A DNA stretch of 64,000 nt, from the UHGV virus genome UHGV-0049167. One strand, written 5' to 3'. The notes under the pieces are model-generated. The model had not been told where the DNA came from. It worked only from the letters and a program-made list of their open reading frames with translations, and ran no database searches. Positions 1-64,000 of the stretch are shown one piece after another (position 1 is the first letter of the stretch; each line of letters begins with the position of its first letter). This stretch comes from a virus. The translations under genes and the position numbers were made by a program.

Positions 1-22
1 GATACGCGACGCGTCCCTTGCC

Positions 23-1144
23 GTGATAAGCCCCAAGACAATAAGCCTTTTCAAGAAAAAGGCGGCATCATTCATACAATATGATTTAACAGATACAGAT
101 ATGAGCAATCCGGAAAAGATAGAGCATGTGCTGCGTACGTTCGGCATACTCACGCAGGTGGCTCACGAGATGCAGGGTCATTCCTCGTGCACCTATCTGC
201 TTGAGGCGAGCGCGGGAGTGAAAATCAGCCAGATTTCGAAATACAGGCTCGATATAGCCAATGCCCTCAATGTGCCATCAGTGAGAATAGGTGACAACCT
301 CGTGGTTTACGAGGGCAAGTCATACCTTCCCGTCGAGGCTCCGGTAAAGGGCGGAGGCATCCTGTATTGGGACGTGAAATACCTTGAGGACAAGAACCGC
401 ATACCTCTCGGTGTGGACAATTTCGGAAATGTGATATGTTGGGACATCCACAATCATGCCACACCGCACATGCTTATATGCGGAGCCACAGGCAGCGGAA
501 AATCCGTAAGTATAATAAGTACTGTCGAATACGCCCTTGAGGCAGGCATTAATGACATAACGATATTCGACCCGAAATACGAGTTCTGCGGTTACGCCTC
601 GCGTCCCGGAGTCAAGGTCTACAATGAGATAGAGGACATAGAGGAGCAGATGCGGCTATGCGTCGAAGACATGCAGAGCCGTGCAAGAACCGGAGTCCAT
701 CAGCTTAAACTGATAGTGTTCGACGAGTTCGCGGATGCGGTGGCGTCGGCAAAGTCAGGTGCGGAGCTTGATATAAAGGAAATGGTCGAGGTCGGACAGC
801 GGAAGGGTGATTTCGGCATGCTTGTCCCAAAAATGGAACTGAGGACGACAGGAAGGCTCAAATCGCTCGAGGAGAACCTGAAAATGCTGTTGCAGAAGGG
901 ACGCTCGCTCGGCTTCCGCATAATCGCCGCGACGCAGCGTGCGTCCGCCAATGTCATAACAGGTGACGCGAAGGTTAACTTCCCTGTGCTTGTATGCTTC
1001 CGCGTGCCTAAAGAGATAGACTCGAAGGTCGTCCTTGACGAGCCTGGGGCGGAAACCCTTAATGGCAAGGGCGACGGACTGATAAAAAGTCCCGAATACT
1101 TCGGACTCGTACGTTTCCAAGGATTTTATAAACCAAACCCATAA
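23..1144 (+). CDS. FtsK/SpoIIIE-like P-loop ATPase; possibly 5'-truncated by the window edge
   Basis: 373-aa ORF starting at GTG with no in-frame stop upstream before position 1; Walker A GATGSGKS and Walker B-like LIVFDEF. Confidence 0.6.
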   Translation: MISPKTISLFKKKAASFIQYDLTDTDMSNPEKIEHVLRTFGILTQVAHEMQGHSSCTYLLEASAGVKISQISKYRLDIANALNVPSVRIGDNLVVYEGKSYLPVEAPVKGGGILYWDVKYLEDKNRIPLGVDNFGNVICWDIHNHATPHMLICGATGSGKSVSIISTVEYALEAGINDITIFDPKYEFCGYASRPGVKVYNEIEDIEEQMRLCVEDMQSRARTGVHQLKLIVFDEFADAVASAKSGAELDIKEMVEVGQRKGDFGMLVPKMELRTTGRLKSLEENLKMLLQKGRSLGFRIIAATQRASANVITGDAKVNFPVLVCFRVPKEIDSKVVLDEPGAETLNGKGDGLIKSPEYFGLVRFQGFYKPNP

Positions 1145-1146
1145 GT

Positions 1147-1557
1147 ATGGCAAACACGATAACAGGACGTGTCAGCAAGATAACGTCCGAACAGCAGATA
1201 ACGGGCATGTCGGGCAAGACGTTCACCAAGCGCACGCTTGTCCTCGACGCCTCGCGCTATGACCAGTATACAGGCGAGAAGAAATTCGACAACTATCCGA
1301 GTGTAGAGTTTTCAGGAGAGCTTATGAAAACCCTTGACAGCTTTAAGGAAGGCGATATGGTCGTGGTGTCGTTCGACATCAACGGCAGGGAGGTGAATGA
1401 CGCGCAGACCGGAGATGGCAGGTATTTCAACTCGATACGCGGCTACAGGATAGAGCGTTACGGGAACAGTGAGCGCACACAGGCACAGAGTACAGACAAC
1501 GACCCGCAGGATTCCCTGCATGAGCAAGGGGATGCGGAAGGACAATTACCATTTTAA
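1147..1557 (+). CDS. DUF3127-like small protein (OB-fold-like, conserved in Bacteroidales phages)
   Basis: 136 aa; pattern GMSGKTFTKRTLVLD...YPSVEF...VSFDINGRE...YFNSIRGYRIE resembles DUF3127 family as recalled from memory. Confidence 0.5.
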   Translation: MANTITGRVSKITSEQQITGMSGKTFTKRTLVLDASRYDQYTGEKKFDNYPSVEFSGELMKTLDSFKEGDMVVVSFDINGREVNDAQTGDGRYFNSIRGYRIERYGNSERTQAQSTDNDPQDSLHEQGDAEGQLPF

Positions 1558-1570
1558 AATCAACAACATC

Positions 1571-1981
1571 ATGTATTACGAAATTACAGACCGTGTGACC
1601 CGCATGAAAGATGACGGCACGGAAAAAGAGACAAATGAACGCTATATCACGGACTGCCTTACATTCGCGGAGGCTGAGCGGAAAGGGATGGAGATGTATT
1701 CCGATTACAATCTTGACGGTGACGTTGTGGCTATAAGACGTTCAAATATACGTGAAATCGTCAATGAGAATGAAGAAAAGGAATATTACTTCAGGGCAAC
1801 AATAGCAGACATCTCCGTTGACGAGCATGGAAATGAGAAAGAGCTTAAATATTATGTGCTCATCCGTGCCGACGACCTCTCCGAGGCTACTGCCAAGGCA
1901 AACGAATACATGCGTCAGGGCTTGCAGGATATGCGTCTTGACGGCATCGTAAAGACAAGAATACTTGAACTCTTAAAATAA
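1571..1981 (+). CDS. hypothetical protein
   Basis: ORF table 1469..1981; start moved to first ATG after upstream stop (MYYEITDRV...). Confidence 0.45.
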   Translation: MYYEITDRVTRMKDDGTEKETNERYITDCLTFAEAERKGMEMYSDYNLDGDVVAIRRSNIREIVNENEEKEYYFRATIADISVDEHGNEKELKYYVLIRADDLSEATAKANEYMRQGLQDMRLDGIVKTRILELLK

Positions 1982-1986
1982 CGACT

Positions 1987-2247
1987 ATGACACTGCAAGA
2001 AATCACCGAAACCATAAAGAAATGGCAGGAAGAAACTGGCAGCATATTTATCTTCCTTGCAAAAGATAACACGTCACCTGACGGCAAGAATATGATGTCC
2101 GCTTGCGTAGGTAAAGGCATTGATTTGTCATCCCTTATTGCTGCCGCCATGTCGGAGGACACCGATTTTGAAAGAATCTTCAAAATGGCGTTAACTGGAT
2201 ATGTACTTTACAACGCAACCAAACATTCATGCGGTTCGACGAACTGA
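1987..2247 (+). CDS. hypothetical protein
   Basis: 86-aa ORF, same strand, tightly packed with neighbours. Confidence 0.4.
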   Translation: MTLQEITETIKKWQEETGSIFIFLAKDNTSPDGKNMMSACVGKGIDLSSLIAAAMSEDTDFERIFKMALTGYVLYNATKHSCGSTN

Positions 2248-2630
2248 AACGCCTATACACCGCGCCACGCACATACCGACCGCAGCATCACCACGAGGAC
2301 AGCTTGCAGAAGGCGTGCGTGGCGTGGTTCGACTACACGCACAAGGACATAAGCCTTTACTTGCACCACTCGCCCAACGGCGGCTTCCACAACGCGAGCG
2401 AGGCGGCGAAATTCAAGGCGATGGGCGTGCGTGCCGGTTTCCCTGACCTCGTGCTGCTCGTGCCGAGAGGAAAATGTCCGTTCCTTGCCATAGAATTGAA
2501 ATACGGCAGGAACAGACAGTCAGAGCGGCAGAAAGCCTACCAGGAGGCTCTGGAGGCAATCGGAGCGAGGTACGTGGTAGTGAGGACTCTGATAGAGTTC
2601 CGTAAAACAGTTGAGGACTATTTGGAATGA
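2229..2630 (+). CDS. VRR-NUC domain nuclease
   Basis: 133 aa; FPDLVLLVP...FLAIELKYGRN matches the PD-(D/E)xK core of VRR-NUC proteins. Confidence 0.6.
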   Translation: MRFDELKRLYTAPRTYRPQHHHEDSLQKACVAWFDYTHKDISLYLHHSPNGGFHNASEAAKFKAMGVRAGFPDLVLLVPRGKCPFLAIELKYGRNRQSERQKAYQEALEAIGARYVVVRTLIEFRKTVEDYLE

Positions 2631-2631
2631 C

Positions 2632-3462
2632 ATGATGGACGAAGGATATATAACACTGAGCCGTCGTTTCTTCGCAAGCGAGATATGGAGGACGACCCGG
2701 GCTTTTAACGAGAGCGAAGCGTGGCTCGACTTGATACAGTCGGCACGATTTGAGCCATCGGCGATAACATCGCGCATCGGGTGCTACGAAGTTACGTGGA
2801 CGAGGGGACAATATCCTGCATCCGTAAAGTTCCTCACAAAGAAATGGGGACGTTCCGAAAGGTGGGTGAAATCGTTTCTCGGAAAACTTCGCCGCGCCAA
2901 GATGATAACCACTGACGCGGCGCAGGGGACTACCGTCATAACGCTTGTAAATTTTGACAGATATAACCCTATGCCAAGCCTGCCAGAAGAGGGCGGGCGA
3001 CCTAACCCTGTGACCCAACTAAGCGAACTGACAGACAGTGGGTTACGTGGAATTGCGTCTAACCCCCTGACCCAACCCCGTCCAACCCCCGACCTACAAA
3101 AAAAAGAAAGATATAATATGCTTGAAGATAATAATGCGCGTATGCGTGTGCGCGAGGAAAGCTACGCCGATGAAGTCATGTCGTCACCCCAATGGATTGA
3201 GGACATGCAAAGGCTCTACAGAATACCTCCCGACATGCTCCGAGCCAAGTGCGACGAGTTCATGCTCGACTGCCGGTGCTATGGGCATACACACACAGAC
3301 GCCGACGACTTCAAGCGGCATTTCAACAACTGGCTGCGCGGCAGGCGTGACAGGGATTTAAAAAAACAGAAAGATGCAGACAATACCAAAGGACATGAAG
3401 ATAGACGTCGCGGCTATGAAATCGCGGCTTCTGATGAGAAGGACTACTGCTCCACGTTTTAA
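2632..3462 (+). CDS. putative replication initiation / replisome organizer protein
   Basis: ORF table 2611 is a TTG; first ATG at 2632 directly follows the upstream stop; sits immediately upstream of the DnaC-like loader; no diagnostic motif seen. Confidence 0.35.
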   Translation: MMDEGYITLSRRFFASEIWRTTRAFNESEAWLDLIQSARFEPSAITSRIGCYEVTWTRGQYPASVKFLTKKWGRSERWVKSFLGKLRRAKMITTDAAQGTTVITLVNFDRYNPMPSLPEEGGRPNPVTQLSELTDSGLRGIASNPLTQPRPTPDLQKKERYNMLEDNNARMRVREESYADEVMSSPQWIEDMQRLYRIPPDMLRAKCDEFMLDCRCYGHTHTDADDFKRHFNNWLRGRRDRDLKKQKDADNTKGHEDRRRGYEIAASDEKDYCSTF

Positions 3463-4024
3463 GCTGGACGTCACCACGCGGCAGGCATATGACCTGATTA
3501 CGGCGGCGTATTCAGCCGAAGTGGAGGCACGTAACGGAAAGTTCATCCTTGATGAGCATACAAAAACGCACGTGTGGTATGCGGCTAAGGCTCTGACCAC
3601 GACGGACAAGTTCGGCATAGCCTTCTGCGGCGAGGTGGGCAACGGCAAGACGACGCTAATGTCGGCAATATGCAACCTCACGTCATACCTCATGGGCAAT
3701 GAGGACAGACACTTCAGGAAAATCAAGGCGACAGATATTGCGACGGTTTATGCAAACCGCAGTGATTTCAAGATTCTGTGCAACGATGAGTTCCTTGCCA
3801 TTGATGACATCGGCTGCGAACCGGCGGAAGTTATGTCGTACGGAAACATACTCACACCAACGGTGGAATTGCTTATGGCACGCTACGACATGCAGCTGTA
3901 CACGATGTTCACCACCAACATCATGCCGAAGAAGATAAAGGACCGTTACGGAGAACGGATAGCGGACAGGCTGCGTGAGATGATGTATATTATACCGTTT
4001 ACAAATCAGACGTACCGCCTATGA
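3374..4024 (+). CDS. DnaC/IstB-like AAA+ ATPase (helicase loader)
   Basis: Walker A GEVGNGKTT, Walker B LAIDDIG; start uncertain (89-nt overlap with upstream ORF, internal ATGs at 3395/3416/3434). Confidence 0.6.
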   Translation: MQTIPKDMKIDVAAMKSRLLMRRTTAPRFKLDVTTRQAYDLITAAYSAEVEARNGKFILDEHTKTHVWYAAKALTTTDKFGIAFCGEVGNGKTTLMSAICNLTSYLMGNEDRHFRKIKATDIATVYANRSDFKILCNDEFLAIDDIGCEPAEVMSYGNILTPTVELLMARYDMQLYTMFTTNIMPKKIKDRYGERIADRLREMMYIIPFTNQTYRL

Positions 4025-4251
4025 AGGAAAGTGAAATACGGAAGCTCCGTTCTTTCATGACACATGCGGAGAGTGTCTTTTCCGCATTGTCGAAATACAA
4101 TACGTGTGACCTTGTCTCCATATTGGGACTACGTGCCTATAATGCATGGCGTATAGCACGCTACAAGGAACTGCCGCAAGTGCGCGGATATCTCAAAAAG
4201 AAACAAGAACATGAAAGTCTTAACACAAAACCTATTGAAGACGATGATTAA
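4021..4251 (+). CDS. hypothetical protein
   Basis: 76 aa, ATGA start/stop overlap with DnaC-like gene. Confidence 0.4.
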   Translation: MKESEIRKLRSFMTHAESVFSALSKYNTCDLVSILGLRAYNAWRIARYKELPQVRGYLKKKQEHESLNTKPIEDDD

Positions 4252-4325
4252 TACACATGCTTCATTATTCAGCGGCATCGGCGGAGCCGAGATAGCCGCA
4301 GACAAACGTATCAAACAAAATTTGT

Positions 4326-4838
4326 ATGGAAGAGATTTGGAAAGAAATTCCAGGTTACGAAGGACTTTATCAAGTCAGCAATCTTGGAAATGTACAAAGA
4401 ATAAACGCATCCAATAGGCCATATCTTAATGGGCTTTTAAAACAATGGACAACGAAGGATGGTTATAAAATGGTTTCATTAAGAAATGCAAAAGGGAAAC
4501 GGAAAGGTTTTCTTGTGCATCGGCTTGTGGCTATTTCTTTTGTCAATGGATATAATATTGATTTACAAGTTAATCATAAAAATGAAATAAAATCAGATAA
4601 TCGCGCGGATAATTTAGAATGGGTTACTTGCATGGAAAATCTAAATTATGGCACACGAATACCCCGTGTAGCATTGTCATTAGGCAAGCCTGTTGTTTCT
4701 GTTAAAAATTTGATTTTTGAAAAATATCCAAGCATTAAAGAAGCATCGAGAGTAACAGGCGTGTCGTCTGCTAATATACTTGCTGTACTGAAAGGCAAAC
4801 GCAAACACGCAGGCGGATATGTTTGGTATTACTTGTAG
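4326..4838 (+). CDS. HNH homing endonuclease (NUMOD4 + HNH_3-like)
   Basis: N-terminal EIPGYEGLYQVSNLGNV (NUMOD4-type) followed by HRLVA...VNHKN...NLEW (HNH core); AT-rich gene within a GC-richer module. Confidence 0.7.
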   Translation: MEEIWKEIPGYEGLYQVSNLGNVQRINASNRPYLNGLLKQWTTKDGYKMVSLRNAKGKRKGFLVHRLVAISFVNGYNIDLQVNHKNEIKSDNRADNLEWVTCMENLNYGTRIPRVALSLGKPVVSVKNLIFEKYPSIKEASRVTGVSSANILAVLKGKRKHAGGYVWYYL

Positions 4839-5105
4839 CATATAGCCAGCTGTGGCATACGAGATATTCCGCGCGATAGCGCAAGTAGAAAACGAAAACC
4901 AGGAATCAATATGAAAATCACAATTTATTGGGCAACGGAGAACGCCCGCATAATAGACAATATCCGGCAGCGGTTCGGCATCGTAGAAGGCATGACGGTA
5001 AACGGAGAGAATATCGTCACCGTTACGGATGACGGACTTGCCGAACTGAGAAAATACGAAGCCGACGGCTTCATACAGTTGCGTAACAAATGAAAATTCA
5101 AAACT

Positions 5106-5741
5106 ATGAAAAAAGAGACAGAAACGATTCATGGCTATAAAGGTTTTGACAAAGACCTGAAGTGCCGCGGCTTCCAGTACGAAACCGGCAAGGAGTATTC
5201 AACAGATAAGGCTGTCGCCTGTAATACCGGCTTCCACTATTGTGAGAATCCGATGGATGTGCTAGGATTTTATCCACCGTGCGATGGTTCAGGAAACCCC
5301 AACAGATTCTGTGAGGTGGAAGGCTCCGGTGATTTTGACAAGTCAAAAAGCGACAAACTCTGCTGTACGCATTTGAAAGTCAAGGCAGAGATAGGTCTGA
5401 ACGGTCTTATAAAAGCAGGTGTGCAATTCATATTAAGCCGTGTAAAATGGAAAGACGACAAGGATACCAACACGGGCGACAGGTCAGCCGCCACCAACAC
5501 GGGGAACATGTCAGCCGCAAGTGTTGATGGTAAGGATTCTGTTGCCATAGTGACAGGCAAGGACAGCAAGGCGAAAGGTGCTCTCGGCTGCTGGATAGTC
5601 CTTACGGAACGTGACAGTTGGAACGGTAAAACGTACCCTATAAAGGAGGTCAAGGCGTTCAAGGTAGACGGAGAGACAATAAAGTCCAACACTTGGTATA
5701 AGTTAGTCGACGGTGAGCCTATAGAAGTGAAGGAGGACTGA
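5106..5741 (+). CDS. hypothetical protein
   Basis: 211-aa ORF; N-terminal GYKGFDKDLKCRGFQYE...GFHYCENPMDV signature of a conserved phage family of unknown function. Confidence 0.45.
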   Translation: MKKETETIHGYKGFDKDLKCRGFQYETGKEYSTDKAVACNTGFHYCENPMDVLGFYPPCDGSGNPNRFCEVEGSGDFDKSKSDKLCCTHLKVKAEIGLNGLIKAGVQFILSRVKWKDDKDTNTGDRSAATNTGNMSAASVDGKDSVAIVTGKDSKAKGALGCWIVLTERDSWNGKTYPIKEVKAFKVDGETIKSNTWYKLVDGEPIEVKED

Positions 5742-5905
5742 TTGGCATGACACATACAGTACACTCATCGTCTTCCTTGTGGCTCGTTAAGCTGGCGGCA
5801 TCGTTCGACTTCTGCGACAGGGATGAGAAGCAGATGGTCTACCGAGTCCTTATATCCGCGTGGAAGTGGGGTAGGGATAGTTAGTTAATGTAAATTAAAA
5901 GAATA

Positions 5906-6472
5906 GTGAAAATGAAAAAGACATACAGGATTACGCTGCCGAAAGGCGCGAGAGTGGGAACAATTGACGCTAAAGTTGACAACGGTACACTCAATGTCAC
6001 CGTTGGACTGAGAAAGGGATACATACCGATAGACGGTGAAATAGTTGTTAACGGCATGGATACAATCGCCATCTATGCCGGGACTAATAAGACTGGAGGC
6101 ATTATGACTTACGCAGCACTTCACGGGCAACGTCTTCAAACGGTTGTCAGCGAGGAAGGTTGGGGATATACCTACGATTACCACCCCGCCACCGATGCCG
6201 AGAAGCGACGCCTTTTCGACGCGCTCGCCAAACAGGGCAAGCGGTGGAACGCCGAGAAGAAGTGCATTGAAGACTTGCCGAGGTGGAGGGCGGTTTGTAG
6301 TGGCCTGTATTACATAGTTGATACGGATTTTTTTATCCGTGAAATGAAGGAAAAAGGCGAAAGAACAGACTGCGCATTATATAATGCTGGCAACTACTTC
6401 CGCACCCGTGAGGCAGCCGAAAAGGTAGCCTCGCAGATACGTGACATATTCAAGAACTCAAAGGCTGAATAG
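5906..6472 (+). CDS. hypothetical protein
   Basis: 188-aa ORF. Confidence 0.45.
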   Translation: MKMKKTYRITLPKGARVGTIDAKVDNGTLNVTVGLRKGYIPIDGEIVVNGMDTIAIYAGTNKTGGIMTYAALHGQRLQTVVSEEGWGYTYDYHPATDAEKRRLFDALAKQGKRWNAEKKCIEDLPRWRAVCSGLYYIVDTDFFIREMKEKGERTDCALYNAGNYFRTREAAEKVASQIRDIFKNSKAE

Positions 6473-6474
6473 GT

Positions 6475-7326
6475 ATGGAACGGGAAATAGGAGAGATATT
6501 CGAGTACCGTGGCGAGTGGTATCAATGCATCGGGGCTCAAAAAAACGAAACAGGTAATTTGTGCAAACACTGTGATATGCGCTGTTCTCTTATAAGAAAA
6601 TTCAAGGCATCTGAATGTCGTGCGGATTATCGTTCTGACTGTAGATACGTCATCTTCAAGAAGCTTGAGCATGTAGGCGACCCTTACCCGTTATACGACC
6701 ACATCGTGCAGCGTTACGCAGGAGTGAAATTCCCCGTTGTCCTGACCGGAAAGCGGTTCATCAACTGCAACGCGTTCAACAACACCGTTGACATCGAAGT
6801 TGAACAAGACAAAACAAACAAAGAAGATATGGAAACAAACGAAAAGACAATTACAGTCCCTGAAGGCTGGGAGTTCGACCACCTGGACGAACGAGGCAAC
6901 ATCGTGCTGAAAGAGAAGAAGAAAGAGCTGCCCAAGACGTGGCTGAAATGCCTGTGTAGCATCAATGACGTGGAATTGATAGAAGAAGATAGCGAAGTTT
7001 ATAAATGCCTTATAAGTGAATTGTCCGATGACGGGCGACTGTTTGGCGATAGCGACAGAAACATGTTGCCGCAAGGTCTCGGCAAGTCCATGCTCGCCCT
7101 CTGCCAGCTTCTCGTCTGCCGCAACGCCTGGTGGAAGCAATTGGGGTGGAAGCCTTATTGGACGGATGATAAAATGAAATATTGCATTAGTTACAAAGCA
7201 AATAAGAAAGAAAAGAACTCTTATTGGACGGTGAGCCGGATATTGGCTTTCCCCACCCCCGAAGTCCGCGACCAGTTCTTAGACACATTTGGTGACCTGA
7301 TTGAAGAAGCAAAGGATCTGCTATGA
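6475..7326 (+). CDS. hypothetical Cys-rich protein
   Basis: 283-aa ORF with multiple Cys pairs (CKHCDMRC...). Confidence 0.45.
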   Translation: MEREIGEIFEYRGEWYQCIGAQKNETGNLCKHCDMRCSLIRKFKASECRADYRSDCRYVIFKKLEHVGDPYPLYDHIVQRYAGVKFPVVLTGKRFINCNAFNNTVDIEVEQDKTNKEDMETNEKTITVPEGWEFDHLDERGNIVLKEKKKELPKTWLKCLCSINDVELIEEDSEVYKCLISELSDDGRLFGDSDRNMLPQGLGKSMLALCQLLVCRNAWWKQLGWKPYWTDDKMKYCISYKANKKEKNSYWTVSRILAFPTPEVRDQFLDTFGDLIEEAKDLL

Positions 7327-7529
7327 GTGATTTATTTAGCAATGCTGACACCATTCAGCCGCAAGAATCAACCTTAGAAACGTGCCGCACTTGTATTCAC
7401 CGCCAGCGGTGGGAGTGTGGTAGCAAGGTAATATCCTACTGCCGTGTGCGTAAGAGTAACCGCACTTTCAATGGATTACAGAAAGTGAAGTGCAACCAAC
7501 AGGCGTGTAGCCAATATGTAAAGATATGA
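7323..7529 (+). CDS. hypothetical Cys-rich small protein
   Basis: 68 aa, ATGA overlap with upstream gene. Confidence 0.35.
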   Translation: MSDLFSNADTIQPQESTLETCRTCIHRQRWECGSKVISYCRVRKSNRTFNGLQKVKCNQQACSQYVKI

Positions 7530-7807
7530 AAAGAAGTGAATATAAAGTGGGTGAGTTCCTATATGGAATTCCAACAAGTGAAGAATCTGCGAAATACCAC
7601 CCCGAAAATCAAAGGGTATTCATCCATAACGGATATGTAGATGGTGACGGATACGGCATTTTGATTGGATGGAATGACGGTATAATCAAGAAAAGTACGG
7701 GATGGGGAAACTTCTGTTGGGGTGCGAATGTAAGGAAAGCCACAGATGAAGAAAAGGAGTCTTTTATGAAAGCTTTAATGAATCAAGATGTAATAAGATA
7801 TTACTGA
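7526..7807 (+). CDS. hypothetical protein
   Basis: 93 aa, ATGA overlap with upstream gene. Confidence 0.4.
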   Translation: MKRSEYKVGEFLYGIPTSEESAKYHPENQRVFIHNGYVDGDGYGILIGWNDGIIKKSTGWGNFCWGANVRKATDEEKESFMKALMNQDVIRYY

Positions 7808-7809
7808 TT

Positions 7810-8010
7810 ATGAAACAGAAAGTGACGATGTACCAAGCCGTGTGCGACGGGTGCGGAAGTAAGCATGGCTATGAATTTAGTGAAGGTATGGCAAGGTATA
7901 TGGCGAAGATGTGCGATTGGGAAGAAATCGACGGCAAACTCTACTGCCCCGACTGCGTGGAGTGGGACGAAGAAACCGATAGTTACAAACCTAAAAAGGA
8001 GAAATTATGA
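7810..8010 (+). CDS. hypothetical zinc-ribbon-like protein
   Basis: 66 aa with CDGCGS...CPDC. Confidence 0.4.
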   Translation: MKQKVTMYQAVCDGCGSKHGYEFSEGMARYMAKMCDWEEIDGKLYCPDCVEWDEETDSYKPKKEKL

Positions 8011-8222
8011 ACATAGAAACCGTTAATTTAGTGTTGGAAATTGTAAAGTTAAAAAATCAATTAGATGACTTGCTAAGTGTTTTTGAATTATAATACCCCT
8101 ACCAAAATTACAATTACAAATGATACCGGTATTAGCAGGTCATTTGATGTTGAAATGATAACAGAGCTGAAATCGTATGCTTATGCAAGGGATAAAGAAT
8201 TAGATAAAAAACTTGAAGAATT

Positions 8223-8408
8223 ATGAAGAGCATTTGGATAGCGAGAGATATGTTTGGCGACCTATGCATCTCATCCGAAAAGCCCGTTAGGAACAATGGA
8301 TGTTGGGAGATATGTGATGGTATAGAGATATCAGACTCTGATTGGTTTCCCGACCTCACATGGGATAGCGAGCCAATCGAGTTGGTAATAAAAGAAAAGG
8401 AGGAATAA
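8223..8408 (+). CDS. hypothetical protein
   Basis: 61-aa ORF in AT-rich stretch. Confidence 0.3.
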   Translation: MKSIWIARDMFGDLCISSEKPVRNNGCWEICDGIEISDSDWFPDLTWDSEPIELVIKEKEE

Positions 8409-8419
8409 AAATTGCTTGG

Positions 8420-8608
8420 TTGGCAAAATGTATAGATGAAACTGAATACATCTTTGATAGAGAACCTTATAAAGAGGAAGGTTATTGGTATAATCCTCGT
8501 AGATGGGATGGTGGTACAATTAAGCTGCCAAAAGGAACTATTGAGAAGATTATTGGTAAAGAGTTTAAATGGAATGATAACCCTGTAGAAATAAAAGAGG
8601 ACAAATAA
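8420..8608 (+). CDS. hypothetical protein
   Basis: 62-aa ORF. Confidence 0.3.
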   Translation: MAKCIDETEYIFDREPYKEEGYWYNPRRWDGGTIKLPKGTIEKIIGKEFKWNDNPVEIKEDK

Positions 8609-8913
8609 TGAAATACAGAAAGAAACCGGTTGTTATCGAAGCCGTGCAGTGGGCTGGCAATAACGAAGAAGATATAAAACGCTTTGCACCTGTTGCGGCG
8701 GTGTTCAAGTACATCGTGAGCAACGACAAAAGCACGTCATTGTGCATGGAGAAACCGCAGAGCGGATATATTGAAGCCGTGACATTGGAAATAAACACCT
8801 TGGAGGGCGTGATGCAAGCCTCACTCGGCGATTACATCATCCGTGGCGTGAACGGCGAGTATTACCCATGCAAGCCCGACATCTTCGAGAAAACATATGA
8901 AAAAGCGGAATGA
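8608..8913 (+). CDS. hypothetical protein
   Basis: 101-aa ORF. Confidence 0.4.
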   Translation: MKYRKKPVVIEAVQWAGNNEEDIKRFAPVAAVFKYIVSNDKSTSLCMEKPQSGYIEAVTLEINTLEGVMQASLGDYIIRGVNGEYYPCKPDIFEKTYEKAE

Positions 8914-8915
8914 TA

Positions 8916-9074
8916 ATGAGCAGGAATGAGATAATAATCCTCGTCGGCGTGCTATGTGTGTCGGTTGCCGTATGGCTTATGTATGACTTCGCCTGCTCCT
9001 TGATGACATTTGGCTTGTCTGCAATCCTTTACGGCATTGCAAAAGCCGCAATGCTACGAATGGAGGACACATGA
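8916..9074 (+). CDS. small hydrophobic protein (not in ORF track, under 60 aa)
   Basis: ATG at 8916, 52 codons, MSRNEIIILVGVLCVSVAVWLMYDF... hydrophobic; stop overlaps next start as ATGA. Confidence 0.3.
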   Translation: MSRNEIIILVGVLCVSVAVWLMYDFACSLMTFGLSAILYGIAKAAMLRMEDT

Positions 9075-9208
9075 CCGACTTTGAGCGTGAGGCGTACCAC
9101 AATGAGATTGACTTCCTGCAAGCCGAGGTCGACAGGTACCGCCAGCAGAACAAACAACTGATGGAATTTATATTCAAACTTAAAAACAGAAATAGAAATG
9201 GGATGTGA
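9071..9208 (+). CDS. small coiled-coil protein (not in ORF track, under 60 aa)
   Basis: ATG at 9071, 45 codons (MTDFEREAYHNEIDFLQAEVDRYRQQ...), fills the gap to the next gene. Confidence 0.3.
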   Translation: MTDFEREAYHNEIDFLQAEVDRYRQQNKQLMEFIFKLKNRNRNGM

Positions 9209-9770
9209 CATACATTTACGCCTTGAAAAAAGACTCAAAAAAGAAAAGGTGTGGAACAGATACTACACAGAGAAATGCGAGTGGCAAAATTGCGGAATAA
9301 TCCCTTTTGACAGAACTTGGGGTGACCGGATATATGGTATGTTCGCTGTTTTGGCAAACGTGCGCAATCGATGGAATATCGAGCATATTCCCATACGTGG
9401 ATTGCCGGATGACATCTGCCCTGCCACCTTGGAATGTTATGGTAAACCAATAAAGGATGAAATCAAAGACGCTTATGAAGACGAGAACTTTTATCTTACT
9501 TCCAAAGCAGAAGATTGGGTGAAAGACGGATTGAGCAGATATTACGTAGTGAGAGGGCGCAAGTTCTGCTCTTGCCCAGATTTCCATAGCGCGAACTGGT
9601 GTACGACGCGTGAAATGGAAGATTGCATAAACAAGGTGTTCAAAGACGAAAAAGGAAACTTCAAACCGGAGGCAGAGCCTTATGAATGGCTTGCCCTGCT
9701 CGGCGCGATGAAAGGTTATGAAAGCACCGGCGAATATGAGTGCAGGGCTATTTTTTTGTTTGACAATTAA
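9198..9770 (+). CDS. hypothetical protein
   Basis: 190-aa ORF. Confidence 0.45.
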   Translation: MGCDIHLRLEKRLKKEKVWNRYYTEKCEWQNCGIIPFDRTWGDRIYGMFAVLANVRNRWNIEHIPIRGLPDDICPATLECYGKPIKDEIKDAYEDENFYLTSKAEDWVKDGLSRYYVVRGRKFCSCPDFHSANWCTTREMEDCINKVFKDEKGNFKPEAEPYEWLALLGAMKGYESTGEYECRAIFLFDN

Positions 9771-9783
9771 AAGATTACGTAAA

Positions 9784-10008
9784 ATGGAACAAGACAACGT
9801 TATCGCAAAGGAATGCTCGCACTGCCACCGCACGTTGCCCGTCACGGAGTTCTACAAGAAGAAAGGCACGTCCGACGGTCTGCAATACTACTGCAAGCAG
9901 TGTCAAATTGAGTTTAACAACGCCTACAAATGCAAGAAGAAGGCTTTCGGGGGGGGGGAATCCCGAACTCTCACGCTTCACGCCACGTCAGCTTATGGAG
10001 GAACTTAA
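9784..10008 (+). CDS. zinc-ribbon-like protein interrupted at a G10 tract; the shifted frame stays open to 10069
   Basis: ATG at 9784 (MEQDNVIAKECSHCHR...YYCKQCQ); after the G10 run at 9949..9958 the other frame reads NPELSRFTPRQLMEELKARGYTGELKYVQTINLERL and stops at 10067..10069, overlapping the next ATG. Confidence 0.45.
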   Translation: MEQDNVIAKECSHCHRTLPVTEFYKKKGTSDGLQYYCKQCQIEFNNAYKCKKKAFGGGESRTLTLHATSAYGGT

Positions 10009-10065
10009 AGCCCGCGGCTATACTGGAGAACTGAAATATGTACAAACAATAAATCTTGAAAGATT

Positions 10066-11022
10066 ATGACACAGACCGGCATAATCGTCCTTCCGCATCA
10101 AATCAAAATGAAAGCGTGTGAAATACAACTCGACTACGACACCGTAATGTCAAAGGTAAGCCGCCCGCTTGCAAGGAAGCTGGTACACTCCGTGGAGCTT
10201 TTGCGGAAGTCGGAGAAAATGGCGTTGCGCCTCGACCCCGAAAACGGCTTTTACCTTGCGTTCAGCGGCGGCAAGGACAGCCAATGCCTCTACCATGTCG
10301 CAAAGCTGGCCGGTGTCCGCTTCAAGGCTCACATGAACCTTACGAGCATAGACCCGCCCGAAGTCATCCGCTTCGTCAAGACGCAATACCCCGATGTGGA
10401 GCTAATCAAACCACGGATGAGCATTTACGAAATGGCTAAGAAAAAGCACATCTTGCCTACAAGGATTTTGCGCTGGTGTTGCGCCGAGTTCAAGGAAACG
10501 TCAGGCGTTGGCAAAATAACACTTGTCGGTGTGAGAAAAGAAGAAAGCGCACGGCGAGCCAAACGTGAGGAAATATCCACAGAGATAAAGGGCAAGCGCA
10601 CTGAGGAAACCTTTGACCAATGGAGCGAACATGAGGAGAGCATGGTTGCGTGTGTCGGCGGTAAGGACAAAATCCTTGTATCGCCCATAATCTATTGGAC
10701 GGAGCGCGACGTGTGGGAGTTCCTTAACGTGAACGGCATACCACACTGCGAACTCTACGACGAGGGTTATACACGCATTGGCTGCATCTGTTGCCCTATG
10801 TCGCAACCATGGCAAAAAGCCAAAGAGATTAAACGTTGGCCGCACGTCAAACGCAATTGGATAAAGACAATCCAATGGCTGATAGACAACGGATATATCG
10901 ACCACAATTTCAACGACGCTGAAACAGGCTTTAGGTGGTGGATAAGCGGCAAGGGCTACAAGCAGTTCTACGCCGACGAGTTCCTGCAACAGAAAATTGA
11001 ATTTAAAGACAAAGACCAATGA
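10066..11022 (+). CDS. PAPS reductase-like PP-loop ATP pyrophosphatase family protein
   Basis: 318 aa; PP-loop motif LAFSGGKDSQ near N-terminus; C-terminal Cys cluster GCICCP. Confidence 0.65.
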   Translation: MTQTGIIVLPHQIKMKACEIQLDYDTVMSKVSRPLARKLVHSVELLRKSEKMALRLDPENGFYLAFSGGKDSQCLYHVAKLAGVRFKAHMNLTSIDPPEVIRFVKTQYPDVELIKPRMSIYEMAKKKHILPTRILRWCCAEFKETSGVGKITLVGVRKEESARRAKREEISTEIKGKRTEETFDQWSEHEESMVACVGGKDKILVSPIIYWTERDVWEFLNVNGIPHCELYDEGYTRIGCICCPMSQPWQKAKEIKRWPHVKRNWIKTIQWLIDNGYIDHNFNDAETGFRWWISGKGYKQFYADEFLQQKIEFKDKDQ

Positions 11023-11183
11023 AAGCGAGACATTGCGGCGAGTGCCGCCACTTCAAGAACGAGGACATCAACGGCGACGGCTGGTGCGGGAAGTACGACG
11101 TGGGCAGAAGATGTGGCAATGAGTGTTTGGCAAAGGAAAACAAAGGAAATACAAGGAAAATTTCCTCTAAAATCACAAGATAA
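11019..11183 (+). CDS. small Cys-rich protein (not in ORF track, under 60 aa)
   Basis: ATG at 11019 overlapping upstream stop (ATGA); 54 codons MKARHCGECRHFKNEDINGDGWCGKYD... Confidence 0.3.
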   Translation: MKARHCGECRHFKNEDINGDGWCGKYDVGRRCGNECLAKENKGNTRKISSKITR

Positions 11184-11216
11184 AATGGAGGGAAAGAATA
11201 TTAATACAAATAAGAT

Positions 11217-11579
11217 ATGACAAAAGAACAGATTGAAAAGGCGGCAACAGAAAGCTGTGTTATTGACAACAGCATCTTCAATCCAAAATACGTGCCGTAT
11301 TATGAACATGGGTTTATAGATGGTGCCAACTGGCGCATCAACGCCGTGTGGCACAAGCCGTCGGCCTATGGCGATGAACTGACAAGGAACGTTGAGGTTA
11401 TAGCAAAAACTAAAAGAGGCTATCGCTTTGGGATATTCGACATATTAGGCTGTTTCCACGAATATATAGCGTTTGTAAGCACATCAAATCTTGAATATGC
11501 GCTTTCCGATGTATTGGAATACGCGTATTTGGCTGATTTATTACCCGAAGGAAAGGAGGAAGAAGATGGAAGTCATTAA
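11217..11579 (+). CDS. hypothetical protein
   Basis: 120-aa ORF. Confidence 0.4.
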   Translation: MTKEQIEKAATESCVIDNSIFNPKYVPYYEHGFIDGANWRINAVWHKPSAYGDELTRNVEVIAKTKRGYRFGIFDILGCFHEYIAFVSTSNLEYALSDVLEYAYLADLLPEGKEEEDGSH

Positions 11580-11826
11580 GGTTACCAAAAGAACATACAG
11601 AGTGCTACATGCTGTTGATAAGCCATTTTTGAAATTCGGACAGTTTCGCAGGACGAGAGAAAGTATAGGTCTTCCTGTTCAGAGGCGTTGTTTTAATTGC
11701 AACCGTAAGTTCAAGGATGACGATGATGTCTATTTAGTCATGCTAAAAGGAACTCTCAACAGATTGTTTTGTAAAAGCTGCAATGACAAGGCTTTGAATG
11801 ATTTGAAGAAAGGAGGTCTGCAATGA
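11566..11826 (+). CDS. hypothetical protein
   Basis: ORF table 11491; start moved to ATG at 11566 preceded by GAAAGGAGGAAGAAG (RBS-like). Confidence 0.4.
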   Translation: MEVIKVTKRTYRVLHAVDKPFLKFGQFRRTRESIGLPVQRRCFNCNRKFKDDDDVYLVMLKGTLNRLFCKSCNDKALNDLKKGGLQ

Positions 11827-12572
11827 CAGCATACGTACGACAGGCTACGGCAGTGAGCAGCCAGCGCGCGATGGAGGTGTTCGAGCGTCTCAACTCACTC
11901 GTCAACCTTGTTATAGGAGCCGCCAACACAGTGGCGGGCAAGACAATGTTCGACGCCATAGAGAGAGTACGGAAGACACCGTACTACCGTTTCACTCTGA
12001 AGCGTCACCTCAGGGAAGCGGAGAGGGCGTACTACGCCTATGAGAAACTTCACATCCAGAACTTCGGAGACCGGACGCAGCTCTTCTATGACTATCTTGA
12101 CACAGTGGAGGAGGACATACAGCCGCATGTCGACATCCTGCGCTTCTCCATCAAGTCGCTGCTCGACAAGTACAGGCAGACCGAGACGGAGCTTAAATCC
12201 TATGTCGAGACCGCCCGCAATCTTCTGGCATACGCGGTACATCTTTACGATGTGCAGATAAAGACGGCTGACGAAGCCGCGCCCGGCATTCATTTTGACA
12301 AATACATGAATCCTGCGCGGCTGTCACGCACCCTCTACCATTTTGAGCAGGCTGCTGACATGATATGCAAGACCGAGGACGGGATAACCATAGACCTGAA
12401 CAAGGACGCCAACGCCATGCTCGCCTTCCGTATCATAGAGAAGAAGCTGACGAGCGAGCGTTTCCTAAACCGTGTTGGCTATGAGGCGTTGAAGCTTAAT
12501 CCTGAATGCCGCAAATACATTACCGACGAGGATTGGAACGAGCTTGAAAGCAATTGCACGTCACAGGAATAG
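11823..12572 (+). CDS. hypothetical protein
   Basis: 249 aa, ATGA overlap with upstream gene. Confidence 0.45.
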   Translation: MTAYVRQATAVSSQRAMEVFERLNSLVNLVIGAANTVAGKTMFDAIERVRKTPYYRFTLKRHLREAERAYYAYEKLHIQNFGDRTQLFYDYLDTVEEDIQPHVDILRFSIKSLLDKYRQTETELKSYVETARNLLAYAVHLYDVQIKTADEAAPGIHFDKYMNPARLSRTLYHFEQAADMICKTEDGITIDLNKDANAMLAFRIIEKKLTSERFLNRVGYEALKLNPECRKYITDEDWNELESNCTSQE

Positions 12573-12693
12573 AGGTATTTTTAGCATAAATATTAATTAG
12601 TTAAAAATTTAAATAGTAAGATAATCGCAAGATGTTTGTTCTCATATAACTAATATTGTTTATGAAAAGTAATCGATTTCCCGATATTATGGT

Positions 12694-12701
12694 TATTTTT
12701 G
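12694..12701 (+). promoter_or_regulatory. Bacteroides-type -7 promoter box candidate (TAnnTTTG)
   Basis: TATTTTTG 8 nt upstream of the ATG at 12709, inside a ~135-bp AT-rich ORF-free stretch. Confidence 0.3.
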
Positions 12702-12708
12702 CAAACAA

Positions 12709-13764
12709 ATGAATTTTGCCAAATTTTACGATATAAGTGATTGGGTAGAAAAGCCCTACATCAACACAAAAGGTACCAGGAACAAATGTATTGTCATAGA
12801 CCCAGATAGTGGTATTGAATATTATTTCAAAACCTCTATCCACAAAGGTGCTATGGACTACAAGACTGAGTTCTGGTCAGAAATCATAGCTTCCAAAGTT
12901 GGGCAATATCTGAATTTCAATGTGCTGGATTATAACATAGCCAAACATAAGGATGAAGTCGGTTGCCTCTCTATGTCTATGATAAAAGACGGTGAATGCC
13001 TTACGGAGGGTATAAGTCTACTGACAGGATTCGACAATACTTATCGACCGTCAGACAAAGATTCATATTCACAATACACTTTCCATTTCATTGAAGAGGC
13101 CATAAGCAGTTTCGGATTGTCAAAGAACATTGACGATGTTATCAGGACCATTATCTTTGACTCTATAATAGGGAATAGTGACAGGCATCAAGAAAACTGG
13201 GGGTTCATCACGCCTTTTCAAGAAAAAACATTAACAAGGGAGGAGGCAAAAAGTTTTCTTGGAAGATTGAAAGAGCGCATCAAGAAGATACAGGATTCAT
13301 CGCGTGGCAACAACGGAAACGTTCCTTTAGACGTCCACGTCAAGATACGGATTTTGCAAATTGTCGGTAAATACGCTCCGATATATGACAGTGGATGCTG
13401 TCTCGCACGTGAAAAAAACGAAGGAGCCGTAAGGCAAATGCTTAATGACAAAATAATGTTCGACAGTTTTGTCAACCGTGGGCAGTCTGAAATACGTTGG
13501 GACGAAAGTGGGAGAAAGCTAAACCATTTCGAGTTGATAAAGCGCATAAAAGAAAAATATTACGAAGTCGTTACCGATACAATCAACCAAGTCATCGCCG
13601 TTTATGATGAAAATAAGATACATGACATTGTATTTAACATAGACAAGCGCCTTCCTGACGTACTGAAAGCTGACGAACGTTGGGCTTTGTCTGATGACAG
13701 GAAAGAATTGATATGTAGATTGATTGACGAACGTTTTAACAGACTAAAAAACATTATATTATGA
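12709..13764 (+). CDS. HipA-like Ser/Thr kinase family protein
   Basis: 351 aa; catalytic-loop-like IIGNSDRHQENWGF and downstream APIYDSGCCL fit the HipA C-terminal kinase signature; AT-rich gene. Confidence 0.55.
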   Translation: MNFAKFYDISDWVEKPYINTKGTRNKCIVIDPDSGIEYYFKTSIHKGAMDYKTEFWSEIIASKVGQYLNFNVLDYNIAKHKDEVGCLSMSMIKDGECLTEGISLLTGFDNTYRPSDKDSYSQYTFHFIEEAISSFGLSKNIDDVIRTIIFDSIIGNSDRHQENWGFITPFQEKTLTREEAKSFLGRLKERIKKIQDSSRGNNGNVPLDVHVKIRILQIVGKYAPIYDSGCCLAREKNEGAVRQMLNDKIMFDSFVNRGQSEIRWDESGRKLNHFELIKRIKEKYYEVVTDTINQVIAVYDENKIHDIVFNIDKRLPDVLKADERWALSDDRKELICRLIDERFNRLKNIIL

Positions 13765-14432
13765 AAAGATATATAAGACAAATCTACTTGGTATGGAGAC
13801 GAGGTAGAAACGAAAGAAGAATAAAGGTCGGAAGAATTCTCCGTAATAGTACGGAGGGGGTACGGTTCATGTACATGTCAGAAGGAGTCAAGGAAGCAGT
13901 GGAAAAAGGATTCAATATGTATCCTGATTTTCCAGACCCAGGAAAAGTGTACCATAACAACGTGCTTGAAATATTTTCACAGAGGTTGAACAACACCGAA
14001 CGTTCAGATATACAAAAGTATTATGACTATTGGGAAATAAGCCCTGAGATGAAAGATGACAAATATTATGTGCTTGCCCAAACGCAAGGACTTCTGCCGA
14101 CAGACACATTCGAGTTTCTTGCAGAATATTATCCGGTAAAGGATTTGCGTTTTACCAGCGAAATTTGTGGATTGACAAAAATGCAGCTTCCTAACGGAAC
14201 TTTGAAAGAAGGTGATATGCTAAAATGGAAATTGGAGCCAAGTAATCCTTACGATAAATATGCCGTAAAGTTATATAAGGAGAATAAGGAATTAGGATAT
14301 GTTAAATTAATACACAGTAAGGTTTTCCATGATTCAAAATACAAAAAATTCGCTGTAAAGGTAAAAAGCGTAGAACAGAATGGACATATAAACAGGGTTT
14401 TTGTTTCCGTATCCACTATTAATGTCAGGTAA
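13761..14432 (+). CDS. HIRAN-domain protein
   Basis: 223 aa, ATGA-coupled to the kinase gene; C-terminal LEPSNPYDKYAVKLYKENKELGYV matches the HIRAN core motif. Confidence 0.5.
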   Translation: MKRYIRQIYLVWRRGRNERRIKVGRILRNSTEGVRFMYMSEGVKEAVEKGFNMYPDFPDPGKVYHNNVLEIFSQRLNNTERSDIQKYYDYWEISPEMKDDKYYVLAQTQGLLPTDTFEFLAEYYPVKDLRFTSEICGLTKMQLPNGTLKEGDMLKWKLEPSNPYDKYAVKLYKENKELGYVKLIHSKVFHDSKYKKFAVKVKSVEQNGHINRVFVSVSTINVR

Positions 14433-14523
14433 TTCCACTTTCACGATAAAAAGCATTAAGCCCGATTGCCAAATGTGGCGGTCGGGCTTAATCTATCTAT
14501 AAACATAATTAAGACAAAACAAT

Positions 14524-15078
14524 ATGAACTTAAAGAAACTATCACAAAAAGCTTTTGAGACCGCAAAGGCGCACGGATGGCATGATGAAGAACTTCCTGA
14601 CGAAACTTATTTGATGCTTATCATAACGGAGATAGCCGAAGCTGTACAGGCAGATCGCAATAACAGGCACACGGATATAGACCTTTTCAAAGCATTACTT
14701 GAAACATACGCCAAAGATGATGCTGTATTTAAGTATGAATTTGAGACACATATCAAAAACAACGTCGAGGATGAGCTTAGCGACATAATCATACGCTGTC
14801 TTGACCTTGCCGCGCTACGTAATTGCGACCTTTCCCTTGCAAAGGCTGTGACAGACGACAATATTTTTACAGTGAATGACGAGCTGCCAAAATTCGCTTT
14901 CAGGATGTGCTGGATGCTTACGTATGAAGCTGACACCTTGTGCAGCCGACTGAATTGCTGTATTGCTGGCGTCATCGCATACTGCCATCAAAAAGACATC
15001 GACATCGACTTCTTCGTCGAGCAGAAGATGCGCTATAACAGACTCCGCCCATTTAAGCATGGGAATAAGAAATATTAA
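14524..15078 (+). CDS. MazG-like nucleotide pyrophosphohydrolase family protein
   Basis: 184 aa; AHGWHDEE...LMLIITEIAEAVQADR and EDELSDIIIRCLDLAA resemble the EExxE/ELxD helices of phage MazG-like proteins. Confidence 0.5.
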   Translation: MNLKKLSQKAFETAKAHGWHDEELPDETYLMLIITEIAEAVQADRNNRHTDIDLFKALLETYAKDDAVFKYEFETHIKNNVEDELSDIIIRCLDLAALRNCDLSLAKAVTDDNIFTVNDELPKFAFRMCWMLTYEADTLCSRLNCCIAGVIAYCHQKDIDIDFFVEQKMRYNRLRPFKHGNKKY

Positions 15079-15085
15079 ACATATT

Positions 15086-15469
15086 ATGAAAATGAAAAAT
15101 TTTGATTACAAGACATCTTTTGAGGCTTTCGCCGTAATGGTAACGGCATGGGTTACATTCTTTCTGACTGACGTTTTCCTGCCGGAATGGTTATTCTGGT
15201 TATTCTTCTTGTTATTTGTCCTTATGCTGCTATGGTGCGCCGGTTACAAAAGACCTCATTACTGGTTCTATATCAGACACAGGCAGGACAACAAAAATGA
15301 TGTGGGTGTCCTGAAGACATACAGTCCGTATACCCCGTTTTACGTTTTCGGGGATTCTGACGGAGTAATAAGCCAGAACTGCTTTGAAATCAGTTGTGAT
15401 GACTACGAGAGATTGTTCGTATCTATAAACTCAGAAAAGGAGGAATCTGATGACACAGATGCCAAATGA
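15086..15469 (+). CDS. small membrane protein
   Basis: ORF table 14963; start moved to ATG at 15086 after upstream stop; two hydrophobic helices (AVMVTAWVTFFLTDVFL, LFWLFFLLFVLMLLW). Confidence 0.4.
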   Translation: MKMKNFDYKTSFEAFAVMVTAWVTFFLTDVFLPEWLFWLFFLLFVLMLLWCAGYKRPHYWFYIRHRQDNKNDVGVLKTYSPYTPFYVFGDSDGVISQNCFEISCDDYERLFVSINSEKEESDDTDAK

Positions 15470-15655
15470 TGTATACTCCGCCCGTCTGTTTGCCGAGGCG
15501 GAGCATCTGATTGCCATACATTGTCCGCGCTCGGCACAGGCTCCTGTGCGACGCATAGCAAGGCACGATGCCGATGTTTACGGGTTGGACTATGGGGAAG
15601 CTTTGGTGCGACGGCAGGGAGAGTTCTACGAAAGACTGTTCCCAGATGGCTGATA

Positions 15656-16165
15656 CTACCACTGCCAAAGCCTATAATATACGGATATTCCTATGAAAGG
15701 TGTCGGTTTCATGTCTTTCCCTATACCGTAACCTGCGGCAATACCGACGCCAAGGAGCGGACTTTCCTTGTACCTTGTGACAGTTACAGTCTCGTGTCTC
15801 GGATATACAAATATACTGTCAAGATTCGCGCGGAATCCGCTCACGTATGCGGTATAGGTACTGTCCTTATAGACTTTGGAAGTTATAGGCAGTGTCACCT
15901 TGACGCTGTCGCCTGTATTCCCGCCCTTCTCTTCGTATATCGTGTCTTTGCGGCAAGTCACGGGCAACGTCTCCGTAACATACCGTATCACCGTACTGTC
16001 TTTGGGTACAGGATTCAAGAACGGAATGGTGTCTATATATGTAGTCCGTACTGTGTCCTGATTCGTTGTTTTCTTTCCGGCATTACTGCACTGGAGTATG
16101 TTGACGCATAATGATGCGGTCAACAACACCGATACTACCACAAGCAATCCTTTAAATCTTCCCAT
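15656..16165 (-). CDS. putative lipoprotein
   Basis: 169 aa; signal peptide with Cys at LTASLC; last gene of the minus-strand cassette. Confidence 0.45.
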   Translation of the reverse strand: MGRFKGLLVVVSVLLTASLCVNILQCSNAGKKTTNQDTVRTTYIDTIPFLNPVPKDSTVIRYVTETLPVTCRKDTIYEEKGGNTGDSVKVTLPITSKVYKDSTYTAYVSGFRANLDSIFVYPRHETVTVTRYKESPLLGVGIAAGYGIGKDMKPTPFIGISVYYRLWQW

Positions 16166-16184
16166 GTTCTTTCATTTTTTATTA

Positions 16185-16222
16185 AACAAAAAGCGGCAAC
16201 CCTTGATATGTGGGTCACCGCC
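16185..16222 (-). terminator. intrinsic terminator candidate downstream of the XRE/ImmA gene
   Basis: imperfect GC stem (GCGGCAACCC / GGGTCACCGC) followed on the minus strand by a T5 run. Confidence 0.35.
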
Positions 16223-16247
16223 TGTGTTGTATCAAAATAGATAATTG

Positions 16248-17303
16248 TTATATTAGTGGCTTTAATGATATTATCCTAGCAGATTTGCCGAATATCTTTA
16301 TCAAGACATCCTCGGGCAAGCCTGTGCTTTCCGAAATCATGCTGATTGAATACCCCAATGTGTCCGATACCAGCCTATATGCCTGCTCAAAGACGGTAGG
16401 GCTGTCAATAGGCACTTCGTAAGGTTCTTTCTTATTCCAATGACGTCTGCTGAACTCCATTCTCATAGACTTGTACTTCTCACTTGCAATGGCGTTTATG
16501 TTTTTTGCCTTTTCCAAAAGTGATGCCATGGAAACAAGCCAATACCGTTTCAGCTCAGGGAACTGTCCGAGTCTGACATTGTGCAAGGCGTTTCTGACAA
16601 CTTGGGAGGGGAGAAGGAACTCCGATGCAAAAGCGTTCGCCTCTTTCTCCTTGTCTCTAATGCTGAATACCGGGAAACTTGGGCACTCGTGCATCAGTAT
16701 GTGTCCCAGCTCATGTGCAAGCGTAAACCTTACCCTGTCGTTGCTTCTGTTCCTGTTCACGATGATAAGATGATTGCCTGCGTCAGTTATCAGGGAAACC
16801 CCGTCAAACTCGTCGTTAGGACTGTCCCACATGTAAATGAATACCCCGTTTCGCTCAAGGAATTTGCAAATATCGGATATAGGCGACATGCCGAGCCTGT
16901 ATTTGTTCCTTATGTGCCCGGCAAGTTCCTCCGGGCTTATGCCGTTGTCCATGTCGTAGTATCCAAATGAATAGTCAGGTATCTCGACAAATTCACTAAG
17001 CCAATCAAAACAATACGCAATCAGGGATATTGTCCTGTCTATCTCGTTGCGTGTCTTTACGGTTATGGTAGCCTTTTTCCTGTAATGCTTGCTGTCTACC
17101 TTGTTCACAATATTCATGTCAAGGAATTTCATCGGGAAATCAAGCGTGGACATAATCAAACCAAGCATGTTGTCAGACAGCCCGCCAAACCCCTTTTCGT
17201 ATTTTGACAGGTTGGATTGCGACAGCCCTTTGACTTTTGCCGCGAGTGCGGTTTGCGTGAATCCCCTGTATTCCCTTGCGAATGTAAGCTGCTCACATTT
17301 CAT
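16248..17303 (-). CDS. XRE-family HTH fused to ImmA/IrrE (M78) zinc metallopeptidase domain
   Basis: 351 aa; N-terminal HTH (LTFAREYRGFTQTALAAKVKGLSQSNLSKYEKG); HEXXH in FTLAHELGHILMHE. Confidence 0.7.
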   Translation of the reverse strand: MKCEQLTFAREYRGFTQTALAAKVKGLSQSNLSKYEKGFGGLSDNMLGLIMSTLDFPMKFLDMNIVNKVDSKHYRKKATITVKTRNEIDRTISLIAYCFDWLSEFVEIPDYSFGYYDMDNGISPEELAGHIRNKYRLGMSPISDICKFLERNGVFIYMWDSPNDEFDGVSLITDAGNHLIIVNRNRSNDRVRFTLAHELGHILMHECPSFPVFSIRDKEKEANAFASEFLLPSQVVRNALHNVRLGQFPELKRYWLVSMASLLEKAKNINAIASEKYKSMRMEFSRRHWNKKEPYEVPIDSPTVFEQAYRLVSDTLGYSISMISESTGLPEDVLIKIFGKSARIISLKPLI

Positions 17304-17352
17304 AAGACATTGCTTTTATAGTTCTTTTTTTAACAGACGGTGTGCCCTGCTG

Positions 17353-17946
17353 TTATTCTGCTTTCTTTTCTCCTGTCTCTTTCTTTTTCAGGCGGACAAC
17401 AATCTCCTGCGTGTCTGTATTGGCAACCGGTACATTCACACCGTCTTCCATATAGGAAGTCCATTGAACCCCATCGTCATACAAGACAATTCTCGGGTTT
17501 ACGAGCTGCCCGAAACCGTCCTTTGTATATCCGAAAATCAATATCGGCTCTTCCTTGCCTTCATCGCCTTGGAAAAGCGGTAATTGGTATTGGTTGACAA
17601 TCGAATCTGAAAGTATTGTCGGAATGTAAGACGGCTTGTCATTCTTGTTCAATTTCTTGATGAGCATGAGCACACCGTTCCATCTGAATATTATCCTTCC
17701 GTATTTGCCTTTGTTCCAGTTCTCGGGAAATGTGAGAATGAAACTCTCTGTTATTTTTGCGTTAAGCAAAGGACCTACAAGCCTTGTCCTTGCTTCAGGT
17801 ATGGTCATATTTACTTCTTCATTGTAATTTGCCAAACCTGCGTAATACGCCTTGAAGATGTCCTCATAACAATCTTTTAGCAGTTCCAACGCTTCTTTTT
17901 TCGTGATGCGTTTTCGTTTCTTAAAATTATTATTTATATTTGCCAT
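17353..17946 (-). CDS. hypothetical protein, upstream partner of the XRE/ImmA gene
   Basis: ORF table start 17970 is GTG; first ATG at 17946 (MANINNNFKK...); same strand, 46-nt gap to the ImmA gene. Confidence 0.45.
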   Translation of the reverse strand: MANINNNFKKRKRITKKEALELLKDCYEDIFKAYYAGLANYNEEVNMTIPEARTRLVGPLLNAKITESFILTFPENWNKGKYGRIIFRWNGVLMLIKKLNKNDKPSYIPTILSDSIVNQYQLPLFQGDEGKEEPILIFGYTKDGFGQLVNPRIVLYDDGVQWTSYMEDGVNVPVANTDTQEIVVRLKKKETGEKKAE

Positions 17947-18165
17947 ATAATTTAAATTTAAGACGGGCACACCGTCTGTAATTTCAGCCCTTATTGCCGT
18001 AAGGGCTTCTTATATGGTGCAAAGATATATAATTTCCCCAAATAATTGTATATAATTTTTCGAAAATATTGTATATTTAACGGCAACCCACAATGTCAAA
18101 GAACGCCTTTACGACGGTTGCAAATTCCGCAACCGTCGTCAGTTATTTCCATTTTGGAAACGAGC

Positions 18166-18759
18166 TCACACTTTCCCCAAGTACGCCATGATGCCTTCCA
18201 CGTGCAGCTCCACAATGGTTCGCTTGCCTTTCTCGCTCAGCAGATAGTCCACGTCCTCCCGGTTGTCCTGAAAAAGGTTTTCAGTCAGGACTGCGGGACA
18301 ATTTGTGTCACGGCATATTGCGAGATTCTGTGTCCAATATGGCTCATCCTGTGAGTATCTTCGGACTTTCAGTCCTTGTGTCTCTGCCGCGTCAATCAGA
18401 CGGCAGGCGAGCTCTTTGCTCTTCTTTGAAGCGTTGCGCGAGACATAAGCCGACCATCCTCTGGCGTCATGCCATTTGCCGTCGGCACCAGCCGCGTTAC
18501 AGTGTATTGAGACAAGTATCGCTTTCTTTCCTGTCGCGGCATAAATCCTGTTTGCCCTTTCGCACCGCTCTTTCAGGCTGATGTCGTTTTCCTCGGGCAC
18601 AATGCGCTGCGCGTCATATCCACGTGCCTTGAGTTCCCTTTCAAGACGCACTGCAATCTCACGGGCGTATGCGTATTCGAGCAGGCGTCCGTCAGGCGAC
18701 CGTTTCCCTGCGGTGTCCTTTCCGTGTCCCGCATCAAGTATAACTTTAAAATTTTCCAT
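18166..18759 (-). CDS. N-acetylmuramoyl-L-alanine amidase (Amidase_3 family) endolysin
   Basis: 197 aa; VILDAGHGKDTAGKRSPDG and SIHCNA motifs typical of Amidase_3; adjacent to holin-like genes. Confidence 0.8.
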   Translation of the reverse strand: MENFKVILDAGHGKDTAGKRSPDGRLLEYAYAREIAVRLERELKARGYDAQRIVPEENDISLKERCERANRIYAATGKKAILVSIHCNAAGADGKWHDARGWSAYVSRNASKKSKELACRLIDAAETQGLKVRRYSQDEPYWTQNLAICRDTNCPAVLTENLFQDNREDVDYLLSEKGKRTIVELHVEGIMAYLGKV

Positions 18760-18789
18760 GATTTATAATGTTGTAAAATGCGTTTATCG

Positions 18790-19398
18790 TCATATCTGGT
18801 CTGTCATTCTGTGATAAAAGTCCAATTTTATATTGTCATATACTGCGCTGACGTTGGTGTAGGCTCTTCCGTTGTTCGCACCGTTCTCATTGTACAGCTC
18901 TCCCTCTATTACTTTCGCCACCCATTCTGTCCATTCCGGATTACAGTACTCCGAGAGCTTTTTCCCACGGTAATGGAAATTGTCGAACTTGCTGTTCCTG
19001 TCCTCATACATGTTGCTCAGCAGGGTGCGTATCTTAGCCTTTGTCCTTTCCTTGTCGGCTATATGGTTCTCCTCCCTTATTTTCTTCAGGAGTCTGCATA
19101 CTTTCTCCACCGCAAGGTCAAAGAACGCTCCGGATATGTTCTTTATCCGCAGTTGTGTCTCAGGCATCAGTCCCTCCGCTATCGTCACCATGACGTGGTT
19201 GTTGTTTTCCAGCTTTCCGTTAAGCTCGCGCAGCTCGTCAGTGTAGGATATTATGTTGCTTATCGCTGATTTGAACCAGCGGAAACATGCAATCATCAGA
19301 CCTGAGGCGAGCAGCAGGAACACCGCGCAGATGACCATCATTATTCCATAGTCGCTTATGCCTTTTGCGACCTCCAATGTGCTTTGTACCTCGTTCAT
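18790..19398 (-). CDS. membrane-anchored protein of the lysis cassette
   Basis: ORF table start 19479 overlaps holin by 85 nt; ATG at 19398 gives ATGA coupling with holin stop; N-terminal TM helix (GIMMVICAVFLLLASGLMIACF). Confidence 0.45.
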   Translation of the reverse strand: MNEVQSTLEVAKGISDYGIMMVICAVFLLLASGLMIACFRWFKSAISNIISYTDELRELNGKLENNNHVMVTIAEGLMPETQLRIKNISGAFFDLAVEKVCRLLKKIREENHIADKERTKAKIRTLLSNMYEDRNSKFDNFHYRGKKLSEYCNPEWTEWVAKVIEGELYNENGANNGRAYTNVSAVYDNIKLDFYHRMTDQI

Positions 19399-19628
19399 AT
19401 CATCATCCTTATGCATTGTCCCACAACTGTTCCGACTGTTGTCAGCCCGAAGTCTGTCCAGTCCCATTTGCCGCCCCATTGCCTGTCTTTCAGTTCAAGG
19501 GCTGCCGCAACGCCTATGCCTGCGTATGCCGCACAGTATATATCATCCGCTCCCATACCGATAATCAGACCGCCAAGCAGATGCTTCCATCGGTTGCTTG
19601 TCTTAAACCACATTATAATCTTGTTCAT
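19395..19628 (-). CDS. holin-like small membrane protein
   Basis: ORF table start 19721; ATG at 19628 (MNKIIMWFK...); hydrophobic segments LLGGLIIGMGA and GLTTVGTVVG. Confidence 0.45.
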   Translation of the reverse strand: MNKIIMWFKTSNRWKHLLGGLIIGMGADDIYCAAYAGIGVAAALELKDRQWGGKWDWTDFGLTTVGTVVGQCIRMMI

Positions 19629-19710
19629 TCTCCCTTGTTTTTTTATTCGTACATACATCAAGTCAAATGATAGGGCAGGGCATATGAGTCCCTGCCCTGG
19701 ATGCCGGGAA

Positions 19711-19974
19711 TCAAACCACAAGCATCGCCACTACTCCAATGACAGCTCCCGCGAGCCACCACAGCAGGTTCTTCCACTTGTACGTGTCCTCCGTGGTGAC
19801 ATGTCTCACCACCTCGGCGAACGCTCCGAAGAGCATAGGTGTGATGATTCCCATTATCCACGCGTTGACGCTGCCGAGGCTCTGTTCCTGCCACATGTAC
19901 AGCATTGCGATTACCAGTCCTGCCACGAAGCCGAACCATCTGTTTGTCACGAATCTGATAACTTTTTCCTTCAT
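19711..19974 (-). CDS. holin-like small membrane protein
   Basis: 87 aa with three hydrophobic helices (FGFVAGLVIAMLY, IMGIITPMLFGAF, WWLAGAVIGVVAMLVV). Confidence 0.5.
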   Translation of the reverse strand: MKEKVIRFVTNRWFGFVAGLVIAMLYMWQEQSLGSVNAWIMGIITPMLFGAFAEVVRHVTTEDTYKWKNLLWWLAGAVIGVVAMLVV

Positions 19975-19991
19975 AGTCTTTGGTTTTTAAA

Positions 19992-20648
19992 TTAAACAAG
20001 TTCCACATATAATCCCACGAGCTCACTCAGATTGTGAGACATCGGAATCTGACTGTCTCTTGTGCATTTGTATTTTATTTCATCCTGTATGTAATACTTA
20101 CCGTTGAACAACTCCATAGGCGGTGCGTATGGTATCGGGTCGTCCTCCGTGCCCTCATGTTCCTCGTCAATATGTTTCCATATAGATGCGGTTTCCAAAG
20201 ACGGACGCCAATTTGCCTGCGTCTTATGCGTTGTAAGTGCTTCCCAAAGGTCATCGTCACAGTTGTACTTTTCGCCTTTGTTGACGTCAATTCCTTCTTT
20301 CCATTCGGGATAAAACTCCTTAACTTTCAGAGCCTCGTTGTTAGACAGCGACATGGTGTTTATCTGTGCCTTTGTGTCTGCTGTCAATATCTGCATGGAT
20401 AATACCTTTGCAAAGTCCTCATTTGGCTGCACGTAATCTTCTCCGTGTGTCCATGCCTCACTGTTCATAAGTTCCGTGAACTCGGCATTGTCGAACTTAT
20501 ACCTTTTTAAGGCATTAAATTCGTCAATATTCTTTACATACTCTTCGTGCAGCACTACTTGTGTCTTATCCACTGACTGACGCATTGTCGGAATAATCTC
20601 AATTCCGTGCGCCTTTGCTTGTGCTATTGTTGCTATTACAAATTTCAT
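19992..20648 (-). CDS. hypothetical protein
   Basis: 218-aa ORF between tail-fibre-like genes and the lysis cassette. Confidence 0.45.
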   Translation of the reverse strand: MKFVIATIAQAKAHGIEIIPTMRQSVDKTQVVLHEEYVKNIDEFNALKRYKFDNAEFTELMNSEAWTHGEDYVQPNEDFAKVLSMQILTADTKAQINTMSLSNNEALKVKEFYPEWKEGIDVNKGEKYNCDDDLWEALTTHKTQANWRPSLETASIWKHIDEEHEGTEDDPIPYAPPMELFNGKYYIQDEIKYKCTRDSQIPMSHNLSELVGLYVELV

Positions 20649-20653
20649 ATTCT

Positions 20654-21739
20654 TTATTCTGTTGTTTGTTCACTCGGTAATACATAGTCTGCGTCTATAT
20701 ACTTTCTTATAAATGCCTTTATCTGTTGCTCGTCTAATGAGCGGTCAAAGAGGTAGGCGGAGTAGAAAACTATTCTTGCACATAAACCGTTGTTGGCAAC
20801 TCTTACCTTACCGATAGTTACATCGTTTAAATTCTGGCTTTTCAAGCTACCCTTTGATATAGAAATTCCATTATAAGTCGTACTATTTACATATACAATA
20901 TTTTTTTCAACTGACGCAGGCGAATCTAATTCAGTACTTGTTCCAAATAATATTATAGCGTTATTGGGATAATCTGTAGAGTTCGGTGCTCTTTCAAAAC
21001 CTAATATGTTGAAAGACGCATTATTACTATTTTGAAGTGAAATTCCAAATGGCAGTGAGATACCTTTGTATGAATAATTAGTATATTCTCTTACCATTAT
21101 ACATGTAAGTTCGTCAATAGTTCCGACTTGAGTTACTCCGTAATCATCCACGCCGTCAAAGACAAGAGCATCGGGGTATTCGGGGAGGAGTTGAATGGCA
21201 ATATTCTTAAAATTCCCTTTAATAAATGGAGCTCTATTATAAGGACTATCCGACATTGTAGATTGAGGAACTGTATAAATTCCATCATTACGAATTTCTA
21301 TATAATTCCATCCTAAAGAACTTGAACCTAAACAATAATAAATTCGTAAGTGTTCATCGGCATTAAGTCCAATTACTTTTATTTTGTATTCATTCCAAGT
21401 CCAATAGGATGAAATCCTTTCTAAATTAAGTGTCCCTGTAAAATTTTCTATTTTAATAGAAGTTTCAGTAACTTCAAAATTATATGTGTTGTAATTAAGA
21501 TAGTTTTTACCATTTAATTTAGTTCTATATCCCCCATACCCGCTCATTTTGCTAAAAGCAAAGTTATTCAGCGTAATATCATGCCCATTACCCGTCAAAT
21601 CACGCAATACATTTCTATCAGCATCATCATTGCTCTTTCCTGCCGCCGACCATGCCGCGATAAGTCCCGGGTAATTTATGTTGCTGTCGCTCTTTTTAAG
21701 CGCGTTGGCTATCATAAGCCTGCGTCTATATATGCTCAT
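20654..21739 (-). CDS. putative tail fibre / receptor-binding protein
   Basis: 361 aa, Asn/Ser/Tyr-rich, last of a run of co-oriented tail-like genes; assignment by position only. Confidence 0.35.
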   Translation of the reverse strand: MSIYRRRLMIANALKKSDSNINYPGLIAAWSAAGKSNDDADRNVLRDLTGNGHDITLNNFAFSKMSGYGGYRTKLNGKNYLNYNTYNFEVTETSIKIENFTGTLNLERISSYWTWNEYKIKVIGLNADEHLRIYYCLGSSSLGWNYIEIRNDGIYTVPQSTMSDSPYNRAPFIKGNFKNIAIQLLPEYPDALVFDGVDDYGVTQVGTIDELTCIMVREYTNYSYKGISLPFGISLQNSNNASFNILGFERAPNSTDYPNNAIILFGTSTELDSPASVEKNIVYVNSTTYNGISISKGSLKSQNLNDVTIGKVRVANNGLCARIVFYSAYLFDRSLDEQQIKAFIRKYIDADYVLPSEQTTE

Positions 21740-23430
21740 GCCGCACCTCCCATGACTGCTATATTATTGACTATGCTCACTTGATATGTCTTGCTTGCTT
21801 CTATGGTGCTGTCGCCTATCCACTTTACGTCATCGGGCAGCGACAATGTGGTCGGAGTCGCACCGCTTGTGAACTCGAACATGTATTCCTCCCGTATATC
21901 CGTGTCTCCGCTGGCGAATGTAAGTGTGAGGCTTGTCACCTCTCCGAACACATAGAGTATGCCCGGCTTCAGTTCCTGTGTCACCTCGCTGCCCTCAACC
22001 TCCACACGTCCGCGCATATCGTCAATTTCCTTTTTTGTGTAATATCCCGAAAGGTCTGTTGCCGGATAGAACCCACGGCTCATACTCAGACCGTCATCAT
22101 GACCTTCGGTGCACCAATATGCCATCTTGTCCTGTACCGAGTAGAACAGGCGGTTATGATAGCCTGTGTCGTACGCATCAGGGCTATCCCAAAAGCCTGT
22201 TCTATTCCACTCCGAATAAAGCTTCCCTGTCTCTGATTTGTAAGCATAGAAAGCATATCCGGCAGAAGTGCCTGTGAATTCAGCGCAAACACCGTCGAAA
22301 TCATCTCCCGCGTTCTCTCCGTGGGCAATCTCATGTGACAGCTTCGTTGAAATCCATAGCAGCGGAAGCACATGCCTTCTGTTCAAATCACGTACGGGCA
22401 TCGTCCCTCCGCCTCCGAGCAGTATGTCCTCATCGCTCTTGCCCTTGTATGCAAATGTCTTGCTCCATTCGGGAATAGAATCTGGATAGTCATTGCCCAA
22501 GGAAAGACTGACGCGCTTTTTGATATATTGAGGCTGGTCTCCATTAAAATCAACCATCCCCCTGCAGAAGGAAATTGTATAATGATTGTGATGGTCAATT
22601 GCATGCTGGTCAAGAAAATCTATAAACAGATGTTCCCTTGGGTCAATCTGTCCATAAAGCCGATGCACTCCGGAAAGAACTCTTATGTCGCTTACGTCAA
22701 ATCTGTAGTCTCCAGCATAAGGTAAATCTCCAAAAATTACATTATCCCCGTAACTTTCATCTTTGTTGTATGCCAATCTCGGTAGATATAAGGCATAGTT
22801 TTCTTTTAGACATTCTTCTGCTGTGGCAGGATATGATAAGTCAGTGCTCTTTAATGCAATTCCTATCATGCCATCGTATCCACGAAGCCAAACCGGATGA
22901 CCCTTGACAAGTATCTTCTTTTTCAAGGCATCGGTGTCTCGCATATCAATCACCTCATGCCCTCCACCCGTAATAAGAGCCGCCCATTCCTCTTCCGAGC
23001 CTTCATACCCGTGCAGCACGGCTATCTCATAGGCGGACAGACCGTTGCCCGGCACACTGATGTCCATGTCAAGCTCGATGTTCACGGTGCCGGTCTCCAC
23101 ACCCTCGTCGCTGCTTATTGACACAAGCTCGAAGGCGCATGCCTCATCCACGGTGTTGCGGTTGTTGTCGCCCCAATCCTCGGTAAGTGTCACCGTATAC
23201 GCGCCTGTCCACTGCTGCTGTGTGCCCGTCCATCCTGCTATCAGCTCCTCTCCTGACTGTACTACAGGAAGGCTCACGCTGCCGAGAATGTTGCGCAGCA
23301 TAAGACCTATTTTCTTTCCCTCGAGGTTCTCTGCACCGCCACGGCGTGTAAGCCTTATGCGCAGAATGATGTCGTTTCCTATTCTTATACGTCTCATGGT
23401 CTGTCTCCTTTCTTTACTGTTCCGGCTCAC
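21736..23430 (-). CDS. putative tail/baseplate protein
   Basis: 564 aa, ATGA overlap with downstream gene; contains an HEIAH (HExxH-like) motif of uncertain meaning. Confidence 0.4.
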   Translation of the reverse strand: MSRNSKERRQTMRRIRIGNDIILRIRLTRRGGAENLEGKKIGLMLRNILGSVSLPVVQSGEELIAGWTGTQQQWTGAYTVTLTEDWGDNNRNTVDEACAFELVSISSDEGVETGTVNIELDMDISVPGNGLSAYEIAVLHGYEGSEEEWAALITGGGHEVIDMRDTDALKKKILVKGHPVWLRGYDGMIGIALKSTDLSYPATAEECLKENYALYLPRLAYNKDESYGDNVIFGDLPYAGDYRFDVSDIRVLSGVHRLYGQIDPREHLFIDFLDQHAIDHHNHYTISFCRGMVDFNGDQPQYIKKRVSLSLGNDYPDSIPEWSKTFAYKGKSDEDILLGGGGTMPVRDLNRRHVLPLLWISTKLSHEIAHGENAGDDFDGVCAEFTGTSAGYAFYAYKSETGKLYSEWNRTGFWDSPDAYDTGYHNRLFYSVQDKMAYWCTEGHDDGLSMSRGFYPATDLSGYYTKKEIDDMRGRVEVEGSEVTQELKPGILYVFGEVTSLTLTFASGDTDIREEYMFEFTSGATPTTLSLPDDVKWIGDSTIEASKTYQVSIVNNIAVMGGAA

Positions 23431-24823
23431 CGTAGCCGTTTATATCTGTGTCTGCCTCTATATATGCTCTGAAACCGTTCGCTTCCTGCGGTTCCTGAAG
23501 ATGATACACAAGACCTCCTGTTCCAAGCGTGTATGCTCCGGCAGGCACTGTTGTTTTGCAGTAGAATCCCTTCATTGTGACCCCATTATATGTCACCGGC
23601 AGCGGTTCCGTCTCCCATTGTGAGACATTGGCTATGATATACTCGGAAGCGGGACTGTCACCGCCCGGTTTAAAAAGATACGGCTTGCCAGCCTCAATTG
23701 ATGTGACTTTGGTAAAGTGCAAGGTTTTCCCTTCTATTGAAGTATATTCCGAAACCTCCGTCCCTTCACCGAATACGCCCGCTATGTCCGTCACGTTGAA
23801 CGGCAGGCACAAAGAGTGCCAGACACCCGCACCGAACGTCCTTTTAAGCGTAACGGACACTGTCAGCCCGAGCTTTGCGCAGCTCTCTATCACGGTCTGA
23901 TTATAATGTCCGTCAGACGACTGGTCAAGAGTGACGGCAGAGAGTGGGGTGGAGGAGGCTGTCAGTCCGGCAATGTTCTCCGGAGGATATGTGAAATACC
24001 ATCGGAAACCTTTCATCGTGTTCACGCTCACGTTTGAATGGTACAGCTGTCCCGAGCTGAACAGATAGCATCCCTCGGGCAGAGCGTATATCTTGCCGTA
24101 TGAAGGATGGAACTTAAGTGAGCCGTAAGCAGGCTCAGGCGCGGCAGACACGACAGAGTCTATGTCCTCGAACACATACACACTGTCTGATGGCGGGTCA
24201 GCTGTCGGGACGACGACATAGCATTGTCCGGCATCCATGCCGTCCGTCACTTCGGTAAGCCGCAGGTTCGGGTCGTCTGTCAGACCTCCGTATGCGTAAA
24301 CTTTTGTCCCCTCACCGAACGCAGCCGCAATCTGTGCGGTGCTTAAAGAGAACGGCAGTACGAACGTGTTGTAGATGTCCTTCTTGACACCGCTTCGTTT
24401 TACCTTTACCGTCAGTCCGGTGCCTTCCACCGCGTTTACGGGTGTCTCGGACTCCTCGTCAAGAATCAGCTCGGATGTGCTGTCACGCACGCACGCCTTA
24501 TCCGGCAGGCTCTCGCATTCAAGGCGCATCCGCAGCCCTTTGTCAATTTCCAGCATATGGAGCATGACGCTTCCTTCGCGCCTCTCGTATCTCGACCAAG
24601 TATGCGTCACGGTCATTCCCATGCCCGGCAGTCCCGCATACAGTGTGATACCGCTTTCCGGCTCACCGTCTATCTGTAATATTCCCTCACCGCCATGTGT
24701 CCATTCCGCATGCCACATTCCTCCGGTTTTGGAAAAGTTCAATGTTGTCAATGTCATATACTGTCCTCCTGTTTTTTTATCATAAATATATGTTTCCGTT
24801 CGTGTCCGTGTCATCATCGTCAA
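23414..24823 (-). CDS. putative tail protein
   Basis: 469 aa, immediately downstream of the giant fibre gene. Confidence 0.4.
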   Translation of the reverse strand: MTMMTRTRTETYIYDKKTGGQYMTLTTLNFSKTGGMWHAEWTHGGEGILQIDGEPESGITLYAGLPGMGMTVTHTWSRYERREGSVMLHMLEIDKGLRMRLECESLPDKACVRDSTSELILDEESETPVNAVEGTGLTVKVKRSGVKKDIYNTFVLPFSLSTAQIAAAFGEGTKVYAYGGLTDDPNLRLTEVTDGMDAGQCYVVVPTADPPSDSVYVFEDIDSVVSAAPEPAYGSLKFHPSYGKIYALPEGCYLFSSGQLYHSNVSVNTMKGFRWYFTYPPENIAGLTASSTPLSAVTLDQSSDGHYNQTVIESCAKLGLTVSVTLKRTFGAGVWHSLCLPFNVTDIAGVFGEGTEVSEYTSIEGKTLHFTKVTSIEAGKPYLFKPGGDSPASEYIIANVSQWETEPLPVTYNGVTMKGFYCKTTVPAGAYTLGTGGLVYHLQEPQEANGFRAYIEADTDINGYGEPEQ

Positions 24824-27800
24824 TGCGATTAATCTGTATCATCTGCACCCTGTCATAATTCATGTATACGGCTGTTGTCGTTATCATGCTGCCGTAGTAT
24901 ACGGTGCCGCTTCCCGGTTGTACGATTCCGATGTTCGAGAATCTGTATACATTGCGCGAGCACCATTGTCTGGAGAAATCCACCTTTTCCGCATAGTCAT
25001 CCTCATATCGCGTATAGTCCATTGGCGGTGTGTCCATAGGCGAGCCTATCATGAACGATTCCGGATTGTCCTGCGCCCACATTCCTGTGACAGCCTGTGC
25101 CGTGGTCACATTACCCTGCTCCATGAACCATCTGCCGTTCGCGGCTCTTGCAATCTCCGGAGTGGAGGCGTAGTCACCGCTGAGATATGTGTCGTTTACG
25201 CGCCCTGCAAGATACATGTACAAAGGTGTTTTCGTGTACACATGACCATATTGGAATATGGTGTTCATTATCTGTTTGTTGCCAACGATGTCGCCTACGG
25301 TGGAGAATGTGGCCCCTGTCAGCTGCAGGCGTCCGTATTTGCTGCTGGTCTCCCACCGTTCTTCCGAGACATCCTTGCCGGACAGTCCCCACGGTCCGAG
25401 GTCATAAAGGAACGTACCGTCATTGTCATAATAGGACAGTACCATGTATGAGCCGTTATATCCCATTTTGATGTTGGTCACACCGTTAGGGTTCTTTACC
25501 TCAATCAGTCCTCCCTTTATCTCCACATGCCCCTGTCCTTCGTCCATCGTGCGGAGCATCACACCTGTAAGGGTGCCCGCCTCGTCGATTGTGGTGACTG
25601 TCTCGCCGGAGTTGTTCTGTATCTCGAAGTTGTCGGCAGTGACCTTTATGCGCTTGTGTTCAATGTCTATCCCTGTCGCCTGCAGCTCGTCGCGCGTGAT
25701 TGTCTCCGAACGCCAGTCGGTCGCCTCGCTGCCTTTCTCCAGCTTCACTCCGCATATCCAGACCTCTCCCTGTGCAGAACTGTCCGGCATGAGCCGTGCC
25801 GCTATCAGGCTCTTCCCTCCGCTTACGTCATTGCGAGTGCTCCATGTCACCTGATAACGGTTCCATCCGCTTTCAAGCGTGAACTGCACGAATCCGTCTG
25901 TCACACCTGTCTGGTTCTTCGTCCCCGGACTTGTGACCCAGTCGGTGCAGTTCGGATAGAAGTACGAGCCGATGCTGCCTGTGCCGCGCGCCCAGAATGA
26001 GAGCGTATACTGTACGCCCGGCTCGGGCACCACGTTGCGCCATGTGATGACGTCCTTGTATGATGTCCCGGCTTCGTTCACACCGTGTGCCACGCTTATT
26101 TTTTCTCCGTAAGGTGTCGTGTATGCTCCTGCCTCTACGGTATCCTGTACGGTGCATTGGCTGAAGTCCGATGTTCCTGGAAGAAGATTCGGTCTTTTAA
26201 GCCTGTCCTCCGCGCTGAGTCCCCAGTCTGTCGCGTCCGCACCTGTCTCTATCTTGGGACGCGACACGGACGAGTATCCTGATGATATGCCCTGTATATA
26301 CAGGTTACACTGCTCTACCGACGCCACAGCCTTGTCCTGTATCCTGTGTGTGGAGCTTATGCGTCCCTCGAACGTGTCCGTGGATGTTATCTGCCTCCAT
26401 GTCCCGAGATACTGCGTACTGCCGTCGGCATACCGTATCATGGGCTCCATGCCGATACGTCTGTTGCCTGATGCTGCCGGAACCGCAGATACGGTCTTGA
26501 CAAGACATGATACGGTTATTGTCTTTCCGCGCAGGCTTGACACATCCCCGATTGTGTAGACCTTGTTCCCGTTCCCTGTCAGGAATATGTCAGGAGTGGT
26601 CACCATGTTTCCGTCCTTTGCCCCAAGATAGCCGACTTTAAGGCTTATGCTGTCCGTCTCAGCCTTAATCTGCGATGAGAGTGCCATGGACGATACAGTG
26701 AAGGACAGGCGGCAGCTCACACTGCGGGTCTCCCCGCCCAGCGTTGCCTGTGCCGTAATCTGTACCCATCCCGCTCCGTATGGCACCGAACCTCCCCAGT
26801 CTGCCGTATATGTCCCTATTGCGGTTATTGTAACCTGTGCCCCGTTGCGTGACGCAAGACAGTGCATAGGCTCTATGGCGGTAATTGTGACAGTCATCTC
26901 GCGCGTGCCGAGCCATGCGCGCAGACGTGATGTCGCATCCTGCATGCTCACCACACCGTCACTGTCAGCCTCCAATGTTATGGCGGCAGGGTCAAGTGCC
27001 CATGAGAAGCCGTCCTGCCCGTCCGTGCCGGGTTCACCGTCACTTCCGTCCGCTCCGTCCTCACCGCGTATCCGTGTCCACTTATATGAGGTAACGCTTG
27101 TCGGGTCATATGAGTTGAAGTCTACGCATTGCCCGAGCCACGCGCCCGGTGTCTCACCGTTGTTTGCTGTGAACGTCTTTCCCCCGTCGTCGGAATATTT
27201 GATGTGAAGGTAGCTTGTCTTTCCGTCCGTACCGTTGGTTCCCGGTATTCCCTGCTCCCCATCATACCCTTGGAAGCGTGACCACGTGTAGTCCGAAGGG
27301 TCGTCGCTGTCTGCCTCCGTGAAGTCAACGTATGTGCCGATGTAGAGGTTGGGAACTTCTGACATTGGAGTCCCGTTGGAGTTTGCCGAGTATTTAACAT
27401 GGAAATATGTCGTACGACCGTCCTCTCCTGCGGGTCCCGGAACGCCCTGCTCCCCCTTGTCTCCTTTTTCTCCGGTATCACCCTTTATCTTTGACCATTT
27501 ATAATCGGACGGTGTTCCGCTGTCTGTAGGATTCGTGTCTGTAAGGACTCCAATCCAGTCACCGCTGTCCTCTCCGTTGTTTCCGGTAAAGGTGACGCCT
27601 CCGTCGTTAGAGTATTTGATATGGAGATAATATGTCGTGCCGTCAGTCCCATTCACGCCCGGCAAGCCCTGTTCTCCCTGTATGCCTTCAAATCTTGACC
27701 AAGTGTAGTCAGATGCATCAGTACTGTCTGTTTCTGTAAAATCGACGTAAGTACCTATGTATTTGTCAGGCGTCTCGGTCATGGGCGTACCGCTCGCGTT

Positions 27801-30800
27801 CGCAGAATACTTTATGTGGAAGTAGCTTGTACGTCCGTCCGCACCGGGTGTTCCGGGTATGCCTTGCTCGCCTTGCGGTCCTTGTAATCCTTGAAGCCCC
27901 TGCTCGCCTCTATCACCTTTGTCTCCTTTGTCGCCCTTTATCTTCAACCAAGTGTATTCTGACGAGTCTGTGCTGTCGTCAGCGTTGGTGTCTGTCATGA
28001 CGCCAATCCACGCGCCCGGTGTCTCACCGTTGTTTGCTGTGAACGTCTTTCCCCCATCATCGGAGTATTTGATGTGAAGATAATATGTAAGCCCGTCCAC
28101 ACCGTTGGTTCCCGGTATTCCCTGCTCCCCATCATACCCTTGGAAGCGTGACCACGTGTAGTCCGAAGGGTCGTCGCTGTCTGCCTCCGTGAAGTCAACG
28201 TATGTGCCGATGTAGAGGTTGGGTGTCTCGGTCATGGGATTTCCGTTCTCGTTTGAAGAATATTTCACATGGAAGTATGTGGTCTTTCCGTCATGACCGG
28301 GTGCCCCGTCTTTACCGGCTACACCGGGAATACCCTGCTCTCCTTGCGGACCCTGCGGTCCCTGTATGTTTCCGGCATTCACCCACTTGTCACCGTCCCA
28401 CACCCATAAGTCTCCGTCTATGAGCCATGCGTCACCGACCGCGTTGCCGTCCTGCGGGAGTTCGGAAGAGTCATTCTTCGAACCTTTCAGATTGAATGAA
28501 GTCCCGTCCTCTCCACGGAATTTGCTCCATGTATAGTCGGAAGGATTGTCGCTTTCCTGTGCGCTCTCTTTGTTTACGGCTATGCCTATATATTTTGTCG
28601 TGTCTGAAGGGGTCTGATACATAGGCTCACCGTCCGGACTGTCAGAGTAGGCAATCCATGTATAGAGAGTCTCACCGTCCTCGCCCTTTGCTCCCGGCAC
28701 TCCGTCCTCGCCTTTTATCTCTGACCAGGTATAGTCCGATGGATTGTCGCTTTCCTGTGCGGTATTCTTGTTATATGCGAATCCAATGTATTTCTTTCCG
28801 GAAGGGTCGTTGGATATGCCTCCTCCTTCAGCGGTGTCGGAATATCTTATCCATGTGTAAAGTGTCTTCCCGTCCTCACCGGACGGTCCTGGTACACCCT
28901 GTGGTCCCATGTCACCTTTCTCACCCTGCTGTCCGTCCATACCTCTGAAACGTGCCCATGTATAATCAGAGGGGACATCGCTCGCTGTAGGGTTAAAATC
29001 CACGCGTGTACCGATAAATACATCCGGAGTCTCACTCATGGGCACACCGTCAGGATTCGGTGAATATCTTATGTGAAAATATGTGGTTTTCCCGTCTGCT
29101 CCGTCTTCTCCAGCCGGACCCTGTATTTTTCCTGCGTTTGCCCATGCGCTGCCGTCCCATACCCACAGATAGCCGTTCACGAGATACGCGTCTCCTGTGC
29201 TGTTCCCTGTTGGCGGCAGCATGCTCTCGTCATCAACGCTTCCCTTCACAGTGAATGACGTGCCGTCCTTTCCGTCAGTACCTTTAATCCTTGACCATGC
29301 ATAGTCGCTGTAGACGAGAGCCACGTCGCTCTCCGTGCGGTCTGTGCATATGCCGAGCATGAGCCAGTCTTTTGCCGTGCTCTGGGATTTGTCCTTTGTC
29401 CAGTCGTCCGGACCGTTTCCCCATGCAAGGTGCGTGTAGCTGACAAGACCGGAAGTGTCCACATCCAGCTCGCCTCTTATCTTATTGCCGTTAGCCGCGA
29501 ACCATGTCGTGCGGTACTGGCTTAGAGAAAAACTTGTGATTCCGTTGTATTGCGCGAATGACGGACTCTCCAGCTCGGTATCCGGAGTGGAGTGGGCGGC
29601 TATTATTATCGCATGGCTGCGCGCTGTGTCGTCACCACGGTGTCCGCACAGACAAACGCTGTCACCCTCTGCAGGCTCAAGGCTGTCAGCCGCGCACGTG
29701 GCTTCAGACACTTCAATCCAATGGCACTTTCTGTCCTCACCGTCAATGTTCCGTGTTCCGCTCCCTGTTGCCGTGACAAGTCTCCACCATAGTCTGTTTC
29801 CTGCATCATATGATGTCCCCTCGGCAAGATTGGATGTCATTGCCAGAGCCTGGTCTCCGACCTTCCACATGTTCTGCACGGCTCTGCCGTCGCTGTCCTC
29901 CGCCAGCCACCACAGACGCCATGCTCCGCTTATTCTTTCGACAGAGCGTACCGTGCAGTTAGCAGCGGACAGTATCAGTTGACCTCCGACGCTGTTCAGC
30001 TCATCTATGACAAGCTCGAAGAAATGTGCCCTTCCTGTCACGGTCAGCGTTTTCATTGTGGCTTCGTCGGCAAGAAGTTTCTTCAGCCGTGCGGTACCGT
30101 CCGCATCTATGCCGTAGTCTCCGTCTCCCACAAGCAGCCCTTTGAGGAATGTTATAATATCCAAGGCTGTGTCCGGACTGTCTTTCCGCAGAAAATACTT
30201 CGCGCATTGTGCTAAAATGTCACCACGCATGCCATAAGTCAGGGATGTAAGTATCTCTGTTTTTATGGAATCGAGCTGTGCTCTGAATGAGGATTGAGAC
30301 ACGGTCAGGGTGTCTGTTAAATCCACACTTATTTCATAAAGTATGCTATCATCGGCTTTACAAGTATAGTTGCTGACATACAGAAGATGCTCTTCTTGAT
30401 TATATCTTACTGTCAGACGTGTATTTTCATTCAGCAATGAGGTGAAGTCCTCATTTAATGCCAGATATACACGGGAAAATTTTATTGAATATGTGAATTT
30501 CTCATCATTATTCCCTTTCATGTAAGCAATAAGAGCCGCATCCAGTCTTTTTTCCGCTTCCCGTATGTAGGATTCAGGAAGAGAAATGCCAGTTATGACA
30601 AATGTATCGCCTATTGACGGACGATATCCTTGTGCCGCGTTCGGCATAATGACACCAAAGGTATCTGTTTCTTTTTTTACGGCTATCCATACTTCATATT
30701 CGCTGGTGTCCTGCTGGCGTGAAACGTAACTGTTTGTATCACGTGAAGGCAGGATATAGTCTCCTTCATATTTGTCCGCATTAGAACTGTTGACCTTGCG

Positions 30801-32942
30801 AAGATTGCCTTGTGCGTCTGTCATGACAGGGTTATAGAATTTGTATCTGTCACCATCGGCATACTTGTCCACCCCGATAACGAAACGGCATGCGGCGCAG
30901 TTGCCGCTTGTCATCTCTATTGCAGCCTCTTCGCTTTCTAATGCATGCTCAAAAATATTGAAGCCTCCACTTCCGTTATATACATGTAGTTTTATATAGA
31001 AATATGAATGAAGGTATTCGTCACTATTGTCTTTAAGGACATCGCTATCATCCGTATCAAACCGTATGTCAGCTATTTCACCTATCAACTGACCTTGAAT
31101 GTTTTTTATCCCTTTTATTGTCGGGACTATATCTTCAAATGAAGTCGTCCCTTCGTGAGGGTTCAATTCATTGTATACATTATTAAATATATATTTATTT
31201 CCTGATTCATCTTCATCTTCATATGTATTATTGACTGCATTATAGTAGCGTTCCGCTCCTCCACTTTCTCTGTATATAGAGGGCATCAGGCTCTGAGAGG
31301 GAGTTATCCACTCTCTTCCTGTAATATTAATTATGGCTGGTGTGTGGTCACCGCTGTCCTCCACAACATTCCATTCACCGCCTGAGAAATCCAAATGCGA
31401 AGGCGCATACGGAACATTGTTTACATCAGACAGCGTTATTCCGCTTTTACTGTATGCGATGTTATTCCCATCTCCATATGAGAAATAATACAGTTCTCCG
31501 CCACTTTTCTGATATGTTATGGATGATTTTGCATTTAACGTCATTCCTATAGTCGCCTGGCTGTTGGTCGCTCCGCTTCCTGAGAAAATGGCGTAAGCAG
31601 TCCCTTTAATCACAACTTGAAACCATCCGCTGGCATGGAAGGTATATTCATAGTCCTTCCAACCTGACAATATTTCTATTTTATCACTTATAGAATCATC
31701 CTCATTCGGATTATAGTCGTCTCTCCATATTCCAATACTTATTGTATTTTTAAGGTTTCTGTCCCCTCCGTAGCTATTTGACGATACTTTCTGCCATGAA
31801 AGTGATAAATCTGCGTCACCGCTGATTTTTCTGAAAGTCAAAAAGGATTCATTGAAAACAAACCGAAGTTTGTCTCCCTCTTGTGCATTTATTTTCAGTC
31901 TGAAAGATATCGTGATATAGGTGTTGCCTATACCTGTTCCAAAATAGAATATGTCTGTAGCCTCCCTGTTGCTTATTACTGTGGGGCTATATGCATTATA
32001 AAAAGGAGCAGTCTGTCCGATGTCTGCGCTGGCATCCGTGTTTGACACCTTTTTAAGTCTATATGCGGTATATGGGGAACTGTTGTATTTTAGTATCTCA
32101 TTTAAGGAGATATCTGCTACTTCAGATTTGTCAATGTTCTCTGTGTCGAAACTCGCGTTGCCCTCCGCACTCATGTTTGGATAGTACCATGGCAAATTTT
32201 TTGTGCCTCCAGTACCGGTTATCCTCGTGATAATCCTGTAATTGGCATTTGTTTTCTGAATAGACAACAGAGCATTGTCATTACCATATTCTATCGGAGT
32301 TGTTATTACATTCTCTGTATATCCTACGTGGCAGGTCTTCCCTGTCCAATAATAGGCGAGTCCATATACATTATATATATCCTGTAGAGCCTCTGCAATG
32401 AACTTGTCTTCTATACTGACATCTTTGCCCTCAGAAGTTATGCCTTCGTCAATGACAATATGGAAACCTTCTTGTTTGTCTTTATTATATAGACCGCTGT
32501 AAATCAATGAATCGTTGAGCCGGGCAACAAACTCGTGTACATCACCGAAGAAATGTACTTTAGATGTGTTGCTTCTGTATCGGTCTTTATATTGGGCTTC
32601 AGTATCTTCTGTTACCACATCAAGGAAATACACGTTTTCAAGTATCTCCCTTTCACTTACAAATGTGACCTCATGTTTGTATGTTATCTCAGAATTGTCT
32701 TTGGATGATGACGGCTTTTGCCTTATATAATACTTCTCTCCGCCAAATTCTATATACTCGTTTAATGTCCATTCATTGTCAAGACATCTTGGGAATTTCA
32801 ATGTAGCCGTGAAGGTCGGTGCGCCGCCCATGCGTTGTGCGTCATAGGTGTATGTACCTATGACCGCTTTTTCTGTAGACGAAGGAAAATATTCTTTCAC
32901 TCCGTTTGTGTCACGCATTATGTATAAGCTCTTCTTCTCCAT
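24780..32942 (-). CDS. giant tail-fibre-like protein with collagen-like Gly-X-Y tracts and tandem repeated modules
   Basis: single 2720-aa ORF; repeated modules of the form GKTTYFH(I/V)KYS...DPSDYTWSRF...G-X-Y triplets...TYYLHIKYSDDGGKTFTANNGETPGAW; DNA-level direct repeat about 870 bp apart. Confidence 0.7.
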   Translation of the reverse strand: MEKKSLYIMRDTNGVKEYFPSSTEKAVIGTYTYDAQRMGGAPTFTATLKFPRCLDNEWTLNEYIEFGGEKYYIRQKPSSSKDNSEITYKHEVTFVSEREILENVYFLDVVTEDTEAQYKDRYRSNTSKVHFFGDVHEFVARLNDSLIYSGLYNKDKQEGFHIVIDEGITSEGKDVSIEDKFIAEALQDIYNVYGLAYYWTGKTCHVGYTENVITTPIEYGNDNALLSIQKTNANYRIITRITGTGGTKNLPWYYPNMSAEGNASFDTENIDKSEVADISLNEILKYNSSPYTAYRLKKVSNTDASADIGQTAPFYNAYSPTVISNREATDIFYFGTGIGNTYITISFRLKINAQEGDKLRFVFNESFLTFRKISGDADLSLSWQKVSSNSYGGDRNLKNTISIGIWRDDYNPNEDDSISDKIEILSGWKDYEYTFHASGWFQVVIKGTAYAIFSGSGATNSQATIGMTLNAKSSITYQKSGGELYYFSYGDGNNIAYSKSGITLSDVNNVPYAPSHLDFSGGEWNVVEDSGDHTPAIINITGREWITPSQSLMPSIYRESGGAERYYNAVNNTYEDEDESGNKYIFNNVYNELNPHEGTTSFEDIVPTIKGIKNIQGQLIGEIADIRFDTDDSDVLKDNSDEYLHSYFYIKLHVYNGSGGFNIFEHALESEEAAIEMTSGNCAACRFVIGVDKYADGDRYKFYNPVMTDAQGNLRKVNSSNADKYEGDYILPSRDTNSYVSRQQDTSEYEVWIAVKKETDTFGVIMPNAAQGYRPSIGDTFVITGISLPESYIREAEKRLDAALIAYMKGNNDEKFTYSIKFSRVYLALNEDFTSLLNENTRLTVRYNQEEHLLYVSNYTCKADDSILYEISVDLTDTLTVSQSSFRAQLDSIKTEILTSLTYGMRGDILAQCAKYFLRKDSPDTALDIITFLKGLLVGDGDYGIDADGTARLKKLLADEATMKTLTVTGRAHFFELVIDELNSVGGQLILSAANCTVRSVERISGAWRLWWLAEDSDGRAVQNMWKVGDQALAMTSNLAEGTSYDAGNRLWWRLVTATGSGTRNIDGEDRKCHWIEVSEATCAADSLEPAEGDSVCLCGHRGDDTARSHAIIIAAHSTPDTELESPSFAQYNGITSFSLSQYRTTWFAANGNKIRGELDVDTSGLVSYTHLAWGNGPDDWTKDKSQSTAKDWLMLGICTDRTESDVALVYSDYAWSRIKGTDGKDGTSFTVKGSVDDESMLPPTGNSTGDAYLVNGYLWVWDGSAWANAGKIQGPAGEDGADGKTTYFHIRYSPNPDGVPMSETPDVFIGTRVDFNPTASDVPSDYTWARFRGMDGQQGEKGDMGPQGVPGPSGEDGKTLYTWIRYSDTAEGGGISNDPSGKKYIGFAYNKNTAQESDNPSDYTWSEIKGEDGVPGAKGEDGETLYTWIAYSDSPDGEPMYQTPSDTTKYIGIAVNKESAQESDNPSDYTWSKFRGEDGTSFNLKGSKNDSSELPQDGNAVGDAWLIDGDLWVWDGDKWVNAGNIQGPQGPQGEQGIPGVAGKDGAPGHDGKTTYFHVKYSSNENGNPMTETPNLYIGTYVDFTEADSDDPSDYTWSRFQGYDGEQGIPGTNGVDGLTYYLHIKYSDDGGKTFTANNGETPGAWIGVMTDTNADDSTDSSEYTWLKIKGDKGDKGDRGEQGLQGLQGPQGEQGIPGTPGADGRTSYFHIKYSANASGTPMTETPDKYIGTYVDFTETDSTDASDYTWSRFEGIQGEQGLPGVNGTDGTTYYLHIKYSNDGGVTFTGNNGEDSGDWIGVLTDTNPTDSGTPSDYKWSKIKGDTGEKGDKGEQGVPGPAGEDGRTTYFHVKYSANSNGTPMSEVPNLYIGTYVDFTEADSDDPSDYTWSRFQGYDGEQGIPGTNGTDGKTSYLHIKYSDDGGKTFTANNGETPGAWLGQCVDFNSYDPTSVTSYKWTRIRGEDGADGSDGEPGTDGQDGFSWALDPAAITLEADSDGVVSMQDATSRLRAWLGTREMTVTITAIEPMHCLASRNGAQVTITAIGTYTADWGGSVPYGAGWVQITAQATLGGETRSVSCRLSFTVSSMALSSQIKAETDSISLKVGYLGAKDGNMVTTPDIFLTGNGNKVYTIGDVSSLRGKTITVSCLVKTVSAVPAASGNRRIGMEPMIRYADGSTQYLGTWRQITSTDTFEGRISSTHRIQDKAVASVEQCNLYIQGISSGYSSVSRPKIETGADATDWGLSAEDRLKRPNLLPGTSDFSQCTVQDTVEAGAYTTPYGEKISVAHGVNEAGTSYKDVITWRNVVPEPGVQYTLSFWARGTGSIGSYFYPNCTDWVTSPGTKNQTGVTDGFVQFTLESGWNRYQVTWSTRNDVSGGKSLIAARLMPDSSAQGEVWICGVKLEKGSEATDWRSETITRDELQATGIDIEHKRIKVTADNFEIQNNSGETVTTIDEAGTLTGVMLRTMDEGQGHVEIKGGLIEVKNPNGVTNIKMGYNGSYMVLSYYDNDGTFLYDLGPWGLSGKDVSEERWETSSKYGRLQLTGATFSTVGDIVGNKQIMNTIFQYGHVYTKTPLYMYLAGRVNDTYLSGDYASTPEIARAANGRWFMEQGNVTTAQAVTGMWAQDNPESFMIGSPMDTPPMDYTRYEDDYAEKVDFSRQWCSRNVYRFSNIGIVQPGSGTVYYGSMITTTAVYMNYDRVQMIQINRIDDDDTDTNGNIYL
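27138..28230 (-). repeat. two direct-repeat copies (about 220 bp each, about 870 bp apart) inside the giant gene; coordinates approximate
   Basis: near-identical DNA starting CCACGCGCCCGGTGTCTCACCGTTGTTTGCTGTGAACGTCTTTCCCCC at about 27138 and 28008, and again ACCGTTGGTTCCCGGTATTCCCTGCTCCCCATCATACCC... in both copies. Confidence 0.6.
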
Positions 32943-34426
32943 CAGGCTACATTGTTTATAGGTGCATTTTTGTTTGTGCCATCCGTAGTCTTGTTCCGTT
33001 TTGACTCTTCAGCCAATCTCATTTCCTCATCAGGAGTGGAAACGGTATTTTTTTCAATTCCCGTCTTAGTGGAAATGATACCGGATCCTTTCAGAGTGCA
33101 AAGCATCTGGTTATAAGTATTCTCATCGAACGGCTGCCACATTTTAAACTTGCAGGATATTTTCATTCTGGCAAATTCTGTTACCGCATTCGGATTCTCA
33201 CCTTTATTTACAAGTTCTTTAGCCAGTCCTTCCTTGAAAAGTCTCGCATGTTTATCCGCAAAATTCTGCCATTCTATTACGTTTTGAGCCGCACCTTCTA
33301 TATCGAAAGAACGTGTTATTTGCATTGCCAGACCGGAGATGTCCCCGCTTGACTTAACATCCTTGGGAAGGATGAATGTTACGGATGCTCCTATCTGAAT
33401 CTTGTCAAGAATGTCTTGCATCGCATTAAGCATTCCTTCATTTGTAGGTGGAGAGAGGAACTTTGCGTCTCCCTTGCCGTCAATCGATGCGTCTTGAAGC
33501 ATAATTGAACCTGCTATTTGACGGGCGTCTTCCTTAAAACGCCCTTTGAGATATAAAATCCCCCATCCATGACGCTTTTCTATTACAGTAAAGATGTTGT
33601 AAATAATCTCAAATGTTTCTATCAGATTCTGGACGTTGTTCCATGCGACATCACCGCGCTTTGTTATAAGCGGTATCTCACTGAAGCCGTGAGCCTCTTG
33701 GCTCTCTATATGCCAACCGTCAACGTTCGTCAGACGGTACAGGTTCGTGTCGTCGTATGCGTCTATGTGCTGCACGTTGTCACCGTCGGCATAATATACA
33801 CATTCCATCACCCGGTCACCGTTGTCGTCGTTGTGTGATATGATGACATATCCGTCCTCGTATGATATTATCCGCCCCCTGATTTCACCTTTATAGTTGA
33901 AATACATCAGAAGTCCGATGTCGCCAAGTCCCATCTGCCCGTATACAGCCTTTGTCCCCAATCCGTCCTGATTGCGCTCTGTCCAATGCCATTTCAGGTC
34001 AGCAAAGTTTTTTTTCAATGTTTCGGAAGGATTGCTGTCATGCAATGTAAATACTCTGGGATTGCCGCATAATGCAAGTGTCTTTTTTTGTCTTATTCTT
34101 TCTTGAAAGGCAAGAGCGGTACGCTTGAACTTTATTTCATAGAATGCTCCGTCATTGGCTTTGACACAAATTGACGGCATATTTTCGTCAAAAAGTACCT
34201 CATGGCTGTCCGGGTCAAGTTCTTTCATGAACTTGTCCTGTGTGACAATGGTCTTCATTACGTTTGGAAGCACAGCCCGACGTAAGGCGGACACATTCTC
34301 TTCCGCCCCACAGTTGTTGTCGTACACGGAATATGTACTGCTGCCTCTTGTAAACGGCTTCTTCATCAGCATTTCTTCCGGATGAGACAACAGCCATTCT
34401 ACAATTTCCTTACGTGTTCTGTTCAT
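32942..34426 (-). CDS. hypothetical structural protein (portal candidate)
   Basis: 494 aa, ATGA-coupled to upstream gene, two genes downstream of TerL; no diagnostic motif read. Confidence 0.3.
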   Translation of the reverse strand: MNRTRKEIVEWLLSHPEEMLMKKPFTRGSSTYSVYDNNCGAEENVSALRRAVLPNVMKTIVTQDKFMKELDPDSHEVLFDENMPSICVKANDGAFYEIKFKRTALAFQERIRQKKTLALCGNPRVFTLHDSNPSETLKKNFADLKWHWTERNQDGLGTKAVYGQMGLGDIGLLMYFNYKGEIRGRIISYEDGYVIISHNDDNGDRVMECVYYADGDNVQHIDAYDDTNLYRLTNVDGWHIESQEAHGFSEIPLITKRGDVAWNNVQNLIETFEIIYNIFTVIEKRHGWGILYLKGRFKEDARQIAGSIMLQDASIDGKGDAKFLSPPTNEGMLNAMQDILDKIQIGASVTFILPKDVKSSGDISGLAMQITRSFDIEGAAQNVIEWQNFADKHARLFKEGLAKELVNKGENPNAVTEFARMKISCKFKMWQPFDENTYNQMLCTLKGSGIISTKTGIEKNTVSTPDEEMRLAEESKRNKTTDGTNKNAPINNVA

Positions 34427-34959
34427 ACTGCGCTTCCTTTGTCTTTAAGTCCGTAATACTTCATGCACGCTTCTTTTGTCGGCATATAGGTACACTCTCT
34501 GTTGGTGTGTGGACATATAATGTCATGTTTCTGAGGCACGACTATTATGCGTTTTTGCGTCTGGCTGGCTTCCATCTCAAACTTATCGTTTAGTTTCACG
34601 CGGATGTCTGCCTCCATTTTCACAGCGTCCTTCGCGTCAATCTTCTTACTTTCGGCAAGAACCTTTATCTCTTTCAGCAAACGTATAAGTTCCGTCTTGT
34701 TCTGCTCACGTGTTATAAGTTCTTCGTTTACCGAGCCTATGCCGAAAGGTTCAAGCAAATCCCGTAATTTTATCATCCTCGGAGCACGATAGTGTGCTTC
34801 AGCATCCGTTGCAGTCCTGCCGTACGCCATTTTGTACGCCACAGATTTATCGGCGAACGTATCGCACAGCACAGCAAAGGCTATGTCTTTATCACTCACT
34901 GTAGCCCACTCCTGCCGTGCGCTTTTGAGTATAACCTTTATGTCGTCTTTCTTTATCAT
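34423..34959 (-). CDS. hypothetical protein
   Basis: 178 aa between TerL and portal candidate. Confidence 0.4.
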   Translation of the reverse strand: MIKKDDIKVILKSARQEWATVSDKDIAFAVLCDTFADKSVAYKMAYGRTATDAEAHYRAPRMIKLRDLLEPFGIGSVNEELITREQNKTELIRLLKEIKVLAESKKIDAKDAVKMEADIRVKLNDKFEMEASQTQKRIIVVPQKHDIICPHTNRECTYMPTKEACMKYYGLKDKGSAV

Positions 34960-34974
34960 GAAGTTTTGTATATT

Positions 34975-36597
34975 TTAACTCCACAATGTGGAGTCATATA
35001 TGCTACGTCTGACGTATGTTTTACTCTCAACTTCTTCATCCCTCCCTCTCGAGAAACCTTCTTCTATCTCTGTCCCGTATTCGAGATTTACACATGGATA
35101 CATCCTTATAGCACAGGGGTCCAACAAGTCCATTGAACGTCCGTACCCAAGCCGTAAGTTCATCTGTTTCTTGTTCATAAGTCTTTTCTTTCCTGAAGGC
35201 ATGTCGATAAATCTTACGACAGCGCACTCATCCTGAAACTCATTCTCTACTGTAACTCTGAACTTCAGGTTCTGATGTGTGTATGTGGATTGCGCTACGT
35301 TATCTGCAAAAGTGATTTGCCCTCTGTTTATCATGTTTACAAGGCGGAGATAACACAGGTCTTTCATCGTCGCTGCCGTCAGGTAGTATAACCCCATTGG
35401 CTTTGTTGATGAGAGGTAAGCTATTGCGTCCGGTATGTAGTCATTGAAATACCGTCCTGCGGTGCCGTCAAATATTATGTGGCTATCCGGAGTCTCGTTT
35501 TTATCCGCGAAAATTTTTACTCTTTGCGCGTTCTCTTTAGGAGTTGTGTGGCTTACTATTAGTATGTCGGTGACATGGAAACCGTTCCATGCCAATGCCA
35601 CCATGTTGTCTGTACCATAATCAGCCAAGTCCACAGTTACCCACCTGTCTCCGTTAACGGCAGGGGCTGCCATAAAACAGTCTCTTGCCTTGTCGCTTGG
35701 TATCGGTATGTCTACGTCCTCGTCGGGGTCAGCGTTGAAGTTCCCAAGCATTGACAGTGCCATATTGCCACCTGAAGCGGCAACGCTGCCTATATAGCCA
35801 GGGTTGCGTTCCATCAAGTCTTTATTTTGTGACACCATGCCCTGATAGAACACGAACGATTTTATCAGGTGTTCATAAGAAAAATTGCCGTTTAACCTTT
35901 TTAATTTGTTTTCTATGTCTATGCGGCATTTCCGATAGACTTCCTCTTTCGTGTCACCCCAGACGACATCCTTAACCGTAGCCCCGTTTATGTAAAAATA
36001 TCTTACAACACCGTCACGTTCGGGATTTACATAGCCGTCTAATCCTACATACCAGTCAAGGAATGTTCTCGACCAATGGCTGCGCTTCGGGTTGAACGTG
36101 GCAAAGAATTTCCCGGTAAACGTCTTGCTCTGCCCACGGTTACGGGTCATCACGTATGTGAACGCCTCCCATGACATCTCGGTCAACTCGTCTATGGCTA
36201 TCGCGTCATACTCCCATCCTTTTGCACGCTCTCGCAACTTATCCATATTGGAGTCGTCGATGTACGTCAAATCGCAGAACGTGCCGATGGGGAAGCTGAT
36301 GCGCGGGCTGTCCGACTCGCGTACCTTTATATAGTCAGTACCGAACACTTGCTTGAATTTCTCCACGAAACCGCCGCCCGCCTTTTGGTTGCCAAGGCTT
36401 CGGCGGCTTATCAGGCATCGGAAATCAGGGTCGGTCATCAGTGGCTCGGCAAAGGCAAGAAGCAAGCCCAGCGACTTGCCGCCACCCGCTGCACCGCCGC
36501 CGAACACCACGTCTACATTGGTGCTGGCGAACATATGCTGGAATGGAGAATTCGGTTTCCAAGTAATGTCCTTTATGTTACTTTGACTGTCTGACAT
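34975..36597 (-). CDS. terL: terminase large subunit
   Basis: 540 aa; Walker A VVFGGGAAGGGKS, Walker B AIAIDELTE, C-terminal nuclease-like DLADYGTDNMVALAW. Confidence 0.85.
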   Translation of the reverse strand: MSDSQSNIKDITWKPNSPFQHMFASTNVDVVFGGGAAGGGKSLGLLLAFAEPLMTDPDFRCLISRRSLGNQKAGGGFVEKFKQVFGTDYIKVRESDSPRISFPIGTFCDLTYIDDSNMDKLRERAKGWEYDAIAIDELTEMSWEAFTYVMTRNRGQSKTFTGKFFATFNPKRSHWSRTFLDWYVGLDGYVNPERDGVVRYFYINGATVKDVVWGDTKEEVYRKCRIDIENKLKRLNGNFSYEHLIKSFVFYQGMVSQNKDLMERNPGYIGSVAASGGNMALSMLGNFNADPDEDVDIPIPSDKARDCFMAAPAVNGDRWVTVDLADYGTDNMVALAWNGFHVTDILIVSHTTPKENAQRVKIFADKNETPDSHIIFDGTAGRYFNDYIPDAIAYLSSTKPMGLYYLTAATMKDLCYLRLVNMINRGQITFADNVAQSTYTHQNLKFRVTVENEFQDECAVVRFIDMPSGKKRLMNKKQMNLRLGYGRSMDLLDPCAIRMYPCVNLEYGTEIEEGFSRGRDEEVESKTYVRRSIYDSTLWS

Positions 36598-36648
36598 ATT
36601 GCAAATATACTTTATGTCTATTTAGATAATGCTTTGATTTTCAACAAT

Positions 36649-36666
36649 ATTGGACATATGTCCAAT
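36649..36666. promoter_or_regulatory. perfect palindrome ATTGGACATATGTCCAAT in divergent intergenic region (operator candidate)
   Basis: 18-bp perfect inverted repeat read in the 147-bp gap between terL (minus) and the capsid module (plus). Confidence 0.45.
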
Positions 36667-36744
36667 TATAAGCTTTAATGATTTCATCTAAACGACTAAC
36701 AATCATAAATTTGCATCATGAGTTAACATTAAAACACTATATAT

Positions 36745-37392
36745 ATGAAGTTTACGAGCGAACAGCTAACAGAAGCACTGAAAGCTAAACTCACGCCCAA
36801 CGGCAAAAAACTTGCGATGAGCGAGAGGACACTGAAAGCCAATGTGGAAAGGCTCTACAAAAGGCTGGAGAAAAGTGATGACGAAACCGAACTTGATGAT
36901 GTTGTCAAAGAGTATCTTCCTGATTTCGAAGAGATTGACGGCAACGTCCGCAAGGATAATTCCGATTTCGTGAACACTTGGAAAAAGGAACATCCCGACA
37001 CAAAACAAGATGACAAACGCGATGACAAACGCGATGACAAGCAAGGCGACCGGCTCGACACGCTTCTGCAAGAAATTAAGGAACTGAAGGCTGAGCGTGA
37101 GAAAGACAAGGCTGAGAAGGTCGCCAAGGAGAAACGTGCGGAATTGTTGTCCATGTTCAAGGAAAAGGGCATTGAGGATGAGGATTGGGCAGCCTCATAT
37201 CTAAAGAAACTCAACGTCAACGCTGATACAGACACCGAAGCTGAGACAAACGATGCTCTCACGCTTTACAATAAGTCGAAATCGCACGTTGACACCAGTG
37301 GAACACCGCGACGAGCCGGAGGCGGCGCGACAGATCCGAAAGATGAGTTTGCCGATGTGGTTGACATTCTCAAAAGTGAAAGACGGATGTAA
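36745..37392 (+). CDS. putative scaffolding protein
   Basis: 215 aa, highly charged, KRDDKRDDKQ repeats and coiled-coil-like Lys/Glu heptads; first gene of capsid module. Confidence 0.4.
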   Translation: MKFTSEQLTEALKAKLTPNGKKLAMSERTLKANVERLYKRLEKSDDETELDDVVKEYLPDFEEIDGNVRKDNSDFVNTWKKEHPDTKQDDKRDDKRDDKQGDRLDTLLQEIKELKAEREKDKAEKVAKEKRAELLSMFKEKGIEDEDWAASYLKKLNVNADTDTEAETNDALTLYNKSKSHVDTSGTPRRAGGGATDPKDEFADVVDILKSERRM

Positions 37393-37421
37393 TATTTAAC
37401 AAAAAAAACTACAAGGAAACA

Positions 37422-38174
37422 ATGGAAAATTTCTATTCGCAGATTTTGCAGAACAGTGGCGTGTTTTTGGGACGCACATTGGTTCAGGCGCATGGAAGCA
37501 TAGGCGGGCATCGTCATGTTTTCGTAAAATGGCAGGGTAGCGGAAAGGACGGCTTGATATTCCCCACGGTAGGTGGAATATTGAAAAATCCGTTCAAGGG
37601 TAACGCTAAGATATATGCCGGTGACCTGATTGAGTATAATCCCGGCATAGTCGATGATAAGGGAGCGACATTGAAAGTTTTGAAAACTTATGAAGTCGCA
37701 AAAGAAGACTCTTCAGGCACTGGAACTACCGTTTATCTCGTTCGTGACGGGTATCATCACATTCCATTCGTTGGTGACAACATCATGGTTGCGCCTTCAT
37801 CCATAGATGGTACGGGAACCGGTGTGACAGTCACTGCTGTTGAAAAGACGACGGAAGGTGGAGCTGATGTATGGAAACTTACTGTCAGTGCTGCTGTCGG
37901 TACTTTGACAAAAGGTCAGGTGCTTGTGGAGGCTGCTGCTGCGGGCGCATCGCAAAAGGCGATGGTCACCAATCCCAATGCATATGCACCGTGTGATTTT
38001 GATTTCATATTTGACCCGGCATCAGGCGATGATGATTTCGAGGGAGCGCGCTACATGATGACCCCCTGCATCGCAAACGAGGACACCAAACTTTACATCA
38101 ACAAGATGTCACCTCTGCCCGACACAATCAAGTCACTTAACCGTAGTCGGGTAGAAGGATGGTTTAACCTGTAA
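37422..38174 (+). CDS. hypothetical head protein
   Basis: 250 aa between scaffold-like and capsid-like genes. Confidence 0.4.
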   Translation: MENFYSQILQNSGVFLGRTLVQAHGSIGGHRHVFVKWQGSGKDGLIFPTVGGILKNPFKGNAKIYAGDLIEYNPGIVDDKGATLKVLKTYEVAKEDSSGTGTTVYLVRDGYHHIPFVGDNIMVAPSSIDGTGTGVTVTAVEKTTEGGADVWKLTVSAAVGTLTKGQVLVEAAAAGASQKAMVTNPNAYAPCDFDFIFDPASGDDDFEGARYMMTPCIANEDTKLYINKMSPLPDTIKSLNRSRVEGWFNL

Positions 38175-38195
38175 AAACAAGAGGAGGACAATACG

Positions 38196-39374
38196 ATGAA
38201 ATTTGACTTTAATAGTTCAAGATACGCCAAATTCTTTTCCGACAAGAGTAACAGGCGTTTCTTGCAGACATTCATTGATACGGAAGGTATCCTTTATACA
38301 AATTATGGTTGGTATCTGACGCAGGGACGACGAGCCTCTGCACCGACGCCTACTGATAACAGTGGTGTAGCCACGTTCACGGTCAAAGCCCGTAAGGCTG
38401 AAGCCGCTCCGCTTATGGACATGCGTGCTCCACTTGGTGACAGCAACCAGATGGATAAGGAAGGTCTGAGTTTCTACAGCGCGACCATTCCCGATTTCAT
38501 CGCCCCAGGTTTTGTGGAGACTGCCATGGAACGTGAGTACCGCATCCGTCAGTTTGAACTGTTCGGTAACGATGCAGACATCGTAGCACAGTGGGTACAT
38601 GAAGTACAGATGCAGAAAGATTCTGCTGATGCCACTATGAATTATATGACCGCGCAACTTATGACCACAGGAAAGATAGATTACAGTACTATCGGACGTG
38701 GCATTAAAGCTCCGTTACATAAGGCAGACATCCCTGCGGAGAATTTTGTCAAGGCGGGTGAGAAAATATGGACTGCGGCTGACTGTAAGCTGCTTGAGCA
38801 AATGAAGAACATAGAGGACGCATACCGTGAGAAGCGCAACTATACCGGTGCGCTCGTTTGGCAGGTACCGCGTAAGATGTACTTTGAGATTATTCTCGAA
38901 AATGCACAGGTTAAAGAACTTATCGCAGACTATAAAAAGAATCCACTGGCTTATCAGGCTACTACTGAAGGTCAGTCGTTCACAGAAGTCGCTTTCCGGC
39001 AGGCTGTAATAGACTATCAGGGTGTTTCGCCTATTGAGGTCGTTACTGAGAAAGAGCGTAACAAAACTCACACATCAGACACTTTCATCCATGGATGGAA
39101 AGAGAACGTGGCGGTGCTTCGTCCAGCCGGAGACGCTGTCGAGTTTGAGTACACTGAAAATCTTGACCAGATAATGTTCAAGAAATATGGCTCCAAGGCT
39201 ATAACCAAGGTGTTTGCCCAGACAAACAACGGGTTGGCTACCCTTGTGAATACGACACTTAACAATGGACAATATCAGGAATGGCATACAGACCTGATGA
39301 TGTCAGCATGTCCGGCTCTCATCGAGTTCCCTGACCATCTGATTGTAGACACATCAACAGCCGACACGGAATAA
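38196..39374 (+). CDS. putative major capsid protein
   Basis: 392 aa; size and position (after scaffold-like gene, before connector-sized genes); no motif-level proof. Confidence 0.45.
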   Translation: MKFDFNSSRYAKFFSDKSNRRFLQTFIDTEGILYTNYGWYLTQGRRASAPTPTDNSGVATFTVKARKAEAAPLMDMRAPLGDSNQMDKEGLSFYSATIPDFIAPGFVETAMEREYRIRQFELFGNDADIVAQWVHEVQMQKDSADATMNYMTAQLMTTGKIDYSTIGRGIKAPLHKADIPAENFVKAGEKIWTAADCKLLEQMKNIEDAYREKRNYTGALVWQVPRKMYFEIILENAQVKELIADYKKNPLAYQATTEGQSFTEVAFRQAVIDYQGVSPIEVVTEKERNKTHTSDTFIHGWKENVAVLRPAGDAVEFEYTENLDQIMFKKYGSKAITKVFAQTNNGLATLVNTTLNNGQYQEWHTDLMMSACPALIEFPDHLIVDTSTADTE

Positions 39375-39400
39375 CGCCGTGTCGTGCCAACAATACGCTT

Positions 39401-39784
39401 ATGGATTGCAAATTCAATATAATCGAGGAGCTCAGCGGTCTTACGAGATTTGTCTTTGACAAGGCTCTGCTTGTGCGTATCGCGCGCGAGTGTGGTGTCT
39501 TGAATATAACAAACCCGATAGATTTCACAAAAGACAGGAAGGAGGCATGTGAGATACTTCTGCTGAAGTCTGTCATTCTCGGACCGTACATGACAGCAAG
39601 CTCTACTAATCAGCATGGTGCGTGGACAAAGACCGTAGGAGCGGAACAGCTTGACTCAAATGCGATTGACCGTATTTTGTCCCGTCTCAGGTTTCTGTGC
39701 AAGAAACATGGAGACAACGATACCCTCGAAGAAGTCGAGTCACAGCTCGGTTATATGGAATGGATAAATGAGGAGGAGTGCTGA
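39401..39784 (+). CDS. putative head-tail connector protein
   Basis: 127 aa, first of four small co-directional genes between capsid and tail tube. Confidence 0.35.
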   Translation: MDCKFNIIEELSGLTRFVFDKALLVRIARECGVLNITNPIDFTKDRKEACEILLLKSVILGPYMTASSTNQHGAWTKTVGAEQLDSNAIDRILSRLRFLCKKHGDNDTLEEVESQLGYMEWINEEEC

Positions 39785-40146
39785 TGTTCACAGACCGCAA
39801 TTCTCATATAGAATTCGAATACAAGGGAACATTCTACCGCATAGACGACTACAAGAGTCCGGACGGTGACCTCATAGACAGCAACCAGAATGAGGAAGAG
39901 ACCGTGATACTTGAAACAATGTGTGACATACAGGAGACGCGCAAAGCGTTTGCCACTGATGTAATCAAGAAAGAATACACGGTTTACTTCCCTTTTAAAG
40001 CAGATGACGGACTGCCTCCGGCATTAAAGCCTGGAATTTATTTCCGGTCAGAAATGTACGGAATGGCTATCGACGGTATGGTGACAGGTGTATATCCGAC
40101 TCAGATGGGAGGATGCACGGCTTATATCACAGGCTCTGACGTATGA
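39778..40146 (+). CDS. putative head-tail connector protein
   Basis: 122 aa, overlaps upstream stop. Confidence 0.35.
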   Translation: MLMFTDRNSHIEFEYKGTFYRIDDYKSPDGDLIDSNQNEEETVILETMCDIQETRKAFATDVIKKEYTVYFPFKADDGLPPALKPGIYFRSEMYGMAIDGMVTGVYPTQMGGCTAYITGSDV

Positions 40147-40156
40147 CACGCGAGGT

Positions 40157-40606
40157 ATGGCAAAGACTCTGAAACAACAGGCTACAGAACAATTGATATC
40201 GCAGTTGGCGAATGAAGGTGTCCGTATACTCCGACAATGTGTGGAACAGCGTGACTACACACACCGCTCATATAACCTCTACGATAGCTATGGCTACGGG
40301 GTCTATATGAGTGGCAAACTGCAACGCTACGGCTTTCTCGGTACGCAAAAAGCTTCAGACCCTCGCGAATGGTATGGAGAAAATGTCCGGGGGCGCGAAG
40401 AGATACTTGAATTCCTGACCTCCGGTTATAAGCCATCACAGAATATCGAGCTTGTCATTGCGGCAGCGATGCCTTACGCATCCGTATTGGAAAGCGGCAA
40501 GGGACTGAGGCATAAATATAAGGTCATATCAATGTCGTACGACATGTTGAGAGACATAGCTCAAAAATACAACGGAACTGTAAAGACGATAACAGGAAAT
40601 GGATGA
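40157..40606 (+). CDS. putative head-tail connector protein
   Basis: ORF table 40088; start moved to ATG at 40157 after upstream stop. Confidence 0.35.
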   Translation: MAKTLKQQATEQLISQLANEGVRILRQCVEQRDYTHRSYNLYDSYGYGVYMSGKLQRYGFLGTQKASDPREWYGENVRGREEILEFLTSGYKPSQNIELVIAAAMPYASVLESGKGLRHKYKVISMSYDMLRDIAQKYNGTVKTITGNG

Positions 40607-40994
40607 AAAGGCAAAAAGAATTTCGCGCATAGAGAATTTCTTTTCCATGCTGCTTACAGGCAAAGGAATATCTGACCACATATTTGTTGGCGACTTGCCG
40701 CCTACTACGGGAAGAAGCTGGCAGAATATGGTTCTCGTAGATGTTAACAGGCATACAGATTACGACTCGCATGCTTCCGGTTCTGCATCCATATTCCTTT
40801 ACGCACGCCCGAAAGGCACGGGACCGGTGAAGAATGTCGCCATGCTTGACAGTATGGAGGAAGCCTTGAACGTGACCATAAAAGAAGCACAGGACAACAG
40901 TTATGTGATAAGCGAGAACTGGCGTGACTCGGGCTATGACAACGACCGCAACTTCCACTATAACATTGTGAACGTGAGCGTATTAATAAGATAA
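40599..40994 (+). CDS. putative head-tail connector / tail completion protein
   Basis: 131-aa ORF. Confidence 0.35.
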   Translation: MDEKAKRISRIENFFSMLLTGKGISDHIFVGDLPPTTGRSWQNMVLVDVNRHTDYDSHASGSASIFLYARPKGTGPVKNVAMLDSMEEALNVTIKEAQDNSYVISENWRDSGYDNDRNFHYNIVNVSVLIR

Positions 40995-41033
40995 CAGGAT
41001 AACAACACAAAATTAAAGAAAGGAAATAATATC

Positions 41034-41636
41034 ATGGCAACAGTAAAGAAAACAGGAGCTACATCTGTAAAGGTGGCAAAGCCTAAATTCATTTTCGCTA
41101 CTCTGTTGACTAAAGGCAGTGGTGGAGAATATGAAAAAAGTGATACTACATACCAGTTCGAACATGTATTGCGTGACAGCACATCGCTGACGCAGGACGA
41201 GAACACGACCAACGCCATTGAGAACGAAGTCTCTGACGAGGCTATCATGCAGAATGTGACACTTGGCGCATGGCAGTTCACATCCACTATTGAGGATATT
41301 CAGAAAGACCTCGTAAAGGATATGTGTGGCTTCACGGTTGATGGGGAGAAAGCTTATGCACCGGCTTCATACACGGAAAGGTTTGCGGAAGTCGCAGTCG
41401 TGCTTGACGCAGGAACGGACGCTGAAGGAGAGCAGAAGTATGTCGCATATGTCGTTCCGAAACTGCAACTCAATACCAGACTGATTCTTGAGTCTCTTAG
41501 TACAAGCATGGCTGGATTCACCCTTGCCGGAACAGCACAGTCTACAGAAATGACAATCACAGGGAGCAAGACTGTAAGCTCTCCGATGTACATTGATATG
41601 GACTATACTCTGCCGACGGCAGGTGTCGGTGGATAA
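41034..41636 (+). CDS. putative major tail (tube) protein
   Basis: 200 aa, Thr/Ser/Ala-rich, positioned before the chaperone pair and tape measure gene. Confidence 0.45.
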   Translation: MATVKKTGATSVKVAKPKFIFATLLTKGSGGEYEKSDTTYQFEHVLRDSTSLTQDENTTNAIENEVSDEAIMQNVTLGAWQFTSTIEDIQKDLVKDMCGFTVDGEKAYAPASYTERFAEVAVVLDAGTDAEGEQKYVAYVVPKLQLNTRLILESLSTSMAGFTLAGTAQSTEMTITGSKTVSSPMYIDMDYTLPTAGVGG

Positions 41637-41733
41637 CAGGAGCGGTTTGATTGGTTTTCAGGGATAACAATTATTATTTGGCAGGGGCGGCGGCAGACAT
41701 TACCGCCGCCCTTTTCGATAAAATCACAACTAT

Positions 41734-42249
41734 ATGAAAAACGACAGCAAAGGTAAGGTCACGCCTCAGACACCGCTCTCAGATGAAGCCATGGAGGCTC
41801 TTGTGCGGCTGATGAACGACAGTCCCACGGTGAAAAAGCTCCATGGTACGGAATGGGAGATACATGCGCTGAAACCCGGTGCTCAGTGGCTGATAGCAGA
41901 GGAAGCGTGCAAGATTGTTAAGAAAGAAAAGATGTCAATGGGTGACGTGATAAAGGAAATGGCAGGAAATATCCCGTCGGTCGCGCGTATACTCACAATA
42001 GCACTGCTCAACGATAAGGATAGAATCAACAGCGACGAATACAATAAGGTCTACGACACGCTTCTTTGGGGAGATTACAGGCAAAGGGATTGGGCTGAAT
42101 TGCTTTTCGAGATTATAAAGCTTATGGAAGTGGATTTTTTCTTCGCGAATACCAATGCGGTTCAGACGTTGAGAGAGACGACGCTCGGAAGAAAGATGAC
42201 GGAGGAGGAACAAGAATCATCCCGTCACGCACGGAATGGGGTCAAATGA
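41734..42249 (+). CDS. putative tail assembly chaperone
   Basis: 171 aa directly upstream of tape measure gene. Confidence 0.4.
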   Translation: MKNDSKGKVTPQTPLSDEAMEALVRLMNDSPTVKKLHGTEWEIHALKPGAQWLIAEEACKIVKKEKMSMGDVIKEMAGNIPSVARILTIALLNDKDRINSDEYNKVYDTLLWGDYRQRDWAELLFEIIKLMEVDFFFANTNAVQTLRETTLGRKMTEEEQESSRHARNGVK

Positions 42250-42449
42250 TTGATTTCCTACGTGCCAACCCGTGGTGTTCGCGTGAAGAATATTTATGGA
42301 GTATGACTGTATCGCAGATACGGCTTGCATCTCTTGATTTCTCTCATGTGGAATATATGGACAAAGGCGACAGCAGCCAGCATACTATAAACATCGAGAG
42401 TGCTGATGACCTGAAAAACCTTAGTGACCTCGGTTTCCCAATAATTTGA
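42246..42449 (+). CDS. putative tail assembly protein (second chaperone-position gene)
   Basis: 67 aa, ATGA overlap with upstream gene. Confidence 0.3.
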   Translation: MIDFLRANPWCSREEYLWSMTVSQIRLASLDFSHVEYMDKGDSSQHTINIESADDLKNLSDLGFPII

Positions 42450-42473
42450 TAACCAATAAAAAGAGACATATTT

Positions 42474-45400
42474 ATGAGCGGAGAAATTGGAAGCGCACTT
42501 GTAATACCTGAAAGCGTACTTGACTCATTTAAAGATGCTGATGAATGGTTGGCAAAATTACAAAAGAGGATTTATGATACCGGTGATATTTCCGGAAGGT
42601 CTTTTGGTAAAATGGTAAATGGGACAACCCGTTTTTCCTCGGTGCTTGACGCTGTCATACAAAAGCTGAAGGAAGTGGAGAAATCGTCGGTAAACGCCTC
42701 TACGGCATTTAATGCCATGAGCGGGGCAAAATTCGGGAATGCGGCAACGCAGGCGGAGAAGCTGAACACAAGTATAGTGAGAGCAGCGGAAAACATAGAG
42801 AGGCTCACATCTGCTACAAGAGACAGACAAGGCGATTCCGGACTGAAGAACATCAGTGTTACATTAGATGCTCTATGGAAAAAATTAAAAGATACCCGCG
42901 TAGAGCTGGAGCTGTATTGGAAGTATATATCTACAGGTAAAAAGGACAATGTCGAATTTGGGCAAAAGGGACTTAATGAAGCATCCAAGACTGCTGATGC
43001 GCTTATGCGACAAATCACTGCTCTTGACGCTGCCTATAAACAGCTACGGAGGAGTTCAGCCAACGTAAATGACATGAAAGGGCAGACGCTCGCGGACATG
43101 CGACAGTCTGACATTTTGAGGAAAATGTCAGAATATTACCGTGATATGGAACGGTCGTCTGCTGCTGCGGCAAAAGAAGCCGAGAAGAGAGCCAGGTCGG
43201 AGGAAAAAGCGGCAAAAGCCCAATCTAAAATATACCAGCAACAGAACTATGCCCGTAATACCACATATGCGGGAGCGTTAAGCTTTGCTGAGGACGCAAA
43301 TACGATAAACCGACGTACCCAAGCCATTAAATACTTGCAGGAGGCTCGCGCAGCACTGTCTGCCACAGACAGTGAGTATGCATCCAAGCTTCGTACCCTT
43401 AATGACCGTATCAAGCAGTTGAATGCCGCAAATAACGAGGCTATAGCGGGAAGCAAAAACCTTGTGAACGAGCATCGTCGTCTGTTCGATATAACCGGGC
43501 AGCTGTCACGGTCGTTTGCGCTCCTGTTTTCAGTGTCGCAGATACGTGGATATATTGCAAATGTCGCTACGGTACGTGGGGAGTTCGAGATGTCACAACG
43601 CTCACTTGAAGCGATACTGCAAAACAAGACACAGGCTGACGAAATTTTTGCCAAGACGGTTGAACTTGCCGTTAAATCGCCTTTTCGCATAAAGGACTTG
43701 GTTCAGTATACACGGCAGCTTGCCGCCTACCGTATAGAATCAGACAAACTGTTTGATACCACCAAACGCCTTGCTGATGTCTCTGCAGGTCTTGGCGTGG
43801 ATATGCAGAGACTTATTCTTGCTTACGGACAGGTAAAGGCTGCCGCATATCTGCGCGGTTCGGAAGTACGCCAGTTCACGGAGGCAGGTGTGAATATGTA
43901 CGGGGAACTGCAACGTTATTTTCAGGAGGTCAAAGGTGAGGCATATACCACAGCGCAAATTGTTGACATGATAAGCAAGCGCATGGTGACGTTCCAAGAC
44001 GTGGAAGCTGTCTTTGAGAGAATGACAAGTGACGGAGGCATCTTCTTCAACATGCAGGAGATACAGGCTGAAACCTTGCAGGGCAAGATAAGCAATTTCC
44101 AGGACTCTCTTGATGTCATGTTAAATTCCATAGGCAAGGCAAACGAAGGTCTCTTGAAGGGTGCGATAGATGGAGCGACGGCATTGCTTGAACATTGGGA
44201 GGAACTTGTGGACGTCGGCAAGGCACTTGCAGCCATACTTCTTACAATCAAAGCACGTTCAATGTTCCTGAACTCGACGTTGGGAATCGCTTTTACACAA
44301 GCAGACACAAAAGGTCTCGCGCGTTACAAAGCCTTGTTTGTCAACGCTTTCACCAGCATGGGAAATGCTGTAAAATCTTTTGGGACAATCGCAAAAACAT
44401 CTCTTGTCGGACTCGGAATTTTTGCTGCCATCGAATTGATAACAACCGCAATAGGTAAATGGAGCGATTATAATAAAAAAGTCAAGGAGGCGCAGGAAGA
44501 TACCATAAAGACAAGAGAAGAAATAAGGAAAATATCAAGTGCTTATAATGACCTCGCGGATACGGCAACAACCGCTGACACAAAGGATTTGCAGAAAAAC
44601 ATTGACAAACGTAGGATTGCCCTGCAAAGGCTCATTGACAGCGCGGCGAAAGACGGTCTGGTATTAAAGATAAACGTGGAGGAGGTAAAAGATGAGGATT
44701 TAAACAAGACGTTTGACAGTGTAGAGAAGAAATATAAGGATTTCGTTGATGAACTGGAGATAATCAGGCGGAACTATGCCGAGAGTAACAGAAAATTGGT
44801 CTTTGATGGAATTGACGATGACCGTGAAGATTACAAAAACGCTGTTCTTGACTTTCTTTCACAATCGTCCAAAATAGAAACAGCCGTTGCTATAGTGAAT
44901 GCCAATTATGACAAGGCAACGGCAGCCACAAAGAAATATTTTGACGAGATAAGGGCAGGGCAGAAAGCCGGCGAATCGAACCTTGATTATATGCGGCGAA
45001 TGGCAGCAGCCTTGCAGCAAATGAATGTGCATTTAGGAGGAAATATTTATGCAACTCCAGGATGGCTGGACGGAGTGGAGGGGATGGTAGACATTGTGGA
45101 CACCTACAATTCTGTAGAGAAAGCCGGGGCTGCGTTGGAGAAAGAGTACGAGAAAGTGTTCGGGGACTTGCGTGATAAATACAAAAACGACCCGATTAAG
45201 ATAAAAGCCGCTATTGATAAGGTCGCAGCTGAAGAGGATTGGAGCCAATATGACCGGGAGTTGGCTTACAGACATTTTGGAATCAATGTCAAGATAAACA
45301 AGGACACTATGGAGCAGGAGGTATCGTGGGTTGATGACTACCTCTCGAATTTCTTTGCCAAGAAAAAGTACGGAGTCAGCCTTGTTGTAAAGGAAGTCAC

Positions 45401-48221
45401 GGATGGAAAGGCTCTTAGCGAATTTCTTAAGAAGGGTGACGACGCAGCGAAAGCGGCTAAGAACTGGCAAGAGCTTGAAAGACGAATATCGGCTGTTGGT
45501 AAGAATGTCAAGCAAATTAAGGTTGATGACTCTATAAGAAAATTGTTTAAGGCTGGAGATATAAGGCTAAGTGGAGAAACAATAGATGTTTCGACATTAA
45601 AAGACGTAATCGCTGAATACAAGAAAGCCGCGACTGAAACGTCTGAAAGTCTTGGTGTTGACCCTTTTTCTAAAGAAAATGCCAAGAGTGCCAAGTCTGC
45701 CGCCAAGCAGCAGCGTGACATCCTTCAGGAGCAGATTTCTCTTCTGAAAGAGATGATGGAGGTGTATGAGAAACTGACGCCTATGATTAGCGATGAAAAC
45801 GCGGCAAAGAGAGTCCTGGAAGAATACCGTGACGACCTTCAGTATGTGAAGATGGACAAGAGTATCATAGACTCGTTCGTGCCGACTAAAGAAGGTATGA
45901 TAAAAGCCTTGAATCAGCTTTTGCCAACGATAACGGACTTCAAGAAAAAGGCTGAGGTGATGAAGCTGATAAGCAAGTATGAGATAGAAATCGACTCTGA
46001 CGAATTGAAAAAGCAGCTTGATGGTGCCGAGAAGGAAGCTGACCGCATATTCTCCAATCTCGACCTATTTAGAAAGCTGAAGGAGCAAGGGCTTGACGAC
46101 GGTGCAATACAGCGTATGTTCGGCAATCTGACAATGAGTTTTGAGGATGCGAGGAAACAGCTTGACTCCCTGTATGCCGACAAGCAGGGCGGGGATTGGA
46201 CTAAGCAGAAAGAAGAGCAGTTCGATAAGCTCACGAAGAAAATCAACGATTTCAACCTTGCACAGACTCAGGACATCCTAAAGGATTACGGCAAACAGCT
46301 TGACGAACGCCTGAAACTTGACCTGTGGTATATCAATGAGCGCGCAAAAATTGAGAATAAAGAGCTGAAGTTTACGCCAGAGCAACGTGAAGAATATATA
46401 CAAGCCCTTGACAGGCAAAAAGCAGAAAAAGCAGCAAATCTTGAATGGGAGCAGTTTAAGAATACCGAAACATACATTGAGATGTTCAACAATCTCGACA
46501 ATGTGTCCTCACACATGTTGGAGCGCATGAGAGAGAAGCTTGAAGCCCTTAAAAGTTCTCTGAAAGGTCTGTCCCCTGAACAGCTTAAAGTCATTCAGGA
46601 ACAGATAAACAAAATCGACGATGAGATACTGGAACGCAATCCGTTGAAAGATTTTGGTAAAAATCTCAATCAATTTTCCAATGCTTCAAAAAGTATAAAA
46701 GAACTTGAAAAAACATATGATGTTGAGAAGCAAAAACTTGAAGAACTTGAAGACAAACTCGATGAAGCGGCTGAACACGTCAACAAGTTAAACGAGGCAT
46801 ATGCAAAACTCTCCGACAGTGACAAGCGAGGTGATGCTGGGACAGAACTCAATAATGAGATAAATGACGCGAAAAGGCAATACGACGAAATAAATAAAAA
46901 GGTTAATGAGCAGGAGAAAAACGTTGCCAATGTCACGAAAGAACTCAATAAGTGGCAAAGAATGCTCAAAACTCTTGGAGGGCAGTTTGAGTATATCGGT
47001 TCATGGTTCGGTGCCATTTCATCAGGAGTAACCGAAATATCCGCCAACCTTGAAAACGTTTTCGGCACAATGTCTGACGGCATCCGTGACACAATCGAGA
47101 GCATTTCCGATATTGCAGGAGGATTGGGACAGACTGCCAGCGGCATAGGGCAACTTGTCGCGCCAGGTGGATTGCTCAACCCCTCGGCATGGGTAAGCAC
47201 CATTGGCGGTATTACTAAGACCATAGGCTCATTATTCAATATCGGAGACAAGAAAAAAGAACGTCAGATAAAAAGACTGACAGAGCAGGTCGAGAGCCTC
47301 CAACATGCCTATGAAAACCTTGAACAAGAACAGTCTGATGCATGGAGCATTACAGAACTTGATAAATACACGGAGAAGCTGAAGGATAATCTCGAAATGC
47401 AAAATGCCAACCTGCGTGCTATGATTGCTGCGGAGGAGGACAAGAAGAAAAAGGATAAGGACCGCATAAAGGAGTGGCGGGAACAGATAGAGGAAAATGA
47501 GAAAGCAATAAAAAAGGCACAAGACACATTGCAGGAGGAAATTGGAGGATTCGGCTCAAAGGCAAATTATAAGTCTGCGGCACAAGCTTTTGCGGACGCA
47601 TGGGTTGACGCATTCAATGAAGGTTCTGACACACTCGCTGCACTTGAAAGCCAATTGGATGAGGTGTTTGATAATTTGTTAAAAAAACAAGTCAGCTATC
47701 GTGTGGCAGACAATATTATCAACAGTTTGTTGAAGCCTCTTGACGATGCGCTTGTGAATTATGACGGTTCATCGTCTTCATTGCAAAGTCTGAGACAATC
47801 ATTGGAGAAAATACGCGAGGAATCTCCAGAAACGCTTAAAGCGTTTGACGAAGCCATGAAATCAATCGCAGATATCCTCGGGTTTAAATTTGGTGCCGGT
47901 GCGGATTCTGAATCAAGCCTTTCTGCCCTGCAGCAGGGCATACAAGGAGTAACGGAACAAACGGCTGAAGCCCTTGAAGCTTTGCTTAACTCTATTCGCT
48001 TCTTTGTCGCGAAACAGACTGAGGACATAGCTGCCATCCGAGCCTTGTTGTCGGGCAGTCAGTCCATCGACATGTCCTCAACCGACAATCCGATGGTTAC
48101 CATACTGCGTGAACAGGCAGGGTATTTAAGAAGTATGTTATCTATAATGACTGATATGTGGAACCAAGCCTTTGCTCCGGGACATCCCAAAGGCGGCAGA
48201 GGATTAAAGGTTTTCATGTAG
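42474..48221 (+). CDS. tail tape measure protein
   Basis: 1915 aa, long coiled-coil-rich Ala/Lys/Glu/Gln sequence with central hydrophobic stretch, downstream of tail tube and chaperone genes. Confidence 0.75.
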   Translation: MSGEIGSALVIPESVLDSFKDADEWLAKLQKRIYDTGDISGRSFGKMVNGTTRFSSVLDAVIQKLKEVEKSSVNASTAFNAMSGAKFGNAATQAEKLNTSIVRAAENIERLTSATRDRQGDSGLKNISVTLDALWKKLKDTRVELELYWKYISTGKKDNVEFGQKGLNEASKTADALMRQITALDAAYKQLRRSSANVNDMKGQTLADMRQSDILRKMSEYYRDMERSSAAAAKEAEKRARSEEKAAKAQSKIYQQQNYARNTTYAGALSFAEDANTINRRTQAIKYLQEARAALSATDSEYASKLRTLNDRIKQLNAANNEAIAGSKNLVNEHRRLFDITGQLSRSFALLFSVSQIRGYIANVATVRGEFEMSQRSLEAILQNKTQADEIFAKTVELAVKSPFRIKDLVQYTRQLAAYRIESDKLFDTTKRLADVSAGLGVDMQRLILAYGQVKAAAYLRGSEVRQFTEAGVNMYGELQRYFQEVKGEAYTTAQIVDMISKRMVTFQDVEAVFERMTSDGGIFFNMQEIQAETLQGKISNFQDSLDVMLNSIGKANEGLLKGAIDGATALLEHWEELVDVGKALAAILLTIKARSMFLNSTLGIAFTQADTKGLARYKALFVNAFTSMGNAVKSFGTIAKTSLVGLGIFAAIELITTAIGKWSDYNKKVKEAQEDTIKTREEIRKISSAYNDLADTATTADTKDLQKNIDKRRIALQRLIDSAAKDGLVLKINVEEVKDEDLNKTFDSVEKKYKDFVDELEIIRRNYAESNRKLVFDGIDDDREDYKNAVLDFLSQSSKIETAVAIVNANYDKATAATKKYFDEIRAGQKAGESNLDYMRRMAAALQQMNVHLGGNIYATPGWLDGVEGMVDIVDTYNSVEKAGAALEKEYEKVFGDLRDKYKNDPIKIKAAIDKVAAEEDWSQYDRELAYRHFGINVKINKDTMEQEVSWVDDYLSNFFAKKKYGVSLVVKEVTDGKALSEFLKKGDDAAKAAKNWQELERRISAVGKNVKQIKVDDSIRKLFKAGDIRLSGETIDVSTLKDVIAEYKKAATETSESLGVDPFSKENAKSAKSAAKQQRDILQEQISLLKEMMEVYEKLTPMISDENAAKRVLEEYRDDLQYVKMDKSIIDSFVPTKEGMIKALNQLLPTITDFKKKAEVMKLISKYEIEIDSDELKKQLDGAEKEADRIFSNLDLFRKLKEQGLDDGAIQRMFGNLTMSFEDARKQLDSLYADKQGGDWTKQKEEQFDKLTKKINDFNLAQTQDILKDYGKQLDERLKLDLWYINERAKIENKELKFTPEQREEYIQALDRQKAEKAANLEWEQFKNTETYIEMFNNLDNVSSHMLERMREKLEALKSSLKGLSPEQLKVIQEQINKIDDEILERNPLKDFGKNLNQFSNASKSIKELEKTYDVEKQKLEELEDKLDEAAEHVNKLNEAYAKLSDSDKRGDAGTELNNEINDAKRQYDEINKKVNEQEKNVANVTKELNKWQRMLKTLGGQFEYIGSWFGAISSGVTEISANLENVFGTMSDGIRDTIESISDIAGGLGQTASGIGQLVAPGGLLNPSAWVSTIGGITKTIGSLFNIGDKKKERQIKRLTEQVESLQHAYENLEQEQSDAWSITELDKYTEKLKDNLEMQNANLRAMIAAEEDKKKKDKDRIKEWREQIEENEKAIKKAQDTLQEEIGGFGSKANYKSAAQAFADAWVDAFNEGSDTLAALESQLDEVFDNLLKKQVSYRVADNIINSLLKPLDDALVNYDGSSSSLQSLRQSLEKIREESPETLKAFDEAMKSIADILGFKFGAGADSESSLSALQQGIQGVTEQTAEALEALLNSIRFFVAKQTEDIAAIRALLSGSQSIDMSSTDNPMVTILREQAGYLRSMLSIMTDMWNQAFAPGHPKGGRGLKVFM

Positions 48222-48275
48222 ACTCTATACTCATACGCTGGGCAAGAGTATAAAAAGCCCCGGCACCTGAAAGTT

Positions 48276-48623
48276 TTGTCGCCAAACAAACCTTATAATA
48301 CGATAATGCCTACCGTAGAAGTGCCGAGGCGTATGACTCCGACCTACGATAGGCATTATTATTTAAATAAGATTTGTTTGGCATCTGCAAATTTAAAAAA
48401 ATTTTTTGATATGACAAGATTTTCAGGGAAGAATAGACGAGAAAGTACAATAATTCGTGATAACAATGTTCATAAGCTGTATCACGATTTATGTTTAGAG
48501 CTTGGCAATGTGTCAACAGTTGTCTCAAAGCAATATATTTATGAACGGATAAGCGAAAAAATTGGACTGGGACGGCAAACTATAGCATTTATCCTTAACC
48601 ACACAAAACCAACAAAAAAATAG
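48276..48623 (+). CDS. hypothetical protein (AT-rich, doubtful)
   Basis: 115-aa ORF in AT-rich gap after the tape measure gene. Confidence 0.25.
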   Translation: MSPNKPYNTIMPTVEVPRRMTPTYDRHYYLNKICLASANLKKFFDMTRFSGKNRRESTIIRDNNVHKLYHDLCLELGNVSTVVSKQYIYERISEKIGLGRQTIAFILNHTKPTKK

Positions 48624-48759
48624 TATTTAATAATTACCGTTTTTAAGGTATTTGTTGTGTTTTTATCGGTAAGTAACTTTTCATTTAGGTTTAGGTTTTT
48701 GCGAACTTTGCTGCACGGTTAATATTGACCGCAACAACACAACAAACAATCTGAACTTT

Positions 48760-49713
48760 ATGGAAAGAACTTATGTTTTTAACAGTGACGGCAACTCCGG
48801 AGGCGCGCGTTATGACATCAATGCTATGCTTCCCGGAATGCTGAATAGGGGAATTGACCCTGGTGTGCTGGCACTGATGAATGGCAACGGTGGCTTCGGT
48901 GGGCAAAACGGAATCTGGGGAGTGATTTATCTTGCAATCGTTGCAAGTATCTTCGGGTGGAACAACGGAGGCTTCGGAGGTTTCGGCTCACGTGGCGGCA
49001 ACGGACTGCCAGCGGAACTCGCAGGCAACGCGGGACGCGAACTGCTGATGCAAGCAATCCAAGGCAACGCGAGTGCAATCAACCAAATCGCGTCAACGCT
49101 CAACTGCTCGAGCCAGCAAATCGAGAGTGCACTGTGCAACATCCAGAACAGCATTGGACTGACCGGAACACAGATTATCAACGCCATTCAGAGCGGTGAC
49201 AACGGTATCGTAAACCAGCTGTCAACCTGCTGCTGCAACATCCTTCAGGCAGTGGAGCGTCAGGGCTACGAAAGCCGCCTGGCAACATGCGAGCAGACGC
49301 ACACGCTCGTAGACACCGCGAACAACAACGCCCTCTCGCTCCGTGACGGCGCAACGGCCAACACCAACGCCATACTCGCGAAGCTCGACGCGATGCAGAA
49401 CCAGGCGCTGCAGGACAAAATCGCAGCCCTCACGGCAGAGAAGGCAACGCTCCAGAGCGAAATCTCACAGCGCAACCAGAACGCCACTATCCTCAACGCC
49501 GTAGGCCAGCAAATCGCACCTTTGGCAGCAGGACTGCAGACACTCCAGAGCGACGTCGACGGTATCAAATGCAAGTTGCCCAACACCGTACCTGTACAAT
49601 GGCCTAATATAGTCGGTGTAAACACAGACTTATACAAGGCTGCCGCAGTGGGTGCCGCCGCAGGCCAGTACGCAGGTTATGGATGCGGATACACGCCGAC
49701 GTTTTGGAACTAA
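48760..49713 (+). CDS. Gly-rich structural protein (tail-associated)
   Basis: 317 aa, Gly-rich N-terminus (NGNGGFGGQNG...GGFGGFGSRGGNG) then Gln/Ala-rich coiled-coil-like region. Confidence 0.45.
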   Translation: MERTYVFNSDGNSGGARYDINAMLPGMLNRGIDPGVLALMNGNGGFGGQNGIWGVIYLAIVASIFGWNNGGFGGFGSRGGNGLPAELAGNAGRELLMQAIQGNASAINQIASTLNCSSQQIESALCNIQNSIGLTGTQIINAIQSGDNGIVNQLSTCCCNILQAVERQGYESRLATCEQTHTLVDTANNNALSLRDGATANTNAILAKLDAMQNQALQDKIAALTAEKATLQSEISQRNQNATILNAVGQQIAPLAAGLQTLQSDVDGIKCKLPNTVPVQWPNIVGVNTDLYKAAAVGAAAGQYAGYGCGYTPTFWN

Positions 49714-49732
49714 GCAAGGAAAGGAGGCTACC

Positions 49733-50158
49733 ATGTGGGAATTTTTCTTAGGACTTCCTTTCAACTTCCCCGCGCTCGGGCGAAACAACTACAACACCAT
49801 ACCGAGCGCAGGGGTCACCGTCGGCACCGACGCGGTTACGATAGAACTGCCCGCGCACTCGCTCTACAGGCGCAACTACGTAGGCTCGTTCTACCTCAAC
49901 CTACGCACGGCCATCCCTACGGGAACGACCACAACGCTGCCCGTCAACATCAGCTCCAACGGAGTGTCGCTCCCCCTTATGGAAACCGAGGGCACGCCAG
50001 TGACGGTGGCCAACATCACCGGGGCGGGCATCTACGAAATCCACTACAACCGCTACACCAACGAGCTGTATCTCGTGAACGCAGGTTACAGACAGGCTGC
50101 TGCTGCGGCAGCTACACAGGAAGCGGCTACGGCAGACTTTGACAAATTCAGAAAATAA
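49733..50158 (+). CDS. hypothetical structural protein
   Basis: ORF table 49652; start moved to ATG at 49733 preceded by AAGGAGG. Confidence 0.45.
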   Translation: MWEFFLGLPFNFPALGRNNYNTIPSAGVTVGTDAVTIELPAHSLYRRNYVGSFYLNLRTAIPTGTTTTLPVNISSNGVSLPLMETEGTPVTVANITGAGIYEIHYNRYTNELYLVNAGYRQAAAAAATQEAATADFDKFRK

Positions 50159-50179
50159 CAATATTAAAGCAACACAAGG

Positions 50180-50710
50180 ATGTTTCAGAATCTACGAGAA
50201 AATTCGCAGTTGTTCATACTGCATAAGGACGGCAATCCATATTTAGAATATGGTACAGTGTCAAGCGTTACAGCTCCCAAGCCAAAATATCCGGTGTCTC
50301 CGGCTCCTATGGGGACATTCCCGCAGATGGAGATGGTGGTGGACATTATGGTGAACATAGGCGGGCAGGTAGTCCCGCTTAAGGACTTGAAAGCTAACGC
50401 CGACATAGACGACAACGGTACGGTAGTGGTATCATGCTCAAAAGACGCGATTAACAGTGAGGTGTCCATGATGAGACAAAAGAGTATGGATATTCTTAGC
50501 AGTACAGATTATCACAAGAATGTCATGGCATGCTGTGACAAGATGCTGAATGACCTTAATCCTGAAATAGCTGCCAAGCGTAAGCAGGATGAAGAGATTA
50601 GAGGCATGAAGGAGCAGATGAATACCATAGTGAAAAGTATGAATATGCTTGCCGAGCAGAACAGGCAGCTGATGGAACAGCTCGGAGTTTCTGATACATC
50701 GCAAAAATAA
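50180..50710 (+). CDS. hypothetical protein
   Basis: 176-aa ORF. Confidence 0.4.
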   Translation: MFQNLRENSQLFILHKDGNPYLEYGTVSSVTAPKPKYPVSPAPMGTFPQMEMVVDIMVNIGGQVVPLKDLKANADIDDNGTVVVSCSKDAINSEVSMMRQKSMDILSSTDYHKNVMACCDKMLNDLNPEIAAKRKQDEEIRGMKEQMNTIVKSMNMLAEQNRQLMEQLGVSDTSQK

Positions 50711-50717
50711 ATAAACT

Positions 50718-51005
50718 ATGGGAATGTGGACAATAATGGAGGAAGGACGTGACGGATACGGTCGCGACTTCGGAATGAGAGGCGGTGAGTCTGAACAGGC
50801 CTACAGACAGGGATTTGAGGATGGCTGCCGCCACGGTTACAAGAAGGCAATGATGGAGGCTCATGAAGATATAGGCTTCCGTAACGGACGTTCTTATGGC
50901 GGTGGGTCATACGGCAATCGTATGTCGGGCTACCAGCCCGAGGATACGTGGTCTGATGACATGGGCGAACGCCGTCATCGTAGGGCTAACGGACAGTTCT
51001 ATTAA
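50718..51005 (+). CDS. hypothetical protein
   Basis: 95 aa, Gly/Arg-rich. Confidence 0.35.
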   Translation: MGMWTIMEEGRDGYGRDFGMRGGESEQAYRQGFEDGCRHGYKKAMMEAHEDIGFRNGRSYGGGSYGNRMSGYQPEDTWSDDMGERRHRRANGQFY

Positions 51006-51066
51006 AAAACAGGACGAAGAGTGAGGAAATGAAATCTTCACTCTTCATTTTTCATTCTTAAAATAA

Positions 51067-51489
51067 ATGATTATGCAAAGACTTGACACATATGATGAGA
51101 TGCCGGAAGGAATGAGGCGATATCTATCTCAGTACGGATGGCATTTTTCAAAAAAACTCTGTGAATGTGCCATAAAAGACATGCGCACACTCAACAAGGT
51201 CACAGGCAAGAAAGAGCCGATGGAGATTATTTCCAAGGAAACAGTGGAAGATCTGTTGAAAAAATATAACTTGAATGTTGATAATTGTAAGGGTTATGAT
51301 GCCGTCTACGTATGGCATATGGCAAAGGCGGATTATTTTAAAAGCTCTGTTGTTGACGAGGCTCATCTGGCGTTGTTCGTGAAAGATTATCTGGACGATA
51401 CCGATGGTTACGACGGCGTGGCTCTTACACGCTATCTTGCTGACTGTATCGGAAACGGGACTCCTGTCGAATGGGAAGATGTATTATGA
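51067..51489 (+). CDS. hypothetical protein
   Basis: 140-aa ORF. Confidence 0.4.
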   Translation: MIMQRLDTYDEMPEGMRRYLSQYGWHFSKKLCECAIKDMRTLNKVTGKKEPMEIISKETVEDLLKKYNLNVDNCKGYDAVYVWHMAKADYFKSSVVDEAHLALFVKDYLDDTDGYDGVALTRYLADCIGNGTPVEWEDVL

Positions 51490-51914
51490 TTGTACAGGAT
51501 TTCGGTTTGCCAGACTATGACTGGAGGATTAGGGTATACTATGCTGTGACGACTTATTGGACAGATGTCATAGTTAATGACCTCATGCGTATCGGTTGTG
51601 GGGGATGTGAGTTGCGTGATGCTTATATGAGTCTCAGACGCGGAGAACTTGATACCGAACTTACATATTCCAACCGAAGCACGCATGAGAGCATCATGGT
51701 TATCGGTCTAACATCATCAGCCGCGCAGTTCCAGAACTCACTCGACCATGAGAAAGGGCATCTCATCAAACATATATCTGTCGCCTTCGGTCTTGACCCT
51801 TATGGTGAAGAGCAACAGTATTTAAGCGGGGAAATAGGGCAGAGGATGTTTCCCGTTGCCCGGAAGTTCCTTTGTGAGCATTGCAGGAGAAAACTTTATG
51901 AAGAAAGATATTGA
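51486..51914 (+). CDS. hypothetical protein (contains HEKGH motif)
   Basis: ORF table 51471; ATG at 51486 gives ATGA coupling; HExxH-like HEKGHLIKH of uncertain significance. Confidence 0.4.
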   Translation: MIVQDFGLPDYDWRIRVYYAVTTYWTDVIVNDLMRIGCGGCELRDAYMSLRRGELDTELTYSNRSTHESIMVIGLTSSAAQFQNSLDHEKGHLIKHISVAFGLDPYGEEQQYLSGEIGQRMFPVARKFLCEHCRRKLYEERY

Positions 51915-52018
51915 CATATTGATAGAAAAAGCGGACGGCATGAAGTACTGCGACTTCTGCCGCTTGCTCTTCGTCCTCTATTGGAACTTAGGTACGGAAT
52001 AAGAGGATTTCCCTAAAA

Positions 52019-52543
52019 TTACAATCCCTTTCTCCTCCCATACTCACATATCAGCAAGGCGTCGCACTTGTTGTCGTCATCGTCCTTGCATCTCTCTGTC
52101 CTACGGAAGTCTATGCGGGGGAAAAGACGCTTTCCCGCGTTCAGCGAGGTTTTTTTTGTATCAATCCTCCTGAGGGTCTTCCCGTTTGTACATTTCGACT
52201 TATACTCCTTATCTTGATTAATCCATATCTCACCCTGCCATATCTTAGGCTGAACAAGATGGTATGGAATACCCAATGCTGTAAGAATCCCTATAAGTAT
52301 TCCATTGATTTTTCCAAATGCGAATGTAGATTTTGCAGACGAGCCTAATATTGCATGTACTTCTTCCATACAGCATACGACGTTACAGTCGCTTGCAAAA
52401 ATTATACCTTTAAGAAAGTCCACAATCTTTGCATATCCGGCATCCTTTATCGAAAGGAAGTCTTTCATCCCGTTCGCATACATTACGGCTATGAACCCTG
52501 CACTTCCAGGGTCTATCCCTATATAAACTCTTCCGCTATCCAT
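52019..52543 (-). CDS. RuvC-like Holliday junction resolvase
   Basis: 174 aa; N-terminal VYIGIDPGSAGFIAVMY matches the RuvC-fold first catalytic motif. Confidence 0.6.
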   Translation of the reverse strand: MDSGRVYIGIDPGSAGFIAVMYANGMKDFLSIKDAGYAKIVDFLKGIIFASDCNVVCCMEEVHAILGSSAKSTFAFGKINGILIGILTALGIPYHLVQPKIWQGEIWINQDKEYKSKCTNGKTLRRIDTKKTSLNAGKRLFPRIDFRRTERCKDDDDNKCDALLICEYGRRKGL

Positions 52544-52572
52544 TCGTCAGTATTTTGTGTTGTATAGTGTTT

Positions 52573-53058
52573 TTACAGTGTATTCTGCTCATTGACCTCA
52601 TTTTTCTTATTATTCCCGTCAGCCTTGCCTTTATCGACCTTAATCTCAACAAACTCTCCTTTTCCGAGCCTCGCCCTGTTTATGCAATCGCCAATCCATT
52701 GCAACAGGTAAGACAAATGTTCGTTGTGCCCTCCATATTCTCGTGCCAATGGCAATACGTTCATAAAAGCGTCAAATACGTGTGAAGCCTCATGGCAGAT
52801 ATTACCCATTGTCATGTTTGTCTTGCCTTTGAAAACCACCAGTTCGCCATACTTGCCGTCCGCTTTCGAACATACTTCTGTAAAAGTCGTTGCAAAACAG
52901 TCCTTGTCATCCCATTTAATCTCATCTCCGTCATGCTCCGTGAAGCAACTCTGTATCTCCGCCCCTGTGGCCTGTGGCATCACCCACAGCTTTCTCGGAT
53001 ATATCACCGGGTCGTATTCATAATAGCCTTTCTTCATACTTTTTCCTTTACACACCAC
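52573..53058 (-). CDS. hypothetical protein
   Basis: 161-aa ORF. Confidence 0.4.
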   Translation of the reverse strand: MVCKGKSMKKGYYEYDPVIYPRKLWVMPQATGAEIQSCFTEHDGDEIKWDDKDCFATTFTEVCSKADGKYGELVVFKGKTNMTMGNICHEASHVFDAFMNVLPLAREYGGHNEHLSYLLQWIGDCINRARLGKGEFVEIKVDKGKADGNNKKNEVNEQNTL

Positions 53059-53095
53059 TTAAATTTGTTCCATAATCCTTCTTTCATAAGCAATA

Positions 53096-53308
53096 TCATT
53101 TGTTTGTCGTTTGTTTCCCTATATGATACATCGAACATACCTTGCATTGGTAAATCCCATACCCTTGCAGCCCCTTGGCCTCTATAAACGCCTCGGCCTC
53201 GTCCTTGCTCCGAAAGCCGCGCTTCGCCACGCCGCGCTTGTTATAATGGCACCTGCGGCTCGGCTTCCGCTCAAACGGCTGCTTGCATATATGTAGCTTT
53301 ATCGCCAT
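53096..53308 (-). CDS. hypothetical small basic protein
   Basis: 70 aa, Cys pairs (CKQP...CKVCSMYH). Confidence 0.3.
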   Translation of the reverse strand: MAIKLHICKQPFERKPSRRCHYNKRGVAKRGFRSKDEAEAFIEAKGLQGYGIYQCKVCSMYHIGKQTTNK

Positions 53309-53368
53309 TCCGATTTAATAAGAACGGTGCAAGCTCAAAGCCCACACCGCCTTAATTTTACTTCCACG

Positions 53369-53797
53369 TCAGACTGGTTTGTTAGAAAGCTGGCTCATAC
53401 GCTCGTCAAGTACATCAAGGTAGCCTTGCATAATACCCTCCTGCTTAGAAAGCAGCTTCCTTTGGTACTCATCAGTAACCGTCTCCAAGAATTTCGGAGA
53501 CTCTATGAACGAACGTAGCTTAGTGAGCTTGTCATGCAGTTCCGTACGCTCGATATAAAGACGGTCAAGAAACGTGTCAGCGCGCTTGTACGCTTTGTCA
53601 AACGGTTCAGCAGGCGACCAGCTTTCATAACCGTCTTGATAGCGGACATGATAACCAGCGTTTGACTTCTCGTTTTCGTTAGGCACTCGGCCTGCTTGCA
53701 GCAATCCTTTCTCGTAAGCCTCGCCCATAGTCATAGGTTCGGCTTCAATCTGTTTTGTTCCGATGTACTTTTTCATAATTATTTGTTTTATATCCAA
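53369..53797 (-). CDS. hypothetical protein
   Basis: 142-aa ORF. Confidence 0.4.
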   Translation of the reverse strand: MDIKQIIMKKYIGTKQIEAEPMTMGEAYEKGLLQAGRVPNENEKSNAGYHVRYQDGYESWSPAEPFDKAYKRADTFLDRLYIERTELHDKLTKLRSFIESPKFLETVTDEYQRKLLSKQEGIMQGYLDVLDERMSQLSNKPV

Positions 53798-54357
53798 TGT
53801 ATAGTTGGTGTTCCATTAAATCCTTTTTCAAATACAAACCAAGCGTAGCATACAGCTCCGTTCCCGTACCTCTCAAAGTCGCCGTTCTTCGCGCAGCTCA
53901 CCCTCTTCGAGAACACCCATATCCTGCTCGGCGGCGTCCTCTCAAACAGCTTTCTGCGCTCCTGACCCTCTAAAAACGTCAGCTTCAGCAGCATGGCAAC
54001 CTTGCGGCCATCGCCGACACACTCAAGAGCCTTATCCACGAAACGCTGCGCGTATTTATACGGTGGATTGGTAACGATGTCGCCTTCCCATTCCTCCGCA
54101 CAAGAGAGAAAATCCATCCTCTCATTGCCAATCCTGTCTATTATGTCGCTCTTCCGCACCTCGTAACCGTGCTTTTCCAGCACTCCCGATATGTGTCCCA
54201 GCCCTACGCACGGCTCCCATATCATGCGGTCAAAGTCCTCCACCGCGAGCAATGCCTCGACCGCCTTCGGGTCTGTTACGTACAAGTCCTCCGGCTGGCG
54301 TTCTTCTTTTGTGTGGTTGCTCGCCCCCAAAGGGGCAAATACGCATTTGTCACTCAT
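53788..54357 (-). CDS. small DNA methyltransferase (NPPY-type, N6-adenine or N4-cytosine)
   Basis: 189 aa; SAM-binding-like EPCVGLGHI and catalytic DIVTNPPYK; no adjacent restriction endonuclease recognised. Confidence 0.65.
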
Positions 54358-54881
54358 GCACCTGCTGTATATGTTCCTGTTATTGGAGCCGTAGTGCTGT
54401 CTGAAAGATGGGCTGTGCTTGTTATCTCCGCCCCATTGATATTCAATTCGATAGATGTTATTTTTGCACCAGTTTCACCTTTCGCACCGGTTGCTCCCTG
54501 CGCGCCTGTGTCCCCTTTGTCTCCCTTTGCACCTTGCTCTCCGGCAGGACCTTGTGCGCCAACGGCACCTTTGGGAATTGAGAATTTTATTTTATACTTT
54601 GGATTTCCGCTTCCGTCGTTGCCATTTGCTACGACTTGGACTGCCGCACTTTCACCTGCTTCAAGCGTATTCACATCGCCAGTCTCAAAAACAGGCGTCT
54701 TGCCGTCGGCTCCTTTGGCTCCCGTAGGACCTTGCGCACCTGCATCACCTTTCATACCTTTAAAAAGCGATGCTTTCGCTTTATACGTCGTCTGCCCGTC
54801 AGACAACGGAATAACCTCGTTCCCTGAAAGTGAGCCTTTTTCAGTCAGCTCGCTTATTTTCTTTCCACCTTTACTTTCCAT
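54354..54881 (-). CDS. collagen-like (Gly-X-Y) repeat protein
   Basis: ORF table start 54917; ATG at 54881 preceded by AAGGAGG; runs of [17 protein letters not shown] and [36 protein letters not shown]. Confidence 0.5.
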
Positions 54882-54904
54882 TTTTACCTCCTTTTTTATT
54901 TTTA

Positions 54905-55288
54905 TTATTCCAAACACAATTCATAGCCGTCATCGGCCAACAGGCTGCTCCCGTCATCGGCTAAGACACGCAGGTCGTTGTCAATGGGAATGTCCTTAGC
55001 CTCGCCGCCAAGTTCCATGACCTTGCAAGCCGTCACCGGGCTTGAACTTTGTATGGTTACCTCCATACCGGCCACGCCTTCTATTCGTACTATCACCGAT
55101 TCATTCTCGTAATAGCCCTTTGGCAAGTAAACCGGGGCGGGGCGTAAGCCTCCAATGCTCTTGTAAACATACAGCCCACCTTTTCTTGAACGTACTATAT
55201 GTACGTCAATGGTATCCGCATCGGGGCTTAACGTACATTTGTACGCCCCTTCTCCTGTCCTTACAAATTCTGTTGTCGTCATTGCCAT
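54905..55288 (-). CDS. hypothetical protein
   Basis: 127-aa ORF. Confidence 0.4.
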
Positions 55289-55794
55289 ATTTTTATTATC
55301 TTATTCGGCTCGTCAGGCTTCGCAATCTCCTCAACCGTGACGTCGCCGCTATATTTGACATCGTTATACCCACCATACACGTAAACGTAGCATTTGCCGA
55401 CGCAGTTAATCCGAACGTTACTCCTGCCACACACGTATATTTTGCACACAGAGCCTTCGGGAACAAGGAGTGACGTGTTGCACCCGACAAGCAAATTCAA
55501 CGTCGCTGGCTGAAAAATATCGCCTCCGTAGTCAACATACAGCTTCGATGTATAACCGCCCTTGTCACGTACATAATTGTTGTTCATGTAGTCACCGAAG
55601 TTGCCAAGGATGTATCTCTTGGACAATCCCCATCCCTCGGCTATCGACTTTGCCATGAACTCGACTCCATTGGCGTCCAAAGCCATGTCGACAAGGTCTT
55701 TCTTTCCCTTAGCCTCGTTCCACTTGACCTTGTATCCGTCGCACAGCCCGAGCATTACAGCATTGCGTTTCAGCGTCAAAAGCTCATTATTCAT
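55279..55794 (-). CDS. hypothetical protein
   Basis: 171-aa ORF. Confidence 0.4.
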   Translation of the reverse strand: MNNELLTLKRNAVMLGLCDGYKVKWNEAKGKKDLVDMALDANGVEFMAKSIAEGWGLSKRYILGNFGDYMNNNYVRDKGGYTSKLYVDYGGDIFQPATLNLLVGCNTSLLVPEGSVCKIYVCGRSNVRINCVGKCYVYVYGGYNDVKYSGDVTVEEIAKPDEPNKIIKIWQ

Positions 55795-56140
55795 TGTTAA
55801 TCTCTAATTTTTCATTTATGTATTTGTCGACTTCCCTGTATATCACATCCGTGAAAACCATCAGCCGTACTTTCCTCACTTTCTTTATTACTGATGAAAC
55901 ATTCATGCCTGCCCTTTGTGCTATGACAGAATATGGCAGACCGTATCTGTCATGCAAGAGTCGGAAACAGAAATGTCTTGCGGTCGCGACAGGCAGCGGG
56001 ATATTGCCTTTTTTGTTGTATAATACGTTCACAGATACGTGTGCTGCTTCTGGACGCAGTTCCATGAAGATTCGGTTTACAGCCTCGCATACAAGAGTCT
56101 CCGCATTGGTGATAAGTGTCTCATTATACATATGTATCAT
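55787..56140 (-). CDS. putative helix-turn-helix DNA-binding protein
   Basis: 117 aa; RHFCFRLLHDRYGLPYSVIAQRAG loosely resembles a DnaA-C-terminal-type HTH; weak. Confidence 0.3.
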   Translation of the reverse strand: MIHMYNETLITNAETLVCEAVNRIFMELRPEAAHVSVNVLYNKKGNIPLPVATARHFCFRLLHDRYGLPYSVIAQRAGMNVSSVIKKVRKVRLMVFTDVIYREVDKYINEKLEINNE

Positions 56141-56553
56141 AATTGTCTTTTTCTTAAATCATCCTCTCCGAGAAGGGGGAAGTTGACTGGATACACAAAA
56201 CCCAATATGGTTCCTCTGTATCTGTCCCCCTCACGCCCAAGCCCCTCGCGAACCATTTGTCTCCAATTATCACCTGGGATATATGGTATCACTATACGCC
56301 TCTGTTCTTTCCACATGGCAATCTTGGTAAGTTCAGGATTCTTGGGCTTGCGAGCTATGAGTGTCAACATAGGGTGTGGAAGCTGATGCTGGTGTAATGA
56401 TGTCTTATGTATGCCATTCTGCAGGTAAGGGATGAATATGCCTCTCCTGCGCACACCGCTGGCATCATCAGCCTCCACCTCCCTCCAGTCACGGAAATTG
56501 GTCAAGTCCAGCCAAATCTTGAAATCATCGGATAGGGTGAAAAAATCGTCCAT
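56137..56553 (-). CDS. hypothetical protein
   Basis: 138-aa ORF. Confidence 0.4.
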   Translation of the reverse strand: MDDFFTLSDDFKIWLDLTNFRDWREVEADDASGVRRRGIFIPYLQNGIHKTSLHQHQLPHPMLTLIARKPKNPELTKIAMWKEQRRIVIPYIPGDNWRQMVREGLGREGDRYRGTILGFVYPVNFPLLGEDDLRKRQL

Positions 56554-56556
56554 GGC

Positions 56557-57087
56557 TCATTTCCCTTTCTCAGTCAGGGCGTCAATCGCCTCATCGAGTA
56601 TCTTTGCTTTCTCACCTTGCTCAAACTCTTCTTTCGGGTCTTCCTCTCTTACGGGAGCCGCCATGGATTCTTCGAGACGCGCCTGCATCTTTGCAAGCCA
56701 TTCCATGTATTCCAAAGAATACTTAGTCGCTCTTTCCTCATCAATAAAAGATGTGAGAGGTGCCATCAGGTTGGACTGTGTCATGATAACCATAGCCTCA
56801 AGTATTTCGCCCTTTGTGCGTCCATTTTCATCGAATGGCTCGCCTTCATGACCGTCATACGCTTTCTTGACATCAATCAGGTTGTCGAGCCATGCATAGA
56901 GACTCTTAGGATGCGCCTTACCGTCAAGCCCAATGGCGTATGGCGTGACCCATATGTGGAATCCTGTGTATGTCTTGAACATTATGCCCGATTTTGTCCT
57001 GATAAGCTCAAAACCTCCGAAATGAACTCTCTCCGTCACATGACTGGATGATATTTTAAACTCATAACTTTTCGCTGTCCTTGCCAT
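56557..57087 (-). CDS. hypothetical protein
   Basis: 176-aa ORF. Confidence 0.4.
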   Translation of the reverse strand: MARTAKSYEFKISSSHVTERVHFGGFELIRTKSGIMFKTYTGFHIWVTPYAIGLDGKAHPKSLYAWLDNLIDVKKAYDGHEGEPFDENGRTKGEILEAMVIMTQSNLMAPLTSFIDEERATKYSLEYMEWLAKMQARLEESMAAPVREEDPKEEFEQGEKAKILDEAIDALTEKGK

Positions 57088-57093
57088 ATGTTG

Positions 57094-57687
57094 TTATCTT
57101 TTGGTTTTCTTCGTCCTTTTAGTTCCCTTATAATCGGTCGCAGACATTATGGTTCTCATTTCCTCCGGTCCCTCCTCAGTATGCATTATCTCAGCCCCTT
57201 CGGGCGGAGACGTTTCCATACTTTCCTTAGCCGCATGTTCCATAGCGTCGGCAGCGATGTCCGCCGGATTGTTCTCCAACTGTAACATTATACCCATCTC
57301 CCTCGACAGCATCTCCAGCTTGTCTGAGTCAGCGGACATTATCTCTTCCTCCCGCCCATTACCGAAAAATGACGATAACGAACGTCTTTGTGCGTCCACG
57401 CTCTTATATACATGCATGAAGCGTTTTTCATCAAAATAAATGTATGGATGGATTGATACGATACCGACAATCTGTGACATCAGACCGAAATCTTTTGTAT
57501 ACCTTATGACTCCGTCGGCTCTACGCTCTGCGAGAGCATAACTCTGGGTCATATTACGTTTCCTTACAAGTACTATCGCCTTTATCCAAAAGCCCATTCC
57601 TTCCTTGTATGCCTTAGGTAACTCCCTGCATGCTGTGGCTTCCAACGCGGATTTAAGTGACTGTTCTTTTATATCCATATATACCAT
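57094..57687 (-). CDS. hypothetical protein
   Basis: 197-aa ORF. Confidence 0.4.
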   Translation of the reverse strand: MVYMDIKEQSLKSALEATACRELPKAYKEGMGFWIKAIVLVRKRNMTQSYALAERRADGVIRYTKDFGLMSQIVGIVSIHPYIYFDEKRFMHVYKSVDAQRRSLSSFFGNGREEEIMSADSDKLEMLSREMGIMLQLENNPADIAADAMEHAAKESMETSPPEGAEIMHTEEGPEEMRTIMSATDYKGTKRTKKTKR

Positions 57688-57695
57688 TGTTTTTG

Positions 57696-58238
57696 TTATT
57701 CATCTCCTGAGAGGTAGTCCTCTATCGTCGTGTCGCTTACGCTAAACGTGCAGCCGTACACGTTCTTGAACTTAAATGGAACCTCCATGTATATTATGCC
57801 CTTCAGGGTGTCTGTGACAGGCTCACTCTTGTCCGACAGATACATCAACACCTTGCGCTGTCTTGCAGTGTCCCTGTATATGACGAGACCGCCGCTTACA
57901 TACTCAACAAAATTGTCATATACCTCACCGGCGGCTTTTATAGCTGCCTGCCTCGATTCTTCATTCGTGACATCACGTCCCAATGGGTCAAAAAAGTATA
58001 GGGTCAGCGTTATGTCTGTCTGCTCATATACCGACAACGGTGACACGTAAACTCTCGCCTTGTCACTCTCTGCATATGTCTCCGTATATATGCCTTTCTG
58101 AACGCCATAGGCGCGCAATCCTGTACACGACTTATACCTAAGCCCCTTGAAATGCTCCTCCAAGTCTACTTCATTGCCAAGTGACCAACCCGATTCTGAC
58201 TGAACAGCCTTCTTTATGTAAAAATGGTATTGAGGCAT
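57696..58238 (-). CDS. hypothetical protein (first gene of minus-strand early module)
   Basis: 180-aa ORF starting next to the ORF-free region. Confidence 0.4.
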   Translation of the reverse strand: MPQYHFYIKKAVQSESGWSLGNEVDLEEHFKGLRYKSCTGLRAYGVQKGIYTETYAESDKARVYVSPLSVYEQTDITLTLYFFDPLGRDVTNEESRQAAIKAAGEVYDNFVEYVSGGLVIYRDTARQRKVLMYLSDKSEPVTDTLKGIIYMEVPFKFKNVYGCTFSVSDTTIEDYLSGDE

Positions 58239-58340
58239 GTATACATTGTTTAATTAGACTACCCAAATATATACATTTACAATGCTTATACATTATTTTT
58301 TGCTGAAAATCAAACGTTTTTGTCATACAAGAACGCCCTT

Positions 58341-58361
58341 GTGTTGCATTTGTGTTGCATT
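58341..58361. repeat. tandem direct repeat GTGTTGCATT x2
   Basis: GTGTTGCATT-T-GTGTTGCATT read directly. Confidence 0.5.
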
Positions 58362-58460
58362 CTCGCTATTCCCTCCATCATAATTGATGGACTTGTGAAT
58401 TAAAAAAAAATAAAAAAAATTTGAGAATGGGTGGCATATGTTCGAACCTTGCCCTATAGC

Positions 58461-58468
58461 GGGGGGGG
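58461..58468. repeat. homopolymeric G8 tract in non-coding DNA
   Basis: AGCGGGGGGGGATACC read directly. Confidence 0.6.
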
Positions 58469-58644
58469 ATACCCTTTATATAAGAGTACGGATACCCACA
58501 AACGTGTAATATTTCGTTATGTCGCTTTTGTGCGCTGCTTTCACGTATGCAAATACACGTGTTTATTTATATGCCTTTAATCGTGCATTATTTGCGTGCA
58601 TAACGTCCGTATGTATGCAAATACGTAAATGTACCATATCTTTA

Positions 58645-58685
58645 TTAACGCGTATATATAAATATATTTATATAGTACGCGTTAA
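58645..58685. promoter_or_regulatory. 41-bp near-perfect palindrome (TTAACGCGTA arms around an AT-rich self-complementary core)
   Basis: TTAACGCGTATATATAAATATATTTATATAGTACGCGTTAA; outer 10-bp arms are exact reverse complements. Confidence 0.5.
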
Positions 58686-59062
58686 CTAAAGATATAAAAT
58701 CTTTTCGCGAATGCTCCGTACATTGCCTTTAAACAGTCCATAATAACACACACATTGCAACAACTGCAAAGCCGTGCGTTAACAGCCCGCCAATACATGG
58801 AGCGATAAGGGGCACACGCGCGTAACTTAAAGGCGTCAGAAGGCACGCAAACCGTGTTACTGCAAAGGTTTTAAGGTGTTTGTACTCTTATTTTGCATTA
58901 ACTGTAATACCTTGATTGTCAATGTGTTAAAGTGTTGTTTATTACATGAAAATAAACGGGATATAATTTTGTCATTTCAATATTTATTACTACATTTGCA
59001 ATGTAAGAGGTACGGAGAGAAACCCAAAGGCTTACAAGCGTTCTTTTTGGATATTGGGCAAT

Positions 59063-59097
59063 AAAAAAGCCCCTGCAAAGTCGCAATTTGCAGGGGC
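59063..59097 (-). terminator. intrinsic terminator (minus-strand orientation)
   Basis: 10-11 bp perfect stem CCCCTGCAAA / TTTGCAGGGG with 7-nt loop; A6 on the plus side gives a T-run after the stem on the minus strand. Confidence 0.55.
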
Positions 59098-59609
59098 GGC
59101 GCAAACGCAAAAGCGCTGCGAGTTCATCTACTGAACGGGCACAAAGTTAGTGATTTACTTTTGATTGTACAAGAAAAAGCGAAAGTAAATTCAATTTCCA
59201 AAGAAAAAAGAATGAGACGAGCAAAGGACCCGAAAAGGTCGAGCCATATAAACAACGTGCGAAAGTAATGCACTGGTACGGGCTTTACACCTACACAAAC
59301 AGCCCCCGAAAGCCGTTGAGGTGAACACGGCAAAGGAAGTCGCAATACTTCCGGGCGTTCATTGAAAAGGTATGATTTTGCGAATAACCCGCCAATGTGG
59401 GTCGCTAATAGCGAGGCGGTCTATATTGGTGTATGATACAGGGTGCCGAATGGGAAATGTAGTGCGGTAGTGTAGCGGCAATCGGTTTGCGCTGCACGAG
59501 TTGCTAATAGGCCGGTAGGACGGAAACAAACAAATTACCGTGTGAGAGAGAGAAACGCGCCGGGGTTGTGTATCCGGGGCGGAACTGTTTGGACGGCTTG
59601 CACGGAACG

Positions 59610-59643
59610 AAAAAACCGCCTGCAATAATGCAGACGGAGGCGG
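59610..59643 (-). terminator. intrinsic terminator candidate (minus-strand orientation)
   Basis: stem CCGCCT / AGGCGG enclosing an internal CTGCA-ATAA-TGCAG hairpin; A6 upstream on plus gives T6 after the stem on minus. Confidence 0.45.
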
Positions 59644-59768
59644 ACGGCCTTAACCGTCCAAATTCAAAAGCGTACTTATATGCGAATTTATTTTGTGTTT
59701 AAGTTGTGGCGTATTCGGTTACTCTTTATTGAGTTCCGAATAACTCTATTTAGATAATAGAGCCACGG

Positions 59769-59818
59769 CGCGGCGGTAATGTTAACGGCATTTGCCGCCG
59801 CGTTTCGCTTTTGTTCTG
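59769..59818 (+). terminator. intrinsic terminator candidate (plus-strand orientation)
   Basis: 8-bp GC stem CGCGGCGG / CCGCCGCG followed by TTTCGCTTTTGTTCTG. Confidence 0.45.
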
Positions 59819-60555
59819 CAAATATAGAGTTTATTTCTTTCGGTTGTTCCTTCTGTTAGGAATAATTAAGTAAAAACTCAGTAAAGCCGTAAGACGAAAG
59901 AAGCGATGTAAGGTTATGAAGAGACTGAGCTGTTTGAGGTAAGCCGTAAATGTATTACTGAGAAATTGAATATTTGTTCAAAATTAATCGATATTATAAA
60001 TCTTATCAGCTGCATCTATATCTTGACCATCATATTATGCAATATTTGTATAAGGCAAGCCGTGCTTGGCAAACCGTGAGTAAGCTCGACTGAATACGTA
60101 TTTAAAATCGAGGCAGCGACAGACATACCCGTCAATGTCTGGACTGATATGCAGTCGGCATGCGGTATTCAGACTGTATGGTACAGCATAATACTTAATG
60201 CATTATTTGACAATATACGCAAGACAGTTGCTATGCTTTGATTTTCAATGGTCAAGAAATTCCACTGTCAATGACTTTCAACGTTGTACGGTTCTTATTT
60301 CCCAAAAGATTTAACCCGAATCGGTCATCAGACTTCATCCTTATTTCGCACTGCTGTCAGCCAGATTATATTCAGCTTTTATCGGAAATATAGCGGGCTG
60401 CACCGGAAAAAAGCTGGAGGCAAGATTACGGCAGCAGTGCGGAATTGTAGTTATTTTGAATACTCCGACCTACGTTGGTAACTTGCGGAAATGATAGAGC
60501 GTTTCAAAAAGAGAGTGGAGAAGAAAATAAACGACAACTTTTAAAACATGCAACC

Positions 60556-60798
60556 ATGACACAGAAAAAAGCATTAAACCAATTAGAGGAATATTGCAGG
60601 GTGAACAATATGCACCTTATAAATTCAACCTTTATAAAAGGTGCGTACGCTCTTGTAATTCACGACGCACCTGGCGAATGGGTGCAGGGTGTGGCAAACA
60701 TGCCTTGCCGCCGTTTGAGCGGATATTTAACCCCGAAAGAGCTGCTTTTGTGGCTTGACGGCTATCATGCAGGACTTCAGGCGAACAAAAACAAATAA
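60556..60798 (+). CDS. hypothetical protein
   Basis: ORF table 60475; internal ATG at 60556 (MTQKKALNQLEEY...) preferred. Confidence 0.3.
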   Translation: MTQKKALNQLEEYCRVNNMHLINSTFIKGAYALVIHDAPGEWVQGVANMPCRRLSGYLTPKELLLWLDGYHAGLQANKNK

Positions 60799-60970
60799 AC
60801 TACGGAGACAGGGAAGGAACTTTACTCCTACAAAGTCGTAAAAAGGGGTGGCAAGTACATTATAATTTCACCATACGACGGGCGGAAGATAGGAACGCTT
60901 CAATAAATTCACTTATTTTGTGGATTATGTAAAATAAAAGAATTATATTTGCACCAGCAAAGACAACGCT

Positions 60971-61288
60971 ATGCTAATCGAATTTTACAAAGACTACCTG
61001 CGCGAACTATTTGTGCAAGGTCGGACGAACGACAAGAAACACCGCTATCAACCCGAAATAATAAAAGGTTACAAAAAGTGCGTGATGTTCTTAAAACGAG
61101 CAAACAACGTGGAGCAACTTTACCCTATCCACTCCTTGAACTGCGAAGTTTTACAGGGCGACAAAAAGGGTGTTTCATCCGTGCGAATAAACAGGCAATA
61201 CCGACTTGAATTTACAGTAAGGGATATTTTAGGCGAGCAAATTGTCACAGTGTGCCGTCTATTGGAAATAAGCAACCACTACAAATAA
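60971..61288 (+). CDS. higB: HigB-like toxin (RelE/ParE superfamily)
   Basis: 105 aa; LQGDKKGVSSVRINRQYRLEFTV...VTVCRLLEISNHYK matches the HigB pattern; immediately upstream of a HigA-like HTH gene. Confidence 0.7.
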   Translation: MLIEFYKDYLRELFVQGRTNDKKHRYQPEIIKGYKKCVMFLKRANNVEQLYPIHSLNCEVLQGDKKGVSSVRINRQYRLEFTVRDILGEQIVTVCRLLEISNHYK

Positions 61289-61296
61289 ATACAAAT

Positions 61297-61632
61297 ATGG
61301 AAACAGCAAAGAGAATTTACAGACCTGACGAGTTGCAGCCGTCCGAGCCTATACATCCGGGCGAAATGCTGAAAGACGAATTGCAAGCCCGTGGAATGTC
61401 GCAAAAGAAATTCGCCGCCATAATAGGAATGCCTTACACGGCTTTTAACGAGATTATAAACGGCAAGCGGCCTATAACTACCGACACGGCGTTAAGGATA
61501 GAGGCTGCAACAGGGATAGCCGCAAACATTTGGCGCGGTCTTCAATCTGACTACGACATAATGGCGGCACGACGAAACAACAAACTCACCGCCATACTTG
61601 ACAACATACGTAAGGCGGTGGCGGTGCTTTAA
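61297..61632 (+). CDS. higA: HigA-like antitoxin (XRE-type HTH)
   Basis: ATG at 61297; HPGEMLKDELQARGMSQKKFAAIIGMPYTAFNEIINGKRPITTDTALRIEAATG is a HigA-type HTH. Confidence 0.7.
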   Translation: METAKRIYRPDELQPSEPIHPGEMLKDELQARGMSQKKFAAIIGMPYTAFNEIINGKRPITTDTALRIEAATGIAANIWRGLQSDYDIMAARRNNKLTAILDNIRKAVAVL

Positions 61633-61851
61633 CATCTTATTATCATCCGCAAATTACGCCCGTACAAAGGTTTAAGCCTTTGCACGGGCTTTTAACAAAA
61701 AAAACGAAATGTAAAAAAGATACATCTCGTTTTAATGATTTTATATTATTTCCCGAAAAAATCGGAATGCAGCAAGAATGCTCACATTCCGAACTTACAG
61801 ACACCTTACAAACGGTGTTCTAATGGCAATACAACAGCATTCAAGTCGTGT

Positions 61852-62412
61852 TCAGACAGTTTTATTGTTTTCCGTCTGTTTCTTATAAAGCATAATGTCT
61901 GTGTATTTGGAAGAGTAATTCATGTGTGCGTTGAACTCCACTTTTTCACAATTTTTGAAAGGGTGTCCGAGTGTCCTGTTTTCACCAAGCCATTCGCAAA
62001 GTTCAATTATCGATGACTTGTTGGATGTGAAATGGACAAAAGGTTTGTTCCTTAGCACGTTCAATACGTCCAAATAGTCGGAAAACCGCCAGTACATCTT
62101 ATACGTACCTACATCCGTTGACAGATAAGGCAGGTCTACAATGAACACCACGCCCGGAACATTCTTGTACGTCATATACAGTTCCTTGTAGTCACATGAC
62201 GTTACGGTCAGACCTTCCAGGTAATCGGGGCACGGCTGATAGTCCGTCTTGCGTATGTTGTTGTAAAGTATTTCCTTGCGCATGGCTTCAAGGCTCGTGG
62301 CATACTTCATCGAGAACATCAGTGCCGATGATACGGTGATATAGTCCTCTTTTAGTACCTTTTCGTACCGTTTGGTACACACTTTTAAACCTATTTTTAT
62401 TGCCAAAAACAA
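61852..62412 (-). CDS. hypothetical protein; true start probably downstream of the tabulated TTG
   Basis: tabulated start lies inside the T-run of the adjacent terminator; next ATG about 62319; DLPY tetrapeptide weakly reminiscent of methyltransferase motif IV but no SAM-binding motif seen. Confidence 0.3.
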   Translation of the reverse strand: MFLAIKIGLKVCTKRYEKVLKEDYITVSSALMFSMKYATSLEAMRKEILYNNIRKTDYQPCPDYLEGLTVTSCDYKELYMTYKNVPGVVFIVDLPYLSTDVGTYKMYWRFSDYLDVLNVLRNKPFVHFTSNKSSIIELCEWLGENRTLGHPFKNCEKVEFNAHMNYSSKYTDIMLYKKQTENNKTV

Positions 62413-62440
62413 CAGAAAAAGGCGACTTTTTAGGGTCGCC
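62405..62440 (-). terminator. intrinsic terminator downstream of the tRNA fragment (minus-strand orientation)
   Basis: stem GGCGAC / GTCGCC with 8-nt loop, followed on the minus strand by TTTTTCTGTTGTTTTT. Confidence 0.55.
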
Positions 62441-62478
62441 TTTGCTCGTAAATATCTGATTTTAAGCAGTTTAACTTT

Positions 62479-62515
62479 TGGAGCGGCAAACGGGATTCGA
62501 ACCCGCGACCCCCAG
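62479..62515 (-). tRNA. tRNA 3'-terminal fragment only (T-arm, acceptor 3' strand, CCA); att-core-like remnant, not a complete gene
   Basis: minus-strand reading GTCGCGGGTTCGAATCCCGTTTGCCGCTCCA has the GGTTCGAATCC T-loop and terminal CCA; no complementary 5' acceptor strand or D/anticodon arms upstream. Confidence 0.5.
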
Positions 62516-62792
62516 CTTGGGAAACTTTATGATAATTGTATAACTCATTTATTTTCAGAAGTTTAACGTTTTTATAAATTTTTGGTCGCAGCTTAATCGC
62601 AGGTCGCAGTTTTGTTAGCTTGAAATGACGGAATTGGGCTTATAGTTGGGAATGTTAATTACAACGCTGGAGTACAGAATTGCATAAACATTCCAATTCT
62701 TCAATATCAGGGCTTGCACCTGTATCAAATTTGTTGTCGTCTGTGCTTATATTGTAGATTGCCAATTCTACGAAAGTAAGCAACCTGTCAAC

Positions 62793-62993
62793 TTATGGCA
62801 GGTCTGCTGGCTGGCAACTGTTCCATTCTTGCTTGAGACGCTCTTTTATCAGTTTCAAGCGTGCCACCGCCTCTGTGCCGCTTAGGACCTCACATTCCGT
62901 AACGCATTCTGAAATACTATATTTTTTGTTTTGCATATTCTGTTTTGTTATATTTTGTATATATTTGTGGCTGACTTTAGTCAACGGTATCAA
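62793..62993 (-). CDS. hypothetical small protein
   Basis: 66-aa ORF. Confidence 0.3.
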   Translation of the reverse strand: MIPLTKVSHKYIQNITKQNMQNKKYSISECVTECEVLSGTEAVARLKLIKERLKQEWNSCQPADLP

Positions 62994-63381
62994 TTACAGT
63001 GAGACTTAATGTCATTTCGGTGTTGGCAATTTTTCTCCGTCCATCTTTCCATGAAATAAGCAGGGTGGCGGTAGTCCTGTCATTATCATAAAGGCTTACG
63101 GGATGGTCAAAGAAAGTCCCCTGCGCAAGAGTTGGGATGACGAGCGTGTTGTTTGCGGTATGCAGATTGATGCACCTGCTGTCATTGCAGGTGACAGTTA
63201 CAGAAGTGGCACAATGATTTCCGTCATTCCTTACCCGCATGACGAAACTCCTGCCTGACTTCAAAAGGCGAACGGATATTGACGCAGACCTGCTTTTCGC
63301 AAATGCCATGTAAGCGTTGTAAACGCCGGTTATAGCCGCTATTGTTGATGCTATTATTGTTATGTAATCTTTTAAATCCAT
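62977..63381 (-). CDS. hypothetical protein
   Basis: 134-aa ORF. Confidence 0.4.
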   Translation of the reverse strand: MDLKDYITIIASTIAAITGVYNAYMAFAKSRSASISVRLLKSGRSFVMRVRNDGNHCATSVTVTCNDSRCINLHTANNTLVIPTLAQGTFFDHPVSLYDNDRTTATLLISWKDGRRKIANTEMTLSLTVIDTVD

Positions 63382-63588
63382 AAGTTATGAAATTAAGAAT
63401 TAAAGAGTTTTTGAGAATTTTCCTTATTGGTGACGAATGGGGTGAGGACAAGGACGGTAACCGCCACATCTATACGGATGAGTATATATTCCGTGTCCAC
63501 CTAATCGCGCAGGGCATTGCCATTGGTTTACTCGGATTTGCGCTCGTCTTGCACATTCTTGGGTGACGCCAGCCCTCGACGATGATTT

Positions 63589-63981
63589 TCAATCACGCTC
63601 GAACTGCGCCTGTAAGTTCTTTTCGCAGCAATTTGAAATACCACTCATCTGCGCAGGTTTCCTGTACTTTGAGTCGTTCTCTTTATATTGATTATATATT
63701 TCGGTTATTCGTTTATCGTATTTCCATAAATTATTGAACAATTCCATAAAACCAGCTAATTCTGAATCATAATTCACATAATCGTGTTCTGAAAGTTCGT
63801 TAACCATCCATGAAACGGAACTTACAAATCCAGCAACATCAATATCGTTGTTGTTGAATTTTGCTATTTGGATGAACCTTTTTGCCATGTTACTGAAAAG
63901 AGGTAGAACTTTATCCCATTCTTTTGTATGTGCAAACGATTTGGCAAAAGTCATTTCTTCTAAAATAAAATGCCTGTTCAT
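63589..63981 (-). CDS. hypothetical protein
   Basis: 130-aa ORF near the window edge. Confidence 0.4.
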   Translation of the reverse strand: MNRHFILEEMTFAKSFAHTKEWDKVLPLFSNMAKRFIQIAKFNNNDIDVAGFVSSVSWMVNELSEHDYVNYDSELAGFMELFNNLWKYDKRITEIYNQYKENDSKYRKPAQMSGISNCCEKNLQAQFERD

Positions 63982-64000
63982 ATCGTTTCTGATTTCATCA

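Follow-up and report, generated by a model that had tools for sequence, protein, structure and literature searches.

Layout of the locus and its promoters

The window, a stretch of 64,000 nucleotides from virus UHGV-0049167, holds two late transcription units that run away from each other, with a palindrome in the gap between them (Table 1). The first-pass annotation had described this divergent layout, and comparison with related phages bears it out. The gap between the terL start and the next plus-strand ORF indeed measures 147 bp, and the palindrome, read directly from the sequence, is symmetric at 18 of 18 positions. The identities assigned earlier to terL, the portal, and the major capsid protein are supported by PHROGs. 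The first ORF of the plus-strand unit, which had been called a scaffold gene, had no match in Pfam or PHROG; it is kept in all relatives, and its homologues were found in 97 and 72 loci.

Table 1. Features of the window that are discussed in the text, with their positions.
Feature	Position	Strand	Basis or remark
XRE-type HTH fused to an M78 (ImmA/IrrE-like) peptidase	16248..17303	-	Pfam scan
2720-aa ORF after portal	24780..32942	-	single ORF
178-aa ORF between terL and portal	34423..34959	-	N-terminal segment TerS-HTH-like, by eye only
terL, large terminase	34975..36597	-	PHROG 979 terminase large subunit, E 4.7e-50
Minus-strand late operon, order: terL (first), 178-aa ORF, portal, 2720-aa ORF, fibers, lysis genes		-	ORF list
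-7 box TATATTTG, Bacteroidota-type, putative terL operon promoter	36602..36609	-	sequence
Family-wide 20-bp frame TATTGGACAT/ATGTCCAATT	36648..36667		dyad center between 36657 and 36658
Perfect 18-bp palindrome ATTGGACATATGTCCAAT	36649..36666	.	sequence
-7 box TAAATTTG, Bacteroidota-type, putative head/tail operon promoter	36706..36713	+	sequence
First gene of plus-strand late operon, 215 aa	36745..37392	+	begins MKF
Plus-strand operon after the first gene, order: 250-aa ORF, major capsid protein, connector genes, tail tube, tape measure		+	
Major capsid protein	38196..39374	+	PHROG major head protein match
105-aa HTH-like ORF after tape measure	48306..48623	+	
Minus-strand DNA-metabolism module	52019..58238	-	
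70-aa Cys-rich ORF	53096..53308		
Candidate reader, 117-aa stand-alone DnaA-domain-IV-like protein	55787..56140	-	fold match
Non-coding stretch, ~2.3 kb	58239..60500		
Near-perfect palindrome TTAACGCGTATATATAAATATATTTATATAGTACGCGTTAA, ~40 bp	58647..58687		one indel
AT-only palindrome	58655..58674		
HigB-like toxin	60971..61288		
HigA-like HTH antitoxin	61297..61632		Pfam scan

Two of the genes in the leftward unit differ in size between phages. In many relatives (L079-L124, L244-L253, L260-L262, and L266), the terL product is about 888 aa long and carries an insertion of ~350-390 aa after residue ~41, with matches to Hom_end/LAGLIDADG; the terL of the window is without this insertion, which resembles an intein or homing endonuclease that has entered close to where the ATPase domain starts. 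The ORF that follows the portal is a single 2720-aa ORF in the window, and the ORFs found there in relatives encode 1300-2150 aa. Its distal two thirds (~23-30 kb of the window) have a G+C content of 52-56%, compared to 39-45% in the flanks.

Bacteroidota promoters consist of a -7 element, TAnnTTTG, and a weaker -33 element, TTTG (PMC7366714). A -7 box of the sigma-A type lies on either side of the palindrome; the two boxes face away from each other, and in the window, each of them starts 48 bp from the dyad center. The TAAATTTG box is located 31 nt before the ATG of the first plus-strand gene. Among 33 non-redundant relatives, the consensus is gTAttTTTGCa for the box on the terL side and tTAt.TTTGCa for the one on the head/tail side; both share TAnnTTTGC, which matches the motif published for Bacteroides (PMC7366714). 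At the -33 positions of the window, the terL promoter is without a TTG, and the head/tail promoter has TTTC; several relatives have a TTG 22-23 nt upstream of the -7 box. A scan for the sigma-70 consensus was left out of the promoter calls, as it is not applicable to Bacteroidota. The palindrome overlaps neither the -7 boxes nor the -33 regions. If transcription starts ~5 nt after each TTTG, the dyad center would be located at about -60.5 of both starts, a placing that follows from this assumed distance between the -7 box and the start.

In the window and in most relatives, the ATG of terL is only 4-6 nt past the TTTG of its -7 box (TATATTTG-CAAT-ATG in the window and TATCTTTG-CAGC-ATG among the relatives L045-L131 that were compared). 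This short distance suggests that the terL mRNA would be leaderless or nearly so; 5' UTRs of <10 nt make up only about 3.7% in B. thetaiotaomicron (PMC7366714).

The palindrome within the window

With up to 3 mismatches allowed, the palindrome ATTGGACATATGTCCAAT still occurs a single time in the window; its exact sequence was found in IMG/VR solely on a contig of the same phage. The first-pass annotation had proposed a search for additional copies of the half-site TTGGACAT; the window has none, the half-site being present solely at the palindrome. The more general motif ATTKG-N8-CMAAT and the half-site ATTKGACA also showed no enrichment elsewhere in the window. The absence of additional half-sites makes the palindrome a single-target site, and the absence of motif enrichment means that there is neither a regulon nor an iteron array.

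In first-order Markov simulations of 64 kb, the expected number of perfect palindromes with arms of at least 9 bp was 0.26 per window, and 22% of the simulations contained at least one. The window contains a second palindrome of this class, which is AT-only. With the window taken alone, the 18-bp palindrome is not strongly improbable. Because the significance within the window is weak, the significance of the palindrome rests on the relatives.

Conservation of the site in related phages

The 3.5 kb surrounding the palindrome had no match among deposited phages at the DNA level, and no phages of this group were found in the deposited-phage collection; the nearest deposited TerL proteins (Parabacteroides phages, LoVEphage) are 25-28% identical to that of the window. 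The lineage is common in human-gut metagenomes, with 1474 database proteins in the tail-chaperone family at E <= 1e-10. Relatives are abundant in these metagenomes and were also found in Prevotella and Bacteroidales MAGs, which points to a host in the Bacteroidota, probably Prevotella. One homologue of a window protein is located on a 376-kb contig; the element may thus also occur integrated or as part of a larger replicon.

Related loci were gathered via TerL, a conserved 171-aa protein from the tail region, and exact-protein look-ups. Among the 172 loci with the same back-to-back layout, there were 103 different intergenic sequences and 46 different central dyads. Of the 78 distinct regions in the first locus set, 77 have their -7 boxes at a distance of 96-99 bp. 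The dyads were located by scoring every offset within 35 bp on either side of the midpoint between the boxes (141 offsets tried); the best dyad was at most 1 bp from this midpoint in 27 of the 34 non-redundant loci. Measured from the dyad center, the box on the terL side is 48-50 bp away and the one on the other side, wherever a box was detected, 48-49.5 bp; the geometry departs from this pattern in two lineages, L185/L186 and L188. The spacer DNA between the dyad and the boxes is not conserved in the relatives compared. Distant groups have the usual spacing with palindromes that are unrelated in sequence (TTAGTACACCGGTGTACTAA, TTATCACTGGTGATAA, CATTCACTGGTGAACG, GTTCATATATGAAC, and GTATTTCACCAGTGAAATAC).

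Lack of conservation in related phages had been named beforehand as the finding that would speak against a function of the palindrome. What the relatives keep is its position and its dyad symmetry, not its letters, and this outcome favors function. As in other dyad-symmetric sites of divergent promoters, the two-fold symmetry is present, and the position is fixed relative to both core promoters.

In the group to which the window belongs, the half-site reads T-A-T-T-[G/T]-G-[A/T]-[C/T]-A-N from the outside to the center. In most of the 46 dyad variants, 7-10 of the 10 mirrored positions match. At inner positions 2-5, the agreement between arms was 0.83. In 5000 shuffles that re-paired arms between phages, it averaged 0.65 and never exceeded 0.77 (0/5000 reached the observed value). 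Judged from these comparisons, the dyad symmetry is selected, with the two arms changing together. Template-switch mutation at quasi-palindromes could partly maintain the likeness of the arms without selection on each arm.

A probable shared site for both late promoters

The fixed geometry and the conserved symmetry make it very likely that the palindrome is a functional protein-binding site common to both promoters. With less assurance, we consider it probable that the site is a cis-regulatory element for a two-fold symmetric, phage-encoded DNA-binding protein that would jointly control the two divergent late promoters. The proposal in the first-pass annotation that one symmetric regulator co-controls both operons remains the best reading of the comparative evidence.

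In the mechanism that we propose, the bound site would recruit or stabilize RNA polymerase at both promoters together, in the manner of a class I activator. By its symmetry, the protein would present an equivalent surface to each polymerase, and the packaging genes to the left and the head and tail genes to the right would be switched on together. Activators that touch polymerase from the upstream side are classically centered near -60.5. We slightly favor a putative activator over a repressor or another role, on account of a predicted center at about -60.5 that is clear of the core promoter elements, and of a terL promoter without a -33 TTG; a predicted site at about -60.5 can also repress. 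A literature search for a described equivalent of a shared late operator returned nothing relevant, and to our knowledge almost nothing is known about the timing of late genes in non-crAss phages of Bacteroidota.

Candidates for the protein that reads the site

Pfam scans, which covered about 60 of the 75 ORFs in the window, returned only two clear HTH proteins, the XRE-M78 fusion and HigA. The former is encoded at the distal end of the minus-strand late/lysis block, and the phage part of the window has no other classical HTH regulator; the related loci that were gathered do not extend to its region. An integrase or S24-type repressor was not found among the ~60 of 75 window ORFs scanned. In two relatives (L269 18951..20543 and L271 18948..20546), an integrase (Phage_int_SAM_5) and an S24-peptidase repressor follow directly after the tape measure gene, which suggests that parts of this phage group are temperate. 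The dyads in these two relatives are of another type, TTAGAA-N8-TTCTAA in L271 and the shorter TAGAA-N10-TTCTA in L269.

The 105-aa HTH-like ORF after the tape measure gene was rejected as a family-wide regulator, since it is not conserved in relatives. In the closest relative, this slot is occupied by a different gene, of the HTH_3 (XRE) type (L254 17389..17649); the slot appears variable and moron-like. The N-terminus (MKF...) of the first head-operon gene is unlikely to set specificity, because it is conserved where the sites are unrelated in sequence.

The 178-aa ORF between terL and the portal had no match in Pfam or PHROG, terminase-small included. It was rejected as the reader because its HTH-like segment does not co-vary with the site and some relatives do without its N-domain. 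The segment, DKTLAYRLAYRK, is identical in six lineages with differing inner sites. In phages L128 and L108, the protein is reduced to its C-terminal part; their sites (TATTGGAGATATATCCAATA and TATTGGTCATGTGACCAATA) have the usual spacing and keep the canonical TATTGG..CCAATA. This C-terminal part is strongly conserved (RVKLNDKF...KHDI[IV]CPHTNREC..P.KEAC, with three invariant Cys) and may be metal-binding.

Our proposed reader is the 117-aa stand-alone protein, whose fold matches the DNA-binding domain of DnaA; the chance that it reads the palindrome falls, in our estimate, a little short of even. The domain IV fold is present with its HTH and the preceding basic loop. In sequence searches, the protein had no match in Pfam at E <= 0.01 (Bac_DnaA_C included), a profile of five sequences had no match among PDB sequences at E <= 10, and a single-sequence scan of IMG/VR had none either. 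The family is small, with 57 proteins in a database of 5.8 billion proteins, and no Pfam domains were found among these 57 homologues. Members of the family occupy the syntenic position in near relatives, and a profile search recovered diverged ones from that position in the distant groups too. In L234-243, L260-262, L269, and L271, the 10 kb covered did not show the gene. A better reader may exist among the early genes of the relatives, of which the analysis covered a minority.

The gene for the 117-aa protein is part of a DNA-metabolism module that sits across the tail genes from the palindrome. Its other genes are one that is methyltransferase-like, one that, by eye, is RuvC-like, and several unknown ones. 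The relatives keep this module, in an orientation convergent with the tail operon. Upstream of it is the ~2.3-kb non-coding stretch with the near-perfect palindrome TTAACGCGTATATATAAATATATTTATATAGTACGCGTTAA, which could be an early operator or an origin. The HigB-like toxin and HigA-like antitoxin are encoded beyond this stretch.

The family motif G-M-x-x-x-S-V-[IM]-[KR]-x-V-R-K was aligned by hand to R-D-H-T-T-V-L-H-A-C-R-K of E. coli DnaA. In this alignment (NVSSVIKKVRKV to E. coli DHTTVLHACRKI), we take a hypervariable triple in the 117-aa protein (N80-V81-S82) to be the equivalent of D433-H434-T435, and the conserved G-K-K-N-I-P loop would presumably match the basic loop of DnaA. The triple is located at the start of the predicted recognition helix, just before an invariant S-V. 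The two parts of the DnaA box are recognized differently: TnCACA, on the 3' side, by the helix of residues 434-451, inserted into the major groove, and TTA, on the 5' side, by a loop with Arg399 through the minor groove (PMC5742627). By analogy to the DnaA box, the GKKNIP loop of the candidate would use the minor groove to read TATT, the conserved and A/T-rich outer part of the half-site, and the recognition helix, with the hypervariable triple at its start, would read the variable inner bases. Two copies of the protein would be placed head to head across the dyad, one for each half-site of 9-10 bp. DnaA domain IV binds asymmetric boxes as a monomer, and no dimerization domain is evident in the 117-aa protein.

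Co-variation between protein and site

Three of the 73 variable columns of the 117-aa protein follow the site type, compared to a background of ~0.8% in other proteins. This signal is weak (uncorrected P ~0.02); two of the columns, at positions 80 and 81, are adjacent. Fifteen lineages supply both a protein of this family and a site (Table 2).

Table 2. Hypervariable triple of the 117-aa family and half-sites in the same lineages.
Triple	Lineages	Half-sites
NVS / NVT	window, L153, L143 (three different protein sub-clades)	GACAT
KAT	L139/L222	GCTAT / GGCAT
VRE	L146	GTCAG
NRE	L257, L263	GATAG, other arm GTATG or GACTG
ERN	L142	GAATG / GAGTG
SVR	L267	GTCAC
TQR	L273	GTCAT / GTCAC
NPR, APR, QPR, SRR	L201, L195, L157, L186 (distant groups)	..CAC
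RKN	L184 (fifteenth lineage)	..CAC

The third residue of the triple goes with the innermost base of the half-site: R is found with C, E with G, and S or T with T. This rule explains 26 of the 30 half-sites. When labels were permuted, P was 1.3e-4 for the 15 lineages, which share ancestry and are not fully independent, and 0.035 for the 10 lineages conservatively counted as independent. The rule agrees with common contact preferences, Arg favoring the G that faces C and Glu the C that faces G. For the predicted reader, the co-variation of the triple with the site is suggestive, not proof. A wider proposal, which we offer tentatively and think more likely to fail than to hold, is that a stand-alone DnaA-domain-IV family, not described before, acts as the master switch of late genes in a large clade of gut Prevotella phages that are uncultured, paired on inverted, DnaA-box-like half-sites at about -60.5 of both promoters, with a specificity that is set by the triple, its third residue (R, E, or S/T) reading the innermost base (C, G, or T). 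Under this proposal, each phage lineage would have a private late-gene operator.

Alternative explanations

The site could be bound by a global regulator that is encoded by the host, with the late genes of the phage plugged into a host signal. The outer TATTGG/CCAATA, kept in many relatives, would fit such a protein. Very close relatives, however, differ in the site (L003 has ATTCGCCAcaTGGCGAAT and L104 has ATTTATCActaTGATAAAT, in flanks that are largely alignable by eye), and these two also differ in the parity of the dyad spacing. Moreover, 46 variants are found in one habitat, and the variation in the site tracks a phage protein. We consider a host regulator unlikely, though it fares better than the other alternatives.

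Slightly less probable again is an origin-type element, at which the DnaA-domain-IV-like protein or the DnaA of the host would start replication, with the promoters merely flanking it. The candidate reader has the fold of an initiator DNA-binding domain, but it is without an AAA+ domain. The half-sites of distant relatives resemble DnaA boxes (TTATCAC compared to TTATnCACA), whereas TATTGGACAT, the half-site of the window, does not qualify as one. The cumulative GC skew is lowest at 36-37 kb, a minimum that the switch in coding strand explains equally well. The intergenic DNA is A/T-rich; however, it contains only one dyad, with no iterons or repeated boxes, and the replication genes are located elsewhere, at 1-16 kb. 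Finally, the spacing to the boxes is kept to within 1-2 bp and the sequence of the spacers is free, a pattern that fits the geometry of polymerase.

The first-pass annotation had also offered a packaging-related recognition sequence next to terL, that is, a pac- or cos-like site to which the small terminase binds to start DNA packaging. We found no support for this role and rate it as quite improbable. The palindrome does adjoin terL, the 178-aa ORF with its TerS-like HTH (by eye) is syntenic in all relatives, and in some phages, such as SPP1, pac lies within the promoter region of the terminase operon. Yet the TerS-like segment does not track the site: it stays the same despite different inner sites, and the two phages without the TerS-like N-domain keep canonical sites. 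The 178-aa ORF also has no terminase-small match in Pfam or PHROG. The site is a single dyad and not an array of repeats, and its symmetry is about two promoters, with an equal distance to the two -7 boxes for which packaging gives no rationale.

The least probable alternative, an RNA hairpin or DNA cruciform that acts without a sequence-specific protein, or else a functionless chance palindrome, would account for the co-variation between the arms, as expected of a stem, for a hairpin that folds better than shuffled sequences (z = -2.75), and for an 18-bp palindrome in 64 kb when taken alone (P ~0.22), but chance is excluded by the conservation across 103 distinct regions, the site is upstream of both predicted promoters and so expected in neither transcript, the alternation of G and T at position 6 shows that C-T mismatches are tolerated, 34 of 67 mirrored mismatches (37 variants) are non-wobble on either strand, the wobble classes are balanced between the strands (19 vs. 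14), the outer bases are conserved as sequence beyond what pairing alone would explain, and a DNA hairpin would have a 7-bp stem of only -4.8 kcal/mol. An Rfam search gave no match at E <= 1, and a terminator scan reported nothing resembling a terminator at the palindrome.

Comparison with known systems

The reading that we prefer, a symmetric site for a phage protein that serves both late promoters, describes a kind of element that is well known. What is new is the setting, the control of late genes in an undescribed and abundant group of gut phages of Prevotella. The reader, if confirmed, would be new too. The element provides a precise model of one symmetric site, two promoters, and a fixed geometry. 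If the DnaA-domain-IV-like protein is the reader, the DNA-binding module of an initiator would have been recruited as a phage transcription factor. These phages would then provide a natural series of matched pairs of protein and operator with a simple specificity code, as well as orthogonal regulatory parts for the genetics of Bacteroidota. If the 117-aa protein is not the reader, the conserved putative operator remains a solid starting point from which to identify the true regulator.

The operators of Cro and CI in lambdoid phages (434, P22) overlap the core promoters, repress, occur in arrays of two or three, and are bound by dimers of XRE-type HTH proteins. The palindrome resembles them in size and in having a conserved outer and a variable inner part. 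A further likeness, for the predicted reader, is that specificity diverges with the recognition helix between related phages, as in immunity. In contrast, there is one site here, well upstream of both promoters, and the sole XRE proteins in the window, the XRE-M78 fusion and HigA, have no established link to the palindrome.

Compared to DnaA domain IV on its 9-bp box (PDB 1J1V, 3PVP) and to DnaA in its role as a transcription factor, the candidate is a stand-alone protein of 117 aa without an AAA+ domain or a match to Bac_DnaA_C. Its putative sites are inverted pairs, whereas DnaA boxes are single or direct, and its triple is hypervariable, whereas D-H-T is conserved in DnaA. Its proposed role is in the control of late genes and not in replication. 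Set against the 9-bp DnaA box TTATnCACA, the half-sites measure 9-10 bp and are A/T-rich toward the outside; they read TTATCAC and TTAGTACAC in distant relatives and TATTGGACAT in the window.

The late promoters of P2, 186, and P4 depend on Ogr, B, and Delta, small phage activators that bind a dyad upstream of the core promoter. In P2, each late promoter has its own TGT-N12-ACA, centered near -55, and the activator is a zinc-finger protein. No Ogr/Delta-type Pfam match was found among the ~60 of 75 window ORFs scanned, and the 70-aa Cys-rich ORF had no Pfam match. The site in the window differs from the P2 sites in that the single-copy TATTGGACAT/ATGTCCAATT, placed at about -60.5 by the assumed start points, is common to both promoters and does not have the TGT-N12-ACA pattern. 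The late regions are alike in their organization: the operon with the terminase large subunit and portal genes faces the operon with the scaffold and capsid genes, so that the head genes are divergent.

The element would work like the class I activator sites, such as that of CRP at -61.5 of lac, and the single activator sites shared by divergent promoters. The present case differs in its Bacteroidota host, with -33/-7 promoters and another sigma-A, and its position is predicted from the -7 boxes. The palindrome is unrelated to the TGTGA-N6-TCACA of CRP, and no Crp/Fnr-type protein was found in the window. In both cases, a dyad of ~18-22 bp has its center, here by prediction, ~60 bp before the start and outside the core promoter, and one symmetric site can serve two back-to-back promoters.

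What the first reader, a model, noticed from the sequence alone, without database searches (positions are those of the whole stretch)
58239..60283. About 2 kb ORF-free region with several strong hairpin/terminator structures: candidate structured non-coding RNA locus or origin/packaging region
Between the minus-strand early module (ends 58238) and the next credible plus-strand gene there is no ORF with coding character, only short overlapping ORFs on both strands. The region contains a perfect 10-11 bp GC-rich stem with a flanking T-run at 59063..59097 (minus orientation), a second stem plus T6 at 59610..59643 (minus), an 8-bp GC stem plus U-rich tail at 59769..59818 (plus), and further GC-rich stems such as GGACGG-CCTTAA-CCGTCC at about 59641..59658. 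The segment 59100..59600 is purine-rich on the plus strand and not AT-rich, unlike a typical promoter desert. Terminators bracketing a roughly 500-700 nt non-coding stretch are what a large structured RNA gene looks like; large ornate RNAs of unknown function are known to occur in phage genomes. An origin or pac/cos region is the alternative.
Basis: partly seen in the sequence, partly recalled or inferred. Interest (0 to 1): 0.62.

Follow-up and report, generated by a model that had tools for sequence, protein, structure and literature searches.

The report
Phage control region with antisense RNA
The 2.3-kb gene-free gap is most likely the central control region of a temperate Bacteroidales-type gut phage: two promoters point away from each other, a conserved ~75-nt antisense small RNA gene faces the rightward promoter, and the long leader carries two previously unclassified folded RNA modules. 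It is not one large RNA gene.

Summary

Comparison with about 10 related phage lineages shows three things:
- **Conserved promoter pair.** Both match the Bacteroidetes type (TTTG / TAnnTTTG). One drives the leftward early operon. The other (P_L, -7 box 58991-58998) fires rightward.
- **Small RNA gene on the minus strand (~59137..59063).** It has its own conserved -7 box, three covarying hairpins and the 59069-59097 terminator. It converges on P_L and is complementary to the 5' end of the P_L transcript.
- **Two optional, mosaic RNA modules in the P_L leader.** Module B is 59215-59338 and module A is 59446-59607. Both show compensatory base-pair changes, and their G·U pairs fit only the plus strand.

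So structured RNA is present. It lies on the strand opposite to the "bracketing" terminators, and it sits in an mRNA leader that varies in length (about 280-1270 nt) among relatives. No Rfam family matches. The AT-rich left part (58272-58960) carries a conserved palindrome and a polyG-N41-A-tract element of unknown role; an origin there is not excluded. A packaging site is unlikely, because the terminase gene is 22 kb away. All transcription is inferred, not shown.

The parts
58264..58271 (-). -7 box (TATATTTG) of the early-operon promoter, 26 nt upstream of the ATG at 58238
   Evidence: Exact TAnnTTTG match. A -7 box sits 22-50 nt upstream of the early gene in L001, L002, L011, L014, L016, L026 and L084. 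Consensus taken from PMC7366714.
58402..58468 (.). Composite element A9-T-A8 / 41-nt spacer / G8. Function unknown.
   Evidence: Present in every lineage, including the distant IMG/VR clade. The spacer is 37-41 nt in all but one case (45 nt). The homopolymer length varies from 6 to 13, even among near-identical relatives.
58545..58624 (.). Operator-like repeats: GTATGCAAATAC twice, plus an inverted TATTTGCGTGCATA
   Evidence: Families D18, I20 and I23. The block ACGGACGTT..GCACGCAAA is conserved in L010, L011 and L014.
58635..58697 (.). ~62-bp AT-rich palindrome
   Evidence: Read. It produced the spurious symmetric miRNA hits on both strands. The palindromic form is kept while the arm sequences are replaced in L010, L011 and L016.
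58970..58998 (+). Rightward promoter P_L: -33 TTTG at 58970-73 and -7 TACATTTG at 58991-98. Inferred start site about 59005.
   Evidence: Motif match. CAAAGGTA and CAAATAA are invariant in 9 aligned lineages. In L010, L014, L016 and L026 the only canonical -7 boxes in this direction upstream of the first gene are P_L and, in L014 and L016, one more about 100 nt further upstream.
59063..59137 (-). Candidate small RNA gene (~75 nt): hairpin 1, hairpin 2 with a CUUU(U/A)G loop, and an intrinsic terminator (stem 59069-59097, T6 59063-68). It is antisense to about +58..+132 of the P_L transcript.
   Evidence: Covariance model R1 hit at 59142..59058, 83 bits. RNAalifold gives three hairpins, with 13 of 19 pairs showing compensatory changes. 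88.8% of cells are paired against 39-49% when partners are slid. Fold z-score -4.65. The same unit is found in 43 distinct sequences of the distant clade.
59142..59149 (-). -7 box (TAACTTTG) of the small-RNA promoter
   Evidence: Match. CTA[AT][CA]TTTG is conserved in all lineages.
59153..59190 (.). Inverted repeat ATTTACTTT...AAAGTAAAT spanning the -33 region of the small-RNA promoter. Either an operator or an RNA hairpin.
   Evidence: Family I25. The outer arms AATTTA/TAAATT are conserved. The inner arms covary (CTTT/AAAG, TCCG/CGGA, CC/GG, TTCG/CGAA) across window, L010, L016 and L026. Imperfections occur in both strand senses (L016, L113), so the strand cannot be decided.
59215..59338 (+). 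Leader RNA module B: three hairpins, including a 5-bp helix that closes a conserved 16-nt loop UUUACACCUA...
   Evidence: nhmmer finds it in the window clade, L010, L014, L026/27, L111 and L113. 91.4% of cells are paired against 30-44% slid, and 8 of 14 pairs show double changes. U·G pairs favour the plus strand.
59446..59607 (+). Leader RNA module A: two domains (59446-59519 and 59538-59605)
   Evidence: Model R2 hit at 59446-59607, 159.5 bits. Present in the window clade, L014 and L016-19. 49 pairs, 94.6% paired against 27-43% slid, 18 pairs with double changes, helices 1-4 100% paired. The minus-strand fold is much weaker. Substitutions are spread evenly over codon positions and indels shift the frame.
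59610..59637 (-). Second minus-strand intrinsic terminator (9-bp stem plus T6). Window clade only.
   Evidence: The stem contains a G·U pair on the minus strand that would be C·A on the plus strand (sequence).
59606..59826 (-). Candidate second antisense RNA (~205 nt): -7 box TATATTTG at 59826..59819, a dense hairpin cluster, and the terminator at 59610-59637. Low confidence.
   Evidence: -7 box found and kept in L001 and L002. Fold z-score -7.1. Known only from the 97-100% identical clade, so there is no covariation test.
59769..59818 (+). Plus-strand terminator-like hairpin (8 GC pairs, 18-nt loop, U-rich tail) at the end of the conserved leader
   Evidence: The arms are identical in L001 while the loop is wholly replaced. 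Absent from the leaders of L010, L011, L014, L016, L026 and L084.
59870..59877 (.). Junction between the conserved backbone and the variable cargo cassette
   Evidence: BLAST identity with L001-L003 stops at 59877. Cargo differs beyond it.
59878..60555 (+). Window- and L004-specific non-coding stretch ahead of the 80-aa gene (60556-60798) and HigB/HigA (60971-61632)
   Evidence: No called gene. No canonical plus-strand -7 box between 59164 and 60650. No match in the phage collection. HigB/HigA identified.

Best explanation
The gap is the main regulatory intergenic region of a temperate siphovirus that probably infects Bacteroidales.

**Shown by sequence conservation**
- Two divergent promoters of the Bacteroidetes sigma-ABfr type lie about 720 bp apart. 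P_early fires leftward into the early operon. P_L fires rightward.
- The P_L transcript carries a long untranslated leader and continues into a variable cargo operon. In relatives that operon holds anti-restriction and polyvalent-protein genes, toxin-antitoxin genes and a serine recombinase.
- A small RNA gene with its own -7 box and intrinsic terminator sits about 130 bp downstream of P_L and faces it.
- In some lineages the leader carries one or both of two independently folding RNA modules, A and B.

**Inferred**
- The ~75-nt RNA is fully complementary to the 5' part of the P_L transcript. Its middle hairpin keeps a YUNR-like CUUU(A/U)G loop while its stems change, which is the usual design of antisense recognition loops.
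- The small RNA and its promoter reduce P_L output in two ways. Convergent polymerases interfere with each other. The antisense RNA pairs with the leader, leading to duplex cleavage or early termination.
- The inverted repeat over the small-RNA promoter is a likely protein operator that switches this brake on or off.
- Modules A and B act in cis on leader fate (stability, processing or read-through). In the window clade, read-through of the terminator-like hairpin at 59769-59818 would be needed to reach the downstream genes.

No transcription has been observed.
For: **Gene-free gap upstream of the early gene.** It is seen in the close clade and in L010-L019 and L026-L027.

**Promoter motifs.** TAnnTTTG occurs 7 times in the 5 kb of two-strand sequence searched, against about 2 expected from the window-wide rate. 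Three of these sites are conserved in position and strand in lineages whose neighbouring protein is only 42-81% identical. The consensus is from dRNA-seq and earlier work cited in PMC7366714.

**Small RNA.**
- Three hairpins, with 13 of 19 pairs changed compensatorily.
- 88.8% of cells paired against 39-49% in slid controls, and 0 of 500 shuffles reach the observed value.
- G·U cells outnumber A·C cells 10 to 4 on the minus strand. The distant clade has 13 U·G at a single terminator pair.
- The same layout is seen in the IMG/VR clade, read in full in L084 and recovered in 43 distinct small-RNA sequences. In L084 the leader is only about 280 nt and runs straight into an ORF.

**Modules A and B.** Covariation statistics come, strand preference, and non-coding substitution pattern.

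**P_L as the operon promoter.** In four lineages the only canonical rightward -7 boxes upstream of the first ORF are P_L and, in L014 and L016, one more about 100 nt further upstream.

**Temperate lifestyle.** The relative L001 lies in a 241-kb scaffold beside two tRNA genes and an integrase.
Against: - No expression data exist. Promoters and start sites are inferred from motifs only.
- The host is not identified. No relative was found in the GTDB representative genomes. The Bacteroidales assignment rests on promoter type and a 29%-identity capsid match to a Bacteroides phage.
- Covariation rests on few independent lineages: about 3 for module A, 4-5 for module B and about 6 for the small RNA. 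The shuffle controls ignore phylogeny.
- The small RNA never overlaps a ribosome-binding site or start codon. It lies about 100 nt to 1.4 kb from the first ORF, so the best-known antisense mechanism, translational block, does not apply.
- Modules A and B are absent from L011-13 and from the distant clade, so they are dispensable for the core switch.
- The inverted repeat could be an RNA hairpin rather than an operator.
- The terminator-like hairpin in the P_L direction exists only in the window clade.
Confidence: 0.6

Rival explanations
1. One reading: one large (500-700 nt) structured RNA gene on the minus strand, lying between the terminators at 59610-59637 and 59063-59097.
For: Two strong minus-strand terminators lie 545 nt apart. 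The minus-strand fold of 59055-59665 has a z-score of -4.2.
Against: - A conserved promoter and a complete small RNA occupy the last 75 nt.
- The conserved helices carry G·U pairs that work only on the plus strand. The minus-strand consensus fold is much weaker.
- The interior consists of two optional modules that are absent from several relatives.
- No conserved minus-strand promoter lies upstream of 59600, apart from a clade-specific one at 59819-59826 whose transcript would stop at 59610.
Confidence: 0.06
2. A stand-alone ~810-nt plus-strand non-coding RNA. It would start at P_L (~59005), end at the hairpin at 59769-59818, and work as an RNA in its own right rather than as an mRNA leader.
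For: - In the window clade a GC-rich hairpin with a U-rich tail ends the conserved block.
- The whole RNA folds with a z-score of -6.1.
- The strand is purine-rich.
- Modules A and B are structured on this strand.
Against: - Other lineages have no terminator between P_L and the first ORF.
- Leader length ranges from about 280 to 1270 nt and its content is mosaic.
- The window has no other canonical plus-strand promoter for the 80-aa gene (60556-60798) within the stretch scanned, 59164-60650. That argues for read-through from P_L.
Confidence: 0.2
3. The AT-rich part (58272-58960) is the phage replication origin, or another DNA-level site such as a recombinase or packaging site. The hairpins would then be DNA structures.
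For: - GC content is 35-39%, against 45-48% in the flanks.
- A ~62-bp palindrome keeps its palindromic form while its sequence changes.
- The polyG-N41-A-tract element is conserved in all lineages.
- Short repeated motifs are present.
- This explanation is compatible with the main one for the right-hand part.
Against: - There is no array of three or more iterons; only two-copy repeats are found.
- No recognisable initiator gene lies next to it.
- GC skew follows gene orientation and switches four times in the window, so it gives no information.
- Terminase and portal are 22 kb away.
- attP is expected beside the integrase and tRNA genes in L001.
- It does not explain the strand-specific covariation at 59215-59607.
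Confidence: 0.2
4. A type I toxin-antitoxin-like pair: the antisense small RNA would repress a small hydrophobic peptide encoded on the P_L transcript.
For: The first ORF of the rightward operon is a small hydrophobic protein in L014 (64 aa), L016 (an uncalled 22 aa) and L084 (88 aa).
Against: - The window leader has no such ORF.
- In L001, L010, L011 and L026 the first ORF is soluble.
- The small RNA lies 100 to more than 600 nt away from these ORFs and does not overlap their start.
Confidence: 0.06
5. A decayed former coding region or neutral spacer with chance hairpins.
For: No function has been shown. The count of terminator-like sites is not above the shuffled expectation.
Against: - Blocks are conserved across lineages whose flanking protein is only 42-70% identical. 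One example is 87.6% DNA identity over 59032-59205 with L011.
- Compensatory changes are present.
- Substitutions are flat across codon positions and indels shift the frame.
Confidence: 0.05

Closest known systems
Phage P22 sar RNA / ant and phage lambda OOP RNA / cII (cis-antisense small RNAs in temperate-phage control regions; from general knowledge)
   Same: A short RNA of about 70-77 nt with its own promoter and intrinsic terminator. It is transcribed convergently to a regulatory operon and is fully complementary to that transcript.
   Different: There is no sequence or Rfam relationship. sar covers the ant ribosome-binding site and OOP covers the 3' end of cII. Here the overlap is with an untranslated 5' leader, far from any start codon. 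The promoters are of the Bacteroidetes TTTG/TAnnTTTG type.
Face-to-face promoter switches of coliphages 186 (pR/pL) and P2 (Pe/Pc): transcriptional interference (from general knowledge)
   Same: Two convergent promoters about 60-130 bp apart lie at the heart of a temperate phage's control region.
   Different: In 186 and P2 both promoters drive protein operons for lytic or lysogenic development. Here one of the two makes only a terminated small RNA.
P4 CI RNA and P1/P7 c4 RNA (RNA-based immunity acting on long untranslated leaders; from general knowledge)
   Same: A long untranslated leader downstream of a constitutive-looking promoter, with a small structured RNA from the same region controlling downstream expression.
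   Different: CI and c4 are processed from the sense leader and act on partly complementary sites. Here the small RNA is a separate antisense gene. No trans-complementarity to the early operon was found.
ColE1 RNA I / RNA II (from general knowledge)
   Same: An antisense RNA with three hairpins opposes the 5' end of a long, purine-rich, non-coding transcript.
   Different: RNA II has a fixed length and ends at the origin. Here the leader length is variable (about 280-1270 nt), runs into genes, and has no identified origin at its end.
Cis-acting leader RNAs such as the HK022 put elements or riboswitch-type leaders (from general knowledge)
   Same: Independently folding, covarying RNA domains in a phage operon leader, upstream of a terminator in the window clade.
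   Different: There is no sequence or structure match to any Rfam family. The modules are optional and are not tied to one downstream gene family. Antitermination activity is pure conjecture.
Bacteroides cis-antisense and intergenic sRNAs mapped by dRNA-seq (PMC7366714)
   Same: Same promoter type plus an intrinsic terminator. That study used a start site plus a terminator as its high-confidence criterion for intergenic sRNAs.
   Different: Those RNAs are chromosomal. None of the Bacteroides sRNA families in Rfam matches this region.

Membership tests
Any Rfam 15 family (including large ornate RNAs such as GOLLD, ROOL, HEARO, OLE, raiA) | Match to the family covariance model at or above its gathering score | tested here: not met
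   No hits in the whole window. With an E-value limit of 10 on 58000-60700, only far sub-threshold chance hits appear, such as miRNA models on the AT palindrome and Hrs13 at 26.7 bits against a threshold of 52. Eight relatives gave only tRNAs.
Cis-encoded antisense small RNA | Own promoter immediately upstream | tested here: met
   -7 box TAACTTTG at 59149..59142, conserved in all lineages. This is motif evidence only.
Cis-encoded antisense small RNA | Intrinsic terminator at the 3' end | tested here: met
   11-bp stem plus T6. The stem covaries in the close clade and carries strand-specific U·G pairs in the distant clade.
Cis-encoded antisense small RNA | Conserved secondary structure | tested here: met
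   88.8% of cells paired against 39-49% slid. 13 of 19 pairs show double changes.
Cis-encoded antisense small RNA | An overlapping transcript from the opposite strand | tested here: inconclusive
   A canonical convergent promoter (TTTG, about 17-20 nt spacer, TAnnTTTG) is conserved in 9 aligned lineages. Transcription itself cannot be tested here.
Cis-encoded antisense small RNA | Expression and a regulatory effect on the target | not testable with these tools
   Needs RNA-seq, Northern blots or reporter assays.
P22 sar / lambda OOP type specifically | Overlap with the target's ribosome-binding site or coding region | tested here: not met
   The first ORF starts about 100 nt (L084) to about 1.4 kb (window) from the small RNA.
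Structured cis-regulatory leader RNA (riboswitch-like or antiterminator-like), for modules A and B | Conserved structure with covariation on the sense strand of a 5' leader | tested here: met
   Module A: 94.6% paired, 18 double-change pairs. Module B: 91.4% paired, 8 double-change pairs. The plus strand is favoured.
Structured cis-regulatory leader RNA (riboswitch-like or antiterminator-like), for modules A and B | Consistent association with one downstream gene family | tested here: not met
   Downstream cargo differs between lineages, and the modules occur in all combinations: A+B, A only, B only, neither.
Structured cis-regulatory leader RNA (riboswitch-like or antiterminator-like), for modules A and B | Adjacent expression platform (a terminator or RBS-sequestering helix) | tested here: inconclusive
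   A plus-strand terminator-like hairpin lies 160 nt downstream of module A, but only in the window clade. None is found in the other lineages.
Replication origin | AT-rich unwinding region | tested here: met
   58200-58950 has 35-39% GC, with A9TA8 tracts.
Replication origin | Array of iterons or initiator-binding repeats | tested here: not met
   Only two-copy short repeats and an 11-nt repeat in two copies.
Replication origin | Adjacent initiator or replication gene | tested here: inconclusive
   The four early-operon proteins nearest the gap match no PHROG family. Helicase-like AAA_25 genes occur further along the early operon in the relatives L021-L023 and L026.
pac/cos packaging site | Location next to the terminase genes | tested here: not met
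   Terminase large subunit at 34975-36597 and portal at 32942-34426.
pac/cos packaging site | Physical genome ends map here | not testable with these tools
   Needs read-terminus analysis of virion DNA.
Type I toxin-antitoxin | A small hydrophobic toxin ORF overlapped by the antisense RNA | tested here: not met
   No such ORF in the window leader. Hydrophobic first ORFs in L014, L016 and L084 lie well away from the small RNA.
ColE1-type primer control | A long non-coding transcript of fixed length that ends at the origin | tested here: not met
   Leader length is about 280-1270 nt and it runs into ORFs.

The most novel reading that the evidence does not exclude
Modules A (~160 nt) and B (~120 nt) are two new classes of autonomous, swappable structured RNA elements. 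Together with a conserved antisense small RNA, they gate expression of the anti-defence and toxin-antitoxin cargo operon of a widespread clade of gut Bacteroidales temperate phages. One possible mode is making RNA polymerase resistant to the leader terminator. This would be an RNA-based establishment or immunity switch in a phylum where phage regulation is essentially uncharted.
Probability: 0.25. Interest if true: 0.7.

Novelty: new member of a known kind. Interest (0 to 1): 0.5.

Why it matters
Almost nothing is known about how temperate phages of gut Bacteroidales regulate themselves. This locus gives a concrete and testable layout:
- canonical sigma-ABfr promoters;
- a conserved convergent small-RNA gene found across phage lineages whose neighbouring early protein is only 42-48% identical to the window's;
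- two unclassified covarying RNA motifs sitting ahead of a hot spot where anti-defence and toxin-antitoxin cargo is exchanged.

If confirmed, it would add a phage-encoded antisense regulator and two RNA motifs to the small catalogue of Bacteroidetes RNAs. It would also mark the promoter and leader that control cargo expression from these prophages. It is not a new principle, because antisense RNAs at convergent promoters are classic in enterobacterial phages.

Tried and rejected
- **Alternative genetic codes.** Read-through of TAG, TGA or TAA gives no convincing ORF.
- **tRNA or tmRNA.** None found.
- **Rfam.** Nothing at gathering threshold or at E <= 10.
- **DNA similarity to 50,697 deposited phages.** None.
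- **Exact-pattern and single-protein scans of IMG/VR.** No close relatives. A profile scan was needed to find any.
- **GTDB genomes.** No module B pattern and no relative of the early protein, so the host stays unidentified. One alignment was too divergent to back-translate.
- **JGI metagenome scan for module A.** Only two real hits, one of them a contig already held. Three were chance matches.
- **Covariance-model searches for remote copies.** Neither the small RNA nor module A was found beyond the lineages already known.
- **Hidden protein in module A.** Rejected: substitutions are 26/25/26 and 23/22/30 over the three codon positions, indels are 1, 2, 4 and 32 nt, and L001 breaks the only open frame.
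- **Trans-pairing of the small RNA with the early-gene start region.** Not significant (z -2.5 to +1.1).
- **Universal leader terminator or attenuator.** Present only in the window clade.
- **GC skew as an origin marker.** Uninformative, because it tracks gene orientation.
- **Plus-strand TACTTTTG at 59156 as a promoter.** Not conserved.
- **CATT-N3-AATG palindrome shared by P_early and P_L.** Not conserved outside the window clade.
- **Literature searches.** No description of this RNA or locus was found.


Full report
**What is in the sequence.** Between the start codon of the leftward gene 57696-58238 and the next called gene (60556-60798, plus strand) there is no credible ORF. The longest stop-free stretches are 75-98 codons and overlap one another. 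Gene callers left most of the equivalent stretch empty in the close relatives, and all of it in the near-identical L004.

The plus strand of 59100-59700 is purine-rich with 44-51% GC, while 58200-58950 is AT-rich. The window has no tRNA and no Rfam match at gathering threshold. A permissive scan of 58000-60700 returned only chance hits far below threshold. Stop-codon reassignment does not create a gene.

**Context.** The window is a siphovirus-like genome:
- large terminase at 34975-36597;
- SPP1-type portal at 32942-34426;
- tape-measure protein at 42474-48221;
- a capsid protein 29% identical to that of Bacteroides phage C3_41T2LP.

The same early gene occurs on 12 human-gut contigs. One of them (L001) is a 241-kb scaffold in which the element lies beside two tRNA genes and a tyrosine integrase, so the phage is temperate.

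Positions 57696-59877 are 97-100% identical in these contigs. Beyond about 59877 each carries different cargo:

| Contig(s) | Cargo beyond the junction |
|---|---|
| Window, L004 | HigB/HigA |
| L002, L003, L010 | LPD29 protein |
| L014 | ArdA with AAA and DUF genes |
| Several (e.g. L001-L003, L010, L016, L026) | A resolvase-type serine recombinase further along the same operon |

**More distant relatives.** Homologues of the early protein (81% down to 42% identity) were traced to their contigs. A profile scan of IMG/VR gave 80 further loci at 44-48% identity.

Most of these lineages keep a gene-poor gap of about 1-2 kb upstream of the early gene. In L021-L025 the gene order is rearranged. 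Parts of the gap are more conserved than the neighbouring protein. For example, 59032-59205 is 87.6% identical to L011, whose protein is only 70% identical.

**The conserved core.** Three matches to the Bacteroidetes sigma-ABfr promoter consensus (-33 TTTG, -7 TAnnTTTG; PMC7366714) keep their position and strand in all lineages:
- **P_early.** Its -7 box is at 58271..58264, 26 nt before the early ATG.
- **P_L.** It lies on the plus strand, with TTTG at 58970-73 and TACATTTG at 58991-98.
- **P_s.** It lies on the minus strand, with TAACTTTG at 59149..59142.

TAnnTTTG occurs about once per 2.3 kb of single strand in this window. Seven sites were found where about two are expected.

P_s is followed by about 75 nt that end in the 59069-59097 stem plus T6. 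In eight sequences representing about six lineages this unit folds into three hairpins:
- 13 of 19 pairs show compensatory changes;
- 88.8% of cells are paired, against 39-49% when partners are slid by 1-3 columns;
- 0 of 500 shuffles reach the observed value.

A covariance model finds the unit once per phage, always at this place. The IMG/VR clade has the same unit with different stems (43 distinct sequences). Its terminator carries U·G pairs that fit only this strand. Across both clades the middle hairpin keeps a CUUU(A/U)G loop while its stem sequence changes. From general knowledge, this resembles the YUNR recognition loops of antisense RNAs.

P_L and P_s face each other about 130 bp apart, so the small RNA is complementary to roughly +58..+132 of the P_L transcript.

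In L084 the P_L-side leader is only about 280 nt and runs straight into an ORF. In L010, L014, L016 and L026 the only canonical rightward -7 boxes upstream of the first ORF, 556-854 nt away, are P_L and, in L014 and L016, one more about 100 nt further upstream. The plus-strand transcript is therefore best read as the leader of the cargo operon.

**The inverted repeat at the small-RNA promoter.** The repeat at 59153-59190 flanks the -33 region of P_s. Its outer arms are conserved and its inner arms covary. Imperfections occur in both strand senses (L016 against L113). This fits a DNA operator at least as well as an RNA hairpin.

It resolves into two separable modules:

| Module | Window position | Lineages that carry it |
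|---|---|---|
| B | 59215-59338 | Window clade, L010, L014, L026/27, L111, L113 |
| A | 59446-59607 | Window clade, L014, L016-19 |
| Neither | - | L011-13 and the IMG/VR clade |

*Module A.*
- On the plus strand it gives a two-domain consensus fold of -46.4 kcal/mol with 49 pairs.
- 94.6% of cells are paired, against 27-43% slid.
- 18 pairs show double changes, and four helices are 100% paired.
- 37 cells are G·U pairs, which would be A·C mismatches on the other strand.
- The minus-strand consensus is only -26.1 kcal/mol, with many broken pairs.

*Module B.*
- It has three hairpins.
- 91.4% of cells are paired against 30-44% slid, and 8 of 14 pairs show double changes.
- One 5-bp helix changes from GGGCU/AGCCC to GCGGU/ACCGC to GCCGC/GCGGC around an invariant loop UUUACACCUA.
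- A second hairpin is complete only on the plus strand.

*Coding check.* Neither module is coding. Substitutions fall equally on the three codon positions, indels shift the frame, and L001 interrupts the only open frame. Covariance searches found no further copies.

*Caveat.* Module A rests on about three independent lineages and module B on four or five.

**The right end of the conserved block (59606-59877).** This is a cluster of near-perfect hairpins known only from the 97-100% identical clade. It contains:
- a minus-strand terminator (59610-59637);
- a minus-strand -7 box (59826..59819), which together could define a ~205-nt antisense RNA with a fold z-score of -7.1;
- a plus-strand terminator-like hairpin (59769-59818). 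Its loop is entirely replaced in L001 while the arms are unchanged.

No other lineage has a terminator in the P_L direction. The window has no canonical plus-strand promoter between 59164 and 60650. The 80-aa gene, and perhaps HigB/HigA beyond it, would therefore need read-through from P_L or a non-canonical promoter.

**The left, AT-rich part (58272-58960).** It holds:
- operator-like repeats;
- a ~62-bp palindrome whose form, but not its sequence, is conserved;
- a composite A9TA8 / 41 nt / G8 element found in every lineage. Its spacer is nearly constant and its homopolymer length is variable.

It may contain operators or an origin, and nothing here decides between them. GC skew is uninformative. 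A packaging site is unlikely given the distance to the terminase gene. attP is expected next to the integrase.

**Interpretation.** The best-supported reading is a phage control region in which a convergent small-RNA gene brakes a rightward cargo operon through promoter interference and antisense pairing. Optional structured leader modules would act in cis.

- Shown by sequence analysis: conservation, motif positions, covariation and strand preference.
- Inferred: transcription, direction of regulation and any antitermination role.

The small RNA shows no significant complementarity to the early-gene start region. A P1-c4-like trans immunity role is therefore not supported.

**Comparison with known systems.** The layout works like P22 sar, lambda OOP and the face-to-face promoters of 186 and P2. 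It has echoes of the P4 and P1 leader-based RNA immunity systems and of ColE1 RNA I/II. It is not a member of any described RNA family, and it differs in overlapping only an untranslated leader. Literature searches found no description of it.

**Verdict.** The feature is real and moderately interesting.

Noticed in passing
window 58402-58468: A9-T-A8, a 41-nt spacer, then G8. The same polyC/N37-41/T8AT8 arrangement occurs in every related phage lineage, including the distant IMG/VR clade. The homopolymer length varies from 6 to 13, even among near-identical contigs (8, 10, 11).
   Followed up: partly
window 58635-58697: A ~62-bp AT-rich palindrome. Relatives (L010, L011, L016) keep a long palindrome at the same place, but with different arm sequences.
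   Followed up: partly
window 59777-59794 vs L001 8448-8464: In a pair of contigs that are 97% identical overall, the 17-18-nt loop of the 59769-59802 hairpin is completely replaced while both 8-bp arms stay identical.
   Followed up: no
window 59870-59877 and beyond; L001-L004, L010-L019: A sharp recombination junction. Beyond it, near-identical phages carry different cargo: HigB/HigA (window 60971-61632), LPD29 proteins, ArdA with AAA genes, and small unknown ORFs.
   Followed up: partly
window 58584/60199/60038 and 58847/60069/60055: The short motifs TGCATTATTTG and GCAAACCGTG recur in both the AT-rich spacer and the window-specific non-coding stretch at 59878-60555. They may be shared binding sites.
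   Followed up: no
L014 3712-3906; L016 ~3880-3948 (uncalled); L084 2696-2962: In some relatives the first ORF of the rightward operon is a small hydrophobic protein, for example MKANYILAAFWVVVLFVLVGVL in L016. The window has no counterpart.
   Followed up: partly
L001 1949-2117 and 2324-3541: Two tRNA genes lie directly beside the tyrosine integrase of the prophage in a 241-kb scaffold. This is probably the integration site.
   Followed up: no
L021-L025: In these relatives the early-gene homologue directly follows the tape-measure gene. In L021-L024 a weak match to the promoter core lies about 4.7-5.3 kb downstream on the other strand, so the genome order is rearranged.
   Followed up: no
window 16248-17303 (-), 12709-13764 (+), 10066-11022 (+), 24780-32942 (-): Other genes seen in the window: an HTH_3 plus Peptidase_M78 (ImmA/IrrE-like) protein, a weak sub-threshold HipA_C-like match, a PAPS-reductase-domain protein, and a 2720-aa ORF.
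   Followed up: no
L014 ~4878-4885, L016 ~4669-4676, L017 4635-4712: A second -7 box in the P_L direction, with weak similarity to the P_L core in L017, lies about 100 nt upstream of P_L in some lineages.
   Followed up: no

Follow-up and report, generated by a model that had tools for sequence, protein, structure and literature searches.

Attachment sites in tRNA genes are an ordinary, well-understood kind of feature. In tDNA-targeting elements, the temperate phages and genomic islands of Islander with the sublocation classes of Williams 2002, the regenerated tRNA has a tyrosine integrase gene beside it, its 3' part is duplicated in the element, and the far end is recognisable by the displaced 3' fragment; all of this holds for the system described here. 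Three further groups are close to one or another part of it. Pseudo-circular contigs arise where flanking repeats exceed the k-mer length; as in the contig analysed here, their ends overlap by exactly k, the supposedly complete circular viral genome includes host genes, and the repeat exceeds k but not the larger k of a second assembly in which it is resolved. The Bacteroidota tyrosine integrases with a PF13102 domain, known from conjugative transposons and NBU-type elements, have in common with the present integrase this domain together with a weak catalytic match, a size near 400 aa and a host among the Bacteroidales. Finally, genomes of the lambda-bio architecture keep one prophage-host junction and the adjacent host DNA, and their opposite end including int is missing. 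Like the lambda gal/bio transducing genomes, our circular contig keeps attR and host DNA and is without the int end.

The DNA under study is a stretch of 64,000 nucleotides (the window) of the virus genome UHGV-0049167, near the end of which a partial tRNA is found. We attribute this site to attR, the distal junction of a temperate phage of ~79.9 kb in the tRNA-Gly(CCC) gene of Leyella lascolaii, with a probability of about 0.93.

Results

A displaced tRNA-Gly fragment and its terminator

The features at the junction are the following.

62479–62523, minus strand: displaced 3' part of tRNA-Gly(CCC), starting in the anticodon loop and ending with CCA (identical to the intact genes in L001 and L025)
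62481–62523, minus strand: att core of 43 nt, common to attB, attL, attR and attP (att alignment and classification of core-bearing loci)
62409–62443, minus strand: intrinsic terminator native to the transcription unit of host tRNA-Thr and tRNA-Gly (terminator scan, fold, identity to the empty site)
62524–62792, minus strand: phage P arm of the attachment site, non-coding (the same sequence precedes the core in attR and attP loci)

The fragment (TTCCCAAGCTGGGGGTCGCGGGTTCGAATCCCGTTTGCCGCTCCA) corresponds to the 3' 45 nt of tRNA-Gly(CCC), CCA included, and consists from 5' to 3' of the anticodon loop (CCC), the 3' strand of the anticodon stem, the variable loop, the T-arm, the 3' acceptor strand, the discriminator U and CCA. 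Genuine tRNA-Gly(CCC) genes of Leyella lascolaii and other genomes end in the same sequence, with 100% identity. The identity starts in the anticodon loop, with similarity at the BLAST level reaching 62526, and a 32-mer of the fragment occurs once in the window against 0 occurrences expected by chance. No tRNA was detected by dedicated scans: ARAGORN returned 0 tRNA genes on the whole window, and Rfam gave none in the window at the gathering threshold and none around the site even at E ≤ 10. The site lacks a complete cloverleaf (5' acceptor strand, D-arm, anticodon stem) and is not a functional tRNA gene; the fold of 62479–62560 is no better than that of shuffled sequences (z = 0.12). The fragment is followed by a stem-loop at 62418–62443 on the minus strand, found by the terminator scan, with a 9-bp stem containing 5 GC pairs and a subsequent T-tract (fold z = −2.4). 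An identical terminator lies 3' of the intact tRNA in the empty-site loci L001 and L025.

These results agree with a first-pass annotation of the window, which had reported an isolated tRNA 3' end without a complete tRNA, had named the detection of a complete tRNA by a dedicated scan as grounds for rejection, and had described a strong intrinsic terminator after the fragment, which proved genuine by scan and fold. The fragment itself had been described as T-arm, acceptor strand and CCA; these parts are present, but it is longer, extending back to the anticodon loop.

Attachment-site configurations

All four att configurations, attB, attL, attR and attP, were recovered from public assemblies. 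The empty site attB, in which an intact tRNA is followed by the same flank as in the window, was found on a 313-kb scaffold (L025) and in L001, L039, L041–L043 and L046–L048. In L025 the order is rubrerythrin, asparaginase, S41 peptidase, further genes, HigB, HigA, the methyltransferase pseudogene, tRNA-Gly, tRNA-Thr, a NAD-binding gene and GlmM, and the match of the window to this locus ends inside the tRNA, at position ~29–32. Besides the window, at least five contigs (L015, L016, L017, L038 and L040) carry attR, with phage, core, the same host flank and chromosome in this order. The attL loci (L029, L031, L044, L045, L049 and L056–L061) start from the other chromosomal side and read NAD-binding gene, tRNA-Thr, intact tRNA-Gly, phage P' flank with its own terminator, a 405-aa integrase and, further on, a 180-aa gene that is identical to window positions 57696–58238. 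The tRNA of L029 and L031 is called tRNA-Gly(ccc) by ARAGORN, and the phage arm that follows the attL tRNA is 99.9% identical to the window. Finally, attP with P arm, core and P' arm is present in L018/L019, where the P' arm is interrupted ~100 nt past the core by an ISL3 element. Both attL and int are documented by other assemblies, whose phage and host DNA is 99.9–100% identical, and not by the window's own sample.

The two flanks that can follow the core decide the assignment. In attL and in the true attP of L018/L019 the core leads into a phage-borne flank beginning AACATCTAAAAC, whereas in the window it leads into the flank CAAAAGTTAAAC, which is 100% identical to L015, and the P' arm is absent there. 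The site is attR and not attP because the 43-nt core runs into native host flank rather than into the phage P' arm. Past the core, the host flank and the P' arm are homologous to each other (77–83% over 90–122 nt). The first-pass annotation had offered an att core at the distal junction of a tRNA-integrated element and attP of a free phage as alternatives; the first is borne out by the recovered configurations and the second is contradicted by the flank. It had also oriented the site correctly: the high-coordinate side is the element, represented by the P arm, and the low-coordinate side is the tRNA downstream flank (98.95% identity to L025, 100% to L015). The comparison that it had suggested, with an uninterrupted tRNA locus, yielded the empty site with its breakpoint within the tRNA.

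Heterologies between the two partners were followed in L015 with L031 and in L016 with L029, each pair taken as the ends of one prophage on the basis of a shared sample and sequence identity and not of a spanning contig. A variant of the third anticodon base stays in attR (T in L016, against C in attL of L029 from the same sample), and an A in the T-loop stays in attL (A in L031, against G in attR of L015 from the same sample).

Integrase, candidate arm sites and proposed mechanism of integration

In L029, L031 and L056–L061, ~205 nt separate the tRNA from the start of the 405-aa protein. This protein scored 50.6 bits against PF13102, above the cutoff, and 18.6 bits against the catalytic domain PF00589 (residues 203–378), under the cutoff of 27.1. 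XerC/XerD profiles were aligned in full length, over residues 134–385, with E of about 3e-8, homologues at 80% identity carry a precomputed PF00589 assignment, and a search against PDB sequences gave no match. Taken together, these similarities suggest that the protein has the catalytic role of an integrase.

The sequence of the P arm precedes the core in the attR loci L015–L017, L038 and L040 as well as in the attP loci L018/L019. It contains the motif CTGCGACC twice, at 62584–62591 and 62602–62609. In attL loci the CTGCGACC pair is found again in the P' arm, on the upstream side of int; the empty-site locus L025 lacks it. These pairs are candidate arm-type binding sites of the integrase.

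We propose the following mechanism. The phage carries the gene of the putative 405-aa tyrosine integrase next to its own attP. This attP contains 43 nt copied from the tRNA 3' part, which begin in the anticodon loop and end one base past the discriminator; a diverged version of the tRNA 3' flank, belonging to the phage itself, and a terminator come next. Exchange mediated by Int would take place inside the core, and the natural variants probably put the crossover within the 20-nt interval AAGCTGGGGGTCGCGGGTTC. Integration would then rebuild a complete, terminated tRNA-Gly at attL beside int, and the original 3' fragment, with the native terminator and the downstream chromosome, would be pushed to the far end of the prophage, where it is seen as the fragment of the window. 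In the sublocation classes of Williams 2002, a core from the anticodon loop to the 3' end reportedly falls into the anticodon-loop class.

The host flank

On the low-coordinate side of the core, the window holds the following features.

59778–62480: chromosomal flank of Leyella lascolaii downstream of tRNA-Gly, inside the circular contig (identity to L015 and L025, gene order)
61852–62346, minus strand: 5'-truncated D12/Dam-type adenine methyltransferase pseudogene (homologue search and alignment)
60971–61288, plus strand: HigB-like toxin (Pfam)
61297–61632, plus strand: HigA antitoxin (Pfam; NCBIfam HigA equivalog)

Positions 59657–64000 show zero differences from the lysogen junction contig L015 (100% identity), and positions 59762–62526 are 98.95% identical to the empty site L025; over the tRNA downstream flank, terminator included, the identity to empty-site loci is 98.95–99.5%. 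The gene order of the flank runs on to S41 peptidase, asparaginase and rubrerythrin in L007, L015, L016 and L025. HigA reached 72.4 bits against the NCBIfam equivalog (cutoff 47.7), and the exact HigB and HigA proteins are named in Leyella lascolaii records. The methyltransferase pseudogene covers residues 103–261 of 268-aa homologues, with DPPY changed to DLPY. Its full-length homologues are the last gene of a module of DUF4376, an 80-aa protein, a ThyA-like protein and the methyltransferase, which abuts varied chromosomal genes, and the pseudogene is a scrap of the terminal gene of another mobile element. The possibility that methyltransferase and HigBA formed the P' arm of this phage lineage found no support for the methyltransferase, the full-length copies of which end a different module.

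The phage body

Two parts of the window belong to the phage proper.

1–59656: body of the same temperate phage (Pfam, precomputed Pfam, identity to prophage contigs)
62793–64000, minus strand: attR-proximal phage end (collinear at 98–100% with L015–L024; Pfam on the L015 genes)

The genes of the body include a PDDEXK-FtsK-like protein, PAPS reductase, ImmA/HTH, amidase, a 2720-aa protein, portal, terminase and a 1915-aa tape measure protein, among others, and the phage encodes RecT. The body is 99.9–100% identical to the prophage contigs L030, L031 and L033, and in the lysogen it continues into the integrase module. At the attR-proximal end, ORFs of 66 aa (62793–62993), 134 aa (62977–63381) and, on the plus strand, 59 aa are followed by a 221-aa gene, of which the window includes the C-terminal part; in relatives this region is the tail of an operon with a cI-like HTH gene, aimed at attR. 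The phage genes at 1–58 kb are those of the same phage as the high-coordinate side. Two elements in tandem, which had been envisaged, are contradicted by the left 10.8 kb of the source contig, into which the high side continues.

Among the GenBank phages (INPHARED) no DNA similar to 52000–64000 was found. In IMG/VR there was nothing with the CCA-containing or the CCA-free core and no relatives of the 180-aa or the 134-aa gene; the phage is not in that collection. A literature search on L. lascolaii prophages found nothing relevant.

Repeat R and the circular source contig

The window contains no integrase, as had been annotated: none was found by Pfam on 30 ORFs or by precomputed Pfam on the called genes, and tblastn of the window with the lysogen's integrase and resolvase gave a best E of 0.33 and no recombinase. 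A second copy of the core was likewise found neither in the window nor in its own contig. Both absences were traced to a repeat.

59461–59877: repeat R (alignment and mismatch map against L031 and L015)

R is a 417-bp direct repeat (~85–100% identity) with an exact 121-bp segment at 59657–59777. One copy, R_p, lies in the prophage beside the integrase module and the other, R_c, in the chromosome ~3 kb beyond attR. Within 59657–59777 the contig changes from prophage-type to chromosome-type sequence: in the mismatch map all differences from L031 lie at or above 59778 (with zero mismatches over 49663–59777) and all differences from L015 at or below 59656. The 74.8-kb source contig is circular, and in the window it combines the two junction contigs of the lysogen in an exact mosaic; positions 1–7442 of L026 equal 7442–1 of L015 at 99.99%. 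The ends of the source contig overlap by 55 bp, the overlap being the projection onto L015 for contig positions 1–1939. Starting in the prophage interior, the circle thus passes attR, takes in 2.6 kb of host DNA and re-enters the prophage via the 121-bp perfect repeat. It bypasses attL and a 7.66-kb module of int, HTH, resolvase and LPD29, and because of this the window holds neither an integrase nor a second core.

A circular or permuted contig, one of the solutions suggested in the first-pass annotation for phage genes at 1–58 kb on the apparently wrong side, does explain their position; closure through a 121-bp repeat that skips the integrase end had not been anticipated. The absence of a second core and of a recombinase from the replicon had also been put forward as an argument against an attachment site. 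Both are absent from the contig and the finding stands; the test misleads here because the contig is not the true replicon.

Two explanations of the circle were considered. We lean towards an assembly artefact, in which a de Bruijn graph with k = 55 collapsed the 121-bp repeat of an ordinary lysogen into a cycle. The contig is an exact mosaic of L031 and L015 with the switch inside the shared 121 bp, and its terminal overlap of 55 bp points to k = 55, shorter than the repeat. The lysogen contigs of ERR321544 were assembled at k = 127, longer than the repeat, and here, in a sample whose sequence is 100% identical, the canonical lysogen is resolved. Logan unitigs of ERR321544 moreover have their breakpoints right at the borders of the shared repeat (L017 at 59841, L033 at 59686). 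Against the artefact, ERZ1304310, to which the source contig NODE_165 belongs, and ERR321544 are possibly from different runs or individuals, paired reads usually bridge 121 bp, and the int module is absent among the matches listed for the window's sample.

With a more tentative standing, the circle may be a real int-less recombinant, formed by homologous recombination between R_p and R_c and carrying attR and 2.6 kb of host DNA with HigBA. It has the architecture of a specialised-transducing genome, with one att junction and host DNA kept and the opposite prophage end gone. The clean single crossover in the 121-bp perfect segment of the direct repeat and the RecT of the phage would fit such an origin, and two hairpin-loop alleles inside R, which occur in phage and chromosomal copies alike, suggest ongoing exchange between phage and chromosome. 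An assembler that faces a balanced repeat ambiguity normally stops and does not close a cycle, which also counts for a real molecule. On the other hand, the window part is an exact mosaic of two ERR321544 lysogen contigs, a graph cycle is expected from a plain lysogen when k = 55 is below the repeat length, coverage is low (8x according to the contig name) and the hybrid junction was not found again in any independent case. The reciprocal product (attL, int, further genes, R, chromosome) was not found either, but the attL loci end before or inside R. That the circle is in addition a propagating int-less derivative of the phage, a natural lambda-bio-like transducing genome in a gut Bacteroidales host, is doubtful. 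Such a molecule, with attR, the host tRNA terminator and the host HigBA pair, could establish lysogeny only if RecA of the host or RecT of the phage recombined it homologously within its 2.6 kb of captured host DNA.

Discussion

In one other reading of the site, the circular contig is a free phage genome, the site its attP, and fragment, terminator, methyltransferase pseudogene and HigBA its P' arm, the chromosomal copy being the remnant of an old phage. The circularity of the source contig, the homology of host flank and P' arm past the core, the presence of R in phage and chromosome and the mobile-element-type genes of the flank (truncated methyltransferase, HigBA) would be compatible with it, and the chromosomal flank may plausibly derive from an earlier relative. 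The real attP of L018/L019 and every attL, however, have a different P' arm straight after the core and then int; over 4.3 kb the flank agrees at 100% with the chromosomal copy in L015, and the switch to prophage-type sequence falls exactly within the 121-bp shared repeat; and the arrangement is seen in one contig only, against a canonical left end in three long contigs. A free phage would have phage DNA on both flanks of the core and an integrase in the same genome; here one flank is host DNA and there is no integrase anywhere in the 74.8 kb. We consider this reading very improbable. A decayed tRNA pseudogene or chance tRNA-like sequence without any mobile element, which the lack of a complete tRNA and of a recombinase in the window might suggest, is refuted: the fragment agrees at 100% with the 3' 45 nt of a live tRNA gene, the match breaking off sharply in the anticodon loop; the same breakpoint divides phage from host DNA in at least six assemblies; and matching attB, attL and attP were established in the att alignment, the empty-site match and the classification of core loci.

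With the site as attR, the analysis defines attB, attP, attL, attR, a 43-nt core, a putative crossover interval of ~20 nt and the probable cognate integrase for a phage of Leyella lascolaii; this ~80-kb temperate phage of the human gut was previously undescribed. The att sites and the integrase help to annotate prophages and may serve as an integration tool in Prevotellaceae. The contig also calls for caution: an apparently complete circular viral genome includes 2.6 kb of host chromosome and is without 7.7 kb of true phage DNA including the integrase, host DNA having been gained and the integrase lost because of a 121-bp repeat outside the att sites. The host toxin-antitoxin pair in the contig would be mis-scored as phage cargo. 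Should the circle be real, it would represent a natural specialised-transducing variant in the gut microbiome.

In summary, the system shows no fundamental difference from tDNA-targeting elements, the new specifics being the host Leyella lascolaii, the tRNA-Gly(CCC) target and the ~80-kb phage. Its phage-borne tRNA replacement is without an encoded CCA and brings its own terminator, and its integrase is of a divergent SAM_5-type with a sub-threshold PF00589 match. Compared to the other Bacteroidota integrases with PF13102, this one is phage-borne and tRNA-targeting. With respect to lambda gal/bio genomes, the join lies in a 121-bp perfect repeat, so that the recombination would be homologous and not illegitimate, and the molecule is putative, an assembly cycle explaining it equally well or better. 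From other pseudo-circular contigs it differs in that the repeat is not the att core, which at 43 nt is shorter than k, but an unrelated 121-bp identity between the prophage interior and a site 3 kb outside, so that the circle loses phage DNA and also gains host DNA.

The displaced tRNA 3' end

The minus strand of the window carries at 62479-62523, in order, an anticodon loop TTCCCAA (anticodon CCC), a 3' anticodon stem GCTGG, a variable loop GGGTC, a T-arm GCGGG-TTCGAAT-CCCGT, a 3' acceptor strand TTGCCGC, a discriminator T and CCA. The first-pass annotation had recognized the T-arm, acceptor strand and CCA, which stand, but the tRNA-derived stretch starts at the anticodon loop and spans 45 nt. 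Its description as an isolated 3' end is confirmed: upstream there is neither a D-arm nor a 5' acceptor strand, ARAGORN returned no tRNA in the whole window, and Rfam gave no match at the gathering threshold and no tRNA match around the fragment even at E ≤ 10. For the 82 nt that include the fragment, folding was on a par with shuffled controls (z = 0.12). A single copy of the 32-mer GGTCGCGGGTTCGAATCCCGTTTGCCGCTCCA is present in the window, where none would be expected by chance. The terminator was likewise found, as a terminator-type hairpin ~35 nt downstream with nine pairs (five G-C), followed by a T-tract.

Features of the region
57696-58238, 180-aa gene of the phage
58240-59460, ~1.2-kb gene-free phage stretch
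59461-59877, repeat R
61852-62412, open reading frame similar to D12/Dam-type methyltransferases
62418-62443, terminator-type hairpin
62481-62523, 43-nt att core
62584-62591 and 62602-62609, octamer CTGCGACC
62977-63381, 134-aa open reading frame

The intact tRNA gene and its flank

In a scan of one genome per species, the 32-mer formed the 3' end of intact tRNA-Gly(CCC) genes, among them those of two Bdellovibrionales genomes and of Leyella lascolaii khD1 (L001), where tRNA-Thr(CGT) precedes tRNA-Gly. Downstream of the CCA, window and khD1 are 99.5% identical over 793 bp, a match that includes the terminator. With the NAD-binding gene upstream of the khD1 tRNA pair as anchor, a 313-kb scaffold (L025) was recovered, in which the order is rubrerythrin, asparaginase, S41 peptidase, a gene-poor stretch, an 80-aa ORF, HigB, HigA, the methyltransferase, tRNA-Gly(CCC), tRNA-Thr, the NAD-binding gene and GlmM. 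Window 59762-62526 matches L025 with 98.95% identity, and the match stops within the tRNA, 48 nt from its 3' end. The low-coordinate side is therefore the original chromosomal flank of the tRNA, as its orientation had indicated, and L025 supplies the uninterrupted locus (attB) with which a comparison had been proposed.

The reading frame just below the terminator corresponds to residues 103-261 in methyltransferases of 268 aa. It lacks the N-terminal ~100 residues and has DLPY in place of DPPY, and is therefore a truncated pseudogene. Below it in the window lies a HigB/HigA pair. The full-length methyltransferase is the last gene of another module (DUF4376, 80-aa ORF, thymidylate-synthase-like gene, methyltransferase), which adjoins unrelated chromosomal genes that vary by genome. 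Strains differ on both sides of the scrap. In the type-strain-like khD1, similarity to the window and to L025 extends 118 bp beyond the methyltransferase stop, and the sequence diverges from the equivalent of window 61734 downward (L001 7849-8000), on which ground HigBA is apparently absent from the corresponding position. Upstream of the truncation point (window 62356), contigs L007-L014 from a second group of gut assemblies differ: in their first 30-125 nt the truncated gene is joined, exactly at that point, to another sequence, in which a divergently transcribed gene begins that has a Bacteroidetes-type promoter motif. Each of the eight contigs ends no more than 125 bp from this joint, which implies another repeat or rearrangement at the scar.

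Separately, in Bacteroides/Phocaeicola, a P. vulgatus assembly among them, the tRNA-Gly(CCC) genes were seen to carry 24-35-nt inserts in the D-loop, with two unrelated sequences at the same position (L003 2908-3002, minus; L005 1642-1736, plus; L004 1826-1932, plus). ARAGORN missed these genes; the Rfam tRNA model scored them at 50-52 bits, skipping the insert. In L003 and L005 the insert folds into a perfect hairpin of 10 bp; in the L004 version the cloverleaf is preserved, with an extra hairpin. A literature search returned no account of D-loop inserts in bacterial tRNAs; retained expansion, an unusual intervening sequence or a pseudogene would each be a possible explanation.

One phage on both sides

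The contigs that encode exactly the 134-aa reading frame include the source contig NODE_165 (74,848 bp) and several others (L015-L021). On the high side, L015-L021 carry a phage early/lysogeny region (cI-like HTH, GSP_synth, HTH_17, Band_7, RecT); on the low side, L015 and L016 lead through the host flank to the S41 peptidase and asparaginase genes. NODE_165 itself stops only ~55 bp past window 64000. Its left 10.8 kb (L026) holds GSP_synth, HTH_17, Band_7 and RecT in this order and a PDDEXK-FtsK gene that runs into window position 1, and over L026 1-7442 the identity to L015 7442-1 is 99.99%. When the ends of NODE_165 are projected onto L015, they overlap by 55 bp; the contig is therefore circular, and the high-side element and the genes at 1-58 kb therefore belong to one phage. 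A circular or permuted genome, offered earlier to reconcile the phage genes at 1-58 kb with the junction, thus holds for the contig, and its companion proposal of two tandem elements, with the phage at 1-58 kb as a second insertion, is rejected, since L026 continues the high side and leads into window position 1.

Among the phage accessory genes are a HipA_C-like protein (below cutoff) followed by a HIRAN-domain protein (12709-14432), and an ImmA/IrrE-type metallopeptidase fused to an HTH (16248-17303), possibly an anti-repressor or induction switch. Directly downstream of the portal gene (32942-34426, minus), a 2720-aa reading frame (24780-32942, minus) contains three ~290-nt direct repeats (27133-28292) and a 69-nt pair (28527-28793). 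The GC content is 0.53-0.54 across 24-30 kb compared to ~0.45 elsewhere.

The integrase module and the attachment sites

The left prophage end became apparent from the surroundings of the 180-aa gene. In L029 (from a 241-kb scaffold), L030 and L031, all of them long contigs, a ~7.7-kb module precedes the phage arm with this gene. From the tRNA outward it encodes a 405-aa integrase, a 224-aa HTH protein, a resolvase, a 415-aa protein, small ORFs and an LPD29-domain protein, and it directly adjoins an intact tRNA-Gly(CCC), followed by tRNA-Thr and the NAD-binding gene. The integrase matched PF13102 above cutoff and PF00589 over its full length but below threshold, and aligned to XerC/XerD profiles with E about 3e-8; at least six other assemblies encode the identical protein (P0294) at this position. 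The window holds none of the module: with its integrase, resolvase and HTH protein as queries, tblastn reached E = 0.33 at best, and Pfam detected no recombinase among 30 window ORFs, in agreement with the first-pass annotation, which had recognized no integrase there. The tRNA-Gly at attL in the lysogens (L029 2045-2125, L031 628-710) has no encoded CCA, reading ...GCCGCU-CAA, and shows a T-loop G>A change in some phage variants; the lysogen's only tRNA-Gly copy at the locus is therefore partly phage-specified.

Alignment of attB (L025), attL (L029, L031) and attR (window, L015, L016) gave the classical pattern. All share the 43-nt core TTCC[C]AAGCTGGGGGTCGCGGGTTC[G]AATCCCGTTTGCCGCTC. The 5' part of the tRNA is common to attL and attB, and in attR phage DNA reaches to ...ATCATAAAGT, where the core begins. 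After the core, attB and attR continue with CAAAAGTTAAAC... into the host terminator, and attL with AACATCTAAAAC... into a diverged phage-borne copy of the flank and then int. This copy brings a stronger hairpin of its own, GGCGGTTA...TAACCGCC with T5 after it (z = -5.4). Metagenome contigs were scanned with a CCA-independent core pattern and classified together with the loci from the other searches.

Attachment sites by class, from the core-pattern scan and the other searches
attB: L001, L025, L039, L041-43, L046-48
attL: L029, L031, L044, L045, L049
attR: window, L015-17, L038, L040
attP (P arm, core, P' arm): L018, L019

The window site is unambiguously attR and not attP. The earlier proposal of an att core at the distal junction of a tRNA-integrated element thus stands, and its variant, attP of a free phage genome, falls. 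Every defining feature of attR that can be tested in silico was found, attL and int being seen only in other assemblies, in DNA 99.9-100% identical; for attP two defining features are missing.

At the third anticodon base, variation (C, T or A) is confined to attR copies; attR L016 has T and attL L029, from the same sample, has C. The T-loop G>A variant occurs only in attL copies (in one sample, A in L031 vs G in L015). Assuming that each attL/attR pair stems from one prophage, these variants would place the crossover within AAGCTGGGGGTCGCGGGTTC. The P arm has two copies of the octamer CTGCGACC, and two more, oriented alike, lie in the P' arm immediately before int; the empty-site locus (20.6 kb) has none. 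We regard these copies as candidate arm-type sites. In both attP-type contigs (L018 ~11000-12509, L019 ~11000-11322) an ISL3-family transposase interrupts the P' arm ~100 nt past the core, between the phage-borne terminator and the octamer pair with int; by this insertion, int and its arm sites would be cut off from the core.

Origin of the circle lacking int

The match of the window to the left part of the prophage ends at 59877, and its match to the attR/chromosome contig starts at 59461 and continues to higher coordinates; the overlap defines repeat R. The prophage copy of R is located between the LPD29 gene and the non-coding DNA that precedes the 180-aa gene; the chromosomal copy lies about 3 kb beyond attR. 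With the two junction contigs of the lysogen in run ERR321544, the window shows zero differences over 49663-59777 (L031) and 59657-64000 (L015). L031 and L015 are themselves exactly alike for 121 bp, at 59657-59777. Over these coordinates, the source contig is therefore an exact mosaic of one lysogen's two junction contigs, switched within a 121-bp perfect repeat. Its path takes in 2.6 kb of host DNA (59778-62480) and bypasses 7.66 kb that belongs to the phage. Added together, the pieces amount to about 79.85 kb for the true prophage.

We favor, with a probability of roughly 0.6, an assembly artefact in which the circle is a graph cycle through R. The 55-bp end overlap of NODE_165 implies a k below 121 bp, for which such a cycle is expected from a plain lysogen, while L015 and L031, named 'k127', resolve R; the breaks in the Logan unitigs of the run coincide exactly with the ends of the shared sequence. 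Excision by RecA or RecT between the R copies would yield the same sequence as a real molecule, and we hold this to be a possible, less probable origin than the artefact.

R contains a GC-rich hairpin with two alternative loop alleles, GCCGTTAACATTA and TTC-CAGCTTTGA, each found in both prophage and chromosomal copies from different samples, which suggests gene conversion or exchange between these copies. The adjacent gene-free stretch, with long A-runs at about 58398-58420 and a TA-rich palindrome (58635-58696) that gave spurious mir-466 matches on both strands, could be an origin or regulatory region. The terminator region of the host flank is 77-83% similar to the phage P' arm; together with the presence of R in both phage and flank, this suggests that earlier relatives of the phage left traces there.

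Relation to known systems

The case is instructive mainly for method: what passes for a 'complete circular viral genome' can hold host DNA and lack its own integrase. As we found no literature on L. lascolaii prophages, the phage and its att system would represent a previously undescribed example of the known attachment to tRNA genes.
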